The notes under the pieces are model-generated. The model was given only the letters and a program-made list of their open reading frames with translations. It was not told the origin of the DNA and did no database searches. DNA of 64,000 nt from positions 1-64,000 of IMG/VR virus record IMGVR_UViG_3300024346_009227, one strand, 5' to 3'. The position numbers were made by a program, and so were the translations under genes. Shown piece by piece: positions 1 to 64,000 of this stretch (positions within the stretch are counted from its first letter, which is position 1; the number at the start of each line of letters is the position of its first letter). This DNA is from a virus.

Positions 1-47
1 ACCATAAAGCTTTATTCTGTTTTTAAAAATAAAACATATTGAAATTA

Positions 48-62
48 GGTGTAATTTCTTAT
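48..62 (+). promoter_or_regulatory. Candidate phage promoter motif GGTGTAATTTCTTAT
   Basis: Intergenic, about 25 nt upstream of ATG 88; related motif recurs upstream of other genes. Confidence 0.45.
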
Positions 63-87
63 GTAAATTAATTATAGAGACATTAAT

Positions 88-987
88 ATGAAAAAGAAAG
101 TTTTATTGATAGGTTCATCTGGATATATAGGGTCAAGATTTTATTACGAGTGTTTTAAAAAATATAATATTTCAAATGTTGATATAAACTTAAGTCATGA
201 TAAAAAAATTACAATAAAAGAAGATTTTGTAAATTTATCAACTAATTTTATAAATAAACACGACATAATAATTCTTCTTGCTGGACATAGTAGTGTAGGT
301 ATGAGTTGTGGAAAAATAATTCCTGTTATAGAAAATAACTTTATTAATTTTATAAAGCTTTCAGAAAAAATAAATACAAATAAAAAATTTATTTATGCAA
401 GTAGTTCATCTGTATATGGAATGTCTAAAGAAGCTTTAGCAAAAGAAGATAAAAAATTAGATGTTGCAATTAACAATTATGATTACAGCAAACAATTAAT
501 TGACAGTTATTCTTCTTTCATAAAATGCAATTGGGTTTCTTTAAGATTTGGAACACTTAGTGGTTGGTCACCAAACTTTAGAAATGATATTATGATTAAT
601 TGTATGTACTCAAATTATTTAATAAATAAAAAAATATCTATTTCAAATCCTGATATAAATAGACCAATATTAGGAATAAGTGATTTGTGTAGATCTTTTG
701 ATTTTATTATTGAAAATAAAAATAACAATGGGATTTATAATTTATGCTCATTTAATTCTACACCAAGAAAACTATCTGAAAAAATGTGCAAAATTTTAAA
801 GTGCCCAGTAGATATAAGTAAAAAGAAATCTTTTAGTTACGACTTTAAAGTTTCTAATAAAAAATTTAAAAATGATTTTTGTTTTGAATTTAAAGATACA
901 ATAGAATCAATTATATTAGAAATACAAGAAAACTACAAAAACATAAAAAACATTGAGTCTAGAAGGGAGTATTTTGATTATGTTTAA
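88..987 (+). CDS. NAD-dependent epimerase/dehydratase (extended SDR)
   Basis: GSSGYIG Rossmann motif, ASSSSVYG, YDYSK (YxxxK), LRFGT. Confidence 0.9.
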   Translation: MKKKVLLIGSSGYIGSRFYYECFKKYNISNVDINLSHDKKITIKEDFVNLSTNFINKHDIIILLAGHSSVGMSCGKIIPVIENNFINFIKLSEKINTNKKFIYASSSSVYGMSKEALAKEDKKLDVAINNYDYSKQLIDSYSSFIKCNWVSLRFGTLSGWSPNFRNDIMINCMYSNYLINKKISISNPDINRPILGISDLCRSFDFIIENKNNNGIYNLCSFNSTPRKLSEKMCKILKCPVDISKKKSFSYDFKVSNKKFKNDFCFEFKDTIESIILEIQENYKNIKNIESRREYFDYV

Positions 988-2188
988 AAAAATTAGAATT
1001 TGCAGGTGCTGTAAAAATAAAAATCTTATAAAAATATTAGACCTTGGTATGCATCCTTTAGCAAATTCATATGTTTCTAAACCTCAAAAAACAAAAAAGT
1101 TTCCATTGATATTAATGCTATGCAATAAATGTTTTCATTTACAGATAAGTGTTTCTGTTAATCCAAATTTGTTATTTAAAAACTATCTTTATGTAAGTGG
1201 AACAACAAAAACATTAAATGATTACTTTGAATATTTTGCTAAATTTTCTATTGATAGATTTAAAAAAATAAATAAAAAAAATCCATTGAATGTGTTAGAT
1301 ATAGCTTGTAATGATGGAAGTCAGTTAGATAAATTTAAAAATAAAAAAATTAATACTTTTGGTATAGATCCGGCTGAAAATTTGTATGTTTTATCTTCTA
1401 AAAAACACAATGTTTTTTGTGGATATATTGAAAACTATAACCCTAAAAAAAAATTCGACATTATCGTTGCACAAAATGTATTTGCTCATGTTGATAATCT
1501 TGATGTTTTTTTGTCAAAAGTAAAACAATCTATGAGCAAAGAAAGCGTTTTTTATATTCAAACATCTCAAGCAAATATGTTGTTAAACAATGAATTTGAC
1601 ACTATTTATCATGAGCATTTGTCGTTTTTTAATTCTTTATCTATGAAGAAAGTATTAAAAAAACACAACTTATTTTTAAATAATGTTTTTAAAACTTCTG
1701 TTCATGGAACATCTTATGTGTTTGAAATAAGCATGTCTAATAAAATTGGAAATATATCTGATGTATTAGTGCAAGAACTTGAAAGTGGGCTTTTTGATGT
1801 TGATTTTTATATTAAGTATTCAAAAAAATGTTTATTGTGTGTGCAAAGTTTAAAGAAAAAAATTGATGCTTATAAGAAAAAAAAATATAAAATTATAGGT
1901 TATGGGGCAGCAGCAAAAGGAAATACACTTTTAAATTTTTCAAATATAAGTTTGGATTATATTGTTGATGATAATCCTTTAAAACAAGGAATGTATACTC
2001 CAGGAATGAATATTCCTATTGTGTCAATTGAAAAACTAAATGAATTTTCTAAAAAAGATAAGATTTGTTTTGTTCCTCTTGCTTGGAATTTTTACGAAGA
2101 AATAAAAAACAGAATTAGAAAATTTAGAAATTTTAAATCTGACAAAATAATTAAATACTTTCCGTTTTATAGTGAAGAAATATTGTGA
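980..2188 (+). CDS. NDP-hexose C-methyltransferase (C3-methyltransferase type)
   Basis: N-terminal CRCC and CNKC Zn site, LDIACNDG SAM motif, YHEH, GYGAAAKGNTLL; ATG 980 follows AGGGAG. Confidence 0.88.
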   Translation: MFKKIRICRCCKNKNLIKILDLGMHPLANSYVSKPQKTKKFPLILMLCNKCFHLQISVSVNPNLLFKNYLYVSGTTKTLNDYFEYFAKFSIDRFKKINKKNPLNVLDIACNDGSQLDKFKNKKINTFGIDPAENLYVLSSKKHNVFCGYIENYNPKKKFDIIVAQNVFAHVDNLDVFLSKVKQSMSKESVFYIQTSQANMLLNNEFDTIYHEHLSFFNSLSMKKVLKKHNLFLNNVFKTSVHGTSYVFEISMSNKIGNISDVLVQELESGLFDVDFYIKYSKKCLLCVQSLKKKIDAYKKKKYKIIGYGAAAKGNTLLNFSNISLDYIVDDNPLKQGMYTPGMNIPIVSIEKLNEFSKKDKICFVPLAWNFYEEIKNRIRKFRNFKSDKIIKYFPFYSEEIL

Positions 2189-2994
2189 AAAAAACAATAA
2201 TTTCTCATTTTTATAATGAAGAGTACTTACTGCCTTGGTGGTTAAGCCATCATAAAAAACATTTTGATTATGGAATAATGATTGATTACAATTCAACGGA
2301 TAAATCTAAAGAAATAATTGAAGAAATTTGTCCTCATTGGAAAATTGTAAAAACAAAAAATGAATATTTTGATAGTGATATTATAGATAGAGAAGTTGAA
2401 GAATACGAAAAAAAAATTGATGGTTGGAGAATATGTTTAAATACTACAGAGTTTTTAGTTGGAGATTATTCTGTATTAGATAAATCTTTAAAAAAACAAT
2501 TGTATTTAGGAAATTTAGTTTTTGTTGAAGATAAAATTACTAGTTTAAATAAAAACATTCCAATTTTTTATCAAGTTTCAAATGCTTATAATCAAGTAAA
2601 TGATGCATCTGGAATTTTACATACTGGCAGTAGATCATTTAGATCAATTCACAATTATCCTATAAAATATTCTAATAATGGTGGAAGACATTTTTCTGGT
2701 CCAATATCAACAAATGATTTAAGAATTTTTTATTATGGTTATTTAATTAGCATAGAAGAAATAATATTAAGAAAATTACAAATACAAAGTAAAATTTCTG
2801 ATATAGAATACAATAGGTATAAACATTTAAACCACCCAAATATTACTAATAGAGAAGATTTTTTAAATAAAATAAAAAGATATCAATTACCAAATTGTAT
2901 AGACATGAGTAACGAAATTAATAGGCTAGTTGAATTAGATAATTTAAAGGAAAATTATTGTGAAAAAAACTTTGATCTCACATTTTTACAATGA
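2185..2994 (+). CDS. GT-A glycosyltransferase (GT2-like), paralog 1
   Basis: YNEEYLLPWWLSHH, IDYNSTD, GGRH; GTG start overlaps the upstream stop. Confidence 0.75.
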   Translation: MKKTIISHFYNEEYLLPWWLSHHKKHFDYGIMIDYNSTDKSKEIIEEICPHWKIVKTKNEYFDSDIIDREVEEYEKKIDGWRICLNTTEFLVGDYSVLDKSLKKQLYLGNLVFVEDKITSLNKNIPIFYQVSNAYNQVNDASGILHTGSRSFRSIHNYPIKYSNNGGRHFSGPISTNDLRIFYYGYLISIEEIILRKLQIQSKISDIEYNRYKHLNHPNITNREDFLNKIKRYQLPNCIDMSNEINRLVELDNLKENYCEKNFDLTFLQ

Positions 2995-3742
2995 AGAATA
3001 TTTGTTACCTTGGTGGTTAAAACACCATAAAAAATATTTTGATTATGGAATAATGATTGATTATCATTCAACAGACAATTCTAAAAAAATAATTGAAGAA
3101 ATTTGTCCTCATTGGACAATTGTTACTTCAAATAACAAAGATTTTGATGCCCCAAAAGTAGATTGGGAAGTTATGGAAATAGAATCTTTAATTTCTGGAT
3201 ATAAAATTGTTTTAAATACTACAGAATTTTTAATTTCTACAAAAGAAGATTGGGAAAAAGATTTTTTATTTGAAAAATACGACCAAATTTTAATTCCTTC
3301 TAGCGTAATGGTAGACGATGATTTGAATCAAAATGAATTAGACTACAATATACCTTTGCACAAACAAAAAAATAAAGGTATGGATATACACATTAAACCT
3401 AAATTTTATTCATTAAGAAATTCAAGATCTATGCATAAAGTAAAAGTAAATTATTCTGCTGGAAGACATTTTTATTCATATAATACACAAGAAGATCTTA
3501 TTAAAACATTTGATGACGGAACAACATCAACTATTTTCAATATTTTATGGTTTGGTTTTTCTCCATACAATGAAAAACTTTTAAAAAGAAGATTGCAAAT
3601 CCAGAATGTAGCACCTAGAAGCCCTTCTTTTGGAGGACATCATTTTACAGATAAAGAAGGTTTAGATATTCAATACGCTAATCTTTTGCCAAATTCTAGC
3701 GAAATTAATTTTTTAAAAAAACAAAATATTTTAAGTTATTAA
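2960..3742 (+). CDS. GT-A glycosyltransferase (GT2-like), paralog 2
   Basis: N-terminal ~55 aa nearly identical to 2185..2994; IDYHSTD, AGRH. Confidence 0.75.
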   Translation: MKKTLISHFYNEEYLLPWWLKHHKKYFDYGIMIDYHSTDNSKKIIEEICPHWTIVTSNNKDFDAPKVDWEVMEIESLISGYKIVLNTTEFLISTKEDWEKDFLFEKYDQILIPSSVMVDDDLNQNELDYNIPLHKQKNKGMDIHIKPKFYSLRNSRSMHKVKVNYSAGRHFYSYNTQEDLIKTFDDGTTSTIFNILWFGFSPYNEKLLKRRLQIQNVAPRSPSFGGHHFTDKEGLDIQYANLLPNSSEINFLKKQNILSY

Positions 3743-4326
3743 TTGTGAGTGCCTATTAACTTATCAGAATAAACAATAAGAAAATTATTTTCCAAACAAT
3801 ATTTTTCAATATCTTTTATTGCAAAAAAATCAGCATCATACGACATTCTCCATTCTATTTTTTTAGCAATATCAGTTTTAACCATAACATTTAATGTGTC
3901 TATGTTTCCACCAGTAATATTTTGATATGTTGGTATAATTCCGCAAGCATTGTGCTTTATTTTGTGTACTAACATTCCATATTGATCATTAATCAATTCA
4001 TTATTTGAAAATGACAAATAATCTTTTTCAATAGTGTTATCGTCATCTAACCATATTGTGTAGTCACCTGTGCATTTTGAAATCATAGCGTTTCTTTGAG
4101 CATGACCCCAATTTTTAAATTCTTTTTTTTCTATAAAATTGTAAATAAAACGATTGTCGTTCATGTTTAATACACATTGTTTATCTTCTTCGCTATATCC
4201 ATCTGAACAAATTATAACTTCATAATTTTCATAGTCTTGATCCTTAACGCTGTTCATTGCACGATTAAGTAATTCTGTTCTTTTATATGTTGGGATTATT
4301 ATTGAAAATTTTTTGTTTTGATGCAT
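3739..4326 (-). CDS. Glycosyltransferase family 2
   Basis: SIIIPTYKR, SDG, RNA, LDDDN (DxD). Confidence 0.88.
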   Translation of the reverse strand: MHQNKKFSIIIPTYKRTELLNRAMNSVKDQDYENYEVIICSDGYSEEDKQCVLNMNDNRFIYNFIEKKEFKNWGHAQRNAMISKCTGDYTIWLDDDNTIEKDYLSFSNNELINDQYGMLVHKIKHNACGIIPTYQNITGGNIDTLNVMVKTDIAKKIEWRMSYDADFFAIKDIEKYCLENNFLIVYSDKLIGTHN

Positions 4327-4366
4327 TTTAAAACCCTTTGATTATTGTTTTAAATATAAAATTGTC

Positions 4367-4383
4367 ATATAATATATAACACC
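4367..4383 (-). promoter_or_regulatory. Candidate phage promoter motif GGTGTTATATATTAT
   Basis: Minus-strand motif copy about 40 nt upstream of the minus-strand GT2 start at 4326. Confidence 0.45.
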
Positions 4384-4405
4384 ATTTTATTTTTACGAGA
4401 TAATT

Positions 4406-4687
4406 ATGAAATATCTTTATGAAGTATGGTTAAAAACAAATAATAAAAAAAATAAATATAAAGCATCTATTAGCAAGGAAGGTGGTTCATGTATACCTTT
4501 ATGTGCATCATCAGATGAAGAAGCGATTTACATTTTACAAAAAGCATTTTTGTGTTTTGATTCAAGACCAATAAAAAACAAAAAGAAAATAGGTAATTAC
4601 AGATTGAAAGATGGTTGTTCAAAGTATATATTTGTTTTGTGTAGTGAGAATTTAGAAAGCTATATACAAGCTTATGATCATAAGTAA
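4406..4687 (+). CDS. Hypothetical protein
   Basis: 93-aa ORF with GAGA upstream; no recognisable motif. Confidence 0.55.
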   Translation: MKYLYEVWLKTNNKKNKYKASISKEGGSCIPLCASSDEEAIYILQKAFLCFDSRPIKNKKKIGNYRLKDGCSKYIFVLCSENLESYIQAYDHK

Positions 4688-4975
4688 CTGCGTTATCAAA
4701 TTCAATAACGGTTCTTTCGCAGTTCTTTCCCCGAAGTAATCATAACACCAGGGTATGGACCCAAAGACTGCCATAGAGTAGCCAAACTCTTAACAGGTGG
4801 CACGAAAAGTTTAATTAAGAATCAACACTAAGATTGGAGTGACCCCTTCTCCACTTAGACCTGATAGAGCAAAAGCAAAAAATTCTTAATTAATGTCTTG
4901 TTTGGTAGAGTTTATAGCACACCGAAGGCAAACAAAAGAACTCTGATGCTATGCTATCAGGGTAAAGAAGGGGTA
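4686..4975 (-). ncRNA. Candidate structured non-coding RNA of unknown family
   Basis: GC-richer intergenic block with many complementary segments (4842-4850/4966-4974, 4860-4867/4954-4961, 4811-4822/4882-4893); G-U extensions favour the minus strand. Confidence 0.45.
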
Positions 4976-4981
4976 TTTGAA

Positions 4982-5335
4982 ATGAGATTTAAAGCAGATA
5001 TAACACTTAAAAAGTGGGGCAGCGAAGAAACAATAGCAAACGAATCTTTTAGAGACACATGTTTGAAAATATTAAAAATGGACATACTGAAACAAACAAG
5101 CTGGCATTACCATGCCCAAAAAGAGTCTTATTTTTACATATTCTCTGGAGAGGTGTCCATACACATATCTGATGGAGATAACTTAAATTTAGCCCATATA
5201 GAGCTTTTAAAACAAGGCGATTGTATTTTTGTAAAAGCAAATCAAAGACACATGATAACAGCGATGAAAGAGAGTGTATTACTTGAGTCATCCAGCTTTG
5301 ATGATCCACTAGACAAAACTATAGTTCCTCACTAG
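4982..5335 (+). CDS. Cupin-domain protein (sugar-isomerase-like)
   Basis: KKWGSEE, TSWHYH-x-x-KE-x-FY-x-x-SG, QRHMI cupin motifs; ATG 4982 after AGAAGGGG. Confidence 0.8.
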   Translation: MRFKADITLKKWGSEETIANESFRDTCLKILKMDILKQTSWHYHAQKESYFYIFSGEVSIHISDGDNLNLAHIELLKQGDCIFVKANQRHMITAMKESVLLESSSFDDPLDKTIVPH

Positions 5336-5597
5336 CTATGTCGCAAAATATTTGAACTACGCTTTTTTCTATAAAACCAAATGAATTTAGATGCCCAACA
5401 TCTTTTCCAACTATTAAGGTTATTTCCATAAATTCAGATTCAGATATATATCCAGTCGAATAAGCTTTTCTTATTATTTCTTTAAACAAAATAAATTGAG
5501 AATTAGTAAAATCTATGGTTTTTAAATTGAGAAAATCAATTTTGCCTTTAAAATAAGCCTTGAGTGTTTGTTGGCTTTCCTTTATTCTATTTTTCAT
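5319..5597 (-). CDS. Hypothetical protein
   Basis: 92-aa ORF fills the gap, GAGG RBS upstream on the minus strand. Confidence 0.6.
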   Translation of the reverse strand: MKNRIKESQQTLKAYFKGKIDFLNLKTIDFTNSQFILFKEIIRKAYSTGYISESEFMEITLIVGKDVGHLNSFGFIEKSVVQIFCDIASEEL

Positions 5598-5622
5598 ACT
5601 AACCTCTTATATCGAGAACATT

Positions 5623-6114
5623 ATGGCAAAGAAAAACGAACCAGAGATAAATGTAAAGTTATTAATAAAGAGAAATCTCTTAGATGTAGTAGAAATAGAG
5701 AAGGCATCATGTTACACAAATGATCCAGACTTTGGCAAAATTCAAAATGATTCTGCTTGGTCCTCATCTTCTTTTACAAGTTTTGTAAGAAAAAAGAATA
5801 CATTCTCTTATGTTATTTATGAAAATTCTAAAATAGTTGGCTTTATTTTGATTGAAAATGCAATTAATGAAACAATAATAGAAAAATTAGTTGTGCATCC
5901 AAAGAATAGAAGAAATGGATATGGAACTAAAATGATTGAATTTTTAATTCAAAAATCATTTAAACCAATAATTTCTGCTTATTGCAGAGAAGATGACAAT
6001 GATAGTATCAAATTCTACAGCAGCAAAAAATTTAAATCAAAATTACAAAAAAAATATTTTATTAATGATATAGATGCTGTAAAATTTACTATGGAGATTG
6101 ACGATGAAAAATAA
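5623..6114 (+). CDS. GNAT N-acetyltransferase, RimI-like
   Basis: LVVHPKNRRNGYG acetyl-CoA motif, SIKFYSSKKF; likely start MAKK. Confidence 0.85.
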   Translation: MAKKNEPEINVKLLIKRNLLDVVEIEKASCYTNDPDFGKIQNDSAWSSSSFTSFVRKKNTFSYVIYENSKIVGFILIENAINETIIEKLVVHPKNRRNGYGTKMIEFLIQKSFKPIISAYCREDDNDSIKFYSSKKFKSKLQKKYFINDIDAVKFTMEIDDEK

Positions 6115-6274
6115 AGTTTTAGTAGACTGTTTGGGGTGGTGCAATAAAAAATTTTTAAGTCATAATCCATCAACAAACAGAATATGCAAAAAGTGCAAAG
6201 AAAAAATGAACAACAAGAAAAATGAAATGGGCAAAAATTACTTTTACGAAAAAAAAATAGAGATAAATGAATAA
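6104..6274 (+). CDS. Small Cys4 zinc-finger-like protein (56 aa, not in ORF track)
   Basis: MKNKVLVDCLGWC...RICKKC; overlaps both neighbours and fills the gap exactly. Confidence 0.65.
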   Translation: MKNKVLVDCLGWCNKKFLSHNPSTNRICKKCKEKMNNKKNEMGKNYFYEKKIEINE

Positions 6275-7307
6275 ACCAAAAGTTGCACTTATAACGCCAT
6301 CATTGGGTATGGGTGGTGCAGAAAGATGGATTGTAACTCTAGCAAAATTCTTTAATGAAGTTGATCCTTATTTAATTTTAAATCTAAGTGGCCAAAGCGA
6401 TTCAATTTTATTAAATGAAATACCAAGCACAACAAGAATTATATCTAATTTTTATTCAAGACCAGAAAAAATTATAGATGCTTTAAGTGATGCTGATGTA
6501 GTTATATCTTGGTGTTTTAATTTAAATTTAATCTTAAAAGATAAGTTAAAATGTCCAACAATAGATGTTTCTCACAGTGATCCACAATGGAAAGATCATA
6601 AATCTTTAATTGATCACACATCAAAAAATTCAAAATATCATGTTGGAGTAAGCAAGATTGCTGCTTCATCATATAAAAAAAATAATTCAGATGTAATATA
6701 TAACGGAATAGATACAAAAAGACTTAAAAAATCAAAAGGTAGAATTGAACAAAGAAAAGAATGGGGTTGTGAAAATAACAAAGTGGTTATTTTTTTAAGC
6801 AGATTATCAGAAGAAAAAAATCCAAAAATATTATTAGAATGTTCAGAATTATTTGATGAAAGCTGGAAATTTTTATTTGTTGATATTGGTTCATTAAAAC
6901 AACATTTTAGTTCAATAAAAAAATCTAACATTAAGATTATAAAAAAAACAAAAGATATTGGTGATTATTATTCTGGTGCAGATGTAGTGGTTCTTCCTTC
7001 AGATATAGAAGGAATGCCATTAGTTTTATTAGAATCTTGGTTTTGTGCAGTTCCTGTTGTAACAACAAGATATGCTTCTTATTTAGAATTAGAAGATATG
7101 CATGGAGAATTATGTTTATCGACACAAGTAAGACCAACAGCAATTGAATTTTCAAATAAAATACAACAAGCTTTTTATGAAGGAAGAAATTCTAAAAGAG
7201 TTGTTTTAGCCAAATCAGTCGTTGAAAATAATTACACACATGAAACAATGATTAAAAATTGGGAAAAGTATATTTTTTTAAAAATAAAAGAATTCCATGA
7301 TAGTTAA
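6267..7307 (+). CDS. Glycosyltransferase family 4 (GT-B)
   Basis: MGGAER, IYNGID, SRLSEEKN, EGMPLVLLE (Ex7E). Confidence 0.9.
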   Translation: MNKPKVALITPSLGMGGAERWIVTLAKFFNEVDPYLILNLSGQSDSILLNEIPSTTRIISNFYSRPEKIIDALSDADVVISWCFNLNLILKDKLKCPTIDVSHSDPQWKDHKSLIDHTSKNSKYHVGVSKIAASSYKKNNSDVIYNGIDTKRLKKSKGRIEQRKEWGCENNKVVIFLSRLSEEKNPKILLECSELFDESWKFLFVDIGSLKQHFSSIKKSNIKIIKKTKDIGDYYSGADVVVLPSDIEGMPLVLLESWFCAVPVVTTRYASYLELEDMHGELCLSTQVRPTAIEFSNKIQQAFYEGRNSKRVVLAKSVVENNYTHETMIKNWEKYIFLKIKEFHDS

Positions 7308-7908
7308 TCATATAAAAAAATGGGTATATATTGGACCTCCTAAAACTGGAAGCACAGCTATCTCGTATGTTTTAACAGATGGAAAATACAACACAAATGA
7401 ATTTATTCAAGATTCAAATGTTAATTTTAAAGGTATAGAAATAAATGGTCAACATACACCTTGGCCTCCTAATAAATTAGGCTCTAAATATGATGATTAC
7501 AATGTTTTTATAAGTGTAAGAAATCCTTTTTCTAGAATAGTTTCTCTTTACGATCATTGGAAATATGGGCAAAATTACGAAAACGAATTATTTTTTAAAG
7601 AAAAAACACTTGAAGAATTTATGCATCTTGTTTTAGATAAAAATCTTTCTAATGATGGTTTTTTTCATACTACAATAACAGATTGGGTTACTAGATATGA
7701 TTTTTTTATAAAACAAGAAAGTCTAGAAAATGATTTAAAGATGCTGAATATTCACTCTATCGATTTTAATGTTCCACTAATAAATGAAAAATTAGGATCG
7801 ACAAAACACTGGAAAGAAGAACATAATAAAAAAACAATTGAAATGACAATTGAATGGGCAGAAAAAGATTTTTATAATTTTGAATATAGTAAGGATATTA
7901 ATGTTTAA
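7297..7908 (+). CDS. Sulfotransferase family protein
   Basis: PPKTGSTAI 5'-PSB and VRNPFSRIVSLY 3'-PB motifs. Confidence 0.82.
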   Translation: MIVNHIKKWVYIGPPKTGSTAISYVLTDGKYNTNEFIQDSNVNFKGIEINGQHTPWPPNKLGSKYDDYNVFISVRNPFSRIVSLYDHWKYGQNYENELFFKEKTLEEFMHLVLDKNLSNDGFFHTTITDWVTRYDFFIKQESLENDLKMLNIHSIDFNVPLINEKLGSTKHWKEEHNKKTIEMTIEWAEKDFYNFEYSKDINV

Positions 7909-8617
7909 GTATTTTTTTGTTTTTTTAAAGTATGATCGTTCTGGCAAATGGTGGACTATTCGTTGTGAACACATTAAAGATAATCCATCATGTATAGGTT
8001 GTGGCACAAAAAAAGATGTTCAAGTTCACCACATTATACCAGTTGGAGTTGATGCATCTAAAGAATTATTAAGAAGCAACTTATGCACCCTTTGCAAGTA
8101 TTGTCACTTTGTTTTTGGGCATTTGCACAACTATAAAAATTACAATCCAGAAGTAATTAGGGATTGCCAAGAGCATTACAAAAGAGTAAAACAATTTAGA
8201 GTTAAGACTTTTCAAAGACCTATTTCTTTATGGAGGACTATTATGGCTAAGTTTTTTGGTTCTATTGCTTTGGTTTTCTTAGGTTATTCAATCTATGTTA
8301 GTCATATGTATGTAGTAGAAACTAATAAAAATTCAACAGTTAAGGAGCTTTTAGCTGCTGAAAATAGACTTTTAAAAGATGAAATTTATGCAGACAGAAG
8401 TAAACCAACTTATGAAAATGGTTATAGAGATGCTATTTTAAGGGCTGGTTCACCAACTGGTTCTGGTTCATATCGTGATGGTTGGGAAGCTTGTGCAAAA
8501 CTTTATGCAGATGGTTCATGGACAAGTGGCTACCATACAGCACTAGAACAATTTGGCTGGAAAAATGAATCAACAGCATTCAAAAATTCAAACCCACAAG
8601 CTGTTTCTATGAAATAA
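7901..8617 (+). CDS. HNH endonuclease domain in frame with a membrane-anchored protein (internal start at 8243)
   Basis: CIGC, VHHIIP, NLCTLCKYCH; then GGAGG-ATG 8243 followed by a hydrophobic segment. Confidence 0.7.
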   Translation: MFKYFFVFLKYDRSGKWWTIRCEHIKDNPSCIGCGTKKDVQVHHIIPVGVDASKELLRSNLCTLCKYCHFVFGHLHNYKNYNPEVIRDCQEHYKRVKQFRVKTFQRPISLWRTIMAKFFGSIALVFLGYSIYVSHMYVVETNKNSTVKELLAAENRLLKDEIYADRSKPTYENGYRDAILRAGSPTGSGSYRDGWEACAKLYADGSWTSGYHTALEQFGWKNESTAFKNSNPQAVSMK

Positions 8618-8640
8618 TCTTTAATGATTTACCCTCATAC

Positions 8641-8653
8641 TGTGTATTAGTAT
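8641..8653 (+). promoter_or_regulatory. Candidate phage promoter motif TGTGTATTAGTAT
   Basis: Variant of the recurrent motif, immediately upstream of 8652/8664. Confidence 0.35.
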
Positions 8654-9050
8654 GGGGGTAATCATGAAAAAGAAATCACACAACAATAAAACTTTTGGTG
8701 AAATTTCTGGAAAATATTGGGCTTCTTTAATCAAGAATGCAAAAAAAAGAAATATAAAAATAACGGCAACAATAGAAGATGCTTGGGAAATATTTTTAGA
8801 ACAAAACAGAAAATGTTTTTATACTGGTTTAAAAATAACCCACAAAAAATATTTAAAAAGAATTAATAATAAAGATATATATTCTTTGGGAACAGCATCG
8901 CTAGATAGAAAAAATAGCGATCTTGGATACACTAAAGAAAATATACAATGGGTCCATAAAGATGTCAACTATATGAAGATGAGTTTGAATGAAAGATATT
9001 TTGTGAAGCTTTGCAAACTTATAGCTAGGAGATTTTCAAAATGCCTTTAA
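8652..9050 (+). CDS. HNH-like (beta-beta-alpha-metal) endonuclease
   Basis: CFYTG, ASLDRKNSDLGYTKENIQWVHKDVNYMK. Confidence 0.75.
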   Translation: MGVIMKKKSHNNKTFGEISGKYWASLIKNAKKRNIKITATIEDAWEIFLEQNRKCFYTGLKITHKKYLKRINNKDIYSLGTASLDRKNSDLGYTKENIQWVHKDVNYMKMSLNERYFVKLCKLIARRFSKCL

Positions 9051-9529
9051 AAAATTGCTCTGAAAATGGAAAAGATGGTTGGAAATGGGGGGATGAAGGA
9101 AAATGTTATTTTGGAAAAGATGGTAAAAAACAAGCCATAAGACAAGGAATTTCTATTGAAGGTCCAGAAAAATTTTCTAAAATAATGAAATCGCAATCAG
9201 ATGAAGATCTTTATTCACAACTTTCAAGTGATGAAAAAGTATTGGCTGATTTATTGTTATCTTTAGCAGATAAAGTTGGTCCAATTGATAAAAGCGATGG
9301 TATTTGGGTTGGTTATGAAAATGCGGACAACAATAAAGTAAAAGACATTGGAGTTAAATGCGGTAACTGTGCTTTGCATAAATCAGAAAATTCATGCAAG
9401 ATAATTAGCCAACCAATAGAACTTGATGGTGCTTGCAGATTTGCAGTAATTCCAGATGGGTATGTTAGTTCTGCTAAAGTAAAAAAACATATAGAAGAGT
9501 ACTTAAATGAAAATAATTCTAAACAATAA
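9041..9529 (+). CDS. Protein with HiPIP-like four-Cys domain
   Basis: CGNC-x8-C-x12-C with I-x-x-x-G-x-C ending, preceded by VGY. Confidence 0.55.
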   Translation: MPLKNCSENGKDGWKWGDEGKCYFGKDGKKQAIRQGISIEGPEKFSKIMKSQSDEDLYSQLSSDEKVLADLLLSLADKVGPIDKSDGIWVGYENADNNKVKDIGVKCGNCALHKSENSCKIISQPIELDGACRFAVIPDGYVSSAKVKKHIEEYLNENNSKQ

Positions 9530-10001
9530 CGAGTTGTTAAAAAAAAAGTGTTTGAATGTAGATTTAAAAACTGGATTTAAAGTTGCCAAAAGAATAGGCA
9601 TGTTTTTAAATGCACTAAAGAAAAAAACAAAGAATAAAATAGTTGGTTTAGCAGCAAATCAAGTTGGCGTAGATGCCTGTGTATGTATAGTTTTAAAAAA
9701 CAACAAGCCATTTGTTTTAATAAATCCAAAAATAATTTCTTTTTCTGATGTAAGAATTAGAAATAAAGAACAGTGTTTAAGTTATCCAGACATAGAATTA
9801 GATATATATAGACATATGTGGATTGAAGTTTCTTGCGATAATCATAAGGAAACAATTTTTTTTGGAAATATTTCTCTTGAAAGTGACACAACCAAAAATC
9901 TTGAAAGTGCTGTTGCTCAACATGAAATATGTCATTTAAATGGATTGACCTTTCATGATTTTCAATGGAACAATGCACCAACACCAGCGGAGTGGAATTA
10001 A
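9507..10001 (+). CDS. def: Peptide deformylase
   Basis: GLAANQVG, LINP, EQCLS, QHEICHLNG (HExxH). Confidence 0.9.
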   Translation: MKIILNNNELLKKKCLNVDLKTGFKVAKRIGMFLNALKKKTKNKIVGLAANQVGVDACVCIVLKNNKPFVLINPKIISFSDVRIRNKEQCLSYPDIELDIYRHMWIEVSCDNHKETIFFGNISLESDTTKNLESAVAQHEICHLNGLTFHDFQWNNAPTPAEWN

Positions 10002-10002
10002 C

Positions 10003-10272
10003 ATGCAAACTCATTACACAAAAAACAAGTTGATTGGAAACGAAAGATTTTCTAGCGAGCTAGATAGTTTGATATATCAAAATATACCTTCTGATTATTT
10101 AATACCAGAAGAAATGCTTCTCGAAAAAATATACAAAGATATTCTTAAAGAATTTTCTCATAATAAATATTCATCTAGAGAAATAAGTGACAGTTTAAAA
10201 AACATGATCCAAAAAAAACAAGTAAAAGAACTTTATGGAACAAAACTATCCAAATACATTTCTATACAGTAG
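10003..10272 (+). CDS. Hypothetical protein
   Basis: ORF following def; no clear motif. Confidence 0.55.
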   Translation: MQTHYTKNKLIGNERFSSELDSLIYQNIPSDYLIPEEMLLEKIYKDILKEFSHNKYSSREISDSLKNMIQKKQVKELYGTKLSKYISIQ

Positions 10273-10279
10273 AGGATTC

Positions 10280-10313
10280 AAAAACATAATTATAATAATA
10301 TTATGTTTTTTGA
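10280..10313 (+). terminator. AT-rich inverted repeat, possible terminator or operator
   Basis: aaaaacataat (10280-10290) pairs with attatgttttt (10300-10310), just after the TAG of the upstream ORF. Confidence 0.35.
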
Positions 10314-10393
10314 TAATGTATGCAATATTTAGCTATATACTTGTAGATTTAACGCACAACAACAGTTGTAAGTGCGTTGATACTATAGATTAA

Positions 10394-10408
10394 GGGGTAT
10401 TTAAGTAT
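10394..10408 (+). promoter_or_regulatory. Candidate phage promoter motif GGGGTATTTAAGTAT
   Basis: Variant of the recurrent motif about 30 nt upstream of ATG 10438. Confidence 0.35.
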
Positions 10409-10437
10409 GGGTTGATATTTCTCTTTGGAGATTTCCC

Positions 10438-10632
10438 ATGACAACTTATTTTGAGGTTTGGGGAGTGGTTCCAGGAGGAAAGAATAGGATTAAAATAGCT
10501 GAATATGAAGAAAAATACTGGCAAAGAGCAGAAAAAAAAGCTGCTTTTCTAGAAGAAAATGAGTATACAAAAATTGTAATTTATGAAAAAACAAGATCAA
10601 ATATTATTGATAGAGACAATCGTTTTCTGTAG
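10438..10632 (+). CDS. Hypothetical small protein
   Basis: 64-aa ORF with GGAG RBS. Confidence 0.6.
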   Translation: MTTYFEVWGVVPGGKNRIKIAEYEEKYWQRAEKKAAFLEENEYTKIVIYEKTRSNIIDRDNRFL

Positions 10633-10660
10633 TATGACTTAGGAACAAAAGGAGGAAAGA

Positions 10661-11731
10661 ATGAATATCAATTTATCTGCCCCAATCAATCAGCTTGGCT
10701 ATGGTGTTGTTGGAACAAATCTTCTTTTTGAACTTTCAAAAACGCACAATGTTTCTTTGTGGCCAATTGGTCCTATTGATTGCGAAGAAAAAGTAATTCC
10801 AATTGCTAAATCAAGTTTAAAAAATGCTGCATCATTTGATTATGATGCACCAAGCTTTAGACTTTGGCATCAATGGGATATGGGATTAAATGCTGGTCGT
10901 GGAAAAAAATACGGAATGACTTTTTTTGAAATGGACAACATAAAAGATAATGAAAAACACAACCTTAATTTTTTAGAAAAAATATTTGTGTGTTCTGATT
11001 GGGCCAAACAAATAATTGTTAAATCTGGAATAGATGAGTCTAAAGTAAAAGTAGTTAGACTTGGTGTTGATCAATCAATTTTCAAACAATGCGAACCAGA
11101 CAGCGTTAAAACAACCAGAATATTAAGTATAGGTAAATGGGAAATAAGAAAAGGGCACGATTTAATACTTGAAATATTAGAAAGAACATTTAGTGTTGAT
11201 GATGACTTTAAATTAATAATGTGTTGTTCTAATCCATTTCTTTCGCAAGAAGAACAAGATCAATGGATTTCATATTATGAAAATAGCAAGTTTTTTGACA
11301 AAATAGTTGTGTTAAAAAATAGATTAAAAACACAGAATGAGGTATATGACCTTATGAAAAAAAGCGATATAGGAATATTTCCTTATCGTGCAGAAGCTTG
11401 GAATTTAGAATTAGCAGAAATGCTATCCATAGGCAAAAACTGTATAGCCACAAACTACTCAGGACCAACTGAATATGGCATTGAATCTGGTTGTTATTTA
11501 ATTAATCCAGATGGAATGGAACCAGCTAATGATTCAAAATGGTTTGATGGAAGTGCTTCTTGGGCAAAACTCGAAGAAAACTACATAAATAATTTTTCTA
11601 ATCAATTAAAAGAATTGCATATTAAAAAACAAAATGATAATTTAAAAACAAATATTTCTGGAATAGAATTTTTTAAACAAAATACATGGGAAAGTTCTTG
11701 CGAAACAATAATTCGAGAAATATTACAATGA
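10661..11731 (+). CDS. Glycosyltransferase family 4 (GT-B)
   Basis: GYG, LGVD, GKWEIRKG, EAWNLELAE; AGGAGG RBS. Confidence 0.88.
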   Translation: MNINLSAPINQLGYGVVGTNLLFELSKTHNVSLWPIGPIDCEEKVIPIAKSSLKNAASFDYDAPSFRLWHQWDMGLNAGRGKKYGMTFFEMDNIKDNEKHNLNFLEKIFVCSDWAKQIIVKSGIDESKVKVVRLGVDQSIFKQCEPDSVKTTRILSIGKWEIRKGHDLILEILERTFSVDDDFKLIMCCSNPFLSQEEQDQWISYYENSKFFDKIVVLKNRLKTQNEVYDLMKKSDIGIFPYRAEAWNLELAEMLSIGKNCIATNYSGPTEYGIESGCYLINPDGMEPANDSKWFDGSASWAKLEENYINNFSNQLKELHIKKQNDNLKTNISGIEFFKQNTWESSCETIIREILQ

Positions 11732-12120
11732 AAATAAAAGTATCGTTTCTTATATGTGCAAGAGAAATAAATAAAGAACCAGTCATTGCAATACAAAAAA
11801 TTAAAACAAATAATGAATTGCCAACATTTAATTTTGATAGAGAAGATTCAAATATAGATTTGTTTGTTAAAGATAAATTTAAAGAGTTAACTTCTTTTGA
11901 TGCAAAATTTAAAGATATTGAAGGATGGGTAAATTTATTTATTTGTGGAACAATGGTTGATTTAGATTCATCAACTATAGTTTACGCTTGTTATTTACAA
12001 GAATCATTTGAAAAAGAAAGCATTGAATGGAAAAGTATTTCTTCTGTCTTAGAAAACAAAATATTTGAAGATAAGTACACTCAAGAAGTTATATGTTGCT
12101 TTAACTATTTTTCGAGATAA
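11728..12120 (+). CDS. Hypothetical protein
   Basis: ATGA-coupled ORF; no clear motif. Confidence 0.6.
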   Translation: MKIKVSFLICAREINKEPVIAIQKIKTNNELPTFNFDREDSNIDLFVKDKFKELTSFDAKFKDIEGWVNLFICGTMVDLDSSTIVYACYLQESFEKESIEWKSISSVLENKIFEDKYTQEVICCFNYFSR

Positions 12121-12121
12121 C

Positions 12122-12433
12122 ATGATAAACGCAAAAATATATTTTGAATTAATTGACAATGAAATAAATTCAATAGTTCAAATTCCAGAAGATCTTACAT
12201 CTGAAGAGCAAATGATATTTGCAGATAGGTTTTCAAATTTGATTGGGATGATACAGAGTGGAAGCTTGTTTCCATCTATATTTCAATCAGTTGTTGAAGC
12301 TGGAATGTTGACAGAACAAAAAGCATTGTCTGAATTAATCATAAAAAAAATACTTGAAAGTTTTTCTGTTGATTCTGAAAAAACCCCCCTCGTTTCGCCT
12401 AGTGAAGCTTTTCTATTTAGGGAAATAAAATGA
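12122..12433 (+). CDS. Hypothetical protein
   Basis: Tightly packed ORF ending PLVSPSEAF. Confidence 0.6.
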   Translation: MINAKIYFELIDNEINSIVQIPEDLTSEEQMIFADRFSNLIGMIQSGSLFPSIFQSVVEAGMLTEQKALSELIIKKILESFSVDSEKTPLVSPSEAFLFREIK

Positions 12434-13245
12434 TTGAGTGCAGAATAATTGCTGACTCTATAAGTGAATCAAAAAAAAGAATAACTACTTTTGTTTGTAC
12501 TTTTCCAAGATTTATACTTGCTGAGTTTAATACCCATAGAGTTTTTTCTAGAAATGCTGCTAGTTCTAGGGCTATACCATCTAAAAAGTTTATTGATCAA
12601 ATAAATAATCATCCAGCAATGCCACTTCATTGGGGCAAAGAACAATCTGGAATGCAAGCTTGGTCTGAGCTTTCTCCTTCAGACATTCCTGTTGCCCAAG
12701 AGATTTGGCTTCAAGCTAGAGATAAAATGATACATTGTGCAAAAGAAATGATGTCTATAGGCGTTCATAAGCAAATAGTTAATAGGCTTCTTGAGCCTTG
12801 GTTTAATGTTACTGTAATTCTTACGGCTACAGAGTTTAACAACTTTTTTAAATTAAGATGTCATAAAGATGCACAACCAGAAATACAAGAACTTGCATTA
12901 AAAATAAAAGATTGTTTAAAAGAATCAACTCCAAAAGCTATAAATTTTGGCGATTGGCATATACCATTTGGTGATAGGTTTATTGATGAAAAACTTTCTA
13001 TTCAAGAAAAACTTAAAATTTGCGTGGCACGATGTGCTAGGGTTAGCTATTTAAATTTTGATGGGGTAATAGATCACCAAAAAGATTATGATCTTCATGA
13101 TGTTCTTGCAAAAGAAGGCCATTGGAGTCCATTTGAGCACTGTGCTTCTCCATCTGTAAATCCTTGGGAATATTCTGGAAATTTTATGGGTTGGCATCAG
13201 TATAGGAAGTCATTTGAAAATGAACAAAAAAATATCATGGCTTAA
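12430..13245 (+). CDS. thyX: FAD-dependent thymidylate synthase
   Basis: EFNTHRVFSRNAASSRA, HKQIVNRLLEP, NFFKLR, AQPEI, ARCARVSY, HWSPFEH. Confidence 0.9.
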   Translation: MIECRIIADSISESKKRITTFVCTFPRFILAEFNTHRVFSRNAASSRAIPSKKFIDQINNHPAMPLHWGKEQSGMQAWSELSPSDIPVAQEIWLQARDKMIHCAKEMMSIGVHKQIVNRLLEPWFNVTVILTATEFNNFFKLRCHKDAQPEIQELALKIKDCLKESTPKAINFGDWHIPFGDRFIDEKLSIQEKLKICVARCARVSYLNFDGVIDHQKDYDLHDVLAKEGHWSPFEHCASPSVNPWEYSGNFMGWHQYRKSFENEQKNIMA

Positions 13246-13810
13246 ATGGGAAGATCCATTTTTCCCAAAACAAGATCCATACTCTGTTGATGATAATGAA
13301 ATACAATCACAGAAAGATAGTTTTTTTGATAAAGATAAGGATGAAGAGCCAGATAGACATATGAGAGTTATTCTTGGGCCTTATGGTACAATACCAATAA
13401 ACGAAAACGCAATAACTAGTAAGCTTTATAAAATGTGGGTTGGTCATTGTAATTTTGATATAACCAGAAACATTATGAGAACAATCGAGGAAGTTGAAGG
13501 AGTAGAAATACTTAGGGTATGGACAAGATATAGATTCTGGATAGGTTTTGGCAATCTTTTTGATGATATTGAAATTCAAAAAAATATAGAAGAAGCAATA
13601 AGTCCAACCAAGAAAAAACCTAAAAATGTTTCTATCAATGCACTTTCTAAAGTTTTAAATAAAAAATACAAAAATTGGATTATATATTCTTTAAAAAACG
13701 GAGAAATAAAAACATTTGGCAGCGAGCAGCTTGACGATGTTTTAAATATTGAAATTCAAAATAAAGACTCTATAACACTTGCTTCTAGTTGGAGCAGTGA
13801 CTACAATTGA
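13220..13810 (+). CDS. Hypothetical phage protein
   Basis: WVGHCNFDIT, GVEIL, TRYRF-x-IG pattern; function not assignable. Confidence 0.65.
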   Translation: MNKKISWLKWEDPFFPKQDPYSVDDNEIQSQKDSFFDKDKDEEPDRHMRVILGPYGTIPINENAITSKLYKMWVGHCNFDITRNIMRTIEEVEGVEILRVWTRYRFWIGFGNLFDDIEIQKNIEEAISPTKKKPKNVSINALSKVLNKKYKNWIIYSLKNGEIKTFGSEQLDDVLNIEIQNKDSITLASSWSSDYN

Positions 13811-13849
13811 ACAATCGGACCTTTTTACTTTTTTAAACAGGAGATTATT

Positions 13850-14107
13850 ATGAGTGATGTTAAAACTGCAATTAGTCCAGAACAAGTTCAAAAAACAATG
13901 TCTATTGTTATTTCAACTTTGAAGTTTGTTTCGACAATTATCCCAGGCGAAGCAGACGATAAAATTGTTAGTGTTATTTCCACATTGGCACAAGAACCTT
14001 GGGTTATTCCAGCGATTACCTTTCTACTCAACAAGTTTGATAGCACAAAACCAATTAGTTCTGAAGATTTCTTACTAGCTATAAAAGTAGCAAAAAATGA
14101 GGCTTAA
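13850..14107 (+). CDS. Small hydrophobic protein
   Basis: AGGAG RBS; amphipathic/hydrophobic helices, IIPGEADD. Confidence 0.65.
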   Translation: MSDVKTAISPEQVQKTMSIVISTLKFVSTIIPGEADDKIVSVISTLAQEPWVIPAITFLLNKFDSTKPISSEDFLLAIKVAKNEA

Positions 14108-14109
14108 TC

Positions 14110-14889
14110 ATGTTTAAAAAAACTTTGTTTTTTTTGTTGGTATTTTGCAATTTTACATTTGCAGAAAACTTTATTGTTCCAGAACAAAAAATTGTTGGAG
14201 CAGAAGTTCCTATTCCACTAGGTGAGCTTGTAGATTTATCTATAAGTCCAATTCAGTCTTCACCAAAGTTTTTAATTTCAACTACATATTCGTGGAAAGT
14301 TTTTGATGGGTATGCAGAAAAAAGAATTCGTAATTATGAAAATGGCGTTTTCTTTGGTTCTGGTATACAAGCAAAAAAACTTAAGGTTATTGTTGCAATA
14401 ACTCACTTGTATGTAGTTAAAGATAATGAAAAACTTTTAGAAGCAGCTACTAAAACTAACTTTATTTCAACAGATGTTTTTATTGGAGAGCCAGAACCTG
14501 ATACTCCACCAGAACCAGAAATTGAACCAGAATTTGGAGAATCAAAGTATGAACTTTCTAAATTTGTTTATGATGGCGTTAAAAATATTAAGTTATCAAA
14601 AACAGATAAAATAAAACAATCTACTGCTATTGCAGCATCTTTTGAAAGTATTGCTTCTGCTATTGCTGCTGGAGCTATAACAACACTTGAAGACATATTA
14701 AAGAAAACAGCCGAATCAAATAAGTTTGCACTAACTAAATCTGGTGGAGATAGAGCAAAATGGGAACCTTTATTTACAGAAATACAAGAAAAACTTTTTG
14801 ATCTATATAAAACTAGCAAGATGCAAACCAAAGAAGATTTTGCTGGTGCGTGGAGAGAAATATCTTCTGGACTCAAACTAGTAAAATAG
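14110..14889 (+). CDS. Secreted protein (signal peptide, beta domain, PEP linker, helical domain)
   Basis: MFKKTLFFLLVFCNFTFA signal-like N-terminus; EPEPDTPPEPEIEP linker. Confidence 0.7.
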   Translation: MFKKTLFFLLVFCNFTFAENFIVPEQKIVGAEVPIPLGELVDLSISPIQSSPKFLISTTYSWKVFDGYAEKRIRNYENGVFFGSGIQAKKLKVIVAITHLYVVKDNEKLLEAATKTNFISTDVFIGEPEPDTPPEPEIEPEFGESKYELSKFVYDGVKNIKLSKTDKIKQSTAIAASFESIASAIAAGAITTLEDILKKTAESNKFALTKSGGDRAKWEPLFTEIQEKLFDLYKTSKMQTKEDFAGAWREISSGLKLVK

Positions 14890-14896
14890 GTGAAAC

Positions 14897-15820
14897 ATGT
14901 CTGAATTATCAAAGGTTAATGGTTGGGCAGGAAAAGATAATCCTTCGCTTGTTGAAAGTGAATTCAATTTAATTAAAAATGATGGATCTTTTAGAGACTT
15001 TAATGTTTATGGTAAAAGCCAAGACACTAAAGGTAAAAAAATGATGTTGTATGAAGTTGTTCGCAAAGTTCTCGGTAAAGATACAGATAGTTACCCTCAA
15101 GAAATTGGTGACTGCGTAAGTTTTGGTGCTAAAAATGCAATTGAATATTTGATGGCTACTGAAAAACTTATGAAGGGCGATCACGAAAAATTTGAACCTA
15201 TATTTCCTCCGTATCTTTATGGCACAGGAAGAGTTTTAGTTGGTCGTGGACAGCTTAATGGTCAAGACGGATCTCTAGGGAGTTGGATGGCAGATGCTGT
15301 TATTAAATATGGCGTTCTTCGTAGTAATTTTGACGGTCTTCCTAAGTATGCTGGAAGCGTAGCTAAAAAATGGGGTGACACACCAGGACCAGATAAAAAG
15401 TTTATAGAGGAAGGTGCTAAACACCCAGTAAAATCTGCTGCTCAAATTAAAACTTGGGATCAATTAGTAGAGGCTATTGTGAATGGTTATCCTTGTACAA
15501 CTGCTAGTAATGTTGGCTACACGATGACACCAGCAAACGATGGTTTTCATCGCCAAACAGATAATTGGGGTCACCAGATGTGCTTCATAGGTGTTGATGA
15601 TAGAGCAGATGATCCATATGCTATTATCGTTAACAGTTGGGGCGATATTCATGGGGAGCTTAAAGATTTTAATACTGGCCAATCCCTGCCTCTTGCTACT
15701 CTTAGAGTTAGAAAGAAAGATGCTGAAAAACATCTTAGGGCTGGTGAAACTTTTGCATACAGCAATTTTGATGGGTTTAAAGAACAGTTAATAGATAAAA
15801 AGTTATTTATGCTTATATAG
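14897..15820 (+). CDS. Papain-like (C1) cysteine peptidase
   Basis: Q-x-x-GDCVSF (Cys), WGHQM (His), NSWG (Asn). Confidence 0.85.
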   Translation: MSELSKVNGWAGKDNPSLVESEFNLIKNDGSFRDFNVYGKSQDTKGKKMMLYEVVRKVLGKDTDSYPQEIGDCVSFGAKNAIEYLMATEKLMKGDHEKFEPIFPPYLYGTGRVLVGRGQLNGQDGSLGSWMADAVIKYGVLRSNFDGLPKYAGSVAKKWGDTPGPDKKFIEEGAKHPVKSAAQIKTWDQLVEAIVNGYPCTTASNVGYTMTPANDGFHRQTDNWGHQMCFIGVDDRADDPYAIIVNSWGDIHGELKDFNTGQSLPLATLRVRKKDAEKHLRAGETFAYSNFDGFKEQLIDKKLFMLI

Positions 15821-15829
15821 GATTTAAAA

Positions 15830-16300
15830 ATGTCTAAAAAAAAAGATGATAAACATTTAAAACAACAAATAGATTACAATGAATTTTTAAATTCAATTAA
15901 AGATTTAATCTTAAGCACTAACGCTTATAAAAATCAAAAATTAAAACAATTTTCTACAGCAAAAGAATCTTATGATGCCCCACAATCAGCAAGAAATAAT
16001 GCAAAAAAAGTCTTAGCTTGGAAAGAAAAGTATGGAAAAGAATGTAAAGGAATGACTGCTGTAGGTTGGGCAAGAGCAAGAGACTTGGCTGGAAATGCTA
16101 TGTTGTCTGCCGATACAGTAAAAAGAATGGCTCAATTCAATAGACATGGATCTAATTACGAAAAAGCAAAATCTAAACCAGAGTATAAAACTAAGCCTTG
16201 GACTATTCCAGCAGTAGTTGCATGGTTAGGATGGGGTGGAACATCTGGTATTGAATGGGCAATTAGAACAAGTCAATCCATTATAAAAAAGAAAAAATAA
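15830..16300 (+). CDS. Conserved-looking phage protein of unknown function
   Basis: GMTAVGWARARDLA, TVKRMAQFNRH, AWLGWGG pattern. Confidence 0.7.
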   Translation: MSKKKDDKHLKQQIDYNEFLNSIKDLILSTNAYKNQKLKQFSTAKESYDAPQSARNNAKKVLAWKEKYGKECKGMTAVGWARARDLAGNAMLSADTVKRMAQFNRHGSNYEKAKSKPEYKTKPWTIPAVVAWLGWGGTSGIEWAIRTSQSIIKKKK

Positions 16301-16303
16301 ATC

Positions 16304-16462
16304 ATGTTAAACATAATTCTTTTTTTGTTATTTAATCAAAATATATCTAAAGATCAATTCGCATTAATAGAAAAAGATTCTATTTCATTTTACAAATTAA
16401 TAAATGAAGTTAAGAAAAATACAAAACAAGAAGAGTGTTTTACTTGACGGAGAAAAAAATAA
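16304..16462 (+). CDS. Unannotated microprotein with in-frame TGA in a C-x-x-U context (47 aa, or 52 aa with readthrough)
   Basis: MLNIILFLLF...EECFT-TGA(16445)-RRKK-TAA(16460-16462); the TAA overlaps the next ATG. Confidence 0.55.
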
Positions 16463-16809
16463 TGCGGTCGCATAAAAAAATACAACAAATATTAGAAAAA
16501 TCAGAAACACTTAAAAAGTATGATGCTATTGGTATTATAACAATAATTATGATTGTTAGTCTTATATTTGAAGGTATAAAAATAATACAATATTGCAAAT
16601 CATCTAAAGTAACAGCCTTAATAATTAAGCGTGGTGGTCCTTTAGTTAGAATGTTTATTAGAAAAAATATTTACAACAAAATAATAAAAGCAAATGTTCC
16701 AGAAAATGATGCTAAAATAATATCTAACACAATAGTAGAAATGCTTCAATCTCTTTCTGTTGAAGAAATAGCTTCTATCTTGGAGTTAGCTTTTAATGAA
16801 AATAGTTAG
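16462..16809 (+). CDS. Membrane protein
   Basis: Start MRSHKK; hydrophobic segment AIGIITIIMIVSLIF. Confidence 0.7.
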   Translation: MRSHKKIQQILEKSETLKKYDAIGIITIIMIVSLIFEGIKIIQYCKSSKVTALIIKRGGPLVRMFIRKNIYNKIIKANVPENDAKIISNTIVEMLQSLSVEEIASILELAFNENS

Positions 16810-17665
16810 TGCAAGATATGGACCAAAAGATGTAACAGAAAAAGTAGTTCCTTATTTTAATGGCGAAAAAATCAGCATTTTTGTTTCTAATGATACATTT
16901 GGAGATACAAATCCAGGATATTTAAAAAAATTAATTATTGAATTTGATAACGGAGAAAAAGCAGAATCATATGAAAATCATTATTTAGTATATCCAAAAT
17001 TTTTTAAAGAAAAATTAGGTATATTTTACACAAATAATAATAACAAATTAATATATAATGCAATAGATTATTCTATGCAAACAATAAGAGATTCATCTTA
17101 TGGATTAGCAGATATTGTAACATGTGTTTGGAACAAAATACCAAACAACCCTTTCGTAGAAATATTTGCACAAACAAAAACATCTAGTCATTTAAATCAA
17201 GTTTTGCAAATCCTACAAGCATTATATTTTTCAAGAATGCAAAATAAAAATTACAAGTATGTTAGTTTTTTAGAACATGATTGTTTATATCCAGATGGAT
17301 ATTTTGACTACAATGATTTTTCTGGTAATTGTATATGTAACATGAATTATATTGGATTATCTAAAGATGGATGGCAACATAAAATTAGAAATGATAAGCC
17401 TTTATCTCAAATTACTATGAAGTTTGATTATGCAATTAAACATTTTGAATCAATTTTGCCAAACGCTTTAATTGCAAATTCTGGTATAGCAGAACCACCA
17501 CACGACAATAACAATATTGAAGAATGGAACTGCATTAATCCTTCAGTTCATGTTAATCATGGTTATCACTTCACATCACATTACAGCATATACAGTAAAG
17601 AAAAAACTTCATTAAATTACTATTGGGAAAATTATGAATTATATTCTAGTCTTTTTGTAAATTAA
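16796..17665 (+). CDS. Lectin-like N-terminal domain fused to a GT-A-like domain
   Basis: IVSARYG-x-x-DVT, FGDTNPGYLKKL; C-terminal FLEHDCLYP and NHGYHFT. Confidence 0.6.
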   Translation: MKIVSARYGPKDVTEKVVPYFNGEKISIFVSNDTFGDTNPGYLKKLIIEFDNGEKAESYENHYLVYPKFFKEKLGIFYTNNNNKLIYNAIDYSMQTIRDSSYGLADIVTCVWNKIPNNPFVEIFAQTKTSSHLNQVLQILQALYFSRMQNKNYKYVSFLEHDCLYPDGYFDYNDFSGNCICNMNYIGLSKDGWQHKIRNDKPLSQITMKFDYAIKHFESILPNALIANSGIAEPPHDNNNIEEWNCINPSVHVNHGYHFTSHYSIYSKEKTSLNYYWENYELYSSLFVN

Positions 17666-17683
17666 TAACAATTAGGTTTTATT

Positions 17684-18436
17684 ATGAAAAATCCAAAAGT
17701 TAGTTGTTATTGTGCAACATATGGAAGAGTGAGTTTACTTGAAGAATCAGTACACAGTTTTTTAATTCAAGACTATGATGGCGAAAAAGAATTAATAATA
17801 TTAAATGATTTCTCAGATCAAACAATTTATTTTGATCACCCACAAATAAAAATATACAATTACAAAAAAAAAGAAAGCTTGTTAGGAAAAAAATTTAATG
17901 ATTGTGTAAAATATTGTACTGGAGAAATACTTTTTCCTTGGGAAGATGATGATATTTATCTTTCAAATAAAATATCTTTTTCTGTAAATAAAATGATTTT
18001 AAATAAAACAAAAATATTTCACACTAGAAATGCTTTTTATGAATTAAATGCCGAAAATATAATGAATGCACTTAATTATTTCCAAGCTGATTTATTGTAT
18101 CATACTAATTTATGTATTTATAAAGACGCTTTTGAAAAAGCAGGAGGTTATTATGAATACGATGGAATTGATTTAGATGTAATATCAATGAATAGATTTT
18201 TTGCATCAGAAAAATATGTTAGTGAAAAAATAGATATAAAAGATTTTTTTTATTTATACAGATTATCTACTACAAATAGTTATCATGCAACTTGGTTAAG
18301 TCATGGAAAAGAAGGTATTTCTAAAGAGGCAGAAAAATATATAGAGGGTTTAAGAAAAGACATAGTTTTAGGTGATTATTATTTAAATCCACATTGGAAA
18401 TATGATTACGAATTTTTTTGTAGGAAAATTCATTAA
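17684..18436 (+). CDS. Glycosyltransferase family 2
   Basis: VSCYCATYGR, QDY, LIILND, WEDDDIY. Confidence 0.85.
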   Translation: MKNPKVSCYCATYGRVSLLEESVHSFLIQDYDGEKELIILNDFSDQTIYFDHPQIKIYNYKKKESLLGKKFNDCVKYCTGEILFPWEDDDIYLSNKISFSVNKMILNKTKIFHTRNAFYELNAENIMNALNYFQADLLYHTNLCIYKDAFEKAGGYYEYDGIDLDVISMNRFFASEKYVSEKIDIKDFFYLYRLSTTNSYHATWLSHGKEGISKEAEKYIEGLRKDIVLGDYYLNPHWKYDYEFFCRKIH

Positions 18437-19200
18437 TCAATTAATTTTAATAATCCATGCTGTATATCATAAGTTTTATCTTTATTTTCTAACATCTGAA
18501 GCAAAAAAGCATTTATATCTAATTTTGTATTTCTAGTTTCTCCAATTCCACCCTTGTCACTAATTAAAAATTTAAAGTCTTCTGTCAAAACTGTTTTGTC
18601 TGGTGGATTAAAATGAAAATAAGAATTTATATAACTTTCATCATTTACTGGTGGTTCATAATTAATTTTTTTATCTTCTATTTGATATCCTCTTAATGTC
18701 TTGCAAAAATCTATAACCCTTTCTTTTGTACCACCAAAAAAAGCACCATAATAATAAGTATATTTTAACTTGCTATCTAAAGGAACATAGGATTTTCCAA
18801 TTTCATTTCTATCAAAACCTTTTCCATCAGATAACCAAGAACGATTTCCATAATGTTCCCCGCCCACAAGCTCACCTAAAAACCATGACTCATCAAAATC
18901 CTTATCTATATTTGTATCTGCATCAAAATAATAAATAAAATCACAATCTTCATTTTCAATTTTAATTATATTTTTAAATTTTGAATTAGTTCCTTCATGC
19001 CAATGATCATGCTTATCTTCTATATAATTGACATTTACATTAGGTAAATACATAGTTGGATCTAAATCAGAAAACAAATAAAATTTTATTTTAAATTTTC
19101 CTTTGTAATAATGATTAAATTTTTTAACAAATCTTAATCCAAGAATAAAATACGAATTTGTACAAACAATACAAATTGCAATTGTTTTTTCTTGATCCAT
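18433..19200 (-). CDS. Glycosyltransferase family 6 (ABO/alpha-1,3-Gal/GalNAc transferase-like)
   Basis: YYFDAD, YYYGAFFGG, NDESYINSYF match GT6 motifs; start MDQEK after GGAG. Confidence 0.82.
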   Translation of the reverse strand: MDQEKTIAICIVCTNSYFILGLRFVKKFNHYYKGKFKIKFYLFSDLDPTMYLPNVNVNYIEDKHDHWHEGTNSKFKNIIKIENEDCDFIYYFDADTNIDKDFDESWFLGELVGGEHYGNRSWLSDGKGFDRNEIGKSYVPLDSKLKYTYYYGAFFGGTKERVIDFCKTLRGYQIEDKKINYEPPVNDESYINSYFHFNPPDKTVLTEDFKFLISDKGGIGETRNTKLDINAFLLQMLENKDKTYDIQHGLLKLID

Positions 19201-19320
19201 AATTTTTCTCCATAAAAATTCATTGTGATTGATCAAGATATAATATCAACTTAAATAAAAATTACTATTGAAACATGTTTAAAAATAAGTAAGATTTTGA
19301 TCTGTCTTATCATTGTTATG

Positions 19321-19409
19321 GGTGTATTTATATCCGCTGGTAATCGCCAGTATTACATACCTTTAGAGTTCCGCTTATCCTTGCGATCAGCAGGGAAGAT
19401 GGGGTTTTT
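19321..19409 (+). promoter_or_regulatory. Promoter motif GGTGTATTTATAT plus structured 5' leader of nrdJ
   Basis: Hairpins 19336-19351 and 19378-19396; the second can extend over the GGGG ahead of ATG 19410. Confidence 0.45.
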
Positions 19410-21701
19410 ATGTCAATTAAAGAATTGCAAAAATATACTGCTGTTTCTAAGTACGCTAGATGGATAGAGTCTGAAAAAAGACGAGAAACTTGGGATGAAA
19501 GCGTAGATAGAATAAAAGATATGATGATTGAAGTTAATCCTTCCTTGCATGAAGATATTGAAAAATATTATGGGATGATTAAAAATCAAAAAATATTAGG
19601 TTCACAAAGAGCATTACAATTTGGTGGAAAACCAATCCTTAAACATAACGCAAGAATATTTAATTGTTCTGCTAGTTATTGCGATAGATTAAGATTTTTT
19701 CAAGAATGTTTTTATTTATTGCTTTGCGGATCTGGAACTGGGTTTAGTGTACAAAAACACCATGTCGAATTATTACCAAAATTTTCATCCACTAGACTAG
19801 ATCCAGAAACATGTTGTTATCAACATCTTGTTCACAGGGTTGAAGATTCAATTGAAGGTTGGGCAGATGCTCTTGGCGTTCTTCTTTCCTCATATTTTGA
19901 AACTCCAATAAAAGGGTTTGAAAAATACAAAGATATTGAAGTTGCATTTAGTTATGTAGATATAAGAGAAAAGGGTTCTCCTTTGGGTTGTGGCATAGGC
20001 AATGCTCCAGGCCATGAACCTTTACAGAAAGCTTTAGAAAATATTGAGGCTTTACTTAAAAGGTGCATTGCAAATGGACAGACAGAATTACGAACAATAG
20101 ATGCATTTGACATAGTTATGTTTACTGCTGATGCTGTTATCTCTGGCGGTGTTCGTAGATCTGCAACTATAGCCTTGTTCTCTGCTGATGACGAGTTGAT
20201 GATCAATGCAAAGACTGGCGATTGGTATTTTACTAATCCACAAAGGGCTAGAGCAAACATCTCTGCCCTGCTTCATAGAAAACACACCAGTAAAGAAGTG
20301 TTTGAAAATCTTTTTAAAGCAACAAAAGAGTTTGGTGAGCCAGGATTTTTCTTTGCTGATTTTTACGATGTCTTATGCAATCCATGCTGTGAGATATCAT
20401 GGATAACTAGGCACTTCTATAAGAAGAACAGTCCAGAACTAGCCGAGGCTTTGTCATTATATGAAGGACCAATAACAACAAAAGAGTCATGCAAAGATGA
20501 CATGCCAGAAGATGAGGTCGGTCTTTCTGGTTGGGGATTCTGCAATTTATCAACCATTAATGGAAAAACAATAACTTCAGAAGAAGACTTCTACGAAAGA
20601 TGTGCTGCTGCTGCGTTTATTGGTACATTACAAGCATCTTTTACCAATTTTCCATACTTGGGTCATGTTACAGAACTTATCGCTCGTAAAGAGGCATTAT
20701 TGGGCGTTTCAATTAATGGTATGCAGCATCATCCAAAAATACTTTTAAATCCAGAAATTCAGCAGAAAGGTGCTGAGATAGTAAAGAATACAAATAAAAA
20801 GTACGCCTCTATTTTAAACATAAACCCTGCTGCCAGAACGACTTGTGTCAAACCAGAAGGCAATTCTGCTGCTTTATTAGGTTCAACATCAGGCATTCAT
20901 CCAGATCATAGCAGGAGGTATTTCCGTATTGTCCAAGCTAACCAGCTTGAATCTCCTTATCAACACTTTAAAACCATTAATCCTCAAGCATGTGAAGAAT
21001 CTGTATGGTCATCTAATAAAACAGATGATTGTATAAGGTTTTGTGTGCAAAGCCAAGATGGCACAGTACTTAAGGAAGAAATAAATGCTATATCTATGTT
21101 GGACAATGTTGTTTCAACATATAAAAATTGGGTAGTTTCTGGTAAAAATCCAGAGCTTTGCATTAGAAAAGAACTAAATCACAATGTGTCTAATACAATA
21201 CATGTACAAGATGATGAGTGGGATAAGGTAAAAGATTATATTTATGATCATCGTGCAGATCTTGCTGGAATATCGCTTATAGCTTCTAGTGGAGATAAAG
21301 ATTATAATCAAGCACCATTTACAGCAGTTTATTCAATTGAAGAACAAATAAAAAATTGGGGTTTTGAAGCTACATCTATGGCTTATGAAATATACCCAAA
21401 ATTTTCTGAGTATAGCTTTAATTCTTTGTGGGATTCATGTTCTTGTGTTCTTGGTTATTTTGAACCAAAAGATAAGAAGCAAGAATCTTGGAAAATCATA
21501 GTGCAAAAATATGCAGACGAATATTTTTCTTCTAATATTAAGTACGCTACATACGCACTTAAAGATGCATATAACTTAGACTTATGGAATAAATTAGTAG
21601 ATAGTTATTCAGAAGTAAATTATTTAAATGTTTTAGAAGAAAAATCTACAATAAATATACAAGGCGAACTGGCTTGTGCTGGCGGTGCGTGTTTATTATG
21701 A
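19410..21701 (+). CDS. nrdJ: Class II (adenosylcobalamin-dependent) ribonucleotide reductase
   Basis: KYAR, RRETW, FNCS, GGVRRSA, NPCCEI, FCNL, TCVKPEGN, C-terminal CAGGAC; no adjacent beta subunit. Confidence 0.9.
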   Translation: MSIKELQKYTAVSKYARWIESEKRRETWDESVDRIKDMMIEVNPSLHEDIEKYYGMIKNQKILGSQRALQFGGKPILKHNARIFNCSASYCDRLRFFQECFYLLLCGSGTGFSVQKHHVELLPKFSSTRLDPETCCYQHLVHRVEDSIEGWADALGVLLSSYFETPIKGFEKYKDIEVAFSYVDIREKGSPLGCGIGNAPGHEPLQKALENIEALLKRCIANGQTELRTIDAFDIVMFTADAVISGGVRRSATIALFSADDELMINAKTGDWYFTNPQRARANISALLHRKHTSKEVFENLFKATKEFGEPGFFFADFYDVLCNPCCEISWITRHFYKKNSPELAEALSLYEGPITTKESCKDDMPEDEVGLSGWGFCNLSTINGKTITSEEDFYERCAAAAFIGTLQASFTNFPYLGHVTELIARKEALLGVSINGMQHHPKILLNPEIQQKGAEIVKNTNKKYASILNINPAARTTCVKPEGNSAALLGSTSGIHPDHSRRYFRIVQANQLESPYQHFKTINPQACEESVWSSNKTDDCIRFCVQSQDGTVLKEEINAISMLDNVVSTYKNWVVSGKNPELCIRKELNHNVSNTIHVQDDEWDKVKDYIYDHRADLAGISLIASSGDKDYNQAPFTAVYSIEEQIKNWGFEATSMAYEIYPKFSEYSFNSLWDSCSCVLGYFEPKDKKQESWKIIVQKYADEYFSSNIKYATYALKDAYNLDLWNKLVDSYSEVNYLNVLEEKSTINIQGELACAGGACLL

Positions 21702-21796
21702 TAAGAACTAGTTTAAAAAAACCAAAAAGATGTTCTTGTAGGATTAAAAAGCTTAAAAAGGAAAAAAGGAAAAATGTTAAAAAGAGGAACCCTTAA
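21698..21796 (+). CDS. Possible very basic 32-aa peptide
   Basis: ATGA overlap with the nrdJ stop; MIRTSLKKPKRCSCRIKKLKKEKRKNVKKRNP. Confidence 0.35.
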   Translation: MIRTSLKKPKRCSCRIKKLKKEKRKNVKKRNP

Positions 21797-22643
21797 GGCA
21801 TTTGGTGCTCCATTTAACATTGAGCATTCCAGTTGTTCAAACATTAAACCAACACTATTTGATTGGACAAAAAGCGATTCAGATATAGAAGTCTTTATAG
21901 ATTATTCTATAGTTCAAGAATCATTTTCTATTCCCAAAAAACAATCTGTGCTTAGAGTTGGTTGGTTATGTGAATCCGTTACAATTTATGGCAATCTTTA
22001 TGAATACATAAAATATAACTACAAGAATATCTTCTCTTCTTTGGATTTTGTTTTCACATCTGATAAGTATCTATTGTCATTAGATCCAAGATTTAAGTTT
22101 GCCTATTCTTGCAGCAATATACCTTGGACACCAAGAGAGTTTTGGGGCATTTACCCAAAAACAAAAAAATGTTCAATGATTTGTTCAAACAAAAAGTCTT
22201 GCAAAGAACATCTATACAGACACTCAGTTGCTCAAATATATAAAGATAAAGTCGATATTTATGGTGGTGCTTTTGATTCTCCGTACACTGGAGAAAAATA
22301 CGACAACTTTTATAAAAAAGAAAATGCTTTAAAAGACTACATGTTTTCTATAGTAATACAAAATAATTTTAATTCTTATTTTTTTGCCGAAATGCTAACT
22401 GATTGTTTTGCTTACGGAACGATACCAATATACTTAGGCAATCCAGAAATAGGAAACTTTTTTGATGAAAACGGAATAATACAATACAAAGGTGGATTTG
22501 ATATTGGTACTTTAAACGAAGAATTGTATAATAGTAAAATGAATGCAATCAATAACAATCTAGAAAGAATAAAATCAATGCCCATGTCTGATGACTATCT
22601 ATATGAACAATGCACTAATATATATAGAGGTAATTATGAATGA
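21774..22643 (+). CDS. GT10 (fucosyltransferase-like) glycosyltransferase
   Basis: SMICSNK, H-x-x-R, DIYG, KDYMFSIVIQN, YFFAEMLTDCF-x-x-GTIPIYLG. Confidence 0.75.
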   Translation: MLKRGTLKAFGAPFNIEHSSCSNIKPTLFDWTKSDSDIEVFIDYSIVQESFSIPKKQSVLRVGWLCESVTIYGNLYEYIKYNYKNIFSSLDFVFTSDKYLLSLDPRFKFAYSCSNIPWTPREFWGIYPKTKKCSMICSNKKSCKEHLYRHSVAQIYKDKVDIYGGAFDSPYTGEKYDNFYKKENALKDYMFSIVIQNNFNSYFFAEMLTDCFAYGTIPIYLGNPEIGNFFDENGIIQYKGGFDIGTLNEELYNSKMNAINNNLERIKSMPMSDDYLYEQCTNIYRGNYE

Positions 22644-22875
22644 GTCATTTCAAAATGGTGATGTTGTTTGTTTGAAGTCTGGAAGTATGCCAATGACTGT
22701 TGTTAACACAAATAAAGAAACTAATGAAATTTTAGTTGCTTATTTTGATTTAGATGCAAATGTTATGCGTGATGGTTTTCCACCAGAAGCACTTGAGTTT
22801 ACTCACGATTCTTGGAAGATGAAATATTGTGTTGATTTACATGACGATGATGAAGAAGAAGAGGGTGGATTTTAA
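22636..22875 (+). CDS. DUF2158/YodC-like small protein
   Basis: FQNGDVVCLKSGSMPMTV, FPPEAL. Confidence 0.75.
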   Translation: MNESFQNGDVVCLKSGSMPMTVVNTNKETNEILVAYFDLDANVMRDGFPPEALEFTHDSWKMKYCVDLHDDDEEEEGGF

Positions 22876-22876
22876 T

Positions 22877-23242
22877 ATGCCAACCTACGAATACATATGT
22901 GAAAATTGCAATGCTTTAACAGAACAGTTTCGTACCTTTGCAGAAGGGCATTTAGAAAAATGCCCAACTTGTAAAAAAAACAAATTGGTTCAAGTGTTTT
23001 CTGGTGGAATAATGAGTTATGTTAAAGGTGGAGAAACATTGGGTCAGATAAGCGAACAAAATTTTAAAAGAGAGGGTGGAAAAATAAAAGAAAAGATTGC
23101 AAAGGAAAAAGAAGAAGCAGATAATAAGCTTCCTTGGTGGAGATCAGGAAAAGTAAAAGGTCTTGAAAAACAAGACAAGATACTAAATGTTGATAAGATT
23201 AAGAACATTAGGAAATACATAGACAAAGGAGAAAAAAAATGA
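22877..23242 (+). CDS. FmdB-family zinc-ribbon protein
   Basis: MPTYEYICENC and CPTC. Confidence 0.8.
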   Translation: MPTYEYICENCNALTEQFRTFAEGHLEKCPTCKKNKLVQVFSGGIMSYVKGGETLGQISEQNFKREGGKIKEKIAKEKEEADNKLPWWRSGKVKGLEKQDKILNVDKIKNIRKYIDKGEKK

Positions 23243-23589
23243 GTAAGCTTAAACAAGAAGACGAAAAAGAAAAACCAAAAGAAGGTTTAGTAGATGGTGG
23301 ACATGTGATTATAAAATGCAGCAATTGCGATAAACCATTAGTAGATGTTTTGATTGTAAAGCCAAATGAAAAAAAGAGTGATGGAACACCATTTGTTTGG
23401 CAATGTGTAGCAGAATGCTGTTATTGTAACGATAAAAGCTTTATTACAGAAGTAAAAGGAATATTTCGTGCTGCTGGAATTATTGTTGAAAACAAAGAAA
23501 ATCCAGAGCACTATACTGGAATTACAAATTTAGATGATATTGTAATTGACGATGAAAATATTTTATTTAAAACTTCTAGGAGAAAGTAA
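23239..23589 (+). CDS. Zinc-ribbon hypothetical protein
   Basis: CSNC and CCYC. Confidence 0.65.
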   Translation: MSKLKQEDEKEKPKEGLVDGGHVIIKCSNCDKPLVDVLIVKPNEKKSDGTPFVWQCVAECCYCNDKSFITEVKGIFRAAGIIVENKENPEHYTGITNLDDIVIDDENILFKTSRRK

Positions 23590-23933
23590 TGGAAATTTAC
23601 AATGATCCAGAAATAAAATCATATGGATATGATAAAGATGCAAACGATATAGATCCTAATGAAGCTTTCTGTTTGGCTAAAAAATCATTAGATATAAGCA
23701 ACAACACTTATTCTTACTGGGTTAAAATGTGCCTTTCATCTTTTAGTCCAAGCAAATTATTTGATCCAGAAACAGATCTTGTTGAAGAACTAAGAAGATT
23801 TGATAACTATACTGGAAAAAACAAGTATCACTATAGAAAAGTTAGTGAAGAGTGTTTTAATCATTATATTTCATATCTTACAACAAAAAAAACATCTTTT
23901 ATTAGAAACGCAGACAGGAGTGCCATAGCATGA
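23589..23933 (+). CDS. Hypothetical protein
   Basis: TAATG-coupled ORF. Confidence 0.65.
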   Translation: MEIYNDPEIKSYGYDKDANDIDPNEAFCLAKKSLDISNNTYSYWVKMCLSSFSPSKLFDPETDLVEELRRFDNYTGKNKYHYRKVSEECFNHYISYLTTKKTSFIRNADRSAIA

Positions 23934-24217
23934 AAAATAAAAAGTTTGTTATTGACGAAGTGAAAGAGTTTTATATAAAGTCAAACTCACACTTACAAAC
24001 AATTGAATCTATAGCAGAAAAAGTTGGTGCTAAGATTGAAGATATTCAAGAACTATACAATTCTTCAAAAACCAAAGCATCCAATGCGTTTCAAGTTTAT
24101 AGCGGAACAGTCTCTATGACTGAAAAACAAGGTGTTGCAGATGACATGAATGCTAAAAAAGATAATATTAACCATGAATTCTTAGATAGATATAAGAATA
24201 CAAGGCACAAAATATGA
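23930..24217 (+). CDS. Hypothetical protein, possible helix-turn-helix
   Basis: TIESIAEKVGAKIEDI. Confidence 0.6.
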   Translation: MKNKKFVIDEVKEFYIKSNSHLQTIESIAEKVGAKIEDIQELYNSSKTKASNAFQVYSGTVSMTEKQGVADDMNAKKDNINHEFLDRYKNTRHKI

Positions 24218-24630
24218 TTTGTACTAAAGAAGACGATTTTATTTTTGAAAAGCCTAGATGGATAGCTGTACTTTCTGATGGTACAAAAGTCTATCAAGAT
24301 GATGATAGGCCAAACTTAGAAATAAATTCTGCTTGGATTAGATTAAAAAAACATATAATTACTACTGGATTAAAGATTACAAAGCTTTACTTTCAGTTTA
24401 GATCTAATTTTTTTGAACCTTTTCCAGAGAACGCACAAGGTTATTATTTTTCAAATGGGGTAATTGGACAGTTATCATCTGACTATTCCATAAATCTTTT
24501 TGTTTCTGGCGAAATAATTGGCAATGTTGCACGAATAAAGAGTATAAAGGTTCCTGAGTTAATAGTAATAAATGAAGAAGATAGGATCTTAGAAAATCTT
24601 TCTATAGATCCAGTAATAATGAATGATTAA
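24214..24630 (+). CDS. Hypothetical protein
   Basis: W-x-x-x-LSDG-x-x-VYQDD-x-RP, SAWIRLK; ATGA-coupled. Confidence 0.65.
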   Translation: MICTKEDDFIFEKPRWIAVLSDGTKVYQDDDRPNLEINSAWIRLKKHIITTGLKITKLYFQFRSNFFEPFPENAQGYYFSNGVIGQLSSDYSINLFVSGEIIGNVARIKSIKVPELIVINEEDRILENLSIDPVIMND

Positions 24631-24632
24631 TT

Positions 24633-25064
24633 ATGGCAAAACAAAGAAGTGACGATAGCAAATACGAATCCAGACATGGTGGTGGTTGGATTACTCCAGC
24701 ACAATTCTTAGCTGAAGTTATGTGCGAAAGAACAGCCAAAGAAAACCTAGAAGAATTACCTATTAAGTTTTGGAACAAACCAAGATGGAAAAAGGAATTT
24801 TTCAAACAATTAAATTTAGCCAATATAATCTTAAAAGATCATGATGCAGCAGTTGTATCTAAAGCACTTAGATCTAAAGAAGGCAAAAAGATATTTTCAT
24901 TAGGTGCTCCTTGGCTTAAGAAGTTAATTATCTTGGAAGAAAAAAGCTTTAAAGAAATTTCAAGCTTGACTGAATCAAAAGAAGCTGTAGAACTTCCAAT
25001 TAGAAAAACCTTTCAGCAATCTAAATCTTTAATTAAAAGAATAAAGGAACTAGACAATGAGTGA
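24633..25064 (+). CDS. Hypothetical protein
   Basis: ORF directly upstream of recA. Confidence 0.65.
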   Translation: MAKQRSDDSKYESRHGGGWITPAQFLAEVMCERTAKENLEELPIKFWNKPRWKKEFFKQLNLANIILKDHDAAVVSKALRSKEGKKIFSLGAPWLKKLIILEEKSFKEISSLTESKEAVELPIRKTFQQSKSLIKRIKELDNE

Positions 25065-27078
25065 CAATCTTGAAAAAATCTTAAAAGAAGTAGATAAACA
25101 GTATGGCAAAGGTGTTGCTATAAATGCTAACGACTTATTGGATGAAGAAAAACATGTAATACCTTTATCTCCAGCATTAAACTTGGGTTTGCATGGTGGA
25201 ATACCAGAAGGTTCTTGGATCACATGCTCTGGACACCCAAAAAGTGGGAAAGAACAACCTGTCTCTGCCATAGTTTATACAGCTAATGGGCCAAAAAGAA
25301 TTGGCGATATCACATATGGAGAAATGATTTGTTGCCCAAACGGAACAACATCTATGGTTTGTGGTATTTATCCACAAGGCGTAAAAGATGTTTACACAGT
25401 AACATTTTCAGATGGATCAACAGCAGAGTGCGGAGAAAATCACTTATGGAATATAAAAACTAGAGAACAAAAATCTTATAAAACTGTAATGTTAAAAGAT
25501 TTTATGAACAAAATATATATAGGCAAAAGCACTAAAGCTAAGTATTCAATACCAATAACAGCACCAGCAAAATTTAATCCGATTAAGATTCCAATAAACC
25601 CATTTGTATTTGGTGCTTTGCTTACTGTTGGATTTTTTAATAAAAAAATTACTGCATTGATTGAGGATGAAAAGCTTCGTGATCGCATTTGCGATCTAAT
25701 GAATGGAGCCAAGATACTTTACACAAAACAAGAAAATCAATTAACAATAAACATACATGATGAGTTAAGAGAGCTAGGTCTTCTTGGTAAAAAAACATCT
25801 CAAAAATTTATACCACCAAATTATTTATATAATTCAGTAGAAAACAGAATGTCTTTACTGCAAGGGATACTCAGCTTTGCACATATAACAAAAACAGAAA
25901 CTCCAATTGTTACAGTTTCATCAAAGCAATTTGCTGAAGACTTTAGGCTATTAGTTCAGTCTCTAGGTGGAATATGTTTAATATCTAGACATCAAAACAA
26001 TGAAGACAACTTTATTTATTATTGTTCTATTATCATTAAAAATAAAAAGAAGTTATTTGAATTTAAAAAAGAAAAGTTTAAAAAGAAAGATGTAAAAAAC
26101 AATTTATCCAGAAAAATAATATCTGTAGTAAAAACAAGAAGAGAACAAAGTGTTTGTATCTCAGTTAGAGATAAAAGCGGTTTGTATTTAACAGACAACT
26201 TTGTTGTAACTCATAACACGCTTACCTCACTATCTTTTGCTGCTCAATGTCAAAAACCAGAGAATGGTTCTAGACATGTGTATTATCTAAACATTGAAGG
26301 TCGATTAAAGCCTATGAATCTAAGGGGCATAGCTGGCTTAGATTTGAATAAAATGACAATCTATAGATCTACTCAAGATAAGATTCTTACCGCAAAGGAC
26401 TACCTAAATCTGGCCTTTAAAGCCATCAATACCCATCCAGGTAGCCTGATCATTATAGATAGCGTTTCTGCTCTATGTGATGAGAAGGAAATGGATCAAG
26501 GTATTGGCTATGAGAATAGAGGGGCTGGTAATAAGCTTTTTGCTGGTTTTTGTAGACAAGCAGCTAATATAGTACCAGTACAAAACTGTATGGTTTGGGC
26601 GATTATGCATCTAACGCAATCTCAAGGTATGTATGGTGGTTATACAGAAAAGGGTTCTAGAACATTGCAATATCAGGCAGATGTTCAAATGAGGGTAAAG
26701 TCTGATAAGCCTTGGACTGTTGGTGGTGAAGGAAAAGACAAGCAAATTGGTCAGCAAGTGCATTGGCTAATTGAATCTTGTTCTTTAGGGTCACCAGGAA
26801 TGGAAGTAGATAGTTATATAAGATATGGTATTGGAATAGATAATACATACGAAGCAATTAATTTAGGTTGTCAGCTTGGCCTTATAAACAAAGCTGGTGC
26901 TTGGATGACATTAGATTTTATGGAAAGACATTTAAAGCTACTGAAAGCTGAAGCTTGGGATGATGCTACTATTAAGTTAGTTAAAACTCAAGGTGCAGAA
27001 AAAATGTATAAATTATTGTTAGAAAATCCTAAGTGGATTGCTGCTCTAGAAAAAGAAATTAAGGCTATTATATCGTGA
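25057..27078 (+). CDS. recA: RecA-family recombinase containing an intein
   Basis: GGIPEG, split Walker A GHPKSGK/TLT, IIIDSVSAL Walker B, KAGAW; 351 aa after removing the intein. Confidence 0.9.
   Translation: MSDNLEKILKEVDKQYGKGVAINANDLLDEEKHVIPLSPALNLGLHGGIPEGSWITCSGHPKSGKEQPVSAIVYTANGPKRIGDITYGEMICCPNGTTSMVCGIYPQGVKDVYTVTFSDGSTAECGENHLWNIKTREQKSYKTVMLKDFMNKIYIGKSTKAKYSIPITAPAKFNPIKIPINPFVFGALLTVGFFNKKITALIEDEKLRDRICDLMNGAKILYTKQENQLTINIHDELRELGLLGKKTSQKFIPPNYLYNSVENRMSLLQGILSFAHITKTETPIVTVSSKQFAEDFRLLVQSLGGICLISRHQNNEDNFIYYCSIIIKNKKKLFEFKKEKFKKKDVKNNLSRKIISVVKTRREQSVCISVRDKSGLYLTDNFVVTHNTLTSLSFAAQCQKPENGSRHVYYLNIEGRLKPMNLRGIAGLDLNKMTIYRSTQDKILTAKDYLNLAFKAINTHPGSLIIIDSVSALCDEKEMDQGIGYENRGAGNKLFAGFCRQAANIVPVQNCMVWAIMHLTQSQGMYGGYTEKGSRTLQYQADVQMRVKSDKPWTVGGEGKDKQIGQQVHWLIESCSLGSPGMEVDSYIRYGIGIDNTYEAINLGCQLGLINKAGAWMTLDFMERHLKLLKAEAWDDATIKLVKTQGAEKMYKLLLENPKWIAALEKEIKAIIS
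25252..26217 (+). mobile_element. Class 3-type intein (322 aa) with degenerate LAGLIDADG domain
   Basis: Starts EQPVS, block B CGENHLW, block F VCISV, ends FVVTHN before Thr+1. Confidence 0.88.
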
Positions 27079-27473
27079 AAGTAATAGGTCTTGATGGTAA
27101 AACTTACTCTTGGACTTCTGGCAATGTTCCAGATCATGATGATTCTAAACCTAGATCTTCATTGCATTTATTGGCTAGATCTATGCTTAAAGCAATGTAT
27201 CCAATGGACAGAATCTTAGAAGAAGCAACTTTGCCTGGTTCTGGAGGTTTAGCAGCAGACTTTTGGTTGCCATTGAGGAAAACAATAGTTGAAGTTCATG
27301 GGGAACAACACTACAAATTCATACCCTTTTTTCATAATACAATGTTGAACTTTTATCATTCCAAAAAAAATGATAAAAATAAAATAGAGTGGTGTGAAAA
27401 AAACAACATTTACCTTATAGAGTTACCATTCAATGAATCAGAACAACAATGGCGAAAAAGAATTGAAGGTTAG
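27075..27473 (+). CDS. Vsr/DUF559-like endonuclease
   Basis: ADFWLP, VEVHGEQHY, D-x-x-K-x-x-WC. Confidence 0.75.
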   Translation: MKVIGLDGKTYSWTSGNVPDHDDSKPRSSLHLLARSMLKAMYPMDRILEEATLPGSGGLAADFWLPLRKTIVEVHGEQHYKFIPFFHNTMLNFYHSKKNDKNKIEWCEKNNIYLIELPFNESEQQWRKRIEG

Positions 27474-27945
27474 CGAAGAAGAAAAATTTGATTCTCTTTT
27501 AGATAGCTATGAAAATTCAATAGGTTTATCCTCAATCCCTAAAGATTTAGAATTTACTTGTATGAAGTACCTATATCTTTCGCAAGAAGAGTTAAAAAAA
27601 ATGTCTTCTGAAGATTGTGCAGAAGCTTGTGTTCTATTAAATAGCTTCTCCTTTCATTTATCTAGAATGCTCAACAGAGAAAAAGCAAAATTAAGATGGT
27701 GCAACGAAAAGATATTAAAAGCTATTTCGTCTAAACTTACAGATTATAGATACTTCTCTCCAGATGAAAGAATGGCATTATCAGTTAAAGATGATGATTA
27801 TGCACAAAAAGTAAAAATGCTTGCAGTAAAGATACAAGCAAGAATAGACAGGACAGAATATTTACCTATAAGAGTAGAAAAGGTTTCTGATACATTTTCT
27901 AATCTTTCTTACAACAAAAGGAAAAATAATGAGCGTAATATCTAA
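27433..27945 (+). CDS. Hypothetical helical protein, possible recombination mediator
   Basis: Coiled-coil character, located between recA and dnaB. Confidence 0.55.
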   Translation: MNQNNNGEKELKVSEEEKFDSLLDSYENSIGLSSIPKDLEFTCMKYLYLSQEELKKMSSEDCAEACVLLNSFSFHLSRMLNREKAKLRWCNEKILKAISSKLTDYRYFSPDERMALSVKDDDYAQKVKMLAVKIQARIDRTEYLPIRVEKVSDTFSNLSYNKRKNNERNI

Positions 27946-28414
27946 ATTAAAAGAAGCAATACAAAAAAGTGATTGGGTATTAGTAGATGAAGTATTGCAG
28001 GATTTGGCTGGCGTTGTAGTGCTTAATAATAAAAAAGAAAAAGTAATTGAACAAAAAAAAGAATCTATTGTTGAAACAGTTAAAAATGATGATGTTCAAT
28101 TGAATAAATTCATGGTGAATACGAACAATACTACAGCAAAGACAAAAGAATCAGTTGCTAGGCCAGTATTTCAAAACAAATTTGTAGATGATCAAACTTT
28201 AGAATGTTCTTTTATTGAAGAGCAATCTAAAGATCTACAACCTAAGAAATACAGAAGGCCAGTAGATGAATCTTCTGGATTTCAAAGCGTTAACTGTACA
28301 AAATGTTCCAATACTATGGAAATAACCTCAGAGGAATATGCGTTTAAGTCTAGAGATAATGAATCTTCTGGATTTATATGCGTTCCTTGCATGAAAAAAG
28401 CGGTGAGAAGATGA
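27929..28414 (+). CDS. Hypothetical protein with C-terminal Zn ribbon
   Basis: CTKC and CVPC. Confidence 0.6.
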   Translation: MSVISKLKEAIQKSDWVLVDEVLQDLAGVVVLNNKKEKVIEQKKESIVETVKNDDVQLNKFMVNTNNTTAKTKESVARPVFQNKFVDDQTLECSFIEEQSKDLQPKKYRRPVDESSGFQSVNCTKCSNTMEITSEEYAFKSRDNESSGFICVPCMKKAVRR

Positions 28415-29871
28415 TAGATGTAGGTGCAGAAAGAGTGGTCTTAGCTGGACTTTTTCAGAAAGGCTACGATTGTTTTATTGAAGTTGCAGATATCATTGAT
28501 GAAAACTGTTTTTCTAGCGATGACAATGCTGCTATATTCAAATGTTTTTCAAAAATAATTACTGATAAGAGTTCAAGGGTAGATATACCAACAGTTATTT
28601 CTACTGCTGAATCTTTAAACTTATCACAGTTTTTTAAGACATCAGAACAGGCAAAGTATTTAAGATCACTAACTAGTTTTCCAGTTGAGTTAGTTAATGC
28701 CAGAAAAAGTGCAGCAAAGCTTAAAAAGTTGAGCATTGCTAAAAACTTATCTTTAAATCTAATTAATGGTGCGAACACACTTGAAAATGTGACTGGTGAT
28801 GAGCCTATAAGTCATATTATTTCTATTGCAGAATCATGTGTTTTAGATGCAACATTTAAGATTTCAAACTCCGAAGATCCTAATCCAAAGCTAATGAGCG
28901 ATGGCATAGAAGAATATGTTGAGTATTTAGAGTCAAATCCAATTTCACAGTTGGGTATTTCCTCTGGATTCAAAGCATATGATATGGCTATTGGGGGTGG
29001 ATTTAGGCCAGGAACAGTGAATCTTATTGGTGCTAGAATGAAAACTGGTAAAAGCTTTTTTGCTGACAATGTTGGCATTAGCGTATCATCAAACAAGATT
29101 CCAGTCTTAATGCTTGATACAGAAATGACAGAGAAAGATCATTGGCATAGAATATTAGCTTGTATGTCTGGAGTTAAAATAGAAGAAATTGAAAGTGGTT
29201 TGTTTTCAAAAGATGTTTCAAAAAGAAATAGTATTAAAAAGGCTATTGAAAAAATTAAAGAAATGCCATTTCAATACAAGTCTATTGCAGGAAAAAGCTT
29301 TGATGAAGTTATAAGTATGGCTAGAAGATGGGTAATTAAAGATGTTGGTCTTGATGATTCTGGAAAAGCAAACCCATGTTTAATCATATATGACTATATA
29401 AAGCTAATGGATGATTCTGGCATTGGTAAAAACATGGCAGAATATCAAGCTCTTGGCTTTTTAATGACAAACCTACATAACTTTATGGTTCAATATAATG
29501 CTTCATGTTTAGCGTTTACTCAGTTAAACAGAGATGGCATTAATCGTGAAGATACTGATGTAGCATCTGGTTCTGACAGAATACTTTGGCTATGTTCCAA
29601 CTTTTCAATCTATAAAAGGAAAAGTGAAGAGGAAATGGCAGATGAAGGATTCTCTCAGGATAAGATTAGATACAATTTGAAATTAGTTCCTGTTGTCGCA
29701 AGACACGGCAAAGGAATGGATCAAGGCGATTATATAAATATATTTGCCAATTACGAATTTGGAAAAATAGAAGAAGGTCCAACTAGAAGTCAAATTTTTA
29801 AATCTCAGTCTACAAGACAAAATAATGGTTTTGTAGTGGAAGGATTACCAGATGAAATCGAAGTCAACTGA
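28411..29871 (+). CDS. dnaB: Replicative DNA helicase
   Basis: AERVVL, GARMKTGKS, DTEM, IYDYIKLM, TQLNR, ARHG. Confidence 0.92.
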   Translation: MIDVGAERVVLAGLFQKGYDCFIEVADIIDENCFSSDDNAAIFKCFSKIITDKSSRVDIPTVISTAESLNLSQFFKTSEQAKYLRSLTSFPVELVNARKSAAKLKKLSIAKNLSLNLINGANTLENVTGDEPISHIISIAESCVLDATFKISNSEDPNPKLMSDGIEEYVEYLESNPISQLGISSGFKAYDMAIGGGFRPGTVNLIGARMKTGKSFFADNVGISVSSNKIPVLMLDTEMTEKDHWHRILACMSGVKIEEIESGLFSKDVSKRNSIKKAIEKIKEMPFQYKSIAGKSFDEVISMARRWVIKDVGLDDSGKANPCLIIYDYIKLMDDSGIGKNMAEYQALGFLMTNLHNFMVQYNASCLAFTQLNRDGINREDTDVASGSDRILWLCSNFSIYKRKSEEEMADEGFSQDKIRYNLKLVPVVARHGKGMDQGDYINIFANYEFGKIEEGPTRSQIFKSQSTRQNNGFVVEGLPDEIEVN

Positions 29872-30979
29872 AATAACTAAGAATGAATATTTGAATGCTG
29901 TAATATGTGACAAAATAGAATTTCTTATGGACTATTTTAATATTCAATACAAATCCGTTTCGGACTCAATAGTTTGTGCTTGTCCAGTTCATGGTGGAGA
30001 TAATAGAACAGCAGTAAATCTTTTTATGTCTGGACATACAAGAGTCGGTAATTGGGTTTGTTATACACATCATTGCGAAAACACATTTATAAATACATCT
30101 ATAGGATTTTTCCGTGGAGTAATGAGTAATAAAAAGTATGGTTGGTCAAAGGTTGGAGATAGAACAGTTAGTTTTTCAGACACAATTGCCTCTCTTTGTG
30201 GTTTATTAAAGATAGATCTTTCCAGCATAAAAGACGATGTTACTTCTCATGCTTTTGATAAACATGCACACTTATTTACAATTGTTAAAAAACAAAAAGA
30301 GTTTTTATACACTAAAAAAGTTGTAAGAGAAAGACTTGATATACCATCAAAATACTTTGTGTCTAGAGGCTATTCTGCACACATATTAGATATGTATGAC
30401 ATTGGGGAATCAAAATCAGACAATAGATTCTTTAGGAAAAGAGCAGTAGTTCCAGTATATGATTCAGACAATAAAACAATTGTAGGTTTTACTGGAAGAA
30501 CAATACTTGATAAATGCAATAAATGCAGTAATTATCATGAAAATGAAAGTTGTGATCCGCAAAATATTATTAGCAAATGGATTCACAACAAAGGATTTTC
30601 AAAAAAGAATTACCTTTATAATTTTGGTAATGCTAAAGATGATATTAAAAAAACTGGAATTGTTATATTGGTTGAAGGTCCAGCAGATGTATGGAAATTT
30701 GTTGAGAACGGAATACACAATGTTGTTGCTGTTTTTGGCTCTTCTCTTACAGATACACAACAGGTTTTGCTTGAATCTTCTGGTGCTACTACATTAATAT
30801 TGCTTTTTGACTCAGATAAAGCTGGCAATAGTGCCTCGAATAAATTAAATTCATCTCTTTCTAGAATGTTTAAAATAATATGTCCATCTTTGCCAGATGG
30901 CATTAAAGATCCAGGCGATCTTAGCAACGAGCAAATAAATAACATGATTAAGCCTTTGATTGAAAGGAACTCGTATTAA
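29852..30979 (+). CDS. dnaG: DNA primase (Zn-binding domain plus TOPRIM)
   Basis: CPVHGGDN...C...C, GFTGR, VEGPAD, FDSDKAG, KDPGD. Confidence 0.88.
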   Translation: MKSKSTEITKNEYLNAVICDKIEFLMDYFNIQYKSVSDSIVCACPVHGGDNRTAVNLFMSGHTRVGNWVCYTHHCENTFINTSIGFFRGVMSNKKYGWSKVGDRTVSFSDTIASLCGLLKIDLSSIKDDVTSHAFDKHAHLFTIVKKQKEFLYTKKVVRERLDIPSKYFVSRGYSAHILDMYDIGESKSDNRFFRKRAVVPVYDSDNKTIVGFTGRTILDKCNKCSNYHENESCDPQNIISKWIHNKGFSKKNYLYNFGNAKDDIKKTGIVILVEGPADVWKFVENGIHNVVAVFGSSLTDTQQVLLESSGATTLILLFDSDKAGNSASNKLNSSLSRMFKIICPSLPDGIKDPGDLSNEQINNMIKPLIERNSY

Positions 30980-31632
30980 TGACAATTCAAAGACTGATAG
31001 GGTTTTCTGGAAGAAAAGGTTCTGGTAAAGATACTTTAGCTGGATTTCTTTCTTTTAATTCTCTAGAGTTTTTTGGTTGTAATTCATGCATATTTTCCTT
31101 TGCCCAAACAATGAAATCAGTAGCAATCAACTTTTTCGGATTAAAGCATAGACAAGTTTTTGGTTCTTTAGAAGATAAAAATTCACTTACAAGCTACTTA
31201 TGGGAAGATCTACCTCATTATAGTGAAATAAAATCTAGTCGTTTAAACCCACCAATAGGGCAGATGACAGCTAGAGAGTTTCTGCAAGAGTTTGGAACTG
31301 GAATAGCTAGAAAAATGAATAAATCAATTCACATTAATGCTTGTTTTAATATGATAAGTAAAGAGAACTGCCTGTTGAATTTTATTACTGATGCAAGGTT
31401 TGAAAATGAAATTGATAGCATCAAAGATGCTGGTGGAATAGTTATTAGACTAACAAGAAGTACTGATAACGATAGCCATATAAGTGAAATCGAACTAGAT
31501 AAATGCACAAATAAATTTGACATTATTTTAAACAATCAAAATATGTCTAAAGAAGAACAGCAGTTTGAACTTATTAGAAAACTAAAACAAATAAACTGGA
31601 TTAAAAATGATCATAACTTATCTAAGGTCTAG
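30979..31632 (+). CDS. Deoxynucleoside monophosphate kinase
   Basis: GRKGSGKDT, REFLQEFGT, ITDARFENE, HISE. Confidence 0.88.
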   Translation: MTIQRLIGFSGRKGSGKDTLAGFLSFNSLEFFGCNSCIFSFAQTMKSVAINFFGLKHRQVFGSLEDKNSLTSYLWEDLPHYSEIKSSRLNPPIGQMTAREFLQEFGTGIARKMNKSIHINACFNMISKENCLLNFITDARFENEIDSIKDAGGIVIRLTRSTDNDSHISEIELDKCTNKFDIILNNQNMSKEEQQFELIRKLKQINWIKNDHNLSKV

Positions 31633-32638
31633 TTCTGTAAGCTCTTATGCTTGGTGTCAACATAAATACTGGTTAACTTATAATTTAGGTTTCCAAGATG
31701 ATTCCAATAAAAAAGCTGAAAAGGGTAATGTTGTTCATAAGGCATTAGAATTGTTGGCAAATAAAAAGCTTTGCCTACAAAATGAAACCTCTACATTTAC
31801 AGATAGCGAATTAAAAGAAAGTTTTTCCACAATAGACATTTCTCCAGAAAGTGCCATATTATCTGCCTTTAATCATTACAAAAACAAAAGCATCCATGAG
31901 TGGGATGATAAGGATTTAAAAGAATGCTCTAAATGGACTTGGGATACACTACTATTTAATAATGGTATGTTTTCGCCTTTATCTAGAAAGATTGAGCAAC
32001 CAGAGCAATATTTTGATATAGAAATTGAAGAATCTTGGGCTAAATACGAATACTATTTAGACGATGGTACTGTTATGTCTGGAAATCTTAGAATCAAAGG
32101 AACAATGGACTTAATAACCAGAGTAGACAAAAAAACAATAGAGTACATAGACTGGAAAACAGGAGAAAGAAAAAACTGGGCAACTGGAAAAGAAAAAAAC
32201 TACGATGATTTTTATAAAGACTTTCAATTAAGGCTTTATCATTATGCATTAAATAAACTTTATCCAGATGAAGAAAATATAATTATTACTATTTTTTTTA
32301 ATAAGGCTGGTGGTCCTTTTACATTATGTTTTCATAAAGATGATGTTAAAACAACAATTGAAATGATTAGATATGAATTTGAAAAAATAAAGTCTTGTCA
32401 TTTCCCATCAAGAATTATAGACTATGGAAAGGATAAGTGGAAGTGTGAGAAGCTTTGTAGATTTTATAAAGAAAAATACGAAGACACAGAAAAATCAATA
32501 TGTGACTTTATGAATAAAGAACTTATACAATTGGGCATGAATGTTGCGTATACTAAATATGCCAATAAAAAAACAGTTGTATCTTATGGCGATGGTGGTG
32601 GTCAATCTAATAGGGAGAATAATGATGTCAAAAAGTAA
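31607..32638 (+). CDS. PD-(D/E)XK exonuclease (Cas4/RecB-like, probable Fe-S)
   Basis: WCQ, GNVVHKALE, GTMDL, IDWKTG, QLRLY, C-terminal Cys cluster. Confidence 0.85.
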   Translation: MIITYLRSSSVSSYAWCQHKYWLTYNLGFQDDSNKKAEKGNVVHKALELLANKKLCLQNETSTFTDSELKESFSTIDISPESAILSAFNHYKNKSIHEWDDKDLKECSKWTWDTLLFNNGMFSPLSRKIEQPEQYFDIEIEESWAKYEYYLDDGTVMSGNLRIKGTMDLITRVDKKTIEYIDWKTGERKNWATGKEKNYDDFYKDFQLRLYHYALNKLYPDEENIIITIFFNKAGGPFTLCFHKDDVKTTIEMIRYEFEKIKSCHFPSRIIDYGKDKWKCEKLCRFYKEKYEDTEKSICDFMNKELIQLGMNVAYTKYANKKTVVSYGDGGGQSNRENNDVKK

Positions 32639-33377
32639 AAAGTGGATAATGGATCTTTTTGAAAAACAAGCTTCTACTACAGAAGATCCAACTCTTACTT
32701 CTACAAATGAAGATTGTCCAAACTTTTCTGATGAAGAAACAGATACCTGTTTAAAAACATCAGAATATATACCAAAATACAATGGTGAAAAGGTTCTTGT
32801 TTTCAAAAAAGAATTATTAACTCAAGACTTTTCATTTCAAGGCATGTTGACTGGAGAAAAAGCTTCTTTTATTAAAAATAAAATTCTTACTCCAGAAAAT
32901 TTGTTTTATATAGATAGAGATACAGCAGAAAACGACTTGAATTATAAACAAGTAATTCCATATTGCGTTTTTACAAAAAACGATCAATTATTTATTTATC
33001 AAAGATCAAAGCATGGTTCTGAAAATAGACTACATGATCTATGGTCTGTAGGTGTTGGTGGTCATGTTAATCCTTGCGATGGAAATAACATTGAAACAAT
33101 AGGAAATGCTTGTAAAAGAGAAATAGAAGAAGAGGTTCAATTTTCAGATCCTCATTCTGTAAGATTAGTTGGTGTTATAAATGATGATTCATCTACAGTT
33201 AATGCTGTTCATTTTGGCGTTGTTTTTCATGTTCACTTAAAAGATGGAACTCCATTTAATACAATTGATAAAGCTCTTGCAAATGGTGGTTTTAAACATA
33301 AAAAAACAACAGTAATATCAGATGTAAATTGGGAAGATTGGTCAGTACATGTAATTAGGAACTACTTAAGAAATTAA
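32622..33377 (+). CDS. NUDIX-family phosphoesterase
   Basis: AE-x-D-x-x-YKQVIPY, ENRLH, GGHVN, REIEEEV, VHFG. Confidence 0.82.
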   Translation: MMSKSKKWIMDLFEKQASTTEDPTLTSTNEDCPNFSDEETDTCLKTSEYIPKYNGEKVLVFKKELLTQDFSFQGMLTGEKASFIKNKILTPENLFYIDRDTAENDLNYKQVIPYCVFTKNDQLFIYQRSKHGSENRLHDLWSVGVGGHVNPCDGNNIETIGNACKREIEEEVQFSDPHSVRLVGVINDDSSTVNAVHFGVVFHVHLKDGTPFNTIDKALANGGFKHKKTTVISDVNWEDWSVHVIRNYLRN

Positions 33378-33405
33378 TTAATTGAAAAAAATTTAAGGAT
33401 TGAAT

Positions 33406-35322
33406 ATGAATTGGATACCATTGCATTGTCATACCCATTATAGCTTATTGGATGGATTAAGTAAGCCAGATCTTTTAGCAAAAAGATGCAAAGAACTTGG
33501 ATATACTTCATGTGCCATAACTGATCATGGAACTATATCTGGTGCTATTTCTTTTTCTAAAGCTTGTATTTCACAAGGTATAAAACCAATCATTGGTTGT
33601 GAATTTTATATTTGTGCAAATCCAGCAACAGAACATAATAAAGAAAACTCAAGTTTAACTCATCTGTGTGTCATTGCTAAAAATCTAAATGGCTGGAAAA
33701 ACTTAATTAATTTGTCTTCTTTAGCTAATTCGTTAGATTATTTTTATTACAAACCAAGATTAAACTTAAATGACTTCAAAGGACTTTGCAGTGATTTAAT
33801 TGCATTTTCTGGTCATCCAGGAACAGATTTGGCTAATTCTTTATTTGAAGATCATAAAGAGGCTTACAAAAGAACTGATTATGATGAAATAAAAGAAATG
33901 CTTAAACCCAACTGGCTAAATGAAGCTGGAAATATTTGTGCAAAATACATTGAGATATTTGGGGCAGATAATTTTTTTGTAGAAATACAATTATTTGATA
34001 GCTCTAACTTAGTTGCATCAAAGGTTATTGCTGAATGCCTAAGAGAACTTTGTGCAAAAACTGGTATTAAAAAAATAGCAACTCCAGATGTTCATTATGT
34101 TATGCCAGAAGATGCTCCTGATCAAAGGGTTTTATTGTGTTCTTCAATGGAAACAACCCTTAAGAATGTAAATAGCAAATTAGAAAACAACGAAGAATTT
34201 GGCCTTTCTGTATTTTTTAAATCAAATAAATACTATCTTCCAACAATTGAAGAAATATCTAGCTTCCACGAAGAAGATGAAATAAACAATTGTTGCTTAA
34301 TTGATAGCTTGTGTGAAAATTATTCACTTATAAAACAACCAGCCATACCAAACTTTGCTTGTCCAGATGGTCTTTCTCAGATCCTTTATTTGAGGAAGTT
34401 ATGCAGAGATGGGTGGAATAGGCGTTTCTCTGCAATAAAGCCAAAAACAGATGAATATAAGGTATACACAGAGAGAATAAAGCACGAACTTGAAGTTATA
34501 GATACTTCTGGTTTGGCTGGATACTTTTTAATTGTGCAAGACTATTGCAATTGGGCAAAGTCTAAGGGTTGGATTATGGGTAGAGGTAGAGGTTCTGGTG
34601 CTGGCTGCATGATATCTTACCTCTTGGGTATAACAGAAGTAGACCCCATTAAACATTCTCTTATATTTGAAAGATTCTATAACGCAGGAAGAAACTCTGC
34701 TGGCCGTATAAGTTTGCCAGATATTGACTGTGACTTTCCAATTACAAAGCGTGATAAGGTAATAGAATATATAAAGCAAAAGTATGGGAGCAGCAATGTT
34801 TGTCAAATGATAACATTTAGTCGTATGCAGGGGCGTGGATCATTAAAAGATGTTCTTAGAGTTCATGGGTTTTCCTTTGAAGAAAGTAATAATGTAACAA
34901 AGTATATTCCAGACGAATCAGAGATATCTGAACAGTTACAAGATATGAAAGATGAAGATGGAGATTCTTCAATAATAAGGTGGGCGTTAGAGAATATTCC
35001 TGATAGATTATCTGAGTATTGTAGGATTGAAAAGGATGGTACTTACTCTGGAAGATTAGCAAAGGAATTTGCACAAGCAATAAGATTAGAAGGAACAAAA
35101 AGAAGTCAGGGTAAACATGCTGCCGGTATAGTTATTAGCAACATTCCATTATCAGAAGTTTGTCCAATGACATTTGATAAAAAGACAAAGCAGATGATAG
35201 CTGGCATGGAAATGTCAGACTTAGAATCAATCGGAATGGTTAAGTTTGATATACTTGGAGTTGCAGTTTTAGACAAAATAATGGGTTGTATAAATATTTT
35301 AAAGGGTAAACCAAATGAATGA
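33406..35322 (+). CDS. dnaE: DNA polymerase III alpha, N-terminal part (PHP, palm, thumb)
   Basis: LHCHTHYSLLDG, TDHG, GRGSGAG, LPDIDCDF, HAAG, KFDILG; ends shortly afterwards. Confidence 0.92.
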   Translation: MNWIPLHCHTHYSLLDGLSKPDLLAKRCKELGYTSCAITDHGTISGAISFSKACISQGIKPIIGCEFYICANPATEHNKENSSLTHLCVIAKNLNGWKNLINLSSLANSLDYFYYKPRLNLNDFKGLCSDLIAFSGHPGTDLANSLFEDHKEAYKRTDYDEIKEMLKPNWLNEAGNICAKYIEIFGADNFFVEIQLFDSSNLVASKVIAECLRELCAKTGIKKIATPDVHYVMPEDAPDQRVLLCSSMETTLKNVNSKLENNEEFGLSVFFKSNKYYLPTIEEISSFHEEDEINNCCLIDSLCENYSLIKQPAIPNFACPDGLSQILYLRKLCRDGWNRRFSAIKPKTDEYKVYTERIKHELEVIDTSGLAGYFLIVQDYCNWAKSKGWIMGRGRGSGAGCMISYLLGITEVDPIKHSLIFERFYNAGRNSAGRISLPDIDCDFPITKRDKVIEYIKQKYGSSNVCQMITFSRMQGRGSLKDVLRVHGFSFEESNNVTKYIPDESEISEQLQDMKDEDGDSSIIRWALENIPDRLSEYCRIEKDGTYSGRLAKEFAQAIRLEGTKRSQGKHAAGIVISNIPLSEVCPMTFDKKTKQMIAGMEMSDLESIGMVKFDILGVAVLDKIMGCINILKGKPNE

Positions 35323-35593
35323 TAACTCTCTTGAAATATCTATAATAAGTAAGTTAGTAGTTCAACAAACAGCCTTGTTAGATGCTTTGTCTGATTGTTC
35401 TTCATTAAAGAAAGATCTTGTTAAACAGGCTAATAAACTATTAAAGGCAATAACAATTCAAAATGGAGGCATATTAATTATAGATAAGGATTTTTTAGAT
35501 TCAGCAGAAGATGCAGAAGTTGAACTTAAAATACAGCAAAATGATGATGGATCAATAGAATTAACTATTAAAGGAGAAGAAGATGAAGAGTAA
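35315..35593 (+). CDS. Hypothetical acidic protein between the dnaE halves
   Basis: 92-aa ORF overlapping both neighbours. Confidence 0.65.
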   Translation: MNDNSLEISIISKLVVQQTALLDALSDCSSLKKDLVKQANKLLKAITIQNGGILIIDKDFLDSAEDAEVELKIQQNDDGSIELTIKGEEDEE

Positions 35594-36221
35594 TACGATT
35601 ATTGTTTTTGATTTTGAAACAGGATCTTTAGATACAAATACTTGTGAAGTTATTCAAATTGCTGCAAAGGCAATAAATAGAAAAACTCTTCAACCAATAG
35701 AGGGTGCAGTTTTTAACAGTCTTGTAAAACCTAGAGACTTTGGAAATTTGCAAGAAGCAGCACTAGCAGTAAACAAAAAGACAAGAGAAGAACTTCAGCT
35801 TGCACCTAATCTTGATGTTGTTTGGAGTAGGTTTATTGATTTTATATCTACTTTTGCAGTTGGTAAAAGCAATATATTAGCCCCTGTTCCAGCAGGAAAA
35901 AACATCAGATTTTTTGACATGCCAATCTTTCAAAGGGTTTGTGTTGAATTAGGATATGTTCAACCAAATGCCACACAATCTTTCTTCAATAAAAGAAGCA
36001 TGTTTGATTTAGATGAAATGATGTTGCTTTGGTTTGAAAATTCAGATGATATGCCTAATATGAAAATGGATACTATTAGAGATCATTTTGGAATGTCGAA
36101 GGCTAATGCTCATGATGCACTAGTTGATGTTGAGCAAACAGCAGACTTAATCACATACTTCTTAAAACTACATAGATCAATATACCCAAAGGTTAAATTT
36201 AAAGACTCATTTAAGAAATAA
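35583..36221 (+). CDS. DEDDh 3'-5' exonuclease (epsilon/DnaQ-like)
   Basis: DFETG, N-x-x-x-FD, HDALVD. Confidence 0.88.
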   Translation: MKSNTIIVFDFETGSLDTNTCEVIQIAAKAINRKTLQPIEGAVFNSLVKPRDFGNLQEAALAVNKKTREELQLAPNLDVVWSRFIDFISTFAVGKSNILAPVPAGKNIRFFDMPIFQRVCVELGYVQPNATQSFFNKRSMFDLDEMMLLWFENSDDMPNMKMDTIRDHFGMSKANAHDALVDVEQTADLITYFLKLHRSIYPKVKFKDSFKK

Positions 36222-36225
36222 TAAT

Positions 36226-37851
36226 ATGACAAAAACATACAAATTTTCATGCGGTTGTAGTTTTCCAATAATTGGAGATCCTTTAAGCAAAGATTCTTTG
36301 CCTCTAATGGAAGTAGATCCAACCAATCTTCCTTCTTGCGATATTGCTTGGGATATATTTTCTAGGGGCGATACAAAAGGAATTTTTCAGTTAGAATCAG
36401 ATCTTGGAAAACAATGGTCTAAGAAACTAAGACCAAAAACTGTTGATCATTTAACTGCTTTAGGTGCTCTTATCAGGCCAGGAGCTTTGCGTTCTGTGGA
36501 TGATAAGGGCGTTAGTATGACCGCACATTATTGTCGTATTGTAAATGGTGAGGAACAGGTTTCATCCTATCATCCTATTGTTGATGAAGCACTCAAATCA
36601 ACTTATGGATCACTTGTTTTTCAAGAACAGGCAATGGAACTTTCTAGGGTTATCGCTGGATTTACTTTGCAAGAGGCAGATATGCTTCGTAAAGCAATGG
36701 GAAAGAAATCATCTAGTGAAATGGCAAAATGTAAGAAGATGTTTATTGAAGGTGCTAAAAAAATAGAAGTTGTTTCAGAAGATCAAGCCGAAGAAATATT
36801 TGGATGGATCGAACAGAGTCAAAAATATTCCTTCAATCGCAGTCACAGTTGTTGTTACGGCTTAATTGGATATGATACGGCATATTTAAAAAGTCACTTT
36901 CCAGTTCAATTCTTTACTAGCTGGCTTTATTTTGCTAAGGACAAGGCAGATAGTCAGCTTGAAATATCTGACTTAATTGAAGATGCAAAAAAATTTAATA
37001 TAGCTGTTCACTCTCCAGACATAATGATGTTAAATAGCAATTTTTACACTGACGGAATATCAATTTGGTTTGGTATTACTGATGTAAAAGGAATTGGACA
37101 ATCACAATTTGAAAAAATTAAACTAGCTATAAATAATTATGGCAAAAGTATAGATTCTTGGGAAGAATTTGTTGTTAAATGTTCTGATGAAATGCCAAAA
37201 TCAAGTATTGAAAAACTAATTGCCGTTAACGCTCTAAGAAAATTTGGCAACAAAAGAAAGGTTCTTCTTGCTGAATTTAATGCTTGGTCTGAATTAACAG
37301 ACAAGGAAAAGGAATGGATAAAAGCCAATGTTGAAATTACTAATATACCAGATATGATTTTAAACTCAGCAAAGACAAAAAAAGAAGGTGGTTGTTGTTC
37401 TTCAGTCAAAAGAGTTGAGGTTTTAAAAAGCATAGCCTCTATGATTAAAAATCCTCCTTCTCCTTTGATAGATATTCCAAGTTGGGTGTGTTGGATTGAA
37501 AAGGATTCTTTAGGAATTTCTTTAACATATAATGCTACAGACTCTTGCGATACAAGTAGTTCTAACACTACATGCAAAGAATACTTAGATGGAAAGAATG
37601 GCTATATGGTCTTTGGTGTTGAAGTAAGAAGGTCTAAAGAAGTGCTTACAAAGGCTGGAAAAACACCAGGATCTAGAATGGCATTTTTATCAATATCTGA
37701 TGCTACTGGCAAAATAGATGATGTTATCTGTTTTCCAAACTCGTACAAAGATTTTGCTTCTTTGTTAAAAGAGGGTAATACAGTCTTGATTCAAGGTGAA
37801 CGAGACAAAAAAAGTGACACTCTTTTAGTTAAAACTGTTGTTCAAATTTAG
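36226..37851 (+). CDS. dnaE: DNA polymerase III alpha, C-terminal part (fingers, HhH, OB)
   Basis: GIFQLES, ALIRPG, TYG-x-x-VFQEQ, ADMLRKAMGKK, YSFNRSH, VKGIG, MAFLSISD. Confidence 0.92.
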   Translation: MTKTYKFSCGCSFPIIGDPLSKDSLPLMEVDPTNLPSCDIAWDIFSRGDTKGIFQLESDLGKQWSKKLRPKTVDHLTALGALIRPGALRSVDDKGVSMTAHYCRIVNGEEQVSSYHPIVDEALKSTYGSLVFQEQAMELSRVIAGFTLQEADMLRKAMGKKSSSEMAKCKKMFIEGAKKIEVVSEDQAEEIFGWIEQSQKYSFNRSHSCCYGLIGYDTAYLKSHFPVQFFTSWLYFAKDKADSQLEISDLIEDAKKFNIAVHSPDIMMLNSNFYTDGISIWFGITDVKGIGQSQFEKIKLAINNYGKSIDSWEEFVVKCSDEMPKSSIEKLIAVNALRKFGNKRKVLLAEFNAWSELTDKEKEWIKANVEITNIPDMILNSAKTKKEGGCCSSVKRVEVLKSIASMIKNPPSPLIDIPSWVCWIEKDSLGISLTYNATDSCDTSSSNTTCKEYLDGKNGYMVFGVEVRRSKEVLTKAGKTPGSRMAFLSISDATGKIDDVICFPNSYKDFASLLKEGNTVLIQGERDKKSDTLLVKTVVQI

Positions 37852-37860
37852 GAGATAGAA

Positions 37861-38247
37861 ATGAATATTTGTTCTTTCCTTGGCAAGCTAACTAGAGAAC
37901 CAGAACTTATAAAATTAAACAACGGAAAATCTGTTGTTAACTTTTGTATTTCGGTTAGAAATCCATCTAAAAATCAAGAAAAACCAGAAATGACTTTTAT
38001 TGATTGTGTTGCTTGGGAAAAAACTGCTGACTTGATAGGGAAGTATTTTAAAAAAGGCTCTAGAATTTTAGTGCATACTTCTGCTAAAACAGAAAGTTGG
38101 GTAGATAAAGAAAATGGTAAAAACAGACATAAAATAAAATTTATAGTTCAAAAATTTTGGTATGTAGATCAGAAATCAAGTGATGAAGAAGAACAACAAA
38201 CAGAAGTATTTGCAGAAGAAGAAGATTTCGGCAATCAAATACTGTAG
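37861..38247 (+). CDS. ssb: Single-stranded DNA-binding protein
   Basis: GKLTREPE, FIDCVAW, YFKKG, acidic C-terminal tail. Confidence 0.9.
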   Translation: MNICSFLGKLTREPELIKLNNGKSVVNFCISVRNPSKNQEKPEMTFIDCVAWEKTADLIGKYFKKGSRILVHTSAKTESWVDKENGKNRHKIKFIVQKFWYVDQKSSDEEEQQTEVFAEEEDFGNQIL

Positions 38248-38255
38248 GAATTAAA

Positions 38256-39755
38256 ATGTCAAAAAAACGAATACTCCTGTGTGGTGAAGCAACATTTATA
38301 AATTCTGGATATGCCAACTATGGTTGTCAGATTATGAATAGACTTTATCAAACAGGAGAATTTGAATTAGCAGAAATAGCTTCTTTTGGCAAAGAAAATT
38401 CATCAACTCAAAAACCACCTTGGAAAATATATTATCCAGAAGAAAATAAAGGTAATGGAAGATTTGGATCTTCAATTTTTGAAGATGTTCTTTTGCAATT
38501 TAAGCCAGATATAGTTTGGTCTTTTAGAGATCCTTGGGTTGATGATTTTATTGGAGATTCACCTTATAAAAGACATTTTCATTGGGCTTATATGCCAACC
38601 ATTGATTCTATTCCGTTAGATCCAGAATGGATATATACCTTAACTAAGGCAGACTCTATTTTTACATATTCAGATTGGGCATTAGATGTACTAAAAGAAA
38701 ATTATCCAAATTTAAATTTAATTTCTTCTGCTTCTCCAGCAGCAGATAAAGTATTTACTATGATTAAAGATAAAAAAGAATTTAAAAAGTCTCATGGCTT
38801 AGATCCAGATTCTTTAATAATTGGTTCTGTTATGAGAAATCAAAAAAGAAAGCTGATTCCAGATCTTTTTGATGCATTTGAAATGTTATTAGATCAAGCA
38901 CCAAAAGAAATATCTTCAAAATTAATTTTATATTTACACACTACTTATCCAGATGTTGGTTGGGATATACCAAAACTGATAGCAGAAAGACCAAAAATAT
39001 CAAAAAAACTATTTTTTACCTATAGTTGCAGGGGTTGTTTTAACATATCAATATCTAATTTTAATGGTGCAATTATAGAATGCAATTATTGCAAAAAAAC
39101 ATCTTCTTTGTTTCCCAACACAAGTTCTGGTGCAAAAAGAGACTCTATGGCAATGGTGTATAATCTAATGGATCTATATGTTCAATATTCTTGTGCAGAA
39201 GGATTTGGAATGCCATTAGTTGAAGCAGCTTCTTGTGGAGTGCCTATTTCTGCTACAGACTATAGTGCCATGTGCGATATAGTTAGAAAACTCGATGGTT
39301 TTCCAATAAAAGTACAAAGAATGCATTATGAAGTTGAAACACATAGAAAATTTGCACTTCCAGACAATCAAAATTTTGTAGATATTTGTATTAAATATTT
39401 TAAACAGCCAGAATCAGTAAGAAAATTTAAATCTAATAAAACATTAAGTTTAGCAAAAGAAAAGTATAGCTATGATGCTGTATCAGAAAAATTAAAAAAT
39501 CACTTTTTATCTTTGCCAAGCTCTAGCACATGGAATGAACCCAAAAAATATATGGATATACCTCCAGAAATATCTTTTAATAATAATTCAGATTTTTTAA
39601 AACAATTGTTAAAATGTTTTAACGATGACTTTTCTCTTTTATTTTCAAAGTTTTTAAAGAGAATGAATTATAATATGTCTTCTAAGGAAGATGTATATAA
39701 AGAAGTGGAAAAAATAATATCTAAATACAATTACTACGAATCTATAAGGAACTAA
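38256..39755 (+). CDS. Glycosyltransferase family 4 with Zn-ribbon insertion
   Basis: SGYA, RNQKRK, EGFGMPLVEA; CRGC and CNYC insertion. Confidence 0.88.
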   Translation: MSKKRILLCGEATFINSGYANYGCQIMNRLYQTGEFELAEIASFGKENSSTQKPPWKIYYPEENKGNGRFGSSIFEDVLLQFKPDIVWSFRDPWVDDFIGDSPYKRHFHWAYMPTIDSIPLDPEWIYTLTKADSIFTYSDWALDVLKENYPNLNLISSASPAADKVFTMIKDKKEFKKSHGLDPDSLIIGSVMRNQKRKLIPDLFDAFEMLLDQAPKEISSKLILYLHTTYPDVGWDIPKLIAERPKISKKLFFTYSCRGCFNISISNFNGAIIECNYCKKTSSLFPNTSSGAKRDSMAMVYNLMDLYVQYSCAEGFGMPLVEAASCGVPISATDYSAMCDIVRKLDGFPIKVQRMHYEVETHRKFALPDNQNFVDICIKYFKQPESVRKFKSNKTLSLAKEKYSYDAVSEKLKNHFLSLPSSSTWNEPKKYMDIPPEISFNNNSDFLKQLLKCFNDDFSLLFSKFLKRMNYNMSSKEDVYKEVEKIISKYNYYESIRN

Positions 39756-39756
39756 A

Positions 39757-40896
39757 ATGAAAGTTCTTTACATAGGAAATTATAGAGATGGAACTGGTTA
39801 TGGTCAAGCTGCTGAGGATTATATATTATCTTTAGATTCAGTTGGCGTGAATGTTGTTTGTAGACCATTAAAATTTAACACATTAAATCATGTTCCACAC
39901 AAAAGAGTTCAAGAATTAGAAAAAAAACCATCGGATAATTGCAATGTTGTTATTCAGCACACACTTCCAATTCATATGCAGTATGATTCAAACTTTGATT
40001 TAAACATAGCACTTTTTGCTTATGAAACATCTTCATTTAGAATGTCTGGCTGGCAAAATCATTTAAATAACATGGATTGTTGTGTTGTTATAAATAATCA
40101 AATGATTGAATCATGCAGAGACAGTGGGGTAAAAGTTCCGATATATGTTGTTCCTCACGCTAGAGATTTTTCTATTTATACTGAAAAGTTTGAAAAGCTA
40201 AAACAAGTTGAAGACAATACACTTAAAAATGACTTTATCTTTTACACTATTGGAGAGCATAAAAGAAGAAAAAATTTATCAGCATTATTAAAAGCGTATT
40301 TTTTAGAGTTTTCGAGAGATGAAAATGTTTGCTTAATAGTAAAAACAAATCATGATAACAAAGAAGATTTTACTAAATACTGTAATTCTATTTCGTCTGG
40401 ACTTAATGTAAAAAGACCAGCTAGGGTATTTTGCATAAAAGAAAGATTATCAAATAACGCAATATACAAACTACATAATTCATGCGATGCTTTTGTACAA
40501 GCATCTTATGGTGAAGCTTGGAGTATACCAGCATTTGATGCAATGGGTTTTGGAAAGACACCTATTGTAACTAATTGCTCTGGATACAAAGACTATTTGA
40601 ATGACAATGTTGGTTGGATGGTTGATTGCCACAAGGAATTTGTTTTTGGTGAAGAAAGGATTTTTGATGGCATTTACGATGGTTCTGAATATTGGTGGTC
40701 AATTGATATTCATGATCTAAGAAGGAAGATGAGAGATTGTTATTCGATGGAGGACATCAGAAAATCTAAGGCTACTTCTGCTTTAGATCGTGCCTACGAA
40801 TTCTCCCACGAAAAAGTGGGGTTAAATTTTTTAAAGGTGATTAAACATGCCTCCAAAAAAGAAAAAACAAACTTGGGTAGACATTGCAAACTATAA
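39757..40896 (+). CDS. Glycosyltransferase family 4
   Basis: GTGYG, VVPH, RRKN, EAWSIPAFDA. Confidence 0.88.
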   Translation: MKVLYIGNYRDGTGYGQAAEDYILSLDSVGVNVVCRPLKFNTLNHVPHKRVQELEKKPSDNCNVVIQHTLPIHMQYDSNFDLNIALFAYETSSFRMSGWQNHLNNMDCCVVINNQMIESCRDSGVKVPIYVVPHARDFSIYTEKFEKLKQVEDNTLKNDFIFYTIGEHKRRKNLSALLKAYFLEFSRDENVCLIVKTNHDNKEDFTKYCNSISSGLNVKRPARVFCIKERLSNNAIYKLHNSCDAFVQASYGEAWSIPAFDAMGFGKTPIVTNCSGYKDYLNDNVGWMVDCHKEFVFGEERIFDGIYDGSEYWWSIDIHDLRRKMRDCYSMEDIRKSKATSALDRAYEFSHEKVGLNFLKVIKHASKKEKTNLGRHCKL

Positions 40897-41581
40897 AGAA
40901 GAACCTACGGAGCTTTCTTGGAAGGAAGAAAGAGATAAGGCAGTTGAAGAAGAAAAAACGAATCAGATAAAAGGAAAAACAAAAAATCAAGATATCTATA
41001 TAGAGGCAATTGAAAAACACACGCTTACAATATGTTCTGGTCCTGCTGGTGCAGGAAAAACATTTATAGCATGTGGTGTTGCTGCTGGACTATTGATGCA
41101 GAAAAAAATAGAAAAAATTATTATAGCTAGACCATTAATTGAATGCGGACAAAAAATTGGTGCTTTTCCAGGCGATTTAAAAGAAAAAACCGAACCTTTT
41201 ATGGTTGCCATGCTTGAAGCAATTGGTAATTTTGTCACAAAAACAAAAATGAAAGCAATCAGAAATGATCAGATATTAGAAATATGTCCTCTTGAATTAA
41301 TGAGGGGCAGAACATTTAATGACTCTATGATTATTTTAGATGAGGCACAAAATGCCACAAGACGGCAATTGAAAATGTTTTTAACTAGGTTTGGCCAAAA
41401 TTCAAAAGTTGTTGTTTGTGGTGATCATACGCAAACAGATTTGCCTCACTATGAAGGAAATACTATGGAGTGGATTTTAGAAAAACTTAACCATAAAGAT
41501 ATTGCTAAAGTCTTCCTAACTGGTGATGATATACAAAGGCATGGTCTTATTAAATATATCGTTGAGCAGTTAGGGGAATAG
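40847..41581 (+). CDS. phoH: PhoH-like ATPase
   Basis: GPAGAGKT, ARP, PGD-x-x-EK, RGRTF, DEAQN, TRFG, GD-x-x-QTD. Confidence 0.92.
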   Translation: MPPKKKKQTWVDIANYKEEPTELSWKEERDKAVEEEKTNQIKGKTKNQDIYIEAIEKHTLTICSGPAGAGKTFIACGVAAGLLMQKKIEKIIIARPLIECGQKIGAFPGDLKEKTEPFMVAMLEAIGNFVTKTKMKAIRNDQILEICPLELMRGRTFNDSMIILDEAQNATRRQLKMFLTRFGQNSKVVVCGDHTQTDLPHYEGNTMEWILEKLNHKDIAKVFLTGDDIQRHGLIKYIVEQLGE

Positions 41582-42577
41582 ATGCATCCTGCATTAAGTA
41601 ATATAATAAGGTCATCCACTAGAAAAAGTGGAGATAGACTTAAGATACTTACATTTTCAACTCACGAAAGATATCAGTCTAATATGGCTAATATCAATGC
41701 TGATTTTTGGGTTATAAATAATCCAAAGATTAAGTCTTGGAATACTCAATATGCAGAAATACCAAAAAACCATAAGATACTAAATGATATAGAAAAAATA
41801 TCTGATATTCCAAATTATCTTAATTTTGATGCTATTCTAAGCCATGAAAAATTTATGCAGTTTGATATAGCTTTAACCATATCTAGACATTTACATATAC
41901 CCTTAATATGTTTAGAACATATATGCATGACACAAGCAAGAACGCCACTAAAGAAAAAGATTGGTAATACAAACATATTTATTTCTGAATATTCTGTAAA
42001 ATCATGGGATTTTAAAGGAGAACATGAAGTTATAAATCATGGAGTTGATACGAAAGTCTTTAATAATAAAAAAATAAAAAGAGAAAATAATATTTTAAGT
42101 GTTGTTAATGATTGGCAAAATAGAGATTATGAATGTGGATTTACATTATGGCAAAATATAACAAAAGATATGCCAGTAATTGTAATTGGCAGCAATCTTG
42201 GGCTTTCTGAACCAGCTAAAAATATCGATGATTTAGTCAATGGTTATAATAGATCTAGCATATTTTTAAATACATCAATATTTAGTCCATTGCCAACCAC
42301 TTTAATAGAAGCTATGGCATGTGGGTGCTGTGTTATTACTACTGCAAATGGTATGTGTTCAGAAATAATAAAAAATGGCGTAAACGGATTTATTTCAAAT
42401 GATGAAAATGAACTCAAGTCTTTCTTAAATAATTGTTTAAAAAATCCTTCTTTATGCAGGAAAATGGGTGATGAAGCAAGAAAGACAATACTTGAAAATT
42501 TTTCTTTAGAATCTTTTACGAATAGATGGAATGAAGTTTTACAAAAGGCAGTAACCAAAAACTGGTGGGAATTATGA
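41582..42577 (+). CDS. Glycosyltransferase family 4-like
   Basis: THERYQ, HGVDT, LIEAMACG, NGVNGF. Confidence 0.85.
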   Translation: MHPALSNIIRSSTRKSGDRLKILTFSTHERYQSNMANINADFWVINNPKIKSWNTQYAEIPKNHKILNDIEKISDIPNYLNFDAILSHEKFMQFDIALTISRHLHIPLICLEHICMTQARTPLKKKIGNTNIFISEYSVKSWDFKGEHEVINHGVDTKVFNNKKIKRENNILSVVNDWQNRDYECGFTLWQNITKDMPVIVIGSNLGLSEPAKNIDDLVNGYNRSSIFLNTSIFSPLPTTLIEAMACGCCVITTANGMCSEIIKNGVNGFISNDENELKSFLNNCLKNPSLCRKMGDEARKTILENFSLESFTNRWNEVLQKAVTKNWWEL

Positions 42578-43053
42578 AAATAAATATAGGAATACCATTC
42601 TTTAAAGAAGATGTCGAGGACAGTGAGTTTACATATATAAGCCCATTTCCAACATCGTCTGAAAGTGTTTTATATTGTCATTATCAAGATTTAAGTAAAA
42701 TTGCAGATGATGGTGAACTAGATGCTATTTCCTGCAAAAGAGTTTTAAATTTTATAAGTCATTTAGAAATAAAAGATACTATTAAACATTGGTGCAAAAA
42801 ATTAAAGCACGAAGGAAAATTATTTTTATTTTTTGAAGATATTATTGAATTATGCAGATTAATAACAATTGGATCTATTAAAGAACAAGATATTTCACAA
42901 TATGTTTATGGCGGTCAAGAAGAAGGATGGAACTTTAAAAAATCTGGATTTACAATACCTTTTATAAAAAATATACTTGTAGAAAATGGTATGATAATAG
43001 AGAATGTTAAACTTGACTCATTTTACTGTTATATAGAATCAAGGAGAAAATAA
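42574..43053 (+). CDS. Class I SAM methyltransferase-like protein, divergent
   Basis: DGELDAI, W-x-x-x-LK-x-x-G, YGGQ; glycine-rich SAM motif eroded (INIGIP). Confidence 0.55.
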   Translation: MKINIGIPFFKEDVEDSEFTYISPFPTSSESVLYCHYQDLSKIADDGELDAISCKRVLNFISHLEIKDTIKHWCKKLKHEGKLFLFFEDIIELCRLITIGSIKEQDISQYVYGGQEEGWNFKKSGFTIPFIKNILVENGMIIENVKLDSFYCYIESRRK

Positions 43054-43874
43054 TGCTAGGAAGTGTTCATACATCATGTAAAGATTGTATTTTTGCTATT
43101 TATTCTGATAAAACACAAACGGACTGCTCTTTTGATAAAATAAAAAAGCTTAAAGAAAATGGTGTTGCTGTAGATGAATCATTTGATGATGAAAAAGAAT
43201 TTTTTGTAATTAACAATCATGCTTGTATGACATATAGACCTCCAATTTTTTTAGAAGGAAAAACATTTGAAGAAGCAAAGCAGAGTGCTAGAGATAGATG
43301 TTCAGTTAGAATTGGTTGTTTAGTTATGATAAAAGAAAATCAGGAAAATTTAATTAGAATTATAGATAGCATTTGCAATCAAACCAAACAATTTAGTGAA
43401 GTAATTTTTTGTGCCAATCCAGAAGTTCAACCATCAAAAATAATGAAACTTCTTAATGATAAAAAAGTTACATTTAAGTGGTCTATTAGACATATACTTG
43501 ATAGTGAATATATTGGTGATGTTTCTATAAATGTGGCAATGCAAAAAACAAATTGTATATATATGTCTGTTTTTACTTCAGACTTTATTATTCCAAATAA
43601 ATTTGTAGAAGAAATTGATATTGCATTAAATGATGATATGCAAAGATTTTTATTGTTAGAACCAATTGATTCTAAAAATAATGGTCTTACCTTTCAATCT
43701 TTTATATTTAATTCCTTGCGTGGAAATGAAGAGGCTGTTCTTGATGATGATTCAGAAAAGTCGGCAAATAGCATTATTGAAAAAATAAAATATGTGGCTA
43801 CAACTCAAAACCTCACTTCCATGATTAAAAAGTGTGAAGATATATGTCCATGCATAGTAAACAGCCAAGAGTAA
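43053..43874 (+). CDS. Cys-containing N-terminal domain plus divergent GT-A-like domain
   Basis: CKDCIFA...C...C; IIDSICNQT...EVI GT2-like start, no DxD. Confidence 0.5.
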   Translation: MLGSVHTSCKDCIFAIYSDKTQTDCSFDKIKKLKENGVAVDESFDDEKEFFVINNHACMTYRPPIFLEGKTFEEAKQSARDRCSVRIGCLVMIKENQENLIRIIDSICNQTKQFSEVIFCANPEVQPSKIMKLLNDKKVTFKWSIRHILDSEYIGDVSINVAMQKTNCIYMSVFTSDFIIPNKFVEEIDIALNDDMQRFLLLEPIDSKNNGLTFQSFIFNSLRGNEEAVLDDDSEKSANSIIEKIKYVATTQNLTSMIKKCEDICPCIVNSQE

Positions 43875-44617
43875 CTGTAGTTGTACCAAATTACAATTAT
43901 GGTCGTTGGATAGAAAGCTGTTTAGATAGCATAGCTAATGATCCGTATGATAGCAAAAGCATTGTAGTTGTTGATGATGGATCTACAGATAACTCAGCAC
44001 AAAAAGTATATAATTTAATAACTAATCCAAAACCATTTTTAGAAAATGAAATATCTGGAATAATTGGAACATATAAAGATTATAATTTTAAAATAAAATT
44101 AATTGCTGCAAATGTATCTAGAGGCCCATCAGCAGCTAGAAATATTGGAATAAAGTCTTGTTTTAATGAAACAGATTTCTTTTCATTTATTGATTCAGAT
44201 GACATGCACATTTCTGGGAAAATAAAAAAAACAGTTAAAAAAATGATTGAGCATCAAGGTTATGTTGGAGTTGTATATTGTGATTATGAAAATTTACATG
44301 TAGATAAAAATAAAGTTGATCAACAATATAAAGAACCATTCTGTTTAGAGAGATTGCTTTTGGAGTGCATAATTCCACCACATAGTTTAGTTGCCAAGTA
44401 TGCAATTGAAGAATCAGGTTTTTTTGACGAAGAAATGCGTGTGGCAGAAGATTATGATTGGTGGATAAGAATAGCTAAAAAATTTGTTTGTTATCATATA
44501 CCAGAAAAATATGTAATCATGAGAACAGGAAAACATAATTCTTCTAATACAGTAGAAGAAAATATATGGGTTAAAAATTGGGCAAGAATAAGAGACAAAA
44601 TAAGTAATGGCTCATAA
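43844..44617 (+). CDS. Glycosyltransferase family 2
   Basis: VVVPNYN, VVDDGSTD, ARNIG, IDSDD, EDYDWW. Confidence 0.92.
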   Translation: MSMHSKQPRVTVVVPNYNYGRWIESCLDSIANDPYDSKSIVVVDDGSTDNSAQKVYNLITNPKPFLENEISGIIGTYKDYNFKIKLIAANVSRGPSAARNIGIKSCFNETDFFSFIDSDDMHISGKIKKTVKKMIEHQGYVGVVYCDYENLHVDKNKVDQQYKEPFCLERLLLECIIPPHSLVAKYAIEESGFFDEEMRVAEDYDWWIRIAKKFVCYHIPEKYVIMRTGKHNSSNTVEENIWVKNWARIRDKISNGS

Positions 44618-45293
44618 ACTTGGCGTTGTTATATTAGCTGCTGGCCTTGGCAAAAGAATGAAGGCATATGGTCCTAAATCGGCTATTGGTATATCTTCAG
44701 ATCAAACAGTTATAGGTAGACAAATAAGTATAATTCAATCATGTTTTCCAAAATATGAAATAACTGTAATAGTAGGCTTTCAAAAAGATAAAGTATTAGA
44801 AAAAATGCCATCTTTAATTTCATATATAGAGAACAAAAGCTATGAATCTACTAATACATCAATGTCTGTTAATTTAGCTTTAAGTAGAAATAACTATTCA
44901 AAACTTTTAATAATTTATGGCGATCTTGTTTTTACAGATGAAATATTTAAGGAAACGCCAAAAAATAATTCTTGGGTTGCTATAGATAATGAAAAAAATC
45001 AAAGGTCTATGGAAGTTGGAGTTAATGTAGTTGATAATAATGTGGTTCATTTTTCCTATGGCGTAAGTCCAAAGTGGGGGCATATAGCTATGCTTACTGG
45101 GAATGAACTACTTCTTTATAAAAAAATAACAAATAACGAAAGATCACATAAGAAATTTTGTTTTGAAATTTTTAATGAAATAATAGATCAATCTGGTATA
45201 TTCAAAGCTCATAGAAACAACAATTGGAAAATGGTTGAAATAGATACTTCCAAAGATATAGATAGAGCAAAGAAACTAGTGAAAAGAGGCTAA
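44607..45293 (+). CDS. Nucleotidyltransferase (LicC/sugar-phosphate type)
   Basis: ILAAGLGKRM, PK, YGD, EIDT-x-x-D. Confidence 0.85.
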   Translation: MAHKLGVVILAAGLGKRMKAYGPKSAIGISSDQTVIGRQISIIQSCFPKYEITVIVGFQKDKVLEKMPSLISYIENKSYESTNTSMSVNLALSRNNYSKLLIIYGDLVFTDEIFKETPKNNSWVAIDNEKNQRSMEVGVNVVDNNVVHFSYGVSPKWGHIAMLTGNELLLYKKITNNERSHKKFCFEIFNEIIDQSGIFKAHRNNNWKMVEIDTSKDIDRAKKLVKRG

Positions 45294-45294
45294 G

Positions 45295-46161
45295 ATGAAT
45301 ATTCTTTGTGTTCATGGAGAACAATTAAACATAGAAGAATTCTCAGGTTGGGGTAAGGCTTTTATATCTTGTGGACATGATTTCTTATTTATTAAACAAA
45401 AAGAAAAATCAATTTTAGATGCTTTTTACGAAAAAAAACCAGACTTATTTATTACATGTGAATCAGTATTTGATAGAGCCACAAAAAAAGCAATAAACCT
45501 TTATCCAAAATGCAAGGTTGTTATATTTTATAAAAACATATCTTTTTTACAAAACAAAAACTTTCATGAAAATGTTTATTGTTTTAATCAATTTGATCCA
45601 TCTATAGATATCTATCCTTTGCTCAAAGGAAAATCAAAACCAAATTTAATTTCTGACATTAATTATGTAGGCGAATATATAGATCATGATGACAATGTTA
45701 TTTTAAATACGCTTTCTGAAAATGGATTTGTTGTTAAGGTATGGGGAGATAAGAAGTGGCCTTACAGACAGTACTTAGGTAAGGCAAAGGAAAAGCTAGT
45801 TAAAGACATTATAATGTCATGTTCACTGTCTATTTCCTCTGATTTATTTTCTGGTGAAATTTGGCCTTTAAAGGTGTTCGCATCTGGAAAACCATGTATA
45901 CTGTATAGATCGGCTAAGACTAAAGATTTAATAGGTGCAGATAACTTTAATTATGAAGATGAAGAATCGTTTTTTAAAGCTATTATCGACTTGCTTCAAA
46001 ATCCAGATTCTTTAAATGACGAAGTAGAAAGAATAAATAAAGATGTAAGGAATAATCATACATCACATAATAGAGTAGCAAAACTTTTTAATCTATTGGG
46101 TATGGAACAGGAGTCAGATAAATGTCTACTGGAACTAAAGAAAATTCTAGAGAAGTATTAA
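45295..46161 (+). CDS. Divergent GT-B (CgeB-like) protein
   Basis: KPDLFI, DINYVG, VWG, NHTSHNRV C-terminal pattern. Confidence 0.6.
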   Translation: MNILCVHGEQLNIEEFSGWGKAFISCGHDFLFIKQKEKSILDAFYEKKPDLFITCESVFDRATKKAINLYPKCKVVIFYKNISFLQNKNFHENVYCFNQFDPSIDIYPLLKGKSKPNLISDINYVGEYIDHDDNVILNTLSENGFVVKVWGDKKWPYRQYLGKAKEKLVKDIIMSCSLSISSDLFSGEIWPLKVFASGKPCILYRSAKTKDLIGADNFNYEDEESFFKAIIDLLQNPDSLNDEVERINKDVRNNHTSHNRVAKLFNLLGMEQESDKCLLELKKILEKY

Positions 46162-46826
46162 GTGTAAATTTAGGTTTTGTCAAATCTTCAGATCATCTTA
46201 GAAAGTGTTTGTGGTGGATAACTAGAGACTTTACTAATACTACCTTAAAAGTAATTATAGCCATAGAAGACAATGAAACATCTAATGATATAATAGATGT
46301 TTTAGAAACATATTCAACAAGATGTTCTTGGATTGTTATTAAAACTAAACCAGAACATTTAATAGAAACATATAACTTAAAAACATATCAACAATCAAAA
46401 AGTTTAGCTCATAAAATATGCGATAAGTTTTGCACTAATAAAAAAATAATTGCAAGTCCTCAGATAATTTATGGCAATAATTGCTTCAAAGAATTTGCAG
46501 ATCAAATAAACAATGATTTTGTAAATACAATGAATTGCTATTCAATGCCACCATATGTTCAAGTTGGTCTTATGGATGCCTCTTCTAATCTTTCAAACTT
46601 TTTAATGAAAGAGTGTTTTAAATTCCCAATATACAATTTTGAATATCCAGCAAAAATAGCTGATTATACAGTTAAGTCGTTTTATAAAACCGAAGAAAAT
46701 AAAGAAGTTAAATTTTTAGATTTTAATTGTTTCTTTTTAGAAACAAATGATTCTTGCCCACAAATAGATGTTGAGCCTAACGAATCTACAATAGAACAAA
46801 GCAGTATTGTGGAGTGGTTATGTTAG
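46122..46826 (+). CDS. Hypothetical protein, possible divergent GT-A fold
   Basis: LRKCLW...VIIAIED pattern within the GT cluster. Confidence 0.45.
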   Translation: MSTGTKENSREVLSVNLGFVKSSDHLRKCLWWITRDFTNTTLKVIIAIEDNETSNDIIDVLETYSTRCSWIVIKTKPEHLIETYNLKTYQQSKSLAHKICDKFCTNKKIIASPQIIYGNNCFKEFADQINNDFVNTMNCYSMPPYVQVGLMDASSNLSNFLMKECFKFPIYNFEYPAKIADYTVKSFYKTEENKEVKFLDFNCFFLETNDSCPQIDVEPNESTIEQSSIVEWLC

Positions 46827-47560
46827 CATTTAAAATACCAAAACCAATAACTATAATCGGTGATCATACTAATAGAGCAATTAGTTTTGCATCATGTAAT
46901 TTTTGTACATGCATTAACTTTAATACTATAATTGAGCAAAAAGAACCATGTGATTCAACATTAAAGGTATTAAAGTATTTAAATTTACATAAAACTTTTG
47001 AGAAAAATATAATTATAAAAGATCTTTATCCCAATGATGACTTTGCTAAAGTTCAATCTGCTGTATTTGGTGGGTTAAATTATTTAACAATTTCAGATCA
47101 TCTTTGGTTTTCAATAAAGCTTAATTATAAAAAAGAATTTTTTGACCATATTATGCTTTATGAAATAAATAAAGATTTTTTTGAATACGATAAATCTATA
47201 GCTAAATCATTTCATAAAATGGACAACCTTGAAAAGATGGTTGGTGATTTTTATGATGCATATCAAGAAAACAATTGGTTGTTTTTAGGACAATTAATAA
47301 ACTCCTACTGGAAAATAAAAAGAGATATTGATCCAGCATCTAAAAACCCATACATAGAAAAACTCTATTCTGATTGCAGATTGAATGGTGCAATAGGTGG
47401 TAAAATGGATGGTTCTTTAATGTTGTTATTTGTAAAACCAGAAAATCAAGATTCAATAAAGTCAATAATGAAAGACCATGTTCAAATAAATAGTGGTTTA
47501 GATTTAACTGGCATAATTCATGAGGAACTATTCAGTGGAAATAGCAATTGTTGTAAATAA
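46820..47560 (+). CDS. Degenerate GHMP sugar-kinase-like protein (HddA-like)
   Basis: AISF, QSAVFGGLN, GQLINSYWKIKR, GAIGGK; both Gly-rich loops missing. Confidence 0.6.
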   Translation: MLAFKIPKPITIIGDHTNRAISFASCNFCTCINFNTIIEQKEPCDSTLKVLKYLNLHKTFEKNIIIKDLYPNDDFAKVQSAVFGGLNYLTISDHLWFSIKLNYKKEFFDHIMLYEINKDFFEYDKSIAKSFHKMDNLEKMVGDFYDAYQENNWLFLGQLINSYWKIKRDIDPASKNPYIEKLYSDCRLNGAIGGKMDGSLMLLFVKPENQDSIKSIMKDHVQINSGLDLTGIIHEELFSGNSNCCK

Positions 47561-47993
47561 AATAAGATTTAGCCAGCTTTCTTATCTTCTTACTAAACAG
47601 TCAGAAGACAACAACTTAATTGTATTTTCTCAAAGAGAATACACTATTAACGCAAACAATGGATTTTCTATCTGTATGATGTATGATTTTTGGAATTATA
47701 AAGGCAAGAACATTGTTGCTACAGATATAGATTCATGTAAACTTATCTTAAAAAACCCATCTGTAAAAAGTTTTTATTTTTATGTTTGGGATTTAGAATG
47801 GATTAGGTTTGAGTCTTTTGATTATGAAGACATTCAACAAATATATGGTAATAGCAAAATTAAACTAGTTGCTAGAAGTGATAGACACGCATTAGCGATT
47901 GAACAAGCATGGAATAAAAAATGTTTGGTGGTTGAAGACTTTAAATTAAGCGAAATATTTAGGAGCGATAAAAATGAACCAGTTAACGCATGA
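47520..47993 (+). CDS. Hypothetical protein, GT-B N-terminal-domain-like
   Basis: VATD, FYVWDLEW, ARS. Confidence 0.55.
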   Translation: MRNYSVEIAIVVNKIRFSQLSYLLTKQSEDNNLIVFSQREYTINANNGFSICMMYDFWNYKGKNIVATDIDSCKLILKNPSVKSFYFYVWDLEWIRFESFDYEDIQQIYGNSKIKLVARSDRHALAIEQAWNKKCLVVEDFKLSEIFRSDKNEPVNA

Positions 47994-48738
47994 GTATCTA
48001 ATAGAACATTATGTGCAACAACTTAAATCTACATATCAAATAGCAGAAGAATTTGGCACATACCCCAACAAGGTTAGAAGGGCTTTAGTTGAGTTTGGTA
48101 TACCACTTAGGGATAAATCTCAAGCACAAGAGAAGGCTATAGAAACTGGTAGGTGTAAACACCCCACAAAAGGGAAGAAAGCATCAGAAGCAACAAAAAA
48201 TAAGATAAGTGATTCTATAGCTAATGTATGGCAAGAAATGGGTGAAGATGAAAAGAAGAGAAGGGCTGAAATGTCTAGACAGCAATGGGAATCTAAGTCT
48301 GTGCAAAAAGTAGAAGAAATGCAAAAGGCAGCAGCAATATCAGTTAGGGCAGCAGCAGTATACGGATCTAAACTAGAAAAGTTTTTGATTACTGGATTAA
48401 AAAAAGAAGGCTTTAAAGCAGACTTTCACAAAGAATTTTGGGCTATTGACAGAAAACAGCACATAGATATATTTATATCTGATCTTAATTTGGCAATAGA
48501 AATAGATGGGCCAAGTCATTTTAGATCAATTTGGGGTGAGGATATACATAAAAAACAAGTAGCTAGTGACAGTAAAAAGACTGGGTTTATAATAAATGCT
48601 GGAATGAAAATGATTCGTGTAAAAAATATAGATGGAAATAGTTCTGGATTTTATATGAGAACGATCTTGAAAAAACTTTTACATACAATAGACTTAGTGA
48701 AGAATGGTACGAAGGAAAGCTTTTTTGAACTGGAGTAA
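47974..48738 (+). CDS. HTH/NUMOD3 plus DUF559-like endonuclease
   Basis: STYQIAEEFG, HPTKGKKASEATKNKIS, IDI, IEIDGPSHF. Confidence 0.75.
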   Translation: MNQLTHEYLIEHYVQQLKSTYQIAEEFGTYPNKVRRALVEFGIPLRDKSQAQEKAIETGRCKHPTKGKKASEATKNKISDSIANVWQEMGEDEKKRRAEMSRQQWESKSVQKVEEMQKAAAISVRAAAVYGSKLEKFLITGLKKEGFKADFHKEFWAIDRKQHIDIFISDLNLAIEIDGPSHFRSIWGEDIHKKQVASDSKKTGFIINAGMKMIRVKNIDGNSSGFYMRTILKKLLHTIDLVKNGTKESFFELE

Positions 48739-48741
48739 TTA

Positions 48742-49407
48742 ATGTTAGATGAAGAAGAGAATGAAATTCCTCTTAGGACTAGTAGAGATTGGAACGAGTA
48801 TGTACTATCTCATTTTGGTCCAGATGAATTAGCTGATGGAAACCCAACAGTAGATGGTTTAAGAAGGGTTACAGAACTTCTTCTTGGGCCAATTATTGAT
48901 GGAAATGCCAAGGTAGTACAATCACCAACACCTCAGAATGACAATAGATGTGTTGTTGAATATGAAGTTACAGTTCGTATTGGAGAGGAAGTAGTATCGC
49001 AACAAAGTGTGGCTGATTGTTATCCTGGCAATTGTGACCACCGATTTGCCGTCTATTCTTCTGCAATAGCTGAAACTAGGGCTGAAGGTCGAGCATTGAG
49101 GAAACTTCTCAAATTACGCAAAGTAATCGCTGCTGAAGAAGCAGGGCTAGTTCCTCTTGAAGAAACTGGGGTTAATGGTAAAATAACTCCTACGCAGATG
49201 AATTTCATAGAAACTCTCTGCCAAAGAAATGATATCAATGTACCAGCTTATTTGGGTGCAGCAAAGGATTTTAACTTTAATGGAAAGCTTGAAGAAATTC
49301 CATACAAGTCAGCAGTTGCTGTAATATCACATTTGTCTGAAATGCAAAGAAATCAAGCGTCTATTAATGTTAAGTTCAAGGGCTATAACTCTAACTGGAG
49401 GAAGTAA
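48742..49407 (+). CDS. Putative single-strand annealing protein (Rad52/Sak-like)
   Basis: VDGLRR, AIAETRAEGRALRKLL, C-terminal ITPTQ-x-x-x-I-x-x-L module. Confidence 0.5.
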   Translation: MLDEEENEIPLRTSRDWNEYVLSHFGPDELADGNPTVDGLRRVTELLLGPIIDGNAKVVQSPTPQNDNRCVVEYEVTVRIGEEVVSQQSVADCYPGNCDHRFAVYSSAIAETRAEGRALRKLLKLRKVIAAEEAGLVPLEETGVNGKITPTQMNFIETLCQRNDINVPAYLGAAKDFNFNGKLEEIPYKSAVAVISHLSEMQRNQASINVKFKGYNSNWRK

Positions 49408-49409
49408 TT

Positions 49410-49778
49410 ATGAAGGCTATCATCCCAACAAAGTTTTGCACAATTGAAATTGATTGTGACTCTGTTAAAGATGTGTTTAGAGAAGTAGGAGGAATCTCCG
49501 AGATCTTTAATGAAGAAAAGTGTGGGTTGTGTGGTAATACAGCAATTATGCCAAAAACACGATCTGTAGAAAAAAACAAGAAAGTTTACGAATATTTTGA
49601 GATGGGTTGCACTAACTCAAAATGTAGGGCAAGGTTGTCTTATGGGCAGCGACAAGATGGTGGTGGGATTTTCCCAGTACGCAAGCTTGATACTAATGGT
49701 AAGCCTGATCGTGAAGCTGGTTCTTATGGTCCACATAATGGTTGGAGCAAATACCGAGGCGAAAACAAAGATGAGTGA
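49410..49778 (+). CDS. Zn-binding hypothetical protein
   Basis: CGLCG, C-x-x-x-x-CRARLSYGQ. Confidence 0.65.
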   Translation: MKAIIPTKFCTIEIDCDSVKDVFREVGGISEIFNEEKCGLCGNTAIMPKTRSVEKNKKVYEYFEMGCTNSKCRARLSYGQRQDGGGIFPVRKLDTNGKPDREAGSYGPHNGWSKYRGENKDE

Positions 49779-49929
49779 TGTTGGTATTGATGTTAGCTCT
49801 TTAAAGACTGAAGAGCTTAAAAAAGAACTCCTTTGGCTAGACGGATATGATACCGAATGGTCAAAGGAGATTTCTAAATTAATTAAAGAAGAACTTAAGC
49901 TTAGAGATATTCAAGTTCAACCCACATAG
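49771..49929 (+). CDS. Small hypothetical protein, last + strand gene
   Basis: 52-aa ORF from ATG 49771; overlaps the convergent gene end. Confidence 0.45.
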   Translation: MSDVGIDVSSLKTEELKKELLWLDGYDTEWSKEISKLIKEELKLRDIQVQPT

Positions 49930-50515
49930 CATATTGGGTTTTTGAACCAATCGAGTCTGGAGATGCAGATAGAGCAAGATACCAGTCGTGCCTATTTGAT
50001 ATAGTTCCACTTCCACTTGGACTTAAGCCTGACATTCCAGGCGAACTGGCTAATGATACAATTGATCCAGATCCTGCTGGCGTTTGCCAAGAAGAAGATC
50101 CAGAACCATCTAAGACATTGGTTACGCTAGGATGAATAAGCTCTGCAACTTTAGTAGTAACACCACTAGCTGCATTATTAATGTTTGATCTATCGTAGAT
50201 CCTTAGCTTTACATTCTGTGTAGCTACTGGGCTAGTATGGGTAAAACGCACATTTAAACTAGCTTGAGCATTGGTTATTGCTTGAAGATTTAGACCACTT
50301 GGAGATCCAATCCCATTAACTATTCCAGAGCTTGGATGAGAATATTTAATATTTGTTAGTGCAGCACCAGCAATTGTGCCATTACTATTAGTTATATAGG
50401 TAGAATCTTGATATGCACCTACAGAAACAGACGATCCAAATCCAGAGCTTCCAAAGAAACCTACACCACTGGAACCAATATCGTTTGTTGCTGAATAAAA
50501 AGCAAATGTAGCCAT
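49901..50515 (-). CDS. Putative virion structural protein (Gly/Ser-rich)
   Basis: AGGAG RBS and upstream promoter motif; beta-rich composition; end of the structural module. Confidence 0.65.
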   Translation of the reverse strand: MATFAFYSATNDIGSSGVGFFGSSGFGSSVSVGAYQDSTYITNSNGTIAGAALTNIKYSHPSSGIVNGIGSPSGLNLQAITNAQASLNVRFTHTSPVATQNVKLRIYDRSNINNAASGVTTKVAELIHPSVTNVLDGSGSSSWQTPAGSGSIVSLASSPGMSGLSPSGSGTISNRHDWYLALSASPDSIGSKTQYAMWVELEYL

Positions 50516-50530
50516 GATTTTTTCTCCTGA

Positions 50531-50548
50531 TATATAGTATATTACACC
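50531..50548 (-). promoter_or_regulatory. Candidate phage promoter motif GGTGTAATATACTAT
   Basis: Minus-strand copy directly upstream of the RBS and ATG 50515. Confidence 0.5.
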
Positions 50549-51951
50549 AATCTGGTTATAGTTACAGTTCCTTTTTTATATTCATGGTCAGGTGTATTAA
50601 TCGTAAATGCCCTACTTGTTACGACATAATATGAATAATATTCATCTAAATCAAGCGTTACTTTAGAATCTTCCAAGGTATTACGCCAAGTACAATCCAA
50701 AACTAATTTTCCATCTTTTGCATTAAAATCATTGAAAAATACATCAATTCTAGAGTCAGAAGACATAGAAATCTTTTGATTGTTTCCTGCACCACAGTCG
50801 CAAATCGCTATGCCAAGATCTGTTCCTTGACTACTTGAAAATGAAAGTGGAGTAATCATATAAGGATAAGTTAATCTAGAATCAACACAATTTTTGTGAT
50901 CTACAAAAACACATTCAAGATTACCTGTTTCATATCTATAATTATCTCGCTCTATGCCACCTTGAATAAATGTGTATATTCTTTTTGCATTATAATTTCC
51001 ATGCGATACACATTTTGGTTCATTAGTAAATGCTACTGGATTAGTAACCCAACTTGCCTGACCATTGCCTTCAAGTTTATATACTGGTTGCTCTTCATTA
51101 GCTGGTCTTGCATAACATAATAATTGTTGGCAAACATTTATTTTTAAATCTACTCCTGTTACTCCACAACAAAACCATTCTGATGGTAAAGAAACTATTA
51201 TAGCTCCATCTTGCATATTTGTTTTTTTAGTTGAATAAACTTTTGTCCATTCTACATCATCAAAAACTGGAAGAGTTCCACCAAATGTTCTTTTCGGTCT
51301 TGCGTATAATGAACAATTAATTCCATTATTAGTTTCTTTTACTTGAATCCATGTAGTTGATTCTATAGTGTTAGTGCCATCTTGAGATCCATTCCAATCA
51401 TCTACTCCAAATGCACCCTGATAAAGTCCAGCATATTTCATATTATATACATTTCCACTTTTTGTACTCCATCCCGAAAAATCTATGGTTCCAGCAAACA
51501 ACAATCTTTTTCTTCCGTCTGGCATAACATTTCCATATGGACCCTTATCTGTTTCTACCATGTCTGGTGCAGTATATACTCCATATGTGTTGCTCCATAC
51601 TGCTTCATGTGCTGGTATTGGGTATGGTCTATGTACAAAAATTAAAAATCCAGTAACAAGACTAAAAGTGCTTTTAACACCATCCATTTCTTTACATGGA
51701 CATAGACCCTTTGAGCAACAAGCACATATTACTGGGGGTGGAGTTGTTGATGGTTCTGGTGGTCCAACAGTTGTCGTATTTGGATTAACAGTTGTCGTGT
51801 TTGGATTAACAGTTGTCGTATTTGGATTAACAGTTGTCGTGTTTGGATTTGTGGTTGTAGTTGGTCTAACTGTAGTTGTTGGTGCAGCAGTAGTGGTTGT
51901 TGTTGTAGGGCAACATACAGAACACTGAAATGTTTCTGGTGACTTAGGCAT
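50542..51951 (-). CDS. Putative virion/tail protein with Cys clusters and Thr/Pro-rich stalk
   Basis: CSVCC, TTTVNPN repeats, CACC, beta-rich C-terminal domain. Confidence 0.7.
   Translation of the reverse strand: MPKSPETFQCSVCCPTTTTTTAAPTTTVRPTTTTNPNTTTVNPNTTTVNPNTTTVNPNTTTVGPPEPSTTPPPVICACCSKGLCPCKEMDGVKSTFSLVTGFLIFVHRPYPIPAHEAVWSNTYGVYTAPDMVETDKGPYGNVMPDGRKRLLFAGTIDFSGWSTKSGNVYNMKYAGLYQGAFGVDDWNGSQDGTNTIESTTWIQVKETNNGINCSLYARPKRTFGGTLPVFDDVEWTKVYSTKKTNMQDGAIIVSLPSEWFCCGVTGVDLKINVCQQLLCYARPANEEQPVYKLEGNGQASWVTNPVAFTNEPKCVSHGNYNAKRIYTFIQGGIERDNYRYETGNLECVFVDHKNCVDSRLTYPYMITPLSFSSSQGTDLGIAICDCGAGNNQKISMSSDSRIDVFFNDFNAKDGKLVLDCTWRNTLEDSKVTLDLDEYYSYYVVTSRAFTINTPDHEYKKGTVTITRLV
51767..51850 (-). 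repeat. 21-nt coding tandem repeat (TTTVNPN)
   Basis: aacagttgtcgt(a/g)tttggatt occurs about four times. Confidence 0.85.
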
Positions 51952-53361
51952 TTATTTTTTTCCTATAATCTTTATTCCATACATTTCAAGTGTTTTATAT
52001 ATATTTGAAAGTTCCTCTTTGAGCAAAGAGAGTTCATCAGTTTCTTCTTGGTTAGATTGTTTAAATGGTGAGTATGAAGATATAGAGCATCCTTGAACAT
52101 CTGCATATGTAACAGTTATGCTTCCATTAGAACAACTAATGCTTTTAACTACCGAAACTACATTTGTACATGTATTTGGTGAAGAAGTTGTTGTTGGCGT
52201 AGCAGTGGTTGTTGGCTCTGAAGTAGTTGTAGTAGTTGGATCTGGAGTTGTGCTAGTTGTTGTACTTGTAGTTGTACTAGTTGTTGTACTTGTAGTGGTA
52301 CTAGTTGTTGTGCTGGTAGTGGTACTGGTGGTTGTGCTTGTCGTACTAGTTGTACTAGTTGTGCTGGTTGTAGTCGTTGTTGTTGTTGGATCTGGTGTTG
52401 TACTGGTCGTTGTAGTTGTAGTAGTTGTTGTGGTTGTTGTTGGATCTGGAGTTGTACTAGTCGTTGTACTAGTCGTGCTAGTGGTGCTAGTTGTAGTCGT
52501 TGTTGTAGTTGGATCTGGCGTTGTACTAGTCGTTGTACTGGTGGTTGTCGTTGTAGTTGGATCTGGAGTTGTGCTGGTCGTTGTACTTGTTGTGCTAGTC
52601 GTGCTAGTTGTAGTCGTTGTTGGATCTGGAGTTGTGCTGGTCGTTGTACTTGTTGTGCTAGTCGTGCTAGTTGTAGTCGTTGTTGGATCTGGAGTTGTGC
52701 TGGTCGTTGTGCTTGTTGTGCTTGTTGTGCTAGTTGTACTTGTCGTAGTAGTCGTAGTAGTTGGATCTGGTGTTGTGCTTGTTGTAGTAGTAGTAGTCGT
52801 AGTAACAGAATCACAAGAACCTAATGATGCAACTGTTCCTCCTGATATGTTATAAAAATTAGTTTTGTCTGAAAGAATAATTGATATTAAATATGGATCA
52901 TTTAATCCTGTGTCAAGATACAATGATGAACCGATTACTAAGTTTTCATCTTCAGAATATAAAGGAAAGCTATCTGTAGAATCACAAGCTTCTAATGCTA
53001 TGTTACCACTGATTCCATAATATAAAGTATGTGTGTAGTATACCGGTGGAGTAAATGTAAGATATCTTGTAAGAGTTGCCCCAGTAATACCAGTAGGATA
53101 GTCTGCACCAAAAGTTATATTTGAGTACTGACTAAATACCCCTAATTGAAGAAATGATGACCCACCAGGAAAAATAACTTCATAACCATTAACTGTTGCA
53201 CTACCTCCATCAAAGTTATAAGTTGAAATAACTTCTAATGTTCCACGATAGTAAAGTCTCCAAACAGTATTGCAATAACCATCTACAGTTAAAGTATTTC
53301 CACTAACGCTTCCGCAAATACTATTTCCGCTAACATAACTAAATGTTGGATTTGCTGGCAT
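51952..53361 (-). CDS. Mucin-like Thr/Ser-rich putative virion protein
   Basis: Over 200 residues almost entirely T/S with PDP breaks; C-terminus resembles that of 53361..58082. Confidence 0.75.
   Translation of the reverse strand: MPANPTFSYVSGNSICGSVSGNTLTVDGYCNTVWRLYYRGTLEVISTYNFDGGSATVNGYEVIFPGGSSFLQLGVFSQYSNITFGADYPTGITGATLTRYLTFTPPVYYTHTLYYGISGNIALEACDSTDSFPLYSEDENLVIGSSLYLDTGLNDPYLISIILSDKTNFYNISGGTVASLGSCDSVTTTTTTTTSTTPDPTTTTTTTSTTSTTSTTSTTTSTTPDPTTTTTSTTSTTSTTTSTTPDPTTTTTSTTSTTSTTTSTTPDPTTTTTTSTTTSTTPDPTTTTTTTSTTSTTSTTTSTTPDPTTTTTTTTTTTTSTTPDPTTTTTTTSTTSTTSTTSTTTSTTTSTTTSTTTSTTTSTTTSTTTSTTPDPTTTTTSEPTTTATPTTTSSPNTCTNVVSVVKSISCSNGSITVTYADVQGCSISSYSPFKQSNQEETDELSLLKEELSNIYKTLEMYGIKIIGKK
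52180..52806 (-). repeat. Thr/Ser-Pro-Asp-Pro tandem repeat array
   Basis: Eight ggatctgg (PDP) units; 63-nt tandem units starting at 52559, 52622 and 52685. Confidence 0.9.
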
Positions 53362-56300
53362 TATTTATCCCCTAATGTTTTTATCCCATACAATTCAAGC
53401 ATGTTATATAGGTTTGACAATTGACCAGTTAATGATTGAACTTGAGCACTTAAAAGTTTTATTTGTATACTTGTTGGCAATCCACTTTGAGGTGGTGGTG
53501 GCATAGTTGTGGCACATTTTACTGCATAATCATAGTCTACAGATAGTTCGCCATCAGCATCACAAGTAACGCCAACCACAACCCTTAGACAACCAGCATT
53601 TGGATCTGCTGTTGTTGTTGGTCCTTCAGTGGTAGATGTTGGGCTAGCTGTTGTAGTTGGAGCCTGAGTGGTGCTGGTAGTACAATATCCCCCTAATGGT
53701 TCATCTGTTACAACTCTAGCATCTTCACAATTATTGGGTGCATCACAACCTGTGTATGGACCAGAACTACTTTCATCTACTTCCGTTGAGCAATAATGAC
53801 ATTCATTATCTTCATATTTATTTAACCAATAATCTGGACATAAAGTTGTCGATGTTGATGTAGTTGTTACACATGGGTATCCTACATTCTCATTTTGTTG
53901 ATCTGCATCTATAGCACAATCTTCTGCTTTAGTTGGACCAGTATATTCTCCATTTGAATCATAATGACAACTAAAGCATGGATCATCAAAAACAAGTGTC
54001 ATTGAACAATTAGTGTTAAGTCCAGGCAATTGTGATTCACAGACCTCTAATGTGAATGGTCCAGATACATAATTAGGACTTCCACAAAATTGAGTACAAT
54101 TATAACATTCTGACTCTGTTTCAACAACACAGTATGCTGGTGCAGGAGTTGTTGTTGGTGCTATTGTTGTTGGTGCTATTGTTGTTGGTGGAGCAGTGGT
54201 ATTATTATTAGGATCTGTTGTTACTGGAACAATGTCTTTTAAAAGACCATTTTTAAATTTTAAGGTTGTTATTGATCCTTCTTTTGTAACTAATACTGCT
54301 TGATTACCAGTAAATCCATTTGTATTAACAAAGAACATTCCTTCTGTTGATTCGCATTCATCCTGTGCAACTTGTACTTTAAAGTCAGAACTATTCTCTT
54401 TAGTGGTTGTTGTTGTTGGTGTGTTTGGATCTACAGCAGCAGGACAATCTGATACTTGACCATCAAATTTTATTTTTATTTGTTCGCCTTTAATAATCCA
54501 TCTTCCGTCATTAGCTGAATAGCAAAGAAGTACAGATTGATTAGCGTATATTTTTCTTGCTGAAAAATTTTTAATTAATATTTGTTGTGATGATCTATTA
54601 CCATTCATGTTTAAATATACATAGCCATCATCAAATGGTCTTATGTTTGATACAGCAAAGCCAGTGGCTATATCGTGAGAAGTCCAAACACCTCTATACT
54701 TATCCCACATTAAATCAACTGGTCCAGCTAAACCTTCTCCTGTTGCATAAGCAACACTATTTGGCAATACTTTTGGTATAGGAACAGCAACTACTTCATC
54801 ATATCTATTTTTTACTGTTACTAAATTTCCATCGCCATCAGTTAATAAATCATAATCCATATATGAATTGCCATACCCAACAACCATAATTGGGCCACGA
54901 AGACCTACTGGTTGACATTTAATTACATTTCTTGGACCATATCTTGAATGAACATATATTGCTTCTTTATTGCCATTAAGAACATTTCCTGACGATTCAA
55001 GAAAATCAGCAGCATGATAATTATCATAAATATAACCTCCATCACCATGAAAGCTATGTATTGCTGGAGGTCTGCCACCAGGAAATTTCCAATCTCCTTT
55101 TACTTCATCTGTATATCTGTATGGATTATATGTGTATGCTGTTGGGAGTCCTTCTGGAGCAGAAAGAAAAGAGCCATATGGAATTGATGTCACTGTATTT
55201 AATAGAGATTGACTTCCAAAATTGTTGAATGGTGAAAATAGACCATCATAAGAAACAGCACCTTTATTTCTATAATCTCCAGATTGAATCGCCATAGCAC
55301 CAGCACTCTCTATGTTGCTATGAGATCCACCAATTGTTTTTCTTCTTACAGTTGCACCCTTATCTGCCATAGGATCAATTGTTTGGGCTAATACTATATT
55401 TTGATGTGGTGTATTTCTGTCGTATCTTCTTCCAAGATAATTTAGTACAAAGTTTTGTATTTTTGCTCCAGCAAAAGATCTCTGTAGAGATTGAGCTTTC
55501 TTTATTGATTCCATATAAACAAACAATATATTTTTTCTGTCAGAATATGCTTTTATGGCAGACTTTTTAAGTCTTTCTGTATTATATCTTGATGGCATTC
55601 CAAATTTTGGAGTAAATGTTCTAAATGAATATTGTGTGGTTACACCAGATGGTCCATATGATGTATTTATTGATGTTACTATTGGACCATTCTTTACTAT
55701 TTCATCACCAAGATTATGTTCTGGCAAACCAATTTTATTTAAAGAACCAGTTTCAAAATAAGGAACTGGATTTATATCTTTTAATCTATTTTTAGCAGCT
55801 TCTTCTAATGTTCCAGATGCGTTGAATTGCCAAGGAACTAAGTCGTTGTTCTGCTCTATTTTTGTTTTTCCACCTTTTGTATTCCCAAAATACCAAGGGC
55901 CATAAAAATCATTTCTTGTAGATTTGAAGTTAAGCATTGCTTGAAATGGATATAGTGCAGGAAGACCTGTTTTAAAATTTTCAGATTGACCAAGCACTTG
56001 ATTTCTATATTGTAATCCAAAATAGCATGTTACAAGTGCATCAACGCCAAATTGATTGTGTATCAATCGATTAAATGCAGCAACAGATTGTCCTATTGAA
56101 ACTAATACATGCTCTGAATCTTTTTTGTCTACACCAATATATTGAGTGCTTATCCATGTTCCAACAGTTCCTAAACCAACTACTTCAGAATGCACTGTTG
56201 TTTTTATTAATGCGTTTTGGGCTATTGGAATAGTTACATATTGTTCGTTTACTGAGGCTTTGACCCATAAATATTGAGAACCGCTATCTGAATAAGAAAT

Positions 56301-58082
56301 TGTGTCTGAAGAACTACTATCGTATGTAAATTGAGTTTCCCATGAATTTGGTAAGTTAAAAATTAACCAATTCTGCATTTTTCCATCTTGATTTAATGCC
56401 ATAGCATTTAACATTTCTCTAGGCAAAGAAGTATTTGTCTTTGCTTCAAGAATTGCTGGATCTATCCATCCAGAATCAGTTGGTAAAATATTGTATATTT
56501 TTTTAGGTTGATTTTGTTTAATATTTAAATCTAAACTGTCTGAACTTGTATAGCTTTCTAATACTTGTTTTATTAAAAGGCCATCGCTTTTAGAATCTGG
56601 CTTGTTTTGTCCATTATCAACAGTATTATAATTAAGGTCACCTTTATAATTAACTTCTACTAAAAATTGTTTGCCGTAATATGAATCTATTACTGATTTT
56701 AAATAGGTAAAAAGTTGTGCCCCACGAATAACTCCTATATCATTATCTTTTTCTGAAAACTCTCTTTTCAATGGAAATTCTGTAGATCCACCACCAGCCA
56801 TAAAGTTGGCAACCATAGAGATATTTGTTCTTGGAGCTTTAAGAAATACTCTAGTGTATATATTGTCATTAGCAAAAGCATCATCCCATATTTCTAAATA
56901 CAATGACCAATTGTCTTGATTGCCACCAGTTATCAACAACAACTCATCCATTGTCATTTCATAATATGTAGCACCAGGAAATATTGATTCCATTCCAACT
57001 AAAGGTATTCCCCAAGCATTTGCTTTTATAGTAGAATGACTAGATATGGAAGGTCTTAAACTATTAAATCTATAGTTATAATACGGACATGCACATTTTA
57101 CAACATCATAAGATGCAGATGACCAATATGCTTCTCCATTAATATCATATCCCCAAAATTGTTTTATTCTTGAATTTGGACCAGCAGCATTGCCATAATA
57201 ATTTTGAGTGTAATTTACTGGTGTTCCAACAACAACATTCATTTGAGTTAAACTTACATCGTTATTAAAACAAATACTATGTTCTTTTAATCCACCCCAA
57301 AGCATAAAGTTTGATTCAATATTGTTGGAAGACTCAACTCCAGCATCCCAAGAAATAACATTCCTGTCTTTTGCCAAATCTTTTATAACATTTTGAACTT
57401 TTTGATTGGCTGCATCTACACCTAGACTTGTTGTTTGAACTGTAAATTCTGTGCCTGTGAGAGTAATCTTAAACAATAAACCTAAATCGTCACAAATTTT
57501 AGATATTAAATCCATTAAGTTTATATATGGGCCTTCTATTCTATAAAATTTTGGTACTTTGGTTGCAAAATCTAACTTTATTGAATATGGTACTCCAGCA
57601 GAAATAATCCCATATTTTTTAGAAAGTTCATTTATGCCTTCTTCAAGTTTTGAATACGGCATCCCTCCTTCATTAGCCTGACTCTTTCCAAACTCTTTGC
57701 TCTCCCACCATCTAAAAACATTGAACATGTTTATTATTGGGGAGTCTTCTTTTGCATCATTAGTTCCATATAAACTACTAGTTATTACTTCAACATTTTT
57801 AATTAATTCTTTTCCATCATTTAATTTTACTTCATAAAAAGTTCCACCAGTATCATGTTTTTCAATAACTCTATCTAGAAAACCATTAAAAACAAAAGCG
57901 TTATCTTTTTTTAACTTAAACTCATAATTTTTTCCTAACTCATATGTACCTATTGTTGTTTCATTATTTTCTGGATCTGGAGCAAGTTTTATATTTACAG
58001 ATGATTCTGTATCATTCCACCCAATAGATGAATTGAAATCTACTATTGTTAAACCTAAAAATTTTAATCTTTCAAAACTCAT
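53361..58082 (-). CDS. Large tail/baseplate-hub-like virion protein (1573 aa)
   Basis: Downstream of tape-measure and tail genes; Cys-rich repeats and Thr linkers near the C-terminus. Confidence 0.65.
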   Translation of the reverse strand: MSFERLKFLGLTIVDFNSSIGWNDTESSVNIKLAPDPENNETTIGTYELGKNYEFKLKKDNAFVFNGFLDRVIEKHDTGGTFYEVKLNDGKELIKNVEVITSSLYGTNDAKEDSPIINMFNVFRWWESKEFGKSQANEGGMPYSKLEEGINELSKKYGIISAGVPYSIKLDFATKVPKFYRIEGPYINLMDLISKICDDLGLLFKITLTGTEFTVQTTSLGVDAANQKVQNVIKDLAKDRNVISWDAGVESSNNIESNFMLWGGLKEHSICFNNDVSLTQMNVVVGTPVNYTQNYYGNAAGPNSRIKQFWGYDINGEAYWSSASYDVVKCACPYYNYRFNSLRPSISSHSTIKANAWGIPLVGMESIFPGATYYEMTMDELLLITGGNQDNWSLYLEIWDDAFANDNIYTRVFLKAPRTNISMVANFMAGGGSTEFPLKREFSEKDNDIGVIRGAQLFTYLKSVIDSYYGKQFLVEVNYKGDLNYNTVDNGQNKPDSKSDGLLIKQVLESYTSSDSLDLNIKQNQPKKIYNILPTDSGWIDPAILEAKTNTSLPREMLNAMALNQDGKMQNWLIFNLPNSWETQFTYDSSSSDTISYSDSGSQYLWVKASVNEQYVTIPIAQNALIKTTVHSEVVGLGTVGTWISTQYIGVDKKDSEHVLVSIGQSVAAFNRLIHNQFGVDALVTCYFGLQYRNQVLGQSENFKTGLPALYPFQAMLNFKSTRNDFYGPWYFGNTKGGKTKIEQNNDLVPWQFNASGTLEEAAKNRLKDINPVPYFETGSLNKIGLPEHNLGDEIVKNGPIVTSINTSYGPSGVTTQYSFRTFTPKFGMPSRYNTERLKKSAIKAYSDRKNILFVYMESIKKAQSLQRSFAGAKIQNFVLNYLGRRYDRNTPHQNIVLAQTIDPMADKGATVRRKTIGGSHSNIESAGAMAIQSGDYRNKGAVSYDGLFSPFNNFGSQSLLNTVTSIPYGSFLSAPEGLPTAYTYNPYRYTDEVKGDWKFPGGRPPAIHSFHGDGGYIYDNYHAADFLESSGNVLNGNKEAIYVHSRYGPRNVIKCQPVGLRGPIMVVGYGNSYMDYDLLTDGDGNLVTVKNRYDEVVAVPIPKVLPNSVAYATGEGLAGPVDLMWDKYRGVWTSHDIATGFAVSNIRPFDDGYVYLNMNGNRSSQQILIKNFSARKIYANQSVLLCYSANDGRWIIKGEQIKIKFDGQVSDCPAAVDPNTPTTTTTKENSSDFKVQVAQDECESTEGMFFVNTNGFTGNQAVLVTKEGSITTLKFKNGLLKDIVPVTTDPNNNTTAPPTTIAPTTIAPTTTPAPAYCVVETESECYNCTQFCGSPNYVSGPFTLEVCESQLPGLNTNCSMTLVFDDPCFSCHYDSNGEYTGPTKAEDCAIDADQQNENVGYPCVTTTSTSTTLCPDYWLNKYEDNECHYCSTEVDESSSGPYTGCDAPNNCEDARVVTDEPLGGYCTTSTTQAPTTTASPTSTTEGPTTTADPNAGCLRVVVGVTCDADGELSVDYDYAVKCATTMPPPPQSGLPTSIQIKLLSAQVQSLTGQLSNLYNMLELYGIKTLGDK

Positions 58083-58090
58083 TTGTTCAC

Positions 58091-59347
58091 CTAGTTATAA
58101 TTCCAAACTACTGATCTTGTAACTTTTTTAGTTCTATAATCAAATGTCATATCATCTTTTTCTACAAATATTTCAGTGGCTGTTGGTGCATAAGAAGAAA
58201 CATCTGGTGGACCTTTAGAGCCATCATTATATAATACTTCAATATTGAGTGTTTTAACACCATTTTTTTTGGCAGGAAGCTTTTGTATAATTGGACCTAA
58301 TTCTTTACCAACTGCTGGTATTACAACAATAAGATCTATGGGTGGCGTATCTGTCCAGCTTATAGACTTAAATCTTTCATCAGTTTTTTCTATACCTTCA
58401 GAAATTTCTACAGAATAATTTATTGTTCCAGATATTTTGTTTGTTCCTACAGAAACAGACTTTACTTTACCAGTTATTGTTCCAATAGTATATGATTTGC
58501 CTATTTCCCATTTTTTAACCAAATCAAATTTTTCTGATGCATTTGTATATTTTGTTTTACCTTTACCTTCGTATCCAGTTATAGTTCCTTGTAAGCTTGC
58601 AGATTTATATGCAGAATCAAAACTTTCTTTTTCTGTATATGTTTCTTCAATTACAAATGGGTCTTTTGATAGTATCCAAGATTCATTACAATCAACAGTA
58701 TTCTTATATGTATTGACTGAATAACTAGTTGTTTTATTATAAGAATCTTCTGTTGGCAAAGTAAAGTATGTAGCAGCATCAGAATCAGCTATAGATGTAG
58801 TTAAAAGCATCTTCTCATTTTCCATCGCTAATTGATAATCTTTAGCTGGATCTTCAGTGCTTTTTATTTGTATGCTTCTAGTTCTGTTTATTTTTACAAA
58901 TCTATTGTATTCATCTGCTGGATCTAATGACCAAGTTTCATCTGGTTCTTCGTTATCCAATACTATTTGTTCTAAAGATATTGTGTAATCACATATTAAA
59001 CTTGATTGTTCAAGCTGAAAACTTTTAGATTTTAATTTAAATTTTCCAGATAAATTTGGGCCACTTATTGATGTGCTTATATTGATGTCATCTATTTTAT
59101 GGCTTACTAAACCTTCTAAAGTTGCCATTTTTCCTATAATCAACCCTAATTTAGCTTTGTCTGCTTCTTCAGCAGTTCCAGTTGGTTCTGAGTCACCCGC
59201 TATTGGATCTACAGCTAAAATTTTTCCTTTTAAATCTACTGTTATTGTAGTAGTTTTTACTTTACCACTTTCTCTAAACTCTGATTGTTGAGTAATACTT
59301 ATTAATGGTGTTGGTCTTATTGCAGTTCCATTTAATGATATAGACAT
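58091..59347 (-). CDS. Putative tail structural protein, paralog A
   Basis: Shares CDYTI-x-LE, DE-x-WS and S-x-x-GTITG motifs with 59357..60712. Confidence 0.65.
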   Translation of the reverse strand: MSISLNGTAIRPTPLISITQQSEFRESGKVKTTTITVDLKGKILAVDPIAGDSEPTGTAEEADKAKLGLIIGKMATLEGLVSHKIDDINISTSISGPNLSGKFKLKSKSFQLEQSSLICDYTISLEQIVLDNEEPDETWSLDPADEYNRFVKINRTRSIQIKSTEDPAKDYQLAMENEKMLLTTSIADSDAATYFTLPTEDSYNKTTSYSVNTYKNTVDCNESWILSKDPFVIEETYTEKESFDSAYKSASLQGTITGYEGKGKTKYTNASEKFDLVKKWEIGKSYTIGTITGKVKSVSVGTNKISGTINYSVEISEGIEKTDERFKSISWTDTPPIDLIVVIPAVGKELGPIIQKLPAKKNGVKTLNIEVLYNDGSKGPPDVSSYAPTATEIFVEKDDMTFDYRTKKVTRSVVWNYN

Positions 59348-59356
59348 AAATCATTC

Positions 59357-60712
59357 CTAATATGGTCTAGGTATTTGTGTGCTTATCAAATCAAAACTGG
59401 TAATGGTTGGTAAAGCTGGTTTTGAACCATCTGCCCATATAAATACTGTAGTTCTTGATATTTTTTTATTTTGTGCAGTAAAATTAATAGTATCAGATTC
59501 AATCATACTTCCTGCTGGTTGATATTGCAATGTGTTTGGAGTAGTCTCTGTTCCAACTCTTTCTATTGTGATAGACATAGTTTTTGCTTTATTCATATCA
59601 ATACTTTGAAATACTGGCCCCTTATCTCCATAGATAGTATTATGTATGACATAAGTCTTAAGGGCATCAGCTAAATCTCCAAAGTAACTTACAGTTATTG
59701 TTTCATTTTTTACTCCAGTTGTTGTTGGTCTTTTTATATTTTCAATTTCATAGTTATAAGTAATTATTCCTTTTACTTTATCATGTGTTTCTGAAAATGA
59801 AGTTATTGTTAATGCAAGATATTTAGTGTTTAAAGCACTCTTTACCGTTGTCCATAATGCCAATGCTTCTGTATATCTATTGCTTGGAGTTGATGTAGAA
59901 GATGAAGATAGACCAGTTATAGTTCCTTCTATAGAAAGCGTATCTCTTAATGTTTCATTAGATTGTTTGTCTGTAAGTGTTTGTTCATGGTGTGCTTGTG
60001 GTAATTGAGGAATAATTGAATTTTTTAATAAATCATTATGATAAGTTAAATTTATTTCAGCAGAGAATTCCCCACCAAGTACATTGACACTATAATTAAT
60101 TAATTTATTTGAAGGTGAAGCTTTTAAATAAGTATTTTTAGCAGCATCTTTTATATCTGTTGGAATAAGTTCGTTTATTTTTTTTAGAACTTCTGTTTTT
60201 GATGTTTCCCAACCATTTTTGCCATCAACATCTTTAGACTTACAAGAAATTTTATGGTTTACTTTTGTGAATCTTAAATCTTCATCGTTATAATCAACTG
60301 ACCATGATTCATCTATATCTGAAGCGTTGGTTTTATCTGGTACTGATTTTGATCCAATGGTTACTGAATCTGCTTCCATTTCAATTGTGTAATCACAAAA
60401 ATTAACCCAAATATCTTCTTTAAAATTTAGACTTTTAATTCTAGGAATAAATTTAATTGGTGAGCTTTTACCATCTCTTGATTGAATCTCAAAATATGTT
60501 TTGTCTGTAAAAGCATTGACTTGTGCTATTATCGCTGCTTGTCTTGCAATAATGGCAGAGTGTCTTGCATCTACAGATATAGCTTGACTTGGAACAATTT
60601 TTGCAGATACAGATATATTAAAAAGATATGTCTTTGCTTTTCCATTGTCATAAAATTGAACGCTTTCTTGCAATGAAAATGTTTGAATTGGGTCTGATAA
60701 TGTTCCAGCCAT
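59357..60712 (-). CDS. Putative tail structural protein, paralog B
   Basis: CDYTIEME, DESWS, SIEGTITG, GPVFQ. Confidence 0.65.
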   Translation of the reverse strand: MAGTLSDPIQTFSLQESVQFYDNGKAKTYLFNISVSAKIVPSQAISVDARHSAIIARQAAIIAQVNAFTDKTYFEIQSRDGKSSPIKFIPRIKSLNFKEDIWVNFCDYTIEMEADSVTIGSKSVPDKTNASDIDESWSVDYNDEDLRFTKVNHKISCKSKDVDGKNGWETSKTEVLKKINELIPTDIKDAAKNTYLKASPSNKLINYSVNVLGGEFSAEINLTYHNDLLKNSIIPQLPQAHHEQTLTDKQSNETLRDTLSIEGTITGLSSSSTSTPSNRYTEALALWTTVKSALNTKYLALTITSFSETHDKVKGIITYNYEIENIKRPTTTGVKNETITVSYFGDLADALKTYVIHNTIYGDKGPVFQSIDMNKAKTMSITIERVGTETTPNTLQYQPAGSMIESDTINFTAQNKKISRTTVFIWADGSKPALPTITSFDLISTQIPRPY

Positions 60713-60714
60713 GT

Positions 60715-61866
60715 TTAATCCTCAAAGCCATGTGTATATAACTGCATGGTTTCATTAAATGGTTGATTTACTTCTGGAATAACTAACTCTATTGAATCAA
60801 AACAAACATCATTTGCATATATATTAAAATCAATACTATTAGTTATGGCAGAAGAAGCACCATAAGCTATTAAAGGCATATAATTCCAAGTTGCTTCAAC
60901 ATCTCTTTGTATAAACATCTCCATAGATGAACCATCTGGTATTGCATTGAATGTAGTTCCAAGACCAATTATAGTAATACTTAATGATTCATTAATAGAT
61001 GCATACTGATTGCTCAAATAAAGATTTAAACTTTCAAAGTGTGATGGGTTTATTATATCTCCAGATATATATGTATAAACAAACCCTGTTGTTAGTGCAG
61101 TATCATCTACCATCAAAAACAATTCTAAATTATTTTCAAAAAATGATTTTATATAAAGCTCTACACTATTTATTTGTTGGTCTATTGTTGATGAACGAAT
61201 ATTGAAATCAATAGATCCATCTGCATCAGTATATAAATACAAATTTTTTATGAATAAATCGGCTGATGATTCTACAAATGCTTTTAAATAAAGTTCTTTA
61301 TTGTCTTGATGTTCATTCCAATATTTTATAAATAAATTAATTGAATTTTGTGGAAATGATTTTAAATATAAATTTGTTTGTTCTTGCGTGTTGGCTTCTA
61401 AATACAAAGCTCTTGCACCAAAAAACATAGCTGTTGATTTTATATATAAAGAAACATTGTTGTCAAAATTTGATTTTAAAAATAAATTCCTAAAATTAAA
61501 AAATGTTGATGGTGAAGGAGTGGGTGCAGGAGTTGTTGTGGTAGTGGTAGTTGTAGTGGTAGTTGAGGGTTGTGGGGTTGTTGGTTCGCCTGTTGTAGTA
61601 GTAGTTGTTTCTAATGTGATCGTTGGTGCTGGTGCTGAACCTAAAAATGGTAACCATCCTGATAGTGGCACATTTAATGGGTCATCTGAGGTGTTATAGT
61701 AATAAACATCTGAATACTGTTGAATAACCCATTGAGATACTATAATGTCATAAAACAACACATAGCTTGTATCTAAAGAGTTTCTATATGTAACAACATT
61801 GTAGTATTCAAATGTTCCATTAAAATTACCTCCGCTACCAGCACCAGATATAATATAATTTGCCAT
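60715..61866 (-). CDS. Putative virion protein with Thr linker and L(Y/F)(I/L)K repeats
   Basis: N-terminal aromatic-rich module, poly-Thr linker, ~12-aa spaced LYIK/LYLK/LFIK repeats. Confidence 0.65.
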   Translation of the reverse strand: MANYIISGAGSGGNFNGTFEYYNVVTYRNSLDTSYVLFYDIIVSQWVIQQYSDVYYYNTSDDPLNVPLSGWLPFLGSAPAPTITLETTTTTTGEPTTPQPSTTTTTTTTTTTPAPTPSPSTFFNFRNLFLKSNFDNNVSLYIKSTAMFFGARALYLEANTQEQTNLYLKSFPQNSINLFIKYWNEHQDNKELYLKAFVESSADLFIKNLYLYTDADGSIDFNIRSSTIDQQINSVELYIKSFFENNLELFLMVDDTALTTGFVYTYISGDIINPSHFESLNLYLSNQYASINESLSITIIGLGTTFNAIPDGSSMEMFIQRDVEATWNYMPLIAYGASSAITNSIDFNIYANDVCFDSIELVIPEVNQPFNETMQLYTHGFED

Positions 61867-61877
61867 AATTTACCTTA

Positions 61878-63998
61878 CTATGAATTCATTTCATTTTTAA
61901 GTTGTTTACCTATCTGTGTAACTATCCATCCTTTTAGTTCTTCTGTCGCTTGTGTTACCGCTGTATATACACCTTCTGGATTAAAGTCAATATTTAAAGA
62001 AGCATTCAAATTGCCCATTACTTCTATATTTATTATTGATGGTATTTTATTAACTTGTGTTTGTAATGCTTCAGCATAAGCTTTAAATGTATCTATTTGT
62101 TCGCCAAAAGGCTTAAGGAATGTAGTTCCTAGTTTGTTTATTGCATCAGCTAATTGTGTAACGGAAGTCATATCTATTGCTGGAGTTGCGTTTTCTTGCT
62201 GATTTGGAACAAATGCCCCTCTTCTAGCATACATAACTCCACCATTAGACATATAACTAGTATTTCCATTTATATGTTTTAATAAATTTAAATTTTTAGA
62301 TGTTGATTCTCTATTTACCACAAACTCTCCTGGTGTGAGCATGGCAGGAACAGTGTCTGTACCTCTTGGTGTGAATCCACCATCTGCAAAATAGTTTACC
62401 AGACCACCAGAATTATAACCTTTTCTTTTTGACATTTTGTTGGCAGAATCAGCAAAACTTCCAACTCCAGCATTAAATCTAGACGAAGAAGCTAATATGT
62501 TTTGTGATCCTTCCTTATTAGCATTTGCCCCACTCTTAAATGAATCGCCACTTTGAACAAATTTGTTTCCAACTCCAGATAATTTTCCAGTTAATTCATT
62601 TATTCCAGATTCTATTGGATCTACTTTCTTGCCACGAATATTTCCAACACTACCACCAGTTCTAAACCCAGTAACTTCTTTGCCACTATTGATTGCATGT
62701 AACAGAGAATAATTTTTAGATGAAGCTTGTTTATTTACTACAAACTCACCTGGAGTCAACATAGCTGGAATAGTATCTACATTGCCACCAGTACTATATG
62801 AACCTAGATCCATTCCAAGAAAACTTAATTTTTGTCTTTGTGGTTGTTGTGGTTGTTCCTGTCTCTTTTTGGCAAATGCTGCCATTTGACGATAACCACT
62901 AGGCATTTGTTCTTGTGGTTGTTGTTGCATCTGTTGCTGTGGAGCTTGATTAAAGAAGCTTTCTGCATAATTACTTGATTGAAATGCTGGTTGAGCAACT
63001 TGAAGGTTTTGTGGTCGTTGTTGTGCCTGTTGTTGTGGCAACTTTCCTGCAAAATTACTTGGTCTTGGACCTGATTGTAATGCTGCTAATGCTGCTTGTT
63101 GTTTTTGTTGTTGTGATTGTTGCTGAGGATTCTGATTAACTTGAAGTTGTGATCTAAATCTATTCGCTCTTTGTCGTTCTATAGCATTTCTTGCTAGTGT
63201 TGATCTTTGTTGTCTAGCCCAATCATCTTGAAGTTCTCTTTGTTTTTTTTCTTCCGCTTCTTTTTTAAGTTTCGCCCTTAAATATTCATCTGTTGCAAAT
63301 GGGTTTGCTGGTGATAATGTTGTAAGTCCATTTTCCGCATAAATCAAACCACCTAAACTTGCATATGTACTACCAGATTCTTCTTCTTGTTGTTTTTTTT
63401 GTTCTTCTAGATATTCTTTGATTTGTTTTTTAAATTCATCAGAATTACTTTGTATTCCTGATTCATTTGCTTTTGCTGTTTTTAATGCGTTTACTTCTGC
63501 ACCAGTAGCAGAAATATTTCCAAAGGGATTGTTGCCACCACGCATTCTAGACTGAACATCTCCAAGCATACCCATTGCTGCTGATGTTACGCCTTCGCCA
63601 CCAGGCTTAGTTGGATCTTGAAAAGATAGTGCTTGTTGAGCAGAAACGCCACCAGACCCAGTAGAAAATCCAGCTTGCGTATTATCAAAAAGACTACCAG
63701 TTCCATCATTAAATCTAGTGTTAGAAAACATTTGGAATGCATTGTTTTCAGCTTGATTTTTTGCTGCTATTCTATTAGTTATGTCTGAAGTAGTAGCTTT
63801 TCCAATATTGTCAATATATCCTTCTTGATCAACAGTAAGAGATGTTTCTTCTTCACTGCCACTATAAGAACCTAAATTTGCTCTTCTTTTTAAGTATCCG
63901 CCATCATATAAATAACTTACTAATCCACCGCTTGCATATCCAAGTAATTTTTCCGTATTTGACTTAAAAAGATCTACGCCTTTATGCTGTACTTTTTC
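61878..63998 (-). CDS. Tape-measure-like protein, C-terminal part (start lies outside the window)
   Basis: Frame is open from the window edge; two DT(I/V)PAMLTPGEFVVN motifs and repeated (Y/F)-x-x-GG-x-V units. Confidence 0.75.
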   Translation of the reverse strand, partial: EKVQHKGVDLFKSNTEKLLGYASGGLVSYLYDGGYLKRRANLGSYSGSEEETSLTVDQEGYIDNIGKATTSDITNRIAAKNQAENNAFQMFSNTRFNDGTGSLFDNTQAGFSTGSGGVSAQQALSFQDPTKPGGEGVTSAAMGMLGDVQSRMRGGNNPFGNISATGAEVNALKTAKANESGIQSNSDEFKKQIKEYLEEQKKQQEEESGSTYASLGGLIYAENGLTTLSPANPFATDEYLRAKLKKEAEEKKQRELQDDWARQQRSTLARNAIERQRANRFRSQLQVNQNPQQQSQQQKQQAALAALQSGPRPSNFAGKLPQQQAQQRPQNLQVAQPAFQSSNYAESFFNQAPQQQMQQQPQEQMPSGYRQMAAFAKKRQEQPQQPQRQKLSFLGMDLGSYSTGGNVDTIPAMLTPGEFVVNKQASSKNYSLLHAINSGKEVTGFRTGGSVGNIRGKKVDPIESGINELTGKLSGVGNKFVQSGDSFKSGANANKEGSQNILASSSRFNAGVGSFADSANKMSKRKGYNSGGLVNYFADGGFTPRGTDTVPAMLTPGEFVVNRESTSKNLNLLKHINGNTSYMSNGGVMYARRGAFVPNQQENATPAIDMTSVTQLADAINKLGTTFLKPFGEQIDTFKAYAEALQTQVNKIPSIINIEVMGNLNASLNIDFNPEGVYTAVTQATEELKGWIVTQIGKQLKNEMNS

Positions 63999-64000
63999 TT

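Follow-up and report, generated by a model that had tools for sequence, protein, structure and literature searches.

A 47-codon gene of an uncultured lake phage, which ends in TGA with a Cys codon three codons before the stop and a short hairpin directly behind it, raises the question of whether its UGA is read as selenocysteine or terminates translation, and what the hairpin on the start codon of the next gene is for. The small gene lies on the plus strand at 16304–16447 of the window, by which we mean the whole 64-kb stretch of DNA analysed, the first part of an IMG/VR virus record of 116,974 bases. The original prediction saw here a phage selenoprotein with a C-x-x-U redox motif, a basic tail and a bacterial SECIS element. 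Its account of the letters is accurate: the ORF runs from ATG at 16304 to GAG (16433), TGT (16436), TTT, ACT and TGA (16445–16447), and continues in frame through CGG AGA AAA AAA to TAA (16460–16462). The selenoprotein claim itself survived only in part, in that the TGA and the hairpin form a real and selected unit, whereas the tests on Cys homologues, the basic tail and folding energy failed. The unit resembles a bacterial selenocysteine signal but does not pass the main tests of a selenoprotein, and it is most likely a translation-control junction.

Phage genome and setting of the locus

The phage record has a G+C content of ~33% and an estimated completeness of 78%, and its gene statistics rest on 110 crude gene calls. 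Coding density is 94% under table 11, and TGA is the stop of 21 of the 110 called genes, for the most part within ATGA-type overlaps; a code in which TGA is a general sense codon (tables 4/25) was rejected on these two counts. The genome encodes a class II ribonucleotide reductase, a DnaB-like helicase, a primase and ThyX together with many glycosyltransferases and sugar-modifying enzymes, and tRNA genes are absent from it. Near-identical DNA was confined to runs labelled freshwater, lake, estuary, marine or plain metagenome.

Several features of the gene content are observations in their own right. The DnaE-type DNA polymerase is split into two ORFs of 640 and 541 aa (window 33400–37851), which correspond to the two halves of one PHROG profile, and the small ORFs of 92 and 212 aa between them may be an inserted mobile element. 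The presumed structural region contains minus-strand ORFs of 1573, 4941 and 2845 codons, at window 53361–64000 and beyond (61878–76703 and 92158–100695 in G000), and most structural proteins of the phage lack a PHROG family. The glycosyltransferase set is unusually large and is accompanied by an NAD-dependent epimerase and a C-methyltransferase (window 88–11731, 17684–19236, 21774–22643, 38256–39755 and 41582–42577), which suggests that the phage builds or alters a sugar polymer. Directly upstream of the small gene (window 14110–16300) stand three genes for proteins of 259, 307 and 156 aa. The 259-aa protein has a signal-peptide-like start, the 307-aa protein shows a weak, below-threshold match to the papain family, and the domain of the 156-aa protein occurs in other phages within or beside portal, capsid or prohead-protease genes.

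The small gene, its relatives and the next gene

The small protein comprises a short hydrophobic N-terminus, with a hydrophobic stretch of only about 10 residues, a conserved S-K-E/D-Q-F-x-L-I-E core and a C-terminal C-F-T. Relatives were found through the 156-aa upstream protein, 121 of them in viral contigs, and 80 loci were retained; the next gene was also present in 33 of these, and the small ORF gave a tblastn match in 25. Searches based on an alignment of next-gene sequences added the viral contig L103 and the metagenome contigs L118, L121, L122 and L125, while the next gene was not found in the genome contigs searched. Across 33 related loci the homologues of the small protein are 47–63 aa long and share the N-terminus and the core, with a variable middle and one Cys near the end. 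Pairwise comparison of seven 47-codon forms gave dN/dS values of 0.04–0.50 at dS 0.24–0.94, and because this indicates purifying selection the 47-aa ORF is a genuine protein-coding gene. A profile search returned 62 database proteins at E ≤ 0.01. The Cys codon, TGT at 16436–16438 on the plus strand, encodes a residue that is invariant in alignment A2; both TGT and TGC are found among relatives, and in L121/L122 the Cys has moved to six codons before the TGA.

The next gene (16462–16809, plus strand) encodes 115 aa with an N-terminal helix, a hydrophobic helix (about 22–42), an invariant Cys45 and a C-terminal four-helix domain. Pfam and PHROG searches gave no family over threshold for it, and there was no PDB fold match at E ≤ 0.001; its AlphaFold model has a mean pLDDT of 67.7.

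Other coding arrangements across the junction were considered and rejected. A start of the next gene further upstream, at an [AG]TG overlapping the Cys codon, is contradicted by CTG in L006 and by the different frame at 16- or 15-nt spacing. A minus-strand ORF across the junction stays open for 1–45 codons depending on the lineage and is ATG-TGA in L034/L118, and fusion of the two genes by a −1 or +1 frameshift does not agree with a frame relation that varies among lineages.

Two rearrangements of the locus were also recorded. On a 7.5-kb contig (L018:3119–3333) an internal deletion joins the N-terminal half of the small ORF to the frame of the next gene in one fused ORF, which is either a natural variant or an assembly error. 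In addition, the module of 156-aa gene, small ORF and next gene occurs twice, in diverged form and about 146 kb apart, on one contig of 206 kb (L026/L032) and one of 221 kb (L031/L044); such contigs may result from the joining of two related phages in assembly or from a true duplication.

The invariant TGA, the ribosome-binding site and the start-codon hairpin

The TGA at 16445–16447 (plus strand) is the least variable part of the small gene's end. It is present in 34 of 34 sequences, namely the window and 33 loci, all of which read TG[TC]-N6-TGA, and in 8 of 8 further loci that are partly the same contigs under other names; its columns are invariant in alignment A3. The expectation that this codon would never be TAA or TAG is thus borne out in every locus with DNA. 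The codons ahead of it vary at third positions (TGT/TGC, TTT/TTA/TTC, ACT/ACC/ACA/CCT), and the stop of the next gene itself, read over 38 of the TGA loci, is TAG in 13, TAA in 16 and TGA in 9. The codon preference of the phage genome is A-ending, and no TGA stop occurs at the 34 short same-strand junctions of this genome (−1 to +25 nt; crude calls). Since the neighbour's stop varies, synonymous sites are near saturation, A-ending codons are preferred and TGA is missing from comparable junctions, the G of the small gene's TGA is under selection. Contigs from four sequencing runs carry no evidential weight in this respect, with none of the 40 listed differences out of 172 falling at 16445–16485.

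The in-frame continuation CGG AGA AAA AAA TAA (16448–16462, plus strand) ends in a TAA that overlaps the next ATG. TAATG overlaps recur at five other junctions, confirming that this form of overlap is used elsewhere in the genome. The idea of a conserved basic tail found no such confirmation. Among the 34 sequences the tails read RRKK (8), RRRK (11), WRKK (5), RRR (2) and R (8), with K in L103; they are 1–4 codons long, and their sequence follows the Shine-Dalgarno purines and an A-rich spacer. The Shine-Dalgarno site of the next gene is GGAG at 16449–16452 (plus strand), 9 nt before the ATG at 16462, and it is this site that supplies the seemingly GC-rich tail codons CGG AGA. Shine-Dalgarno motifs precede 67 of the 110 called genes, against a background of 15% in random 17-mers. 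Lineages differ in the base that follows the UGA (C, T or A), the spacing from UGA to ATG is 15–17 nt across lineages, and in L026/L028 the second stop lies 10 nt ahead of the ATG. Elsewhere in the genome, TAG stands 7–11 nt before the next ATG at many short junctions and overlaps the Shine-Dalgarno site (TAGGTG, TAGGA; window 14889–14897, 15820–15830 and similar), so that stop-codon choice in this genome is set partly by the ribosome-binding site.

The start codon of the next gene is itself the first element of an inverted repeat, ATGCG-GT-CGCAT, which spans 16462–16473 on the plus strand and can form five pairs. Its apical G (16467) and T (16468) stand at +23 and +24 counted from the U of UGA. 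The same positions hold the ATGC-GGTC-GCAT hairpin that had been described with its loop 18 nt behind the UGA, and the remark that its codons are unusual was also correct: in the crude gene calls CGG accounts for 14 of 1277 Arg codons (1.1%) and TCG for 114 of 2902 Ser codons (3.9%).

Within this single genome, the pair of TGA and hairpin is not beyond chance. The hairpin has a fold energy of −3.0 kcal/mol (z = −0.72 against shuffles; consensus −2.86), and the two strands of G000 together have 20 hairpins with arms of 5 bp and a GT tip, as against 21 in shuffles; only the one in the window has a TGA 15–17 nt upstream, where our own chance estimate is about one. The unit rises above chance because it is conserved in relatives. 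The invariant columns of alignment A3 are the TGA, the ATG, the apical G and T and the CAT, which gives the motif ATGYR-GT-YRCAT. Pair 4/9 is C-G, or U-A in L034/L118, and pair 5/8 is G-C, or A-U in L028 and L121/L122. Pairing is kept in 90 of 90 cells over the five pairs, two of which show double changes (5 cells), with no one-sided changes; the covariation score was reached by 0 of 500 shuffles, and slid controls were 0–59% paired. As only three sequence states exist, the number of independent changes in the hairpin is small (two or three).

The coding sequence of the next gene points in the same direction. Residues 2–3 of its protein change (R/W/Q, S/L) while the pairing stays, and the rare codons CGG and TCG are retained in lineages other than those with double changes. 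The third base varies in 21 of the 22 invariant-residue codons (18 representatives), and as the only exception, His4 CAT, lies within the hairpin, selection there acts on nucleotides. Collectively, selection at the nucleotide level maintains the UGA, the spacing and the hairpin, and the unit is real; the downstream hairpin of the original prediction persists in relatives through compensatory changes, with its GU tip invariant. Larger or different elements were rejected: RNAalifold keeps the hairpin alone and a 71-nt fold has z = −0.45, which speaks against a longer RNA structure, and an intrinsic terminator is contradicted by the lack of a U-run after the hairpin on either transcript and by unconserved flanks. 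Against Rfam, the window gave no match at gathering score, and 16200–16700 gave none even at E ≤ 10.

Selenocysteine signal or translational control

If the host decoded the UGA as selenocysteine, SelB would bind the GU-tipped hairpin and the protein would end ...C-F-T-U-R-R-K-K; alternatively, SelB occupancy would report selenium status and gate the start codon. Nearly all selenoproteins have Cys homologues, according to the available text of a review of 2026 (PMC13188914), and the original prediction had called for TGA or TGY (Cys) at this site among relatives. Of the 62 database homologues, 57 were read, at the protein level, the TGA counts given above coming from loci with DNA. Forty-seven end directly after C-x-x and seven after C-x-x-G-F-R, and the remainder are a Tyr form, a frameshifted protein (P0026) and one without the Cys (P0038). 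Cys at the UGA site occurs in 0 of these 57 and in 0 of 3 further distant proteins (P0063, P0065 and P0066). The sole sense-codon variant, P0014, carries Tyr (C-F-T-Y-R-I-R-K) and comes from a 578-bp contig. An exhaustive profile search of 1.84 billion representatives found 11 proteins, none with Cys at the UGA position; the new ones end in C-L-S-G-F-R, C-V-T and C-I-S-G-F-R, alongside one spurious 1657-aa match. The C-x-x-U motif itself stood in most lineages, in which the Cys lies three codons upstream, but is lost in a whole subfamily with C-x-x-G-F-R-TGA, comprising L121/L122, 7 database proteins, P0063 and P0066. The DNA of L121/L122 reads TGT TTG CCT GGA TTT AGG TGA AGA TAA and, set against its nearest relatives, is best aligned with a 9-nt insertion after the Cys codon, an arrangement that preserves the TGA and the 17 nt from it to the hairpin ATG but not C-x-x-U.

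The bSECIS model, as set out in the available text of the review, allows a loop of 3–9 nt and an upper stem of 4–16 bp, asks for a G among the first two loop positions with G or U after it and for 16–37 nt from UGA to loop, and sets an MFE limit of ≤ −7.5 kcal/mol (PMC13188914). With a 4-nt loop and a 4-bp stem, the minimum allowed, the phage hairpin lies within the size limits of that text; its loop, GGUC or, in L028/L121/L122, AGUU, with the middle G-U invariant, obeys the G-then-G/U rule; and its distance from the UGA, 18 nt in the window and 17 and 16 in other lineages, is at the low end of the range. Loop positions 22/25 co-vary from G-C to A-U, fitting the N1-N2 loop pair of the model as described there (PMC13188914). 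The hairpin agrees with this model in loop, upper stem, apical G and spacing but not in stability, −3.0 kcal/mol missing the limit.

The likeness is closest to the bSECIS of E. coli fdhF, whose fetched sequence is TGA CAC GGC CCA TCG GTT GCA GGT CTG CAC C. In both elements the loop GGUC occupies 22–25 and the pairs are 18–21/26–29 (U of UGA = 1), and the two invariant tip bases of the phage are G23 and U24, which the available part of PMC8659212 names, with U17, as SelB-specific bases. The phage hairpin differs in having no bulged U17, which in the E. coli type stands five pairs below the GU tip, position 17 being A or C, and neither pairs 15–16/30–31 nor a lower stem, since A-rich flanks on both sides do not continue the helix; moreover, its UGA stands 1–4 codons from the end of the ORF and the hairpin is the next gene's start site. 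Fourmy et al. 2002 reportedly showed that SelB reads a GpU exposed by a Watson-Crick pair within the tetraloop, and the 5/8 covariation of the phage hairpin would fit such recognition. A SECIS-like element in the E. coli selAB 5' leader is likewise said to let SelB repress translation (Thanbichler and Boeck 2002). The phage unit would share with that leader a SelB-type hairpin that sits at a translation start, not within a selenoprotein gene, and acts on downstream initiation, but in the phage an ORF ending in UGA precedes the hairpin, the genes have no link to selenium metabolism and SelB binding is only putative.

On the side of the decoding machinery, tRNA-Sec and the SelB wing domain were absent from 3 of 3 related phage records searched (73–78% complete). 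The phage has no close relative in culture and gave no DNA match among cultured phages, and its DnaE is at most 33% identical to that of any phage record. The 156-aa upstream protein matches scattered phages, the epimerase is 42–47% identical to proteins of many phyla, and an Atlas search with the ribonucleotide reductase returned viral RNR clusters only. Comparison of 20 kb of phage DNA with 401 Pelagibacterales found only host-type dnaE (31–37% at the protein level) in 1 genome. None of 201 sampled Pelagibacterales, the obvious candidates for a low-GC lake host, and none of 5 genomes reached through loci had SelB over the curated cut-off. SelB is common in some orders, being over the cut-off in 80 of 301 sampled genomes of the order of G002 (78 of 299 without the unpublished G232 and G411); in the five small-genome SelB-positive Burkholderiales examined, the selB locus has a G+C content of 47–59%, compared with 33% in the phage. 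A Sec-competent host is thus no more than a possibility. A limited literature search found no paper on a phage selenoprotein, and the words 'phage' and 'virus' do not occur in the available main text of the 2026 review (PMC13188914).

The ordinary reading, which we hold with moderate confidence, takes the UGA as a genuine stop and, together with the Shine-Dalgarno site and the hairpin on the start codon, as part of one unit for translational control or coupling of the next gene and its 115-aa membrane-type protein. Under it, the UGA of the small ORF would act as a true stop, and the 14 nt behind it would carry the next gene's Shine-Dalgarno site. The AUG of the next gene would form the 5' arm of a five-pair, GU-tipped RNA hairpin and so be held in structure, which would be opened by ribosomes finishing the small gene 15–17 nt upstream or bound by a protein that recognises the GU tip. 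We infer the control mechanism and the reason for keeping UGA as the stop; the reading as a whole is supported by purifying selection on the small ORF, by a standard GGAG at normal spacing, by tails that track the Shine-Dalgarno site and spacer and by the selection on hairpin nucleotides, as well as by the missing Cys homologues, a hairpin too weak for the bSECIS model and the lack of an Rfam match and of a phage tRNA-Sec or SelB. In the MS2 coat protein-replicase operator, a start codon lies in a small hairpin bound by a phage protein. The phage unit likewise has a short AUG hairpin with conserved, specific unpaired bases and compensatory stem changes, but it belongs to a DNA phage, is preceded by an invariant UGA at a fixed distance and would have a putative binder. 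Against the ordinary reading, it gives no reason for an invariant TGA, given a neighbour whose stop is free to change and short junctions that never use TGA. Neither a GU tip nor the fdhF register would be required of just any hairpin on a start codon, −3 kcal/mol could hardly block initiation by itself in the absence of a bound protein, and the protein that would bind the GU tip is putative only.

The invariant stop is accounted for directly if the UGA is kept as the leakiest stop. UGA readthrough is used by phage Q-beta for its coat/A1 protein, and here, too, a conserved UGA, not UAA, ends a phage gene with an in-frame continuation, but this continuation is just 1–4 codons long and unconserved, so that any role would lie in coupling rather than in a longer protein. 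A few readthrough ribosomes would travel 1–4 codons to a TAA or TAG near the AUG, melt the hairpin and reinitiate, and their rate would set the dose of the next protein; the suggestion in the original prediction that events at the UGA tune the next gene's translation thus stays a serious rival. Such coupling would require only a near-cognate tRNA, with no selenium or special host machinery, and would explain why an in-frame second stop always follows within 1–4 codons, overlapping the ATG in most lineages, as well as the fixed 15–17 nt spacing and the start codon in the hairpin. The changing base after the UGA shows, however, that a weak-termination context is not kept, the invariant GU tip is left unexplained, the strong Shine-Dalgarno site between stop and start allows independent initiation, and the distant second stop of L026/L028 does not fit; we regard readthrough coupling as possible but unlikely. 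The hairpin could instead be read in double-stranded DNA, with ATGYR-GT-YRCAT as a near-palindromic binding site, operator or iteron-like, in which covariation keeps the half-sites symmetric. All five arm positions stay complementary, including the centre-adjacent pair, which in RNA would leave a 2-nt loop, and an unrelated 32%-GC phage contig (L213) carries the identical 12-mer in three direct copies, 42 and 33 nt apart and each with an A-run behind it, in AT-rich intergenic DNA. This match may be due to chance, our own estimate from pattern probability and collection size being tens of chance matches for the 17-mer pattern, and four other matches are in GC-rich DNA of unrelated origin. On its coding strand the 117-kb record has a single copy of the motif, and the motif always sits exactly on the start codon; its centre is always G-T, never making a perfect palindrome, and its orientation is always the same, so that a strand-specific (RNA) reading is favoured. 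The TGA is not explained by a DNA site, which we consider improbable.

The repeats of L213 deserve mention on their own account. At L213:5327–5418, three direct copies of ATGCGGTCGCAT plus an A-run are followed by a fourth look-alike palindrome, ATACGTCCGTAT, and adjoin a long A/T-only stretch; they look like iterons at an origin or an operator array.

Selenocysteine decoding or SelB binding would explain the TGA that is never TAA or TAG, the Cys of most lineages, the loop and stem in fdhF register and the identity of the two invariant loop bases with the SelB determinants G23 and U24 in the available part of PMC8659212. Against it stand the lack of Cys at the UGA site in the 57 and the 3 further proteins, Tyr as the only sense-codon variant, the C-x-x-G-F-R subfamily, a tail accounted for by the Shine-Dalgarno site, the insufficient folding energy and reduced stem, and the findings on SelB in the phage records and in possible hosts. 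We judge it very unlikely.

If the ordinary reading of stop and start-codon hairpin holds, the locus is a further small element of translational control where two phage genes meet, and the TGA-hairpin junction has its main use as a well-documented look-alike, one for which selenoprotein predictors should make no call. What it leaves unexplained is a stop frozen as UGA while nearby synonymous sites are saturated, and a hairpin that copies the SelB-contact bases and the fdhF register. Were the selenocysteine or SelB reading true, the phage would make a mini selenopeptide (…C-F-T-U-basic tail) or gate a membrane protein by SelB occupancy, and it would carry a stripped-down, five-pair SECIS that doubles as a start-site hairpin, with a second regulatory job. 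With such a minimal SECIS, selenocysteine decoding would reach into a family of abundant lake phages.
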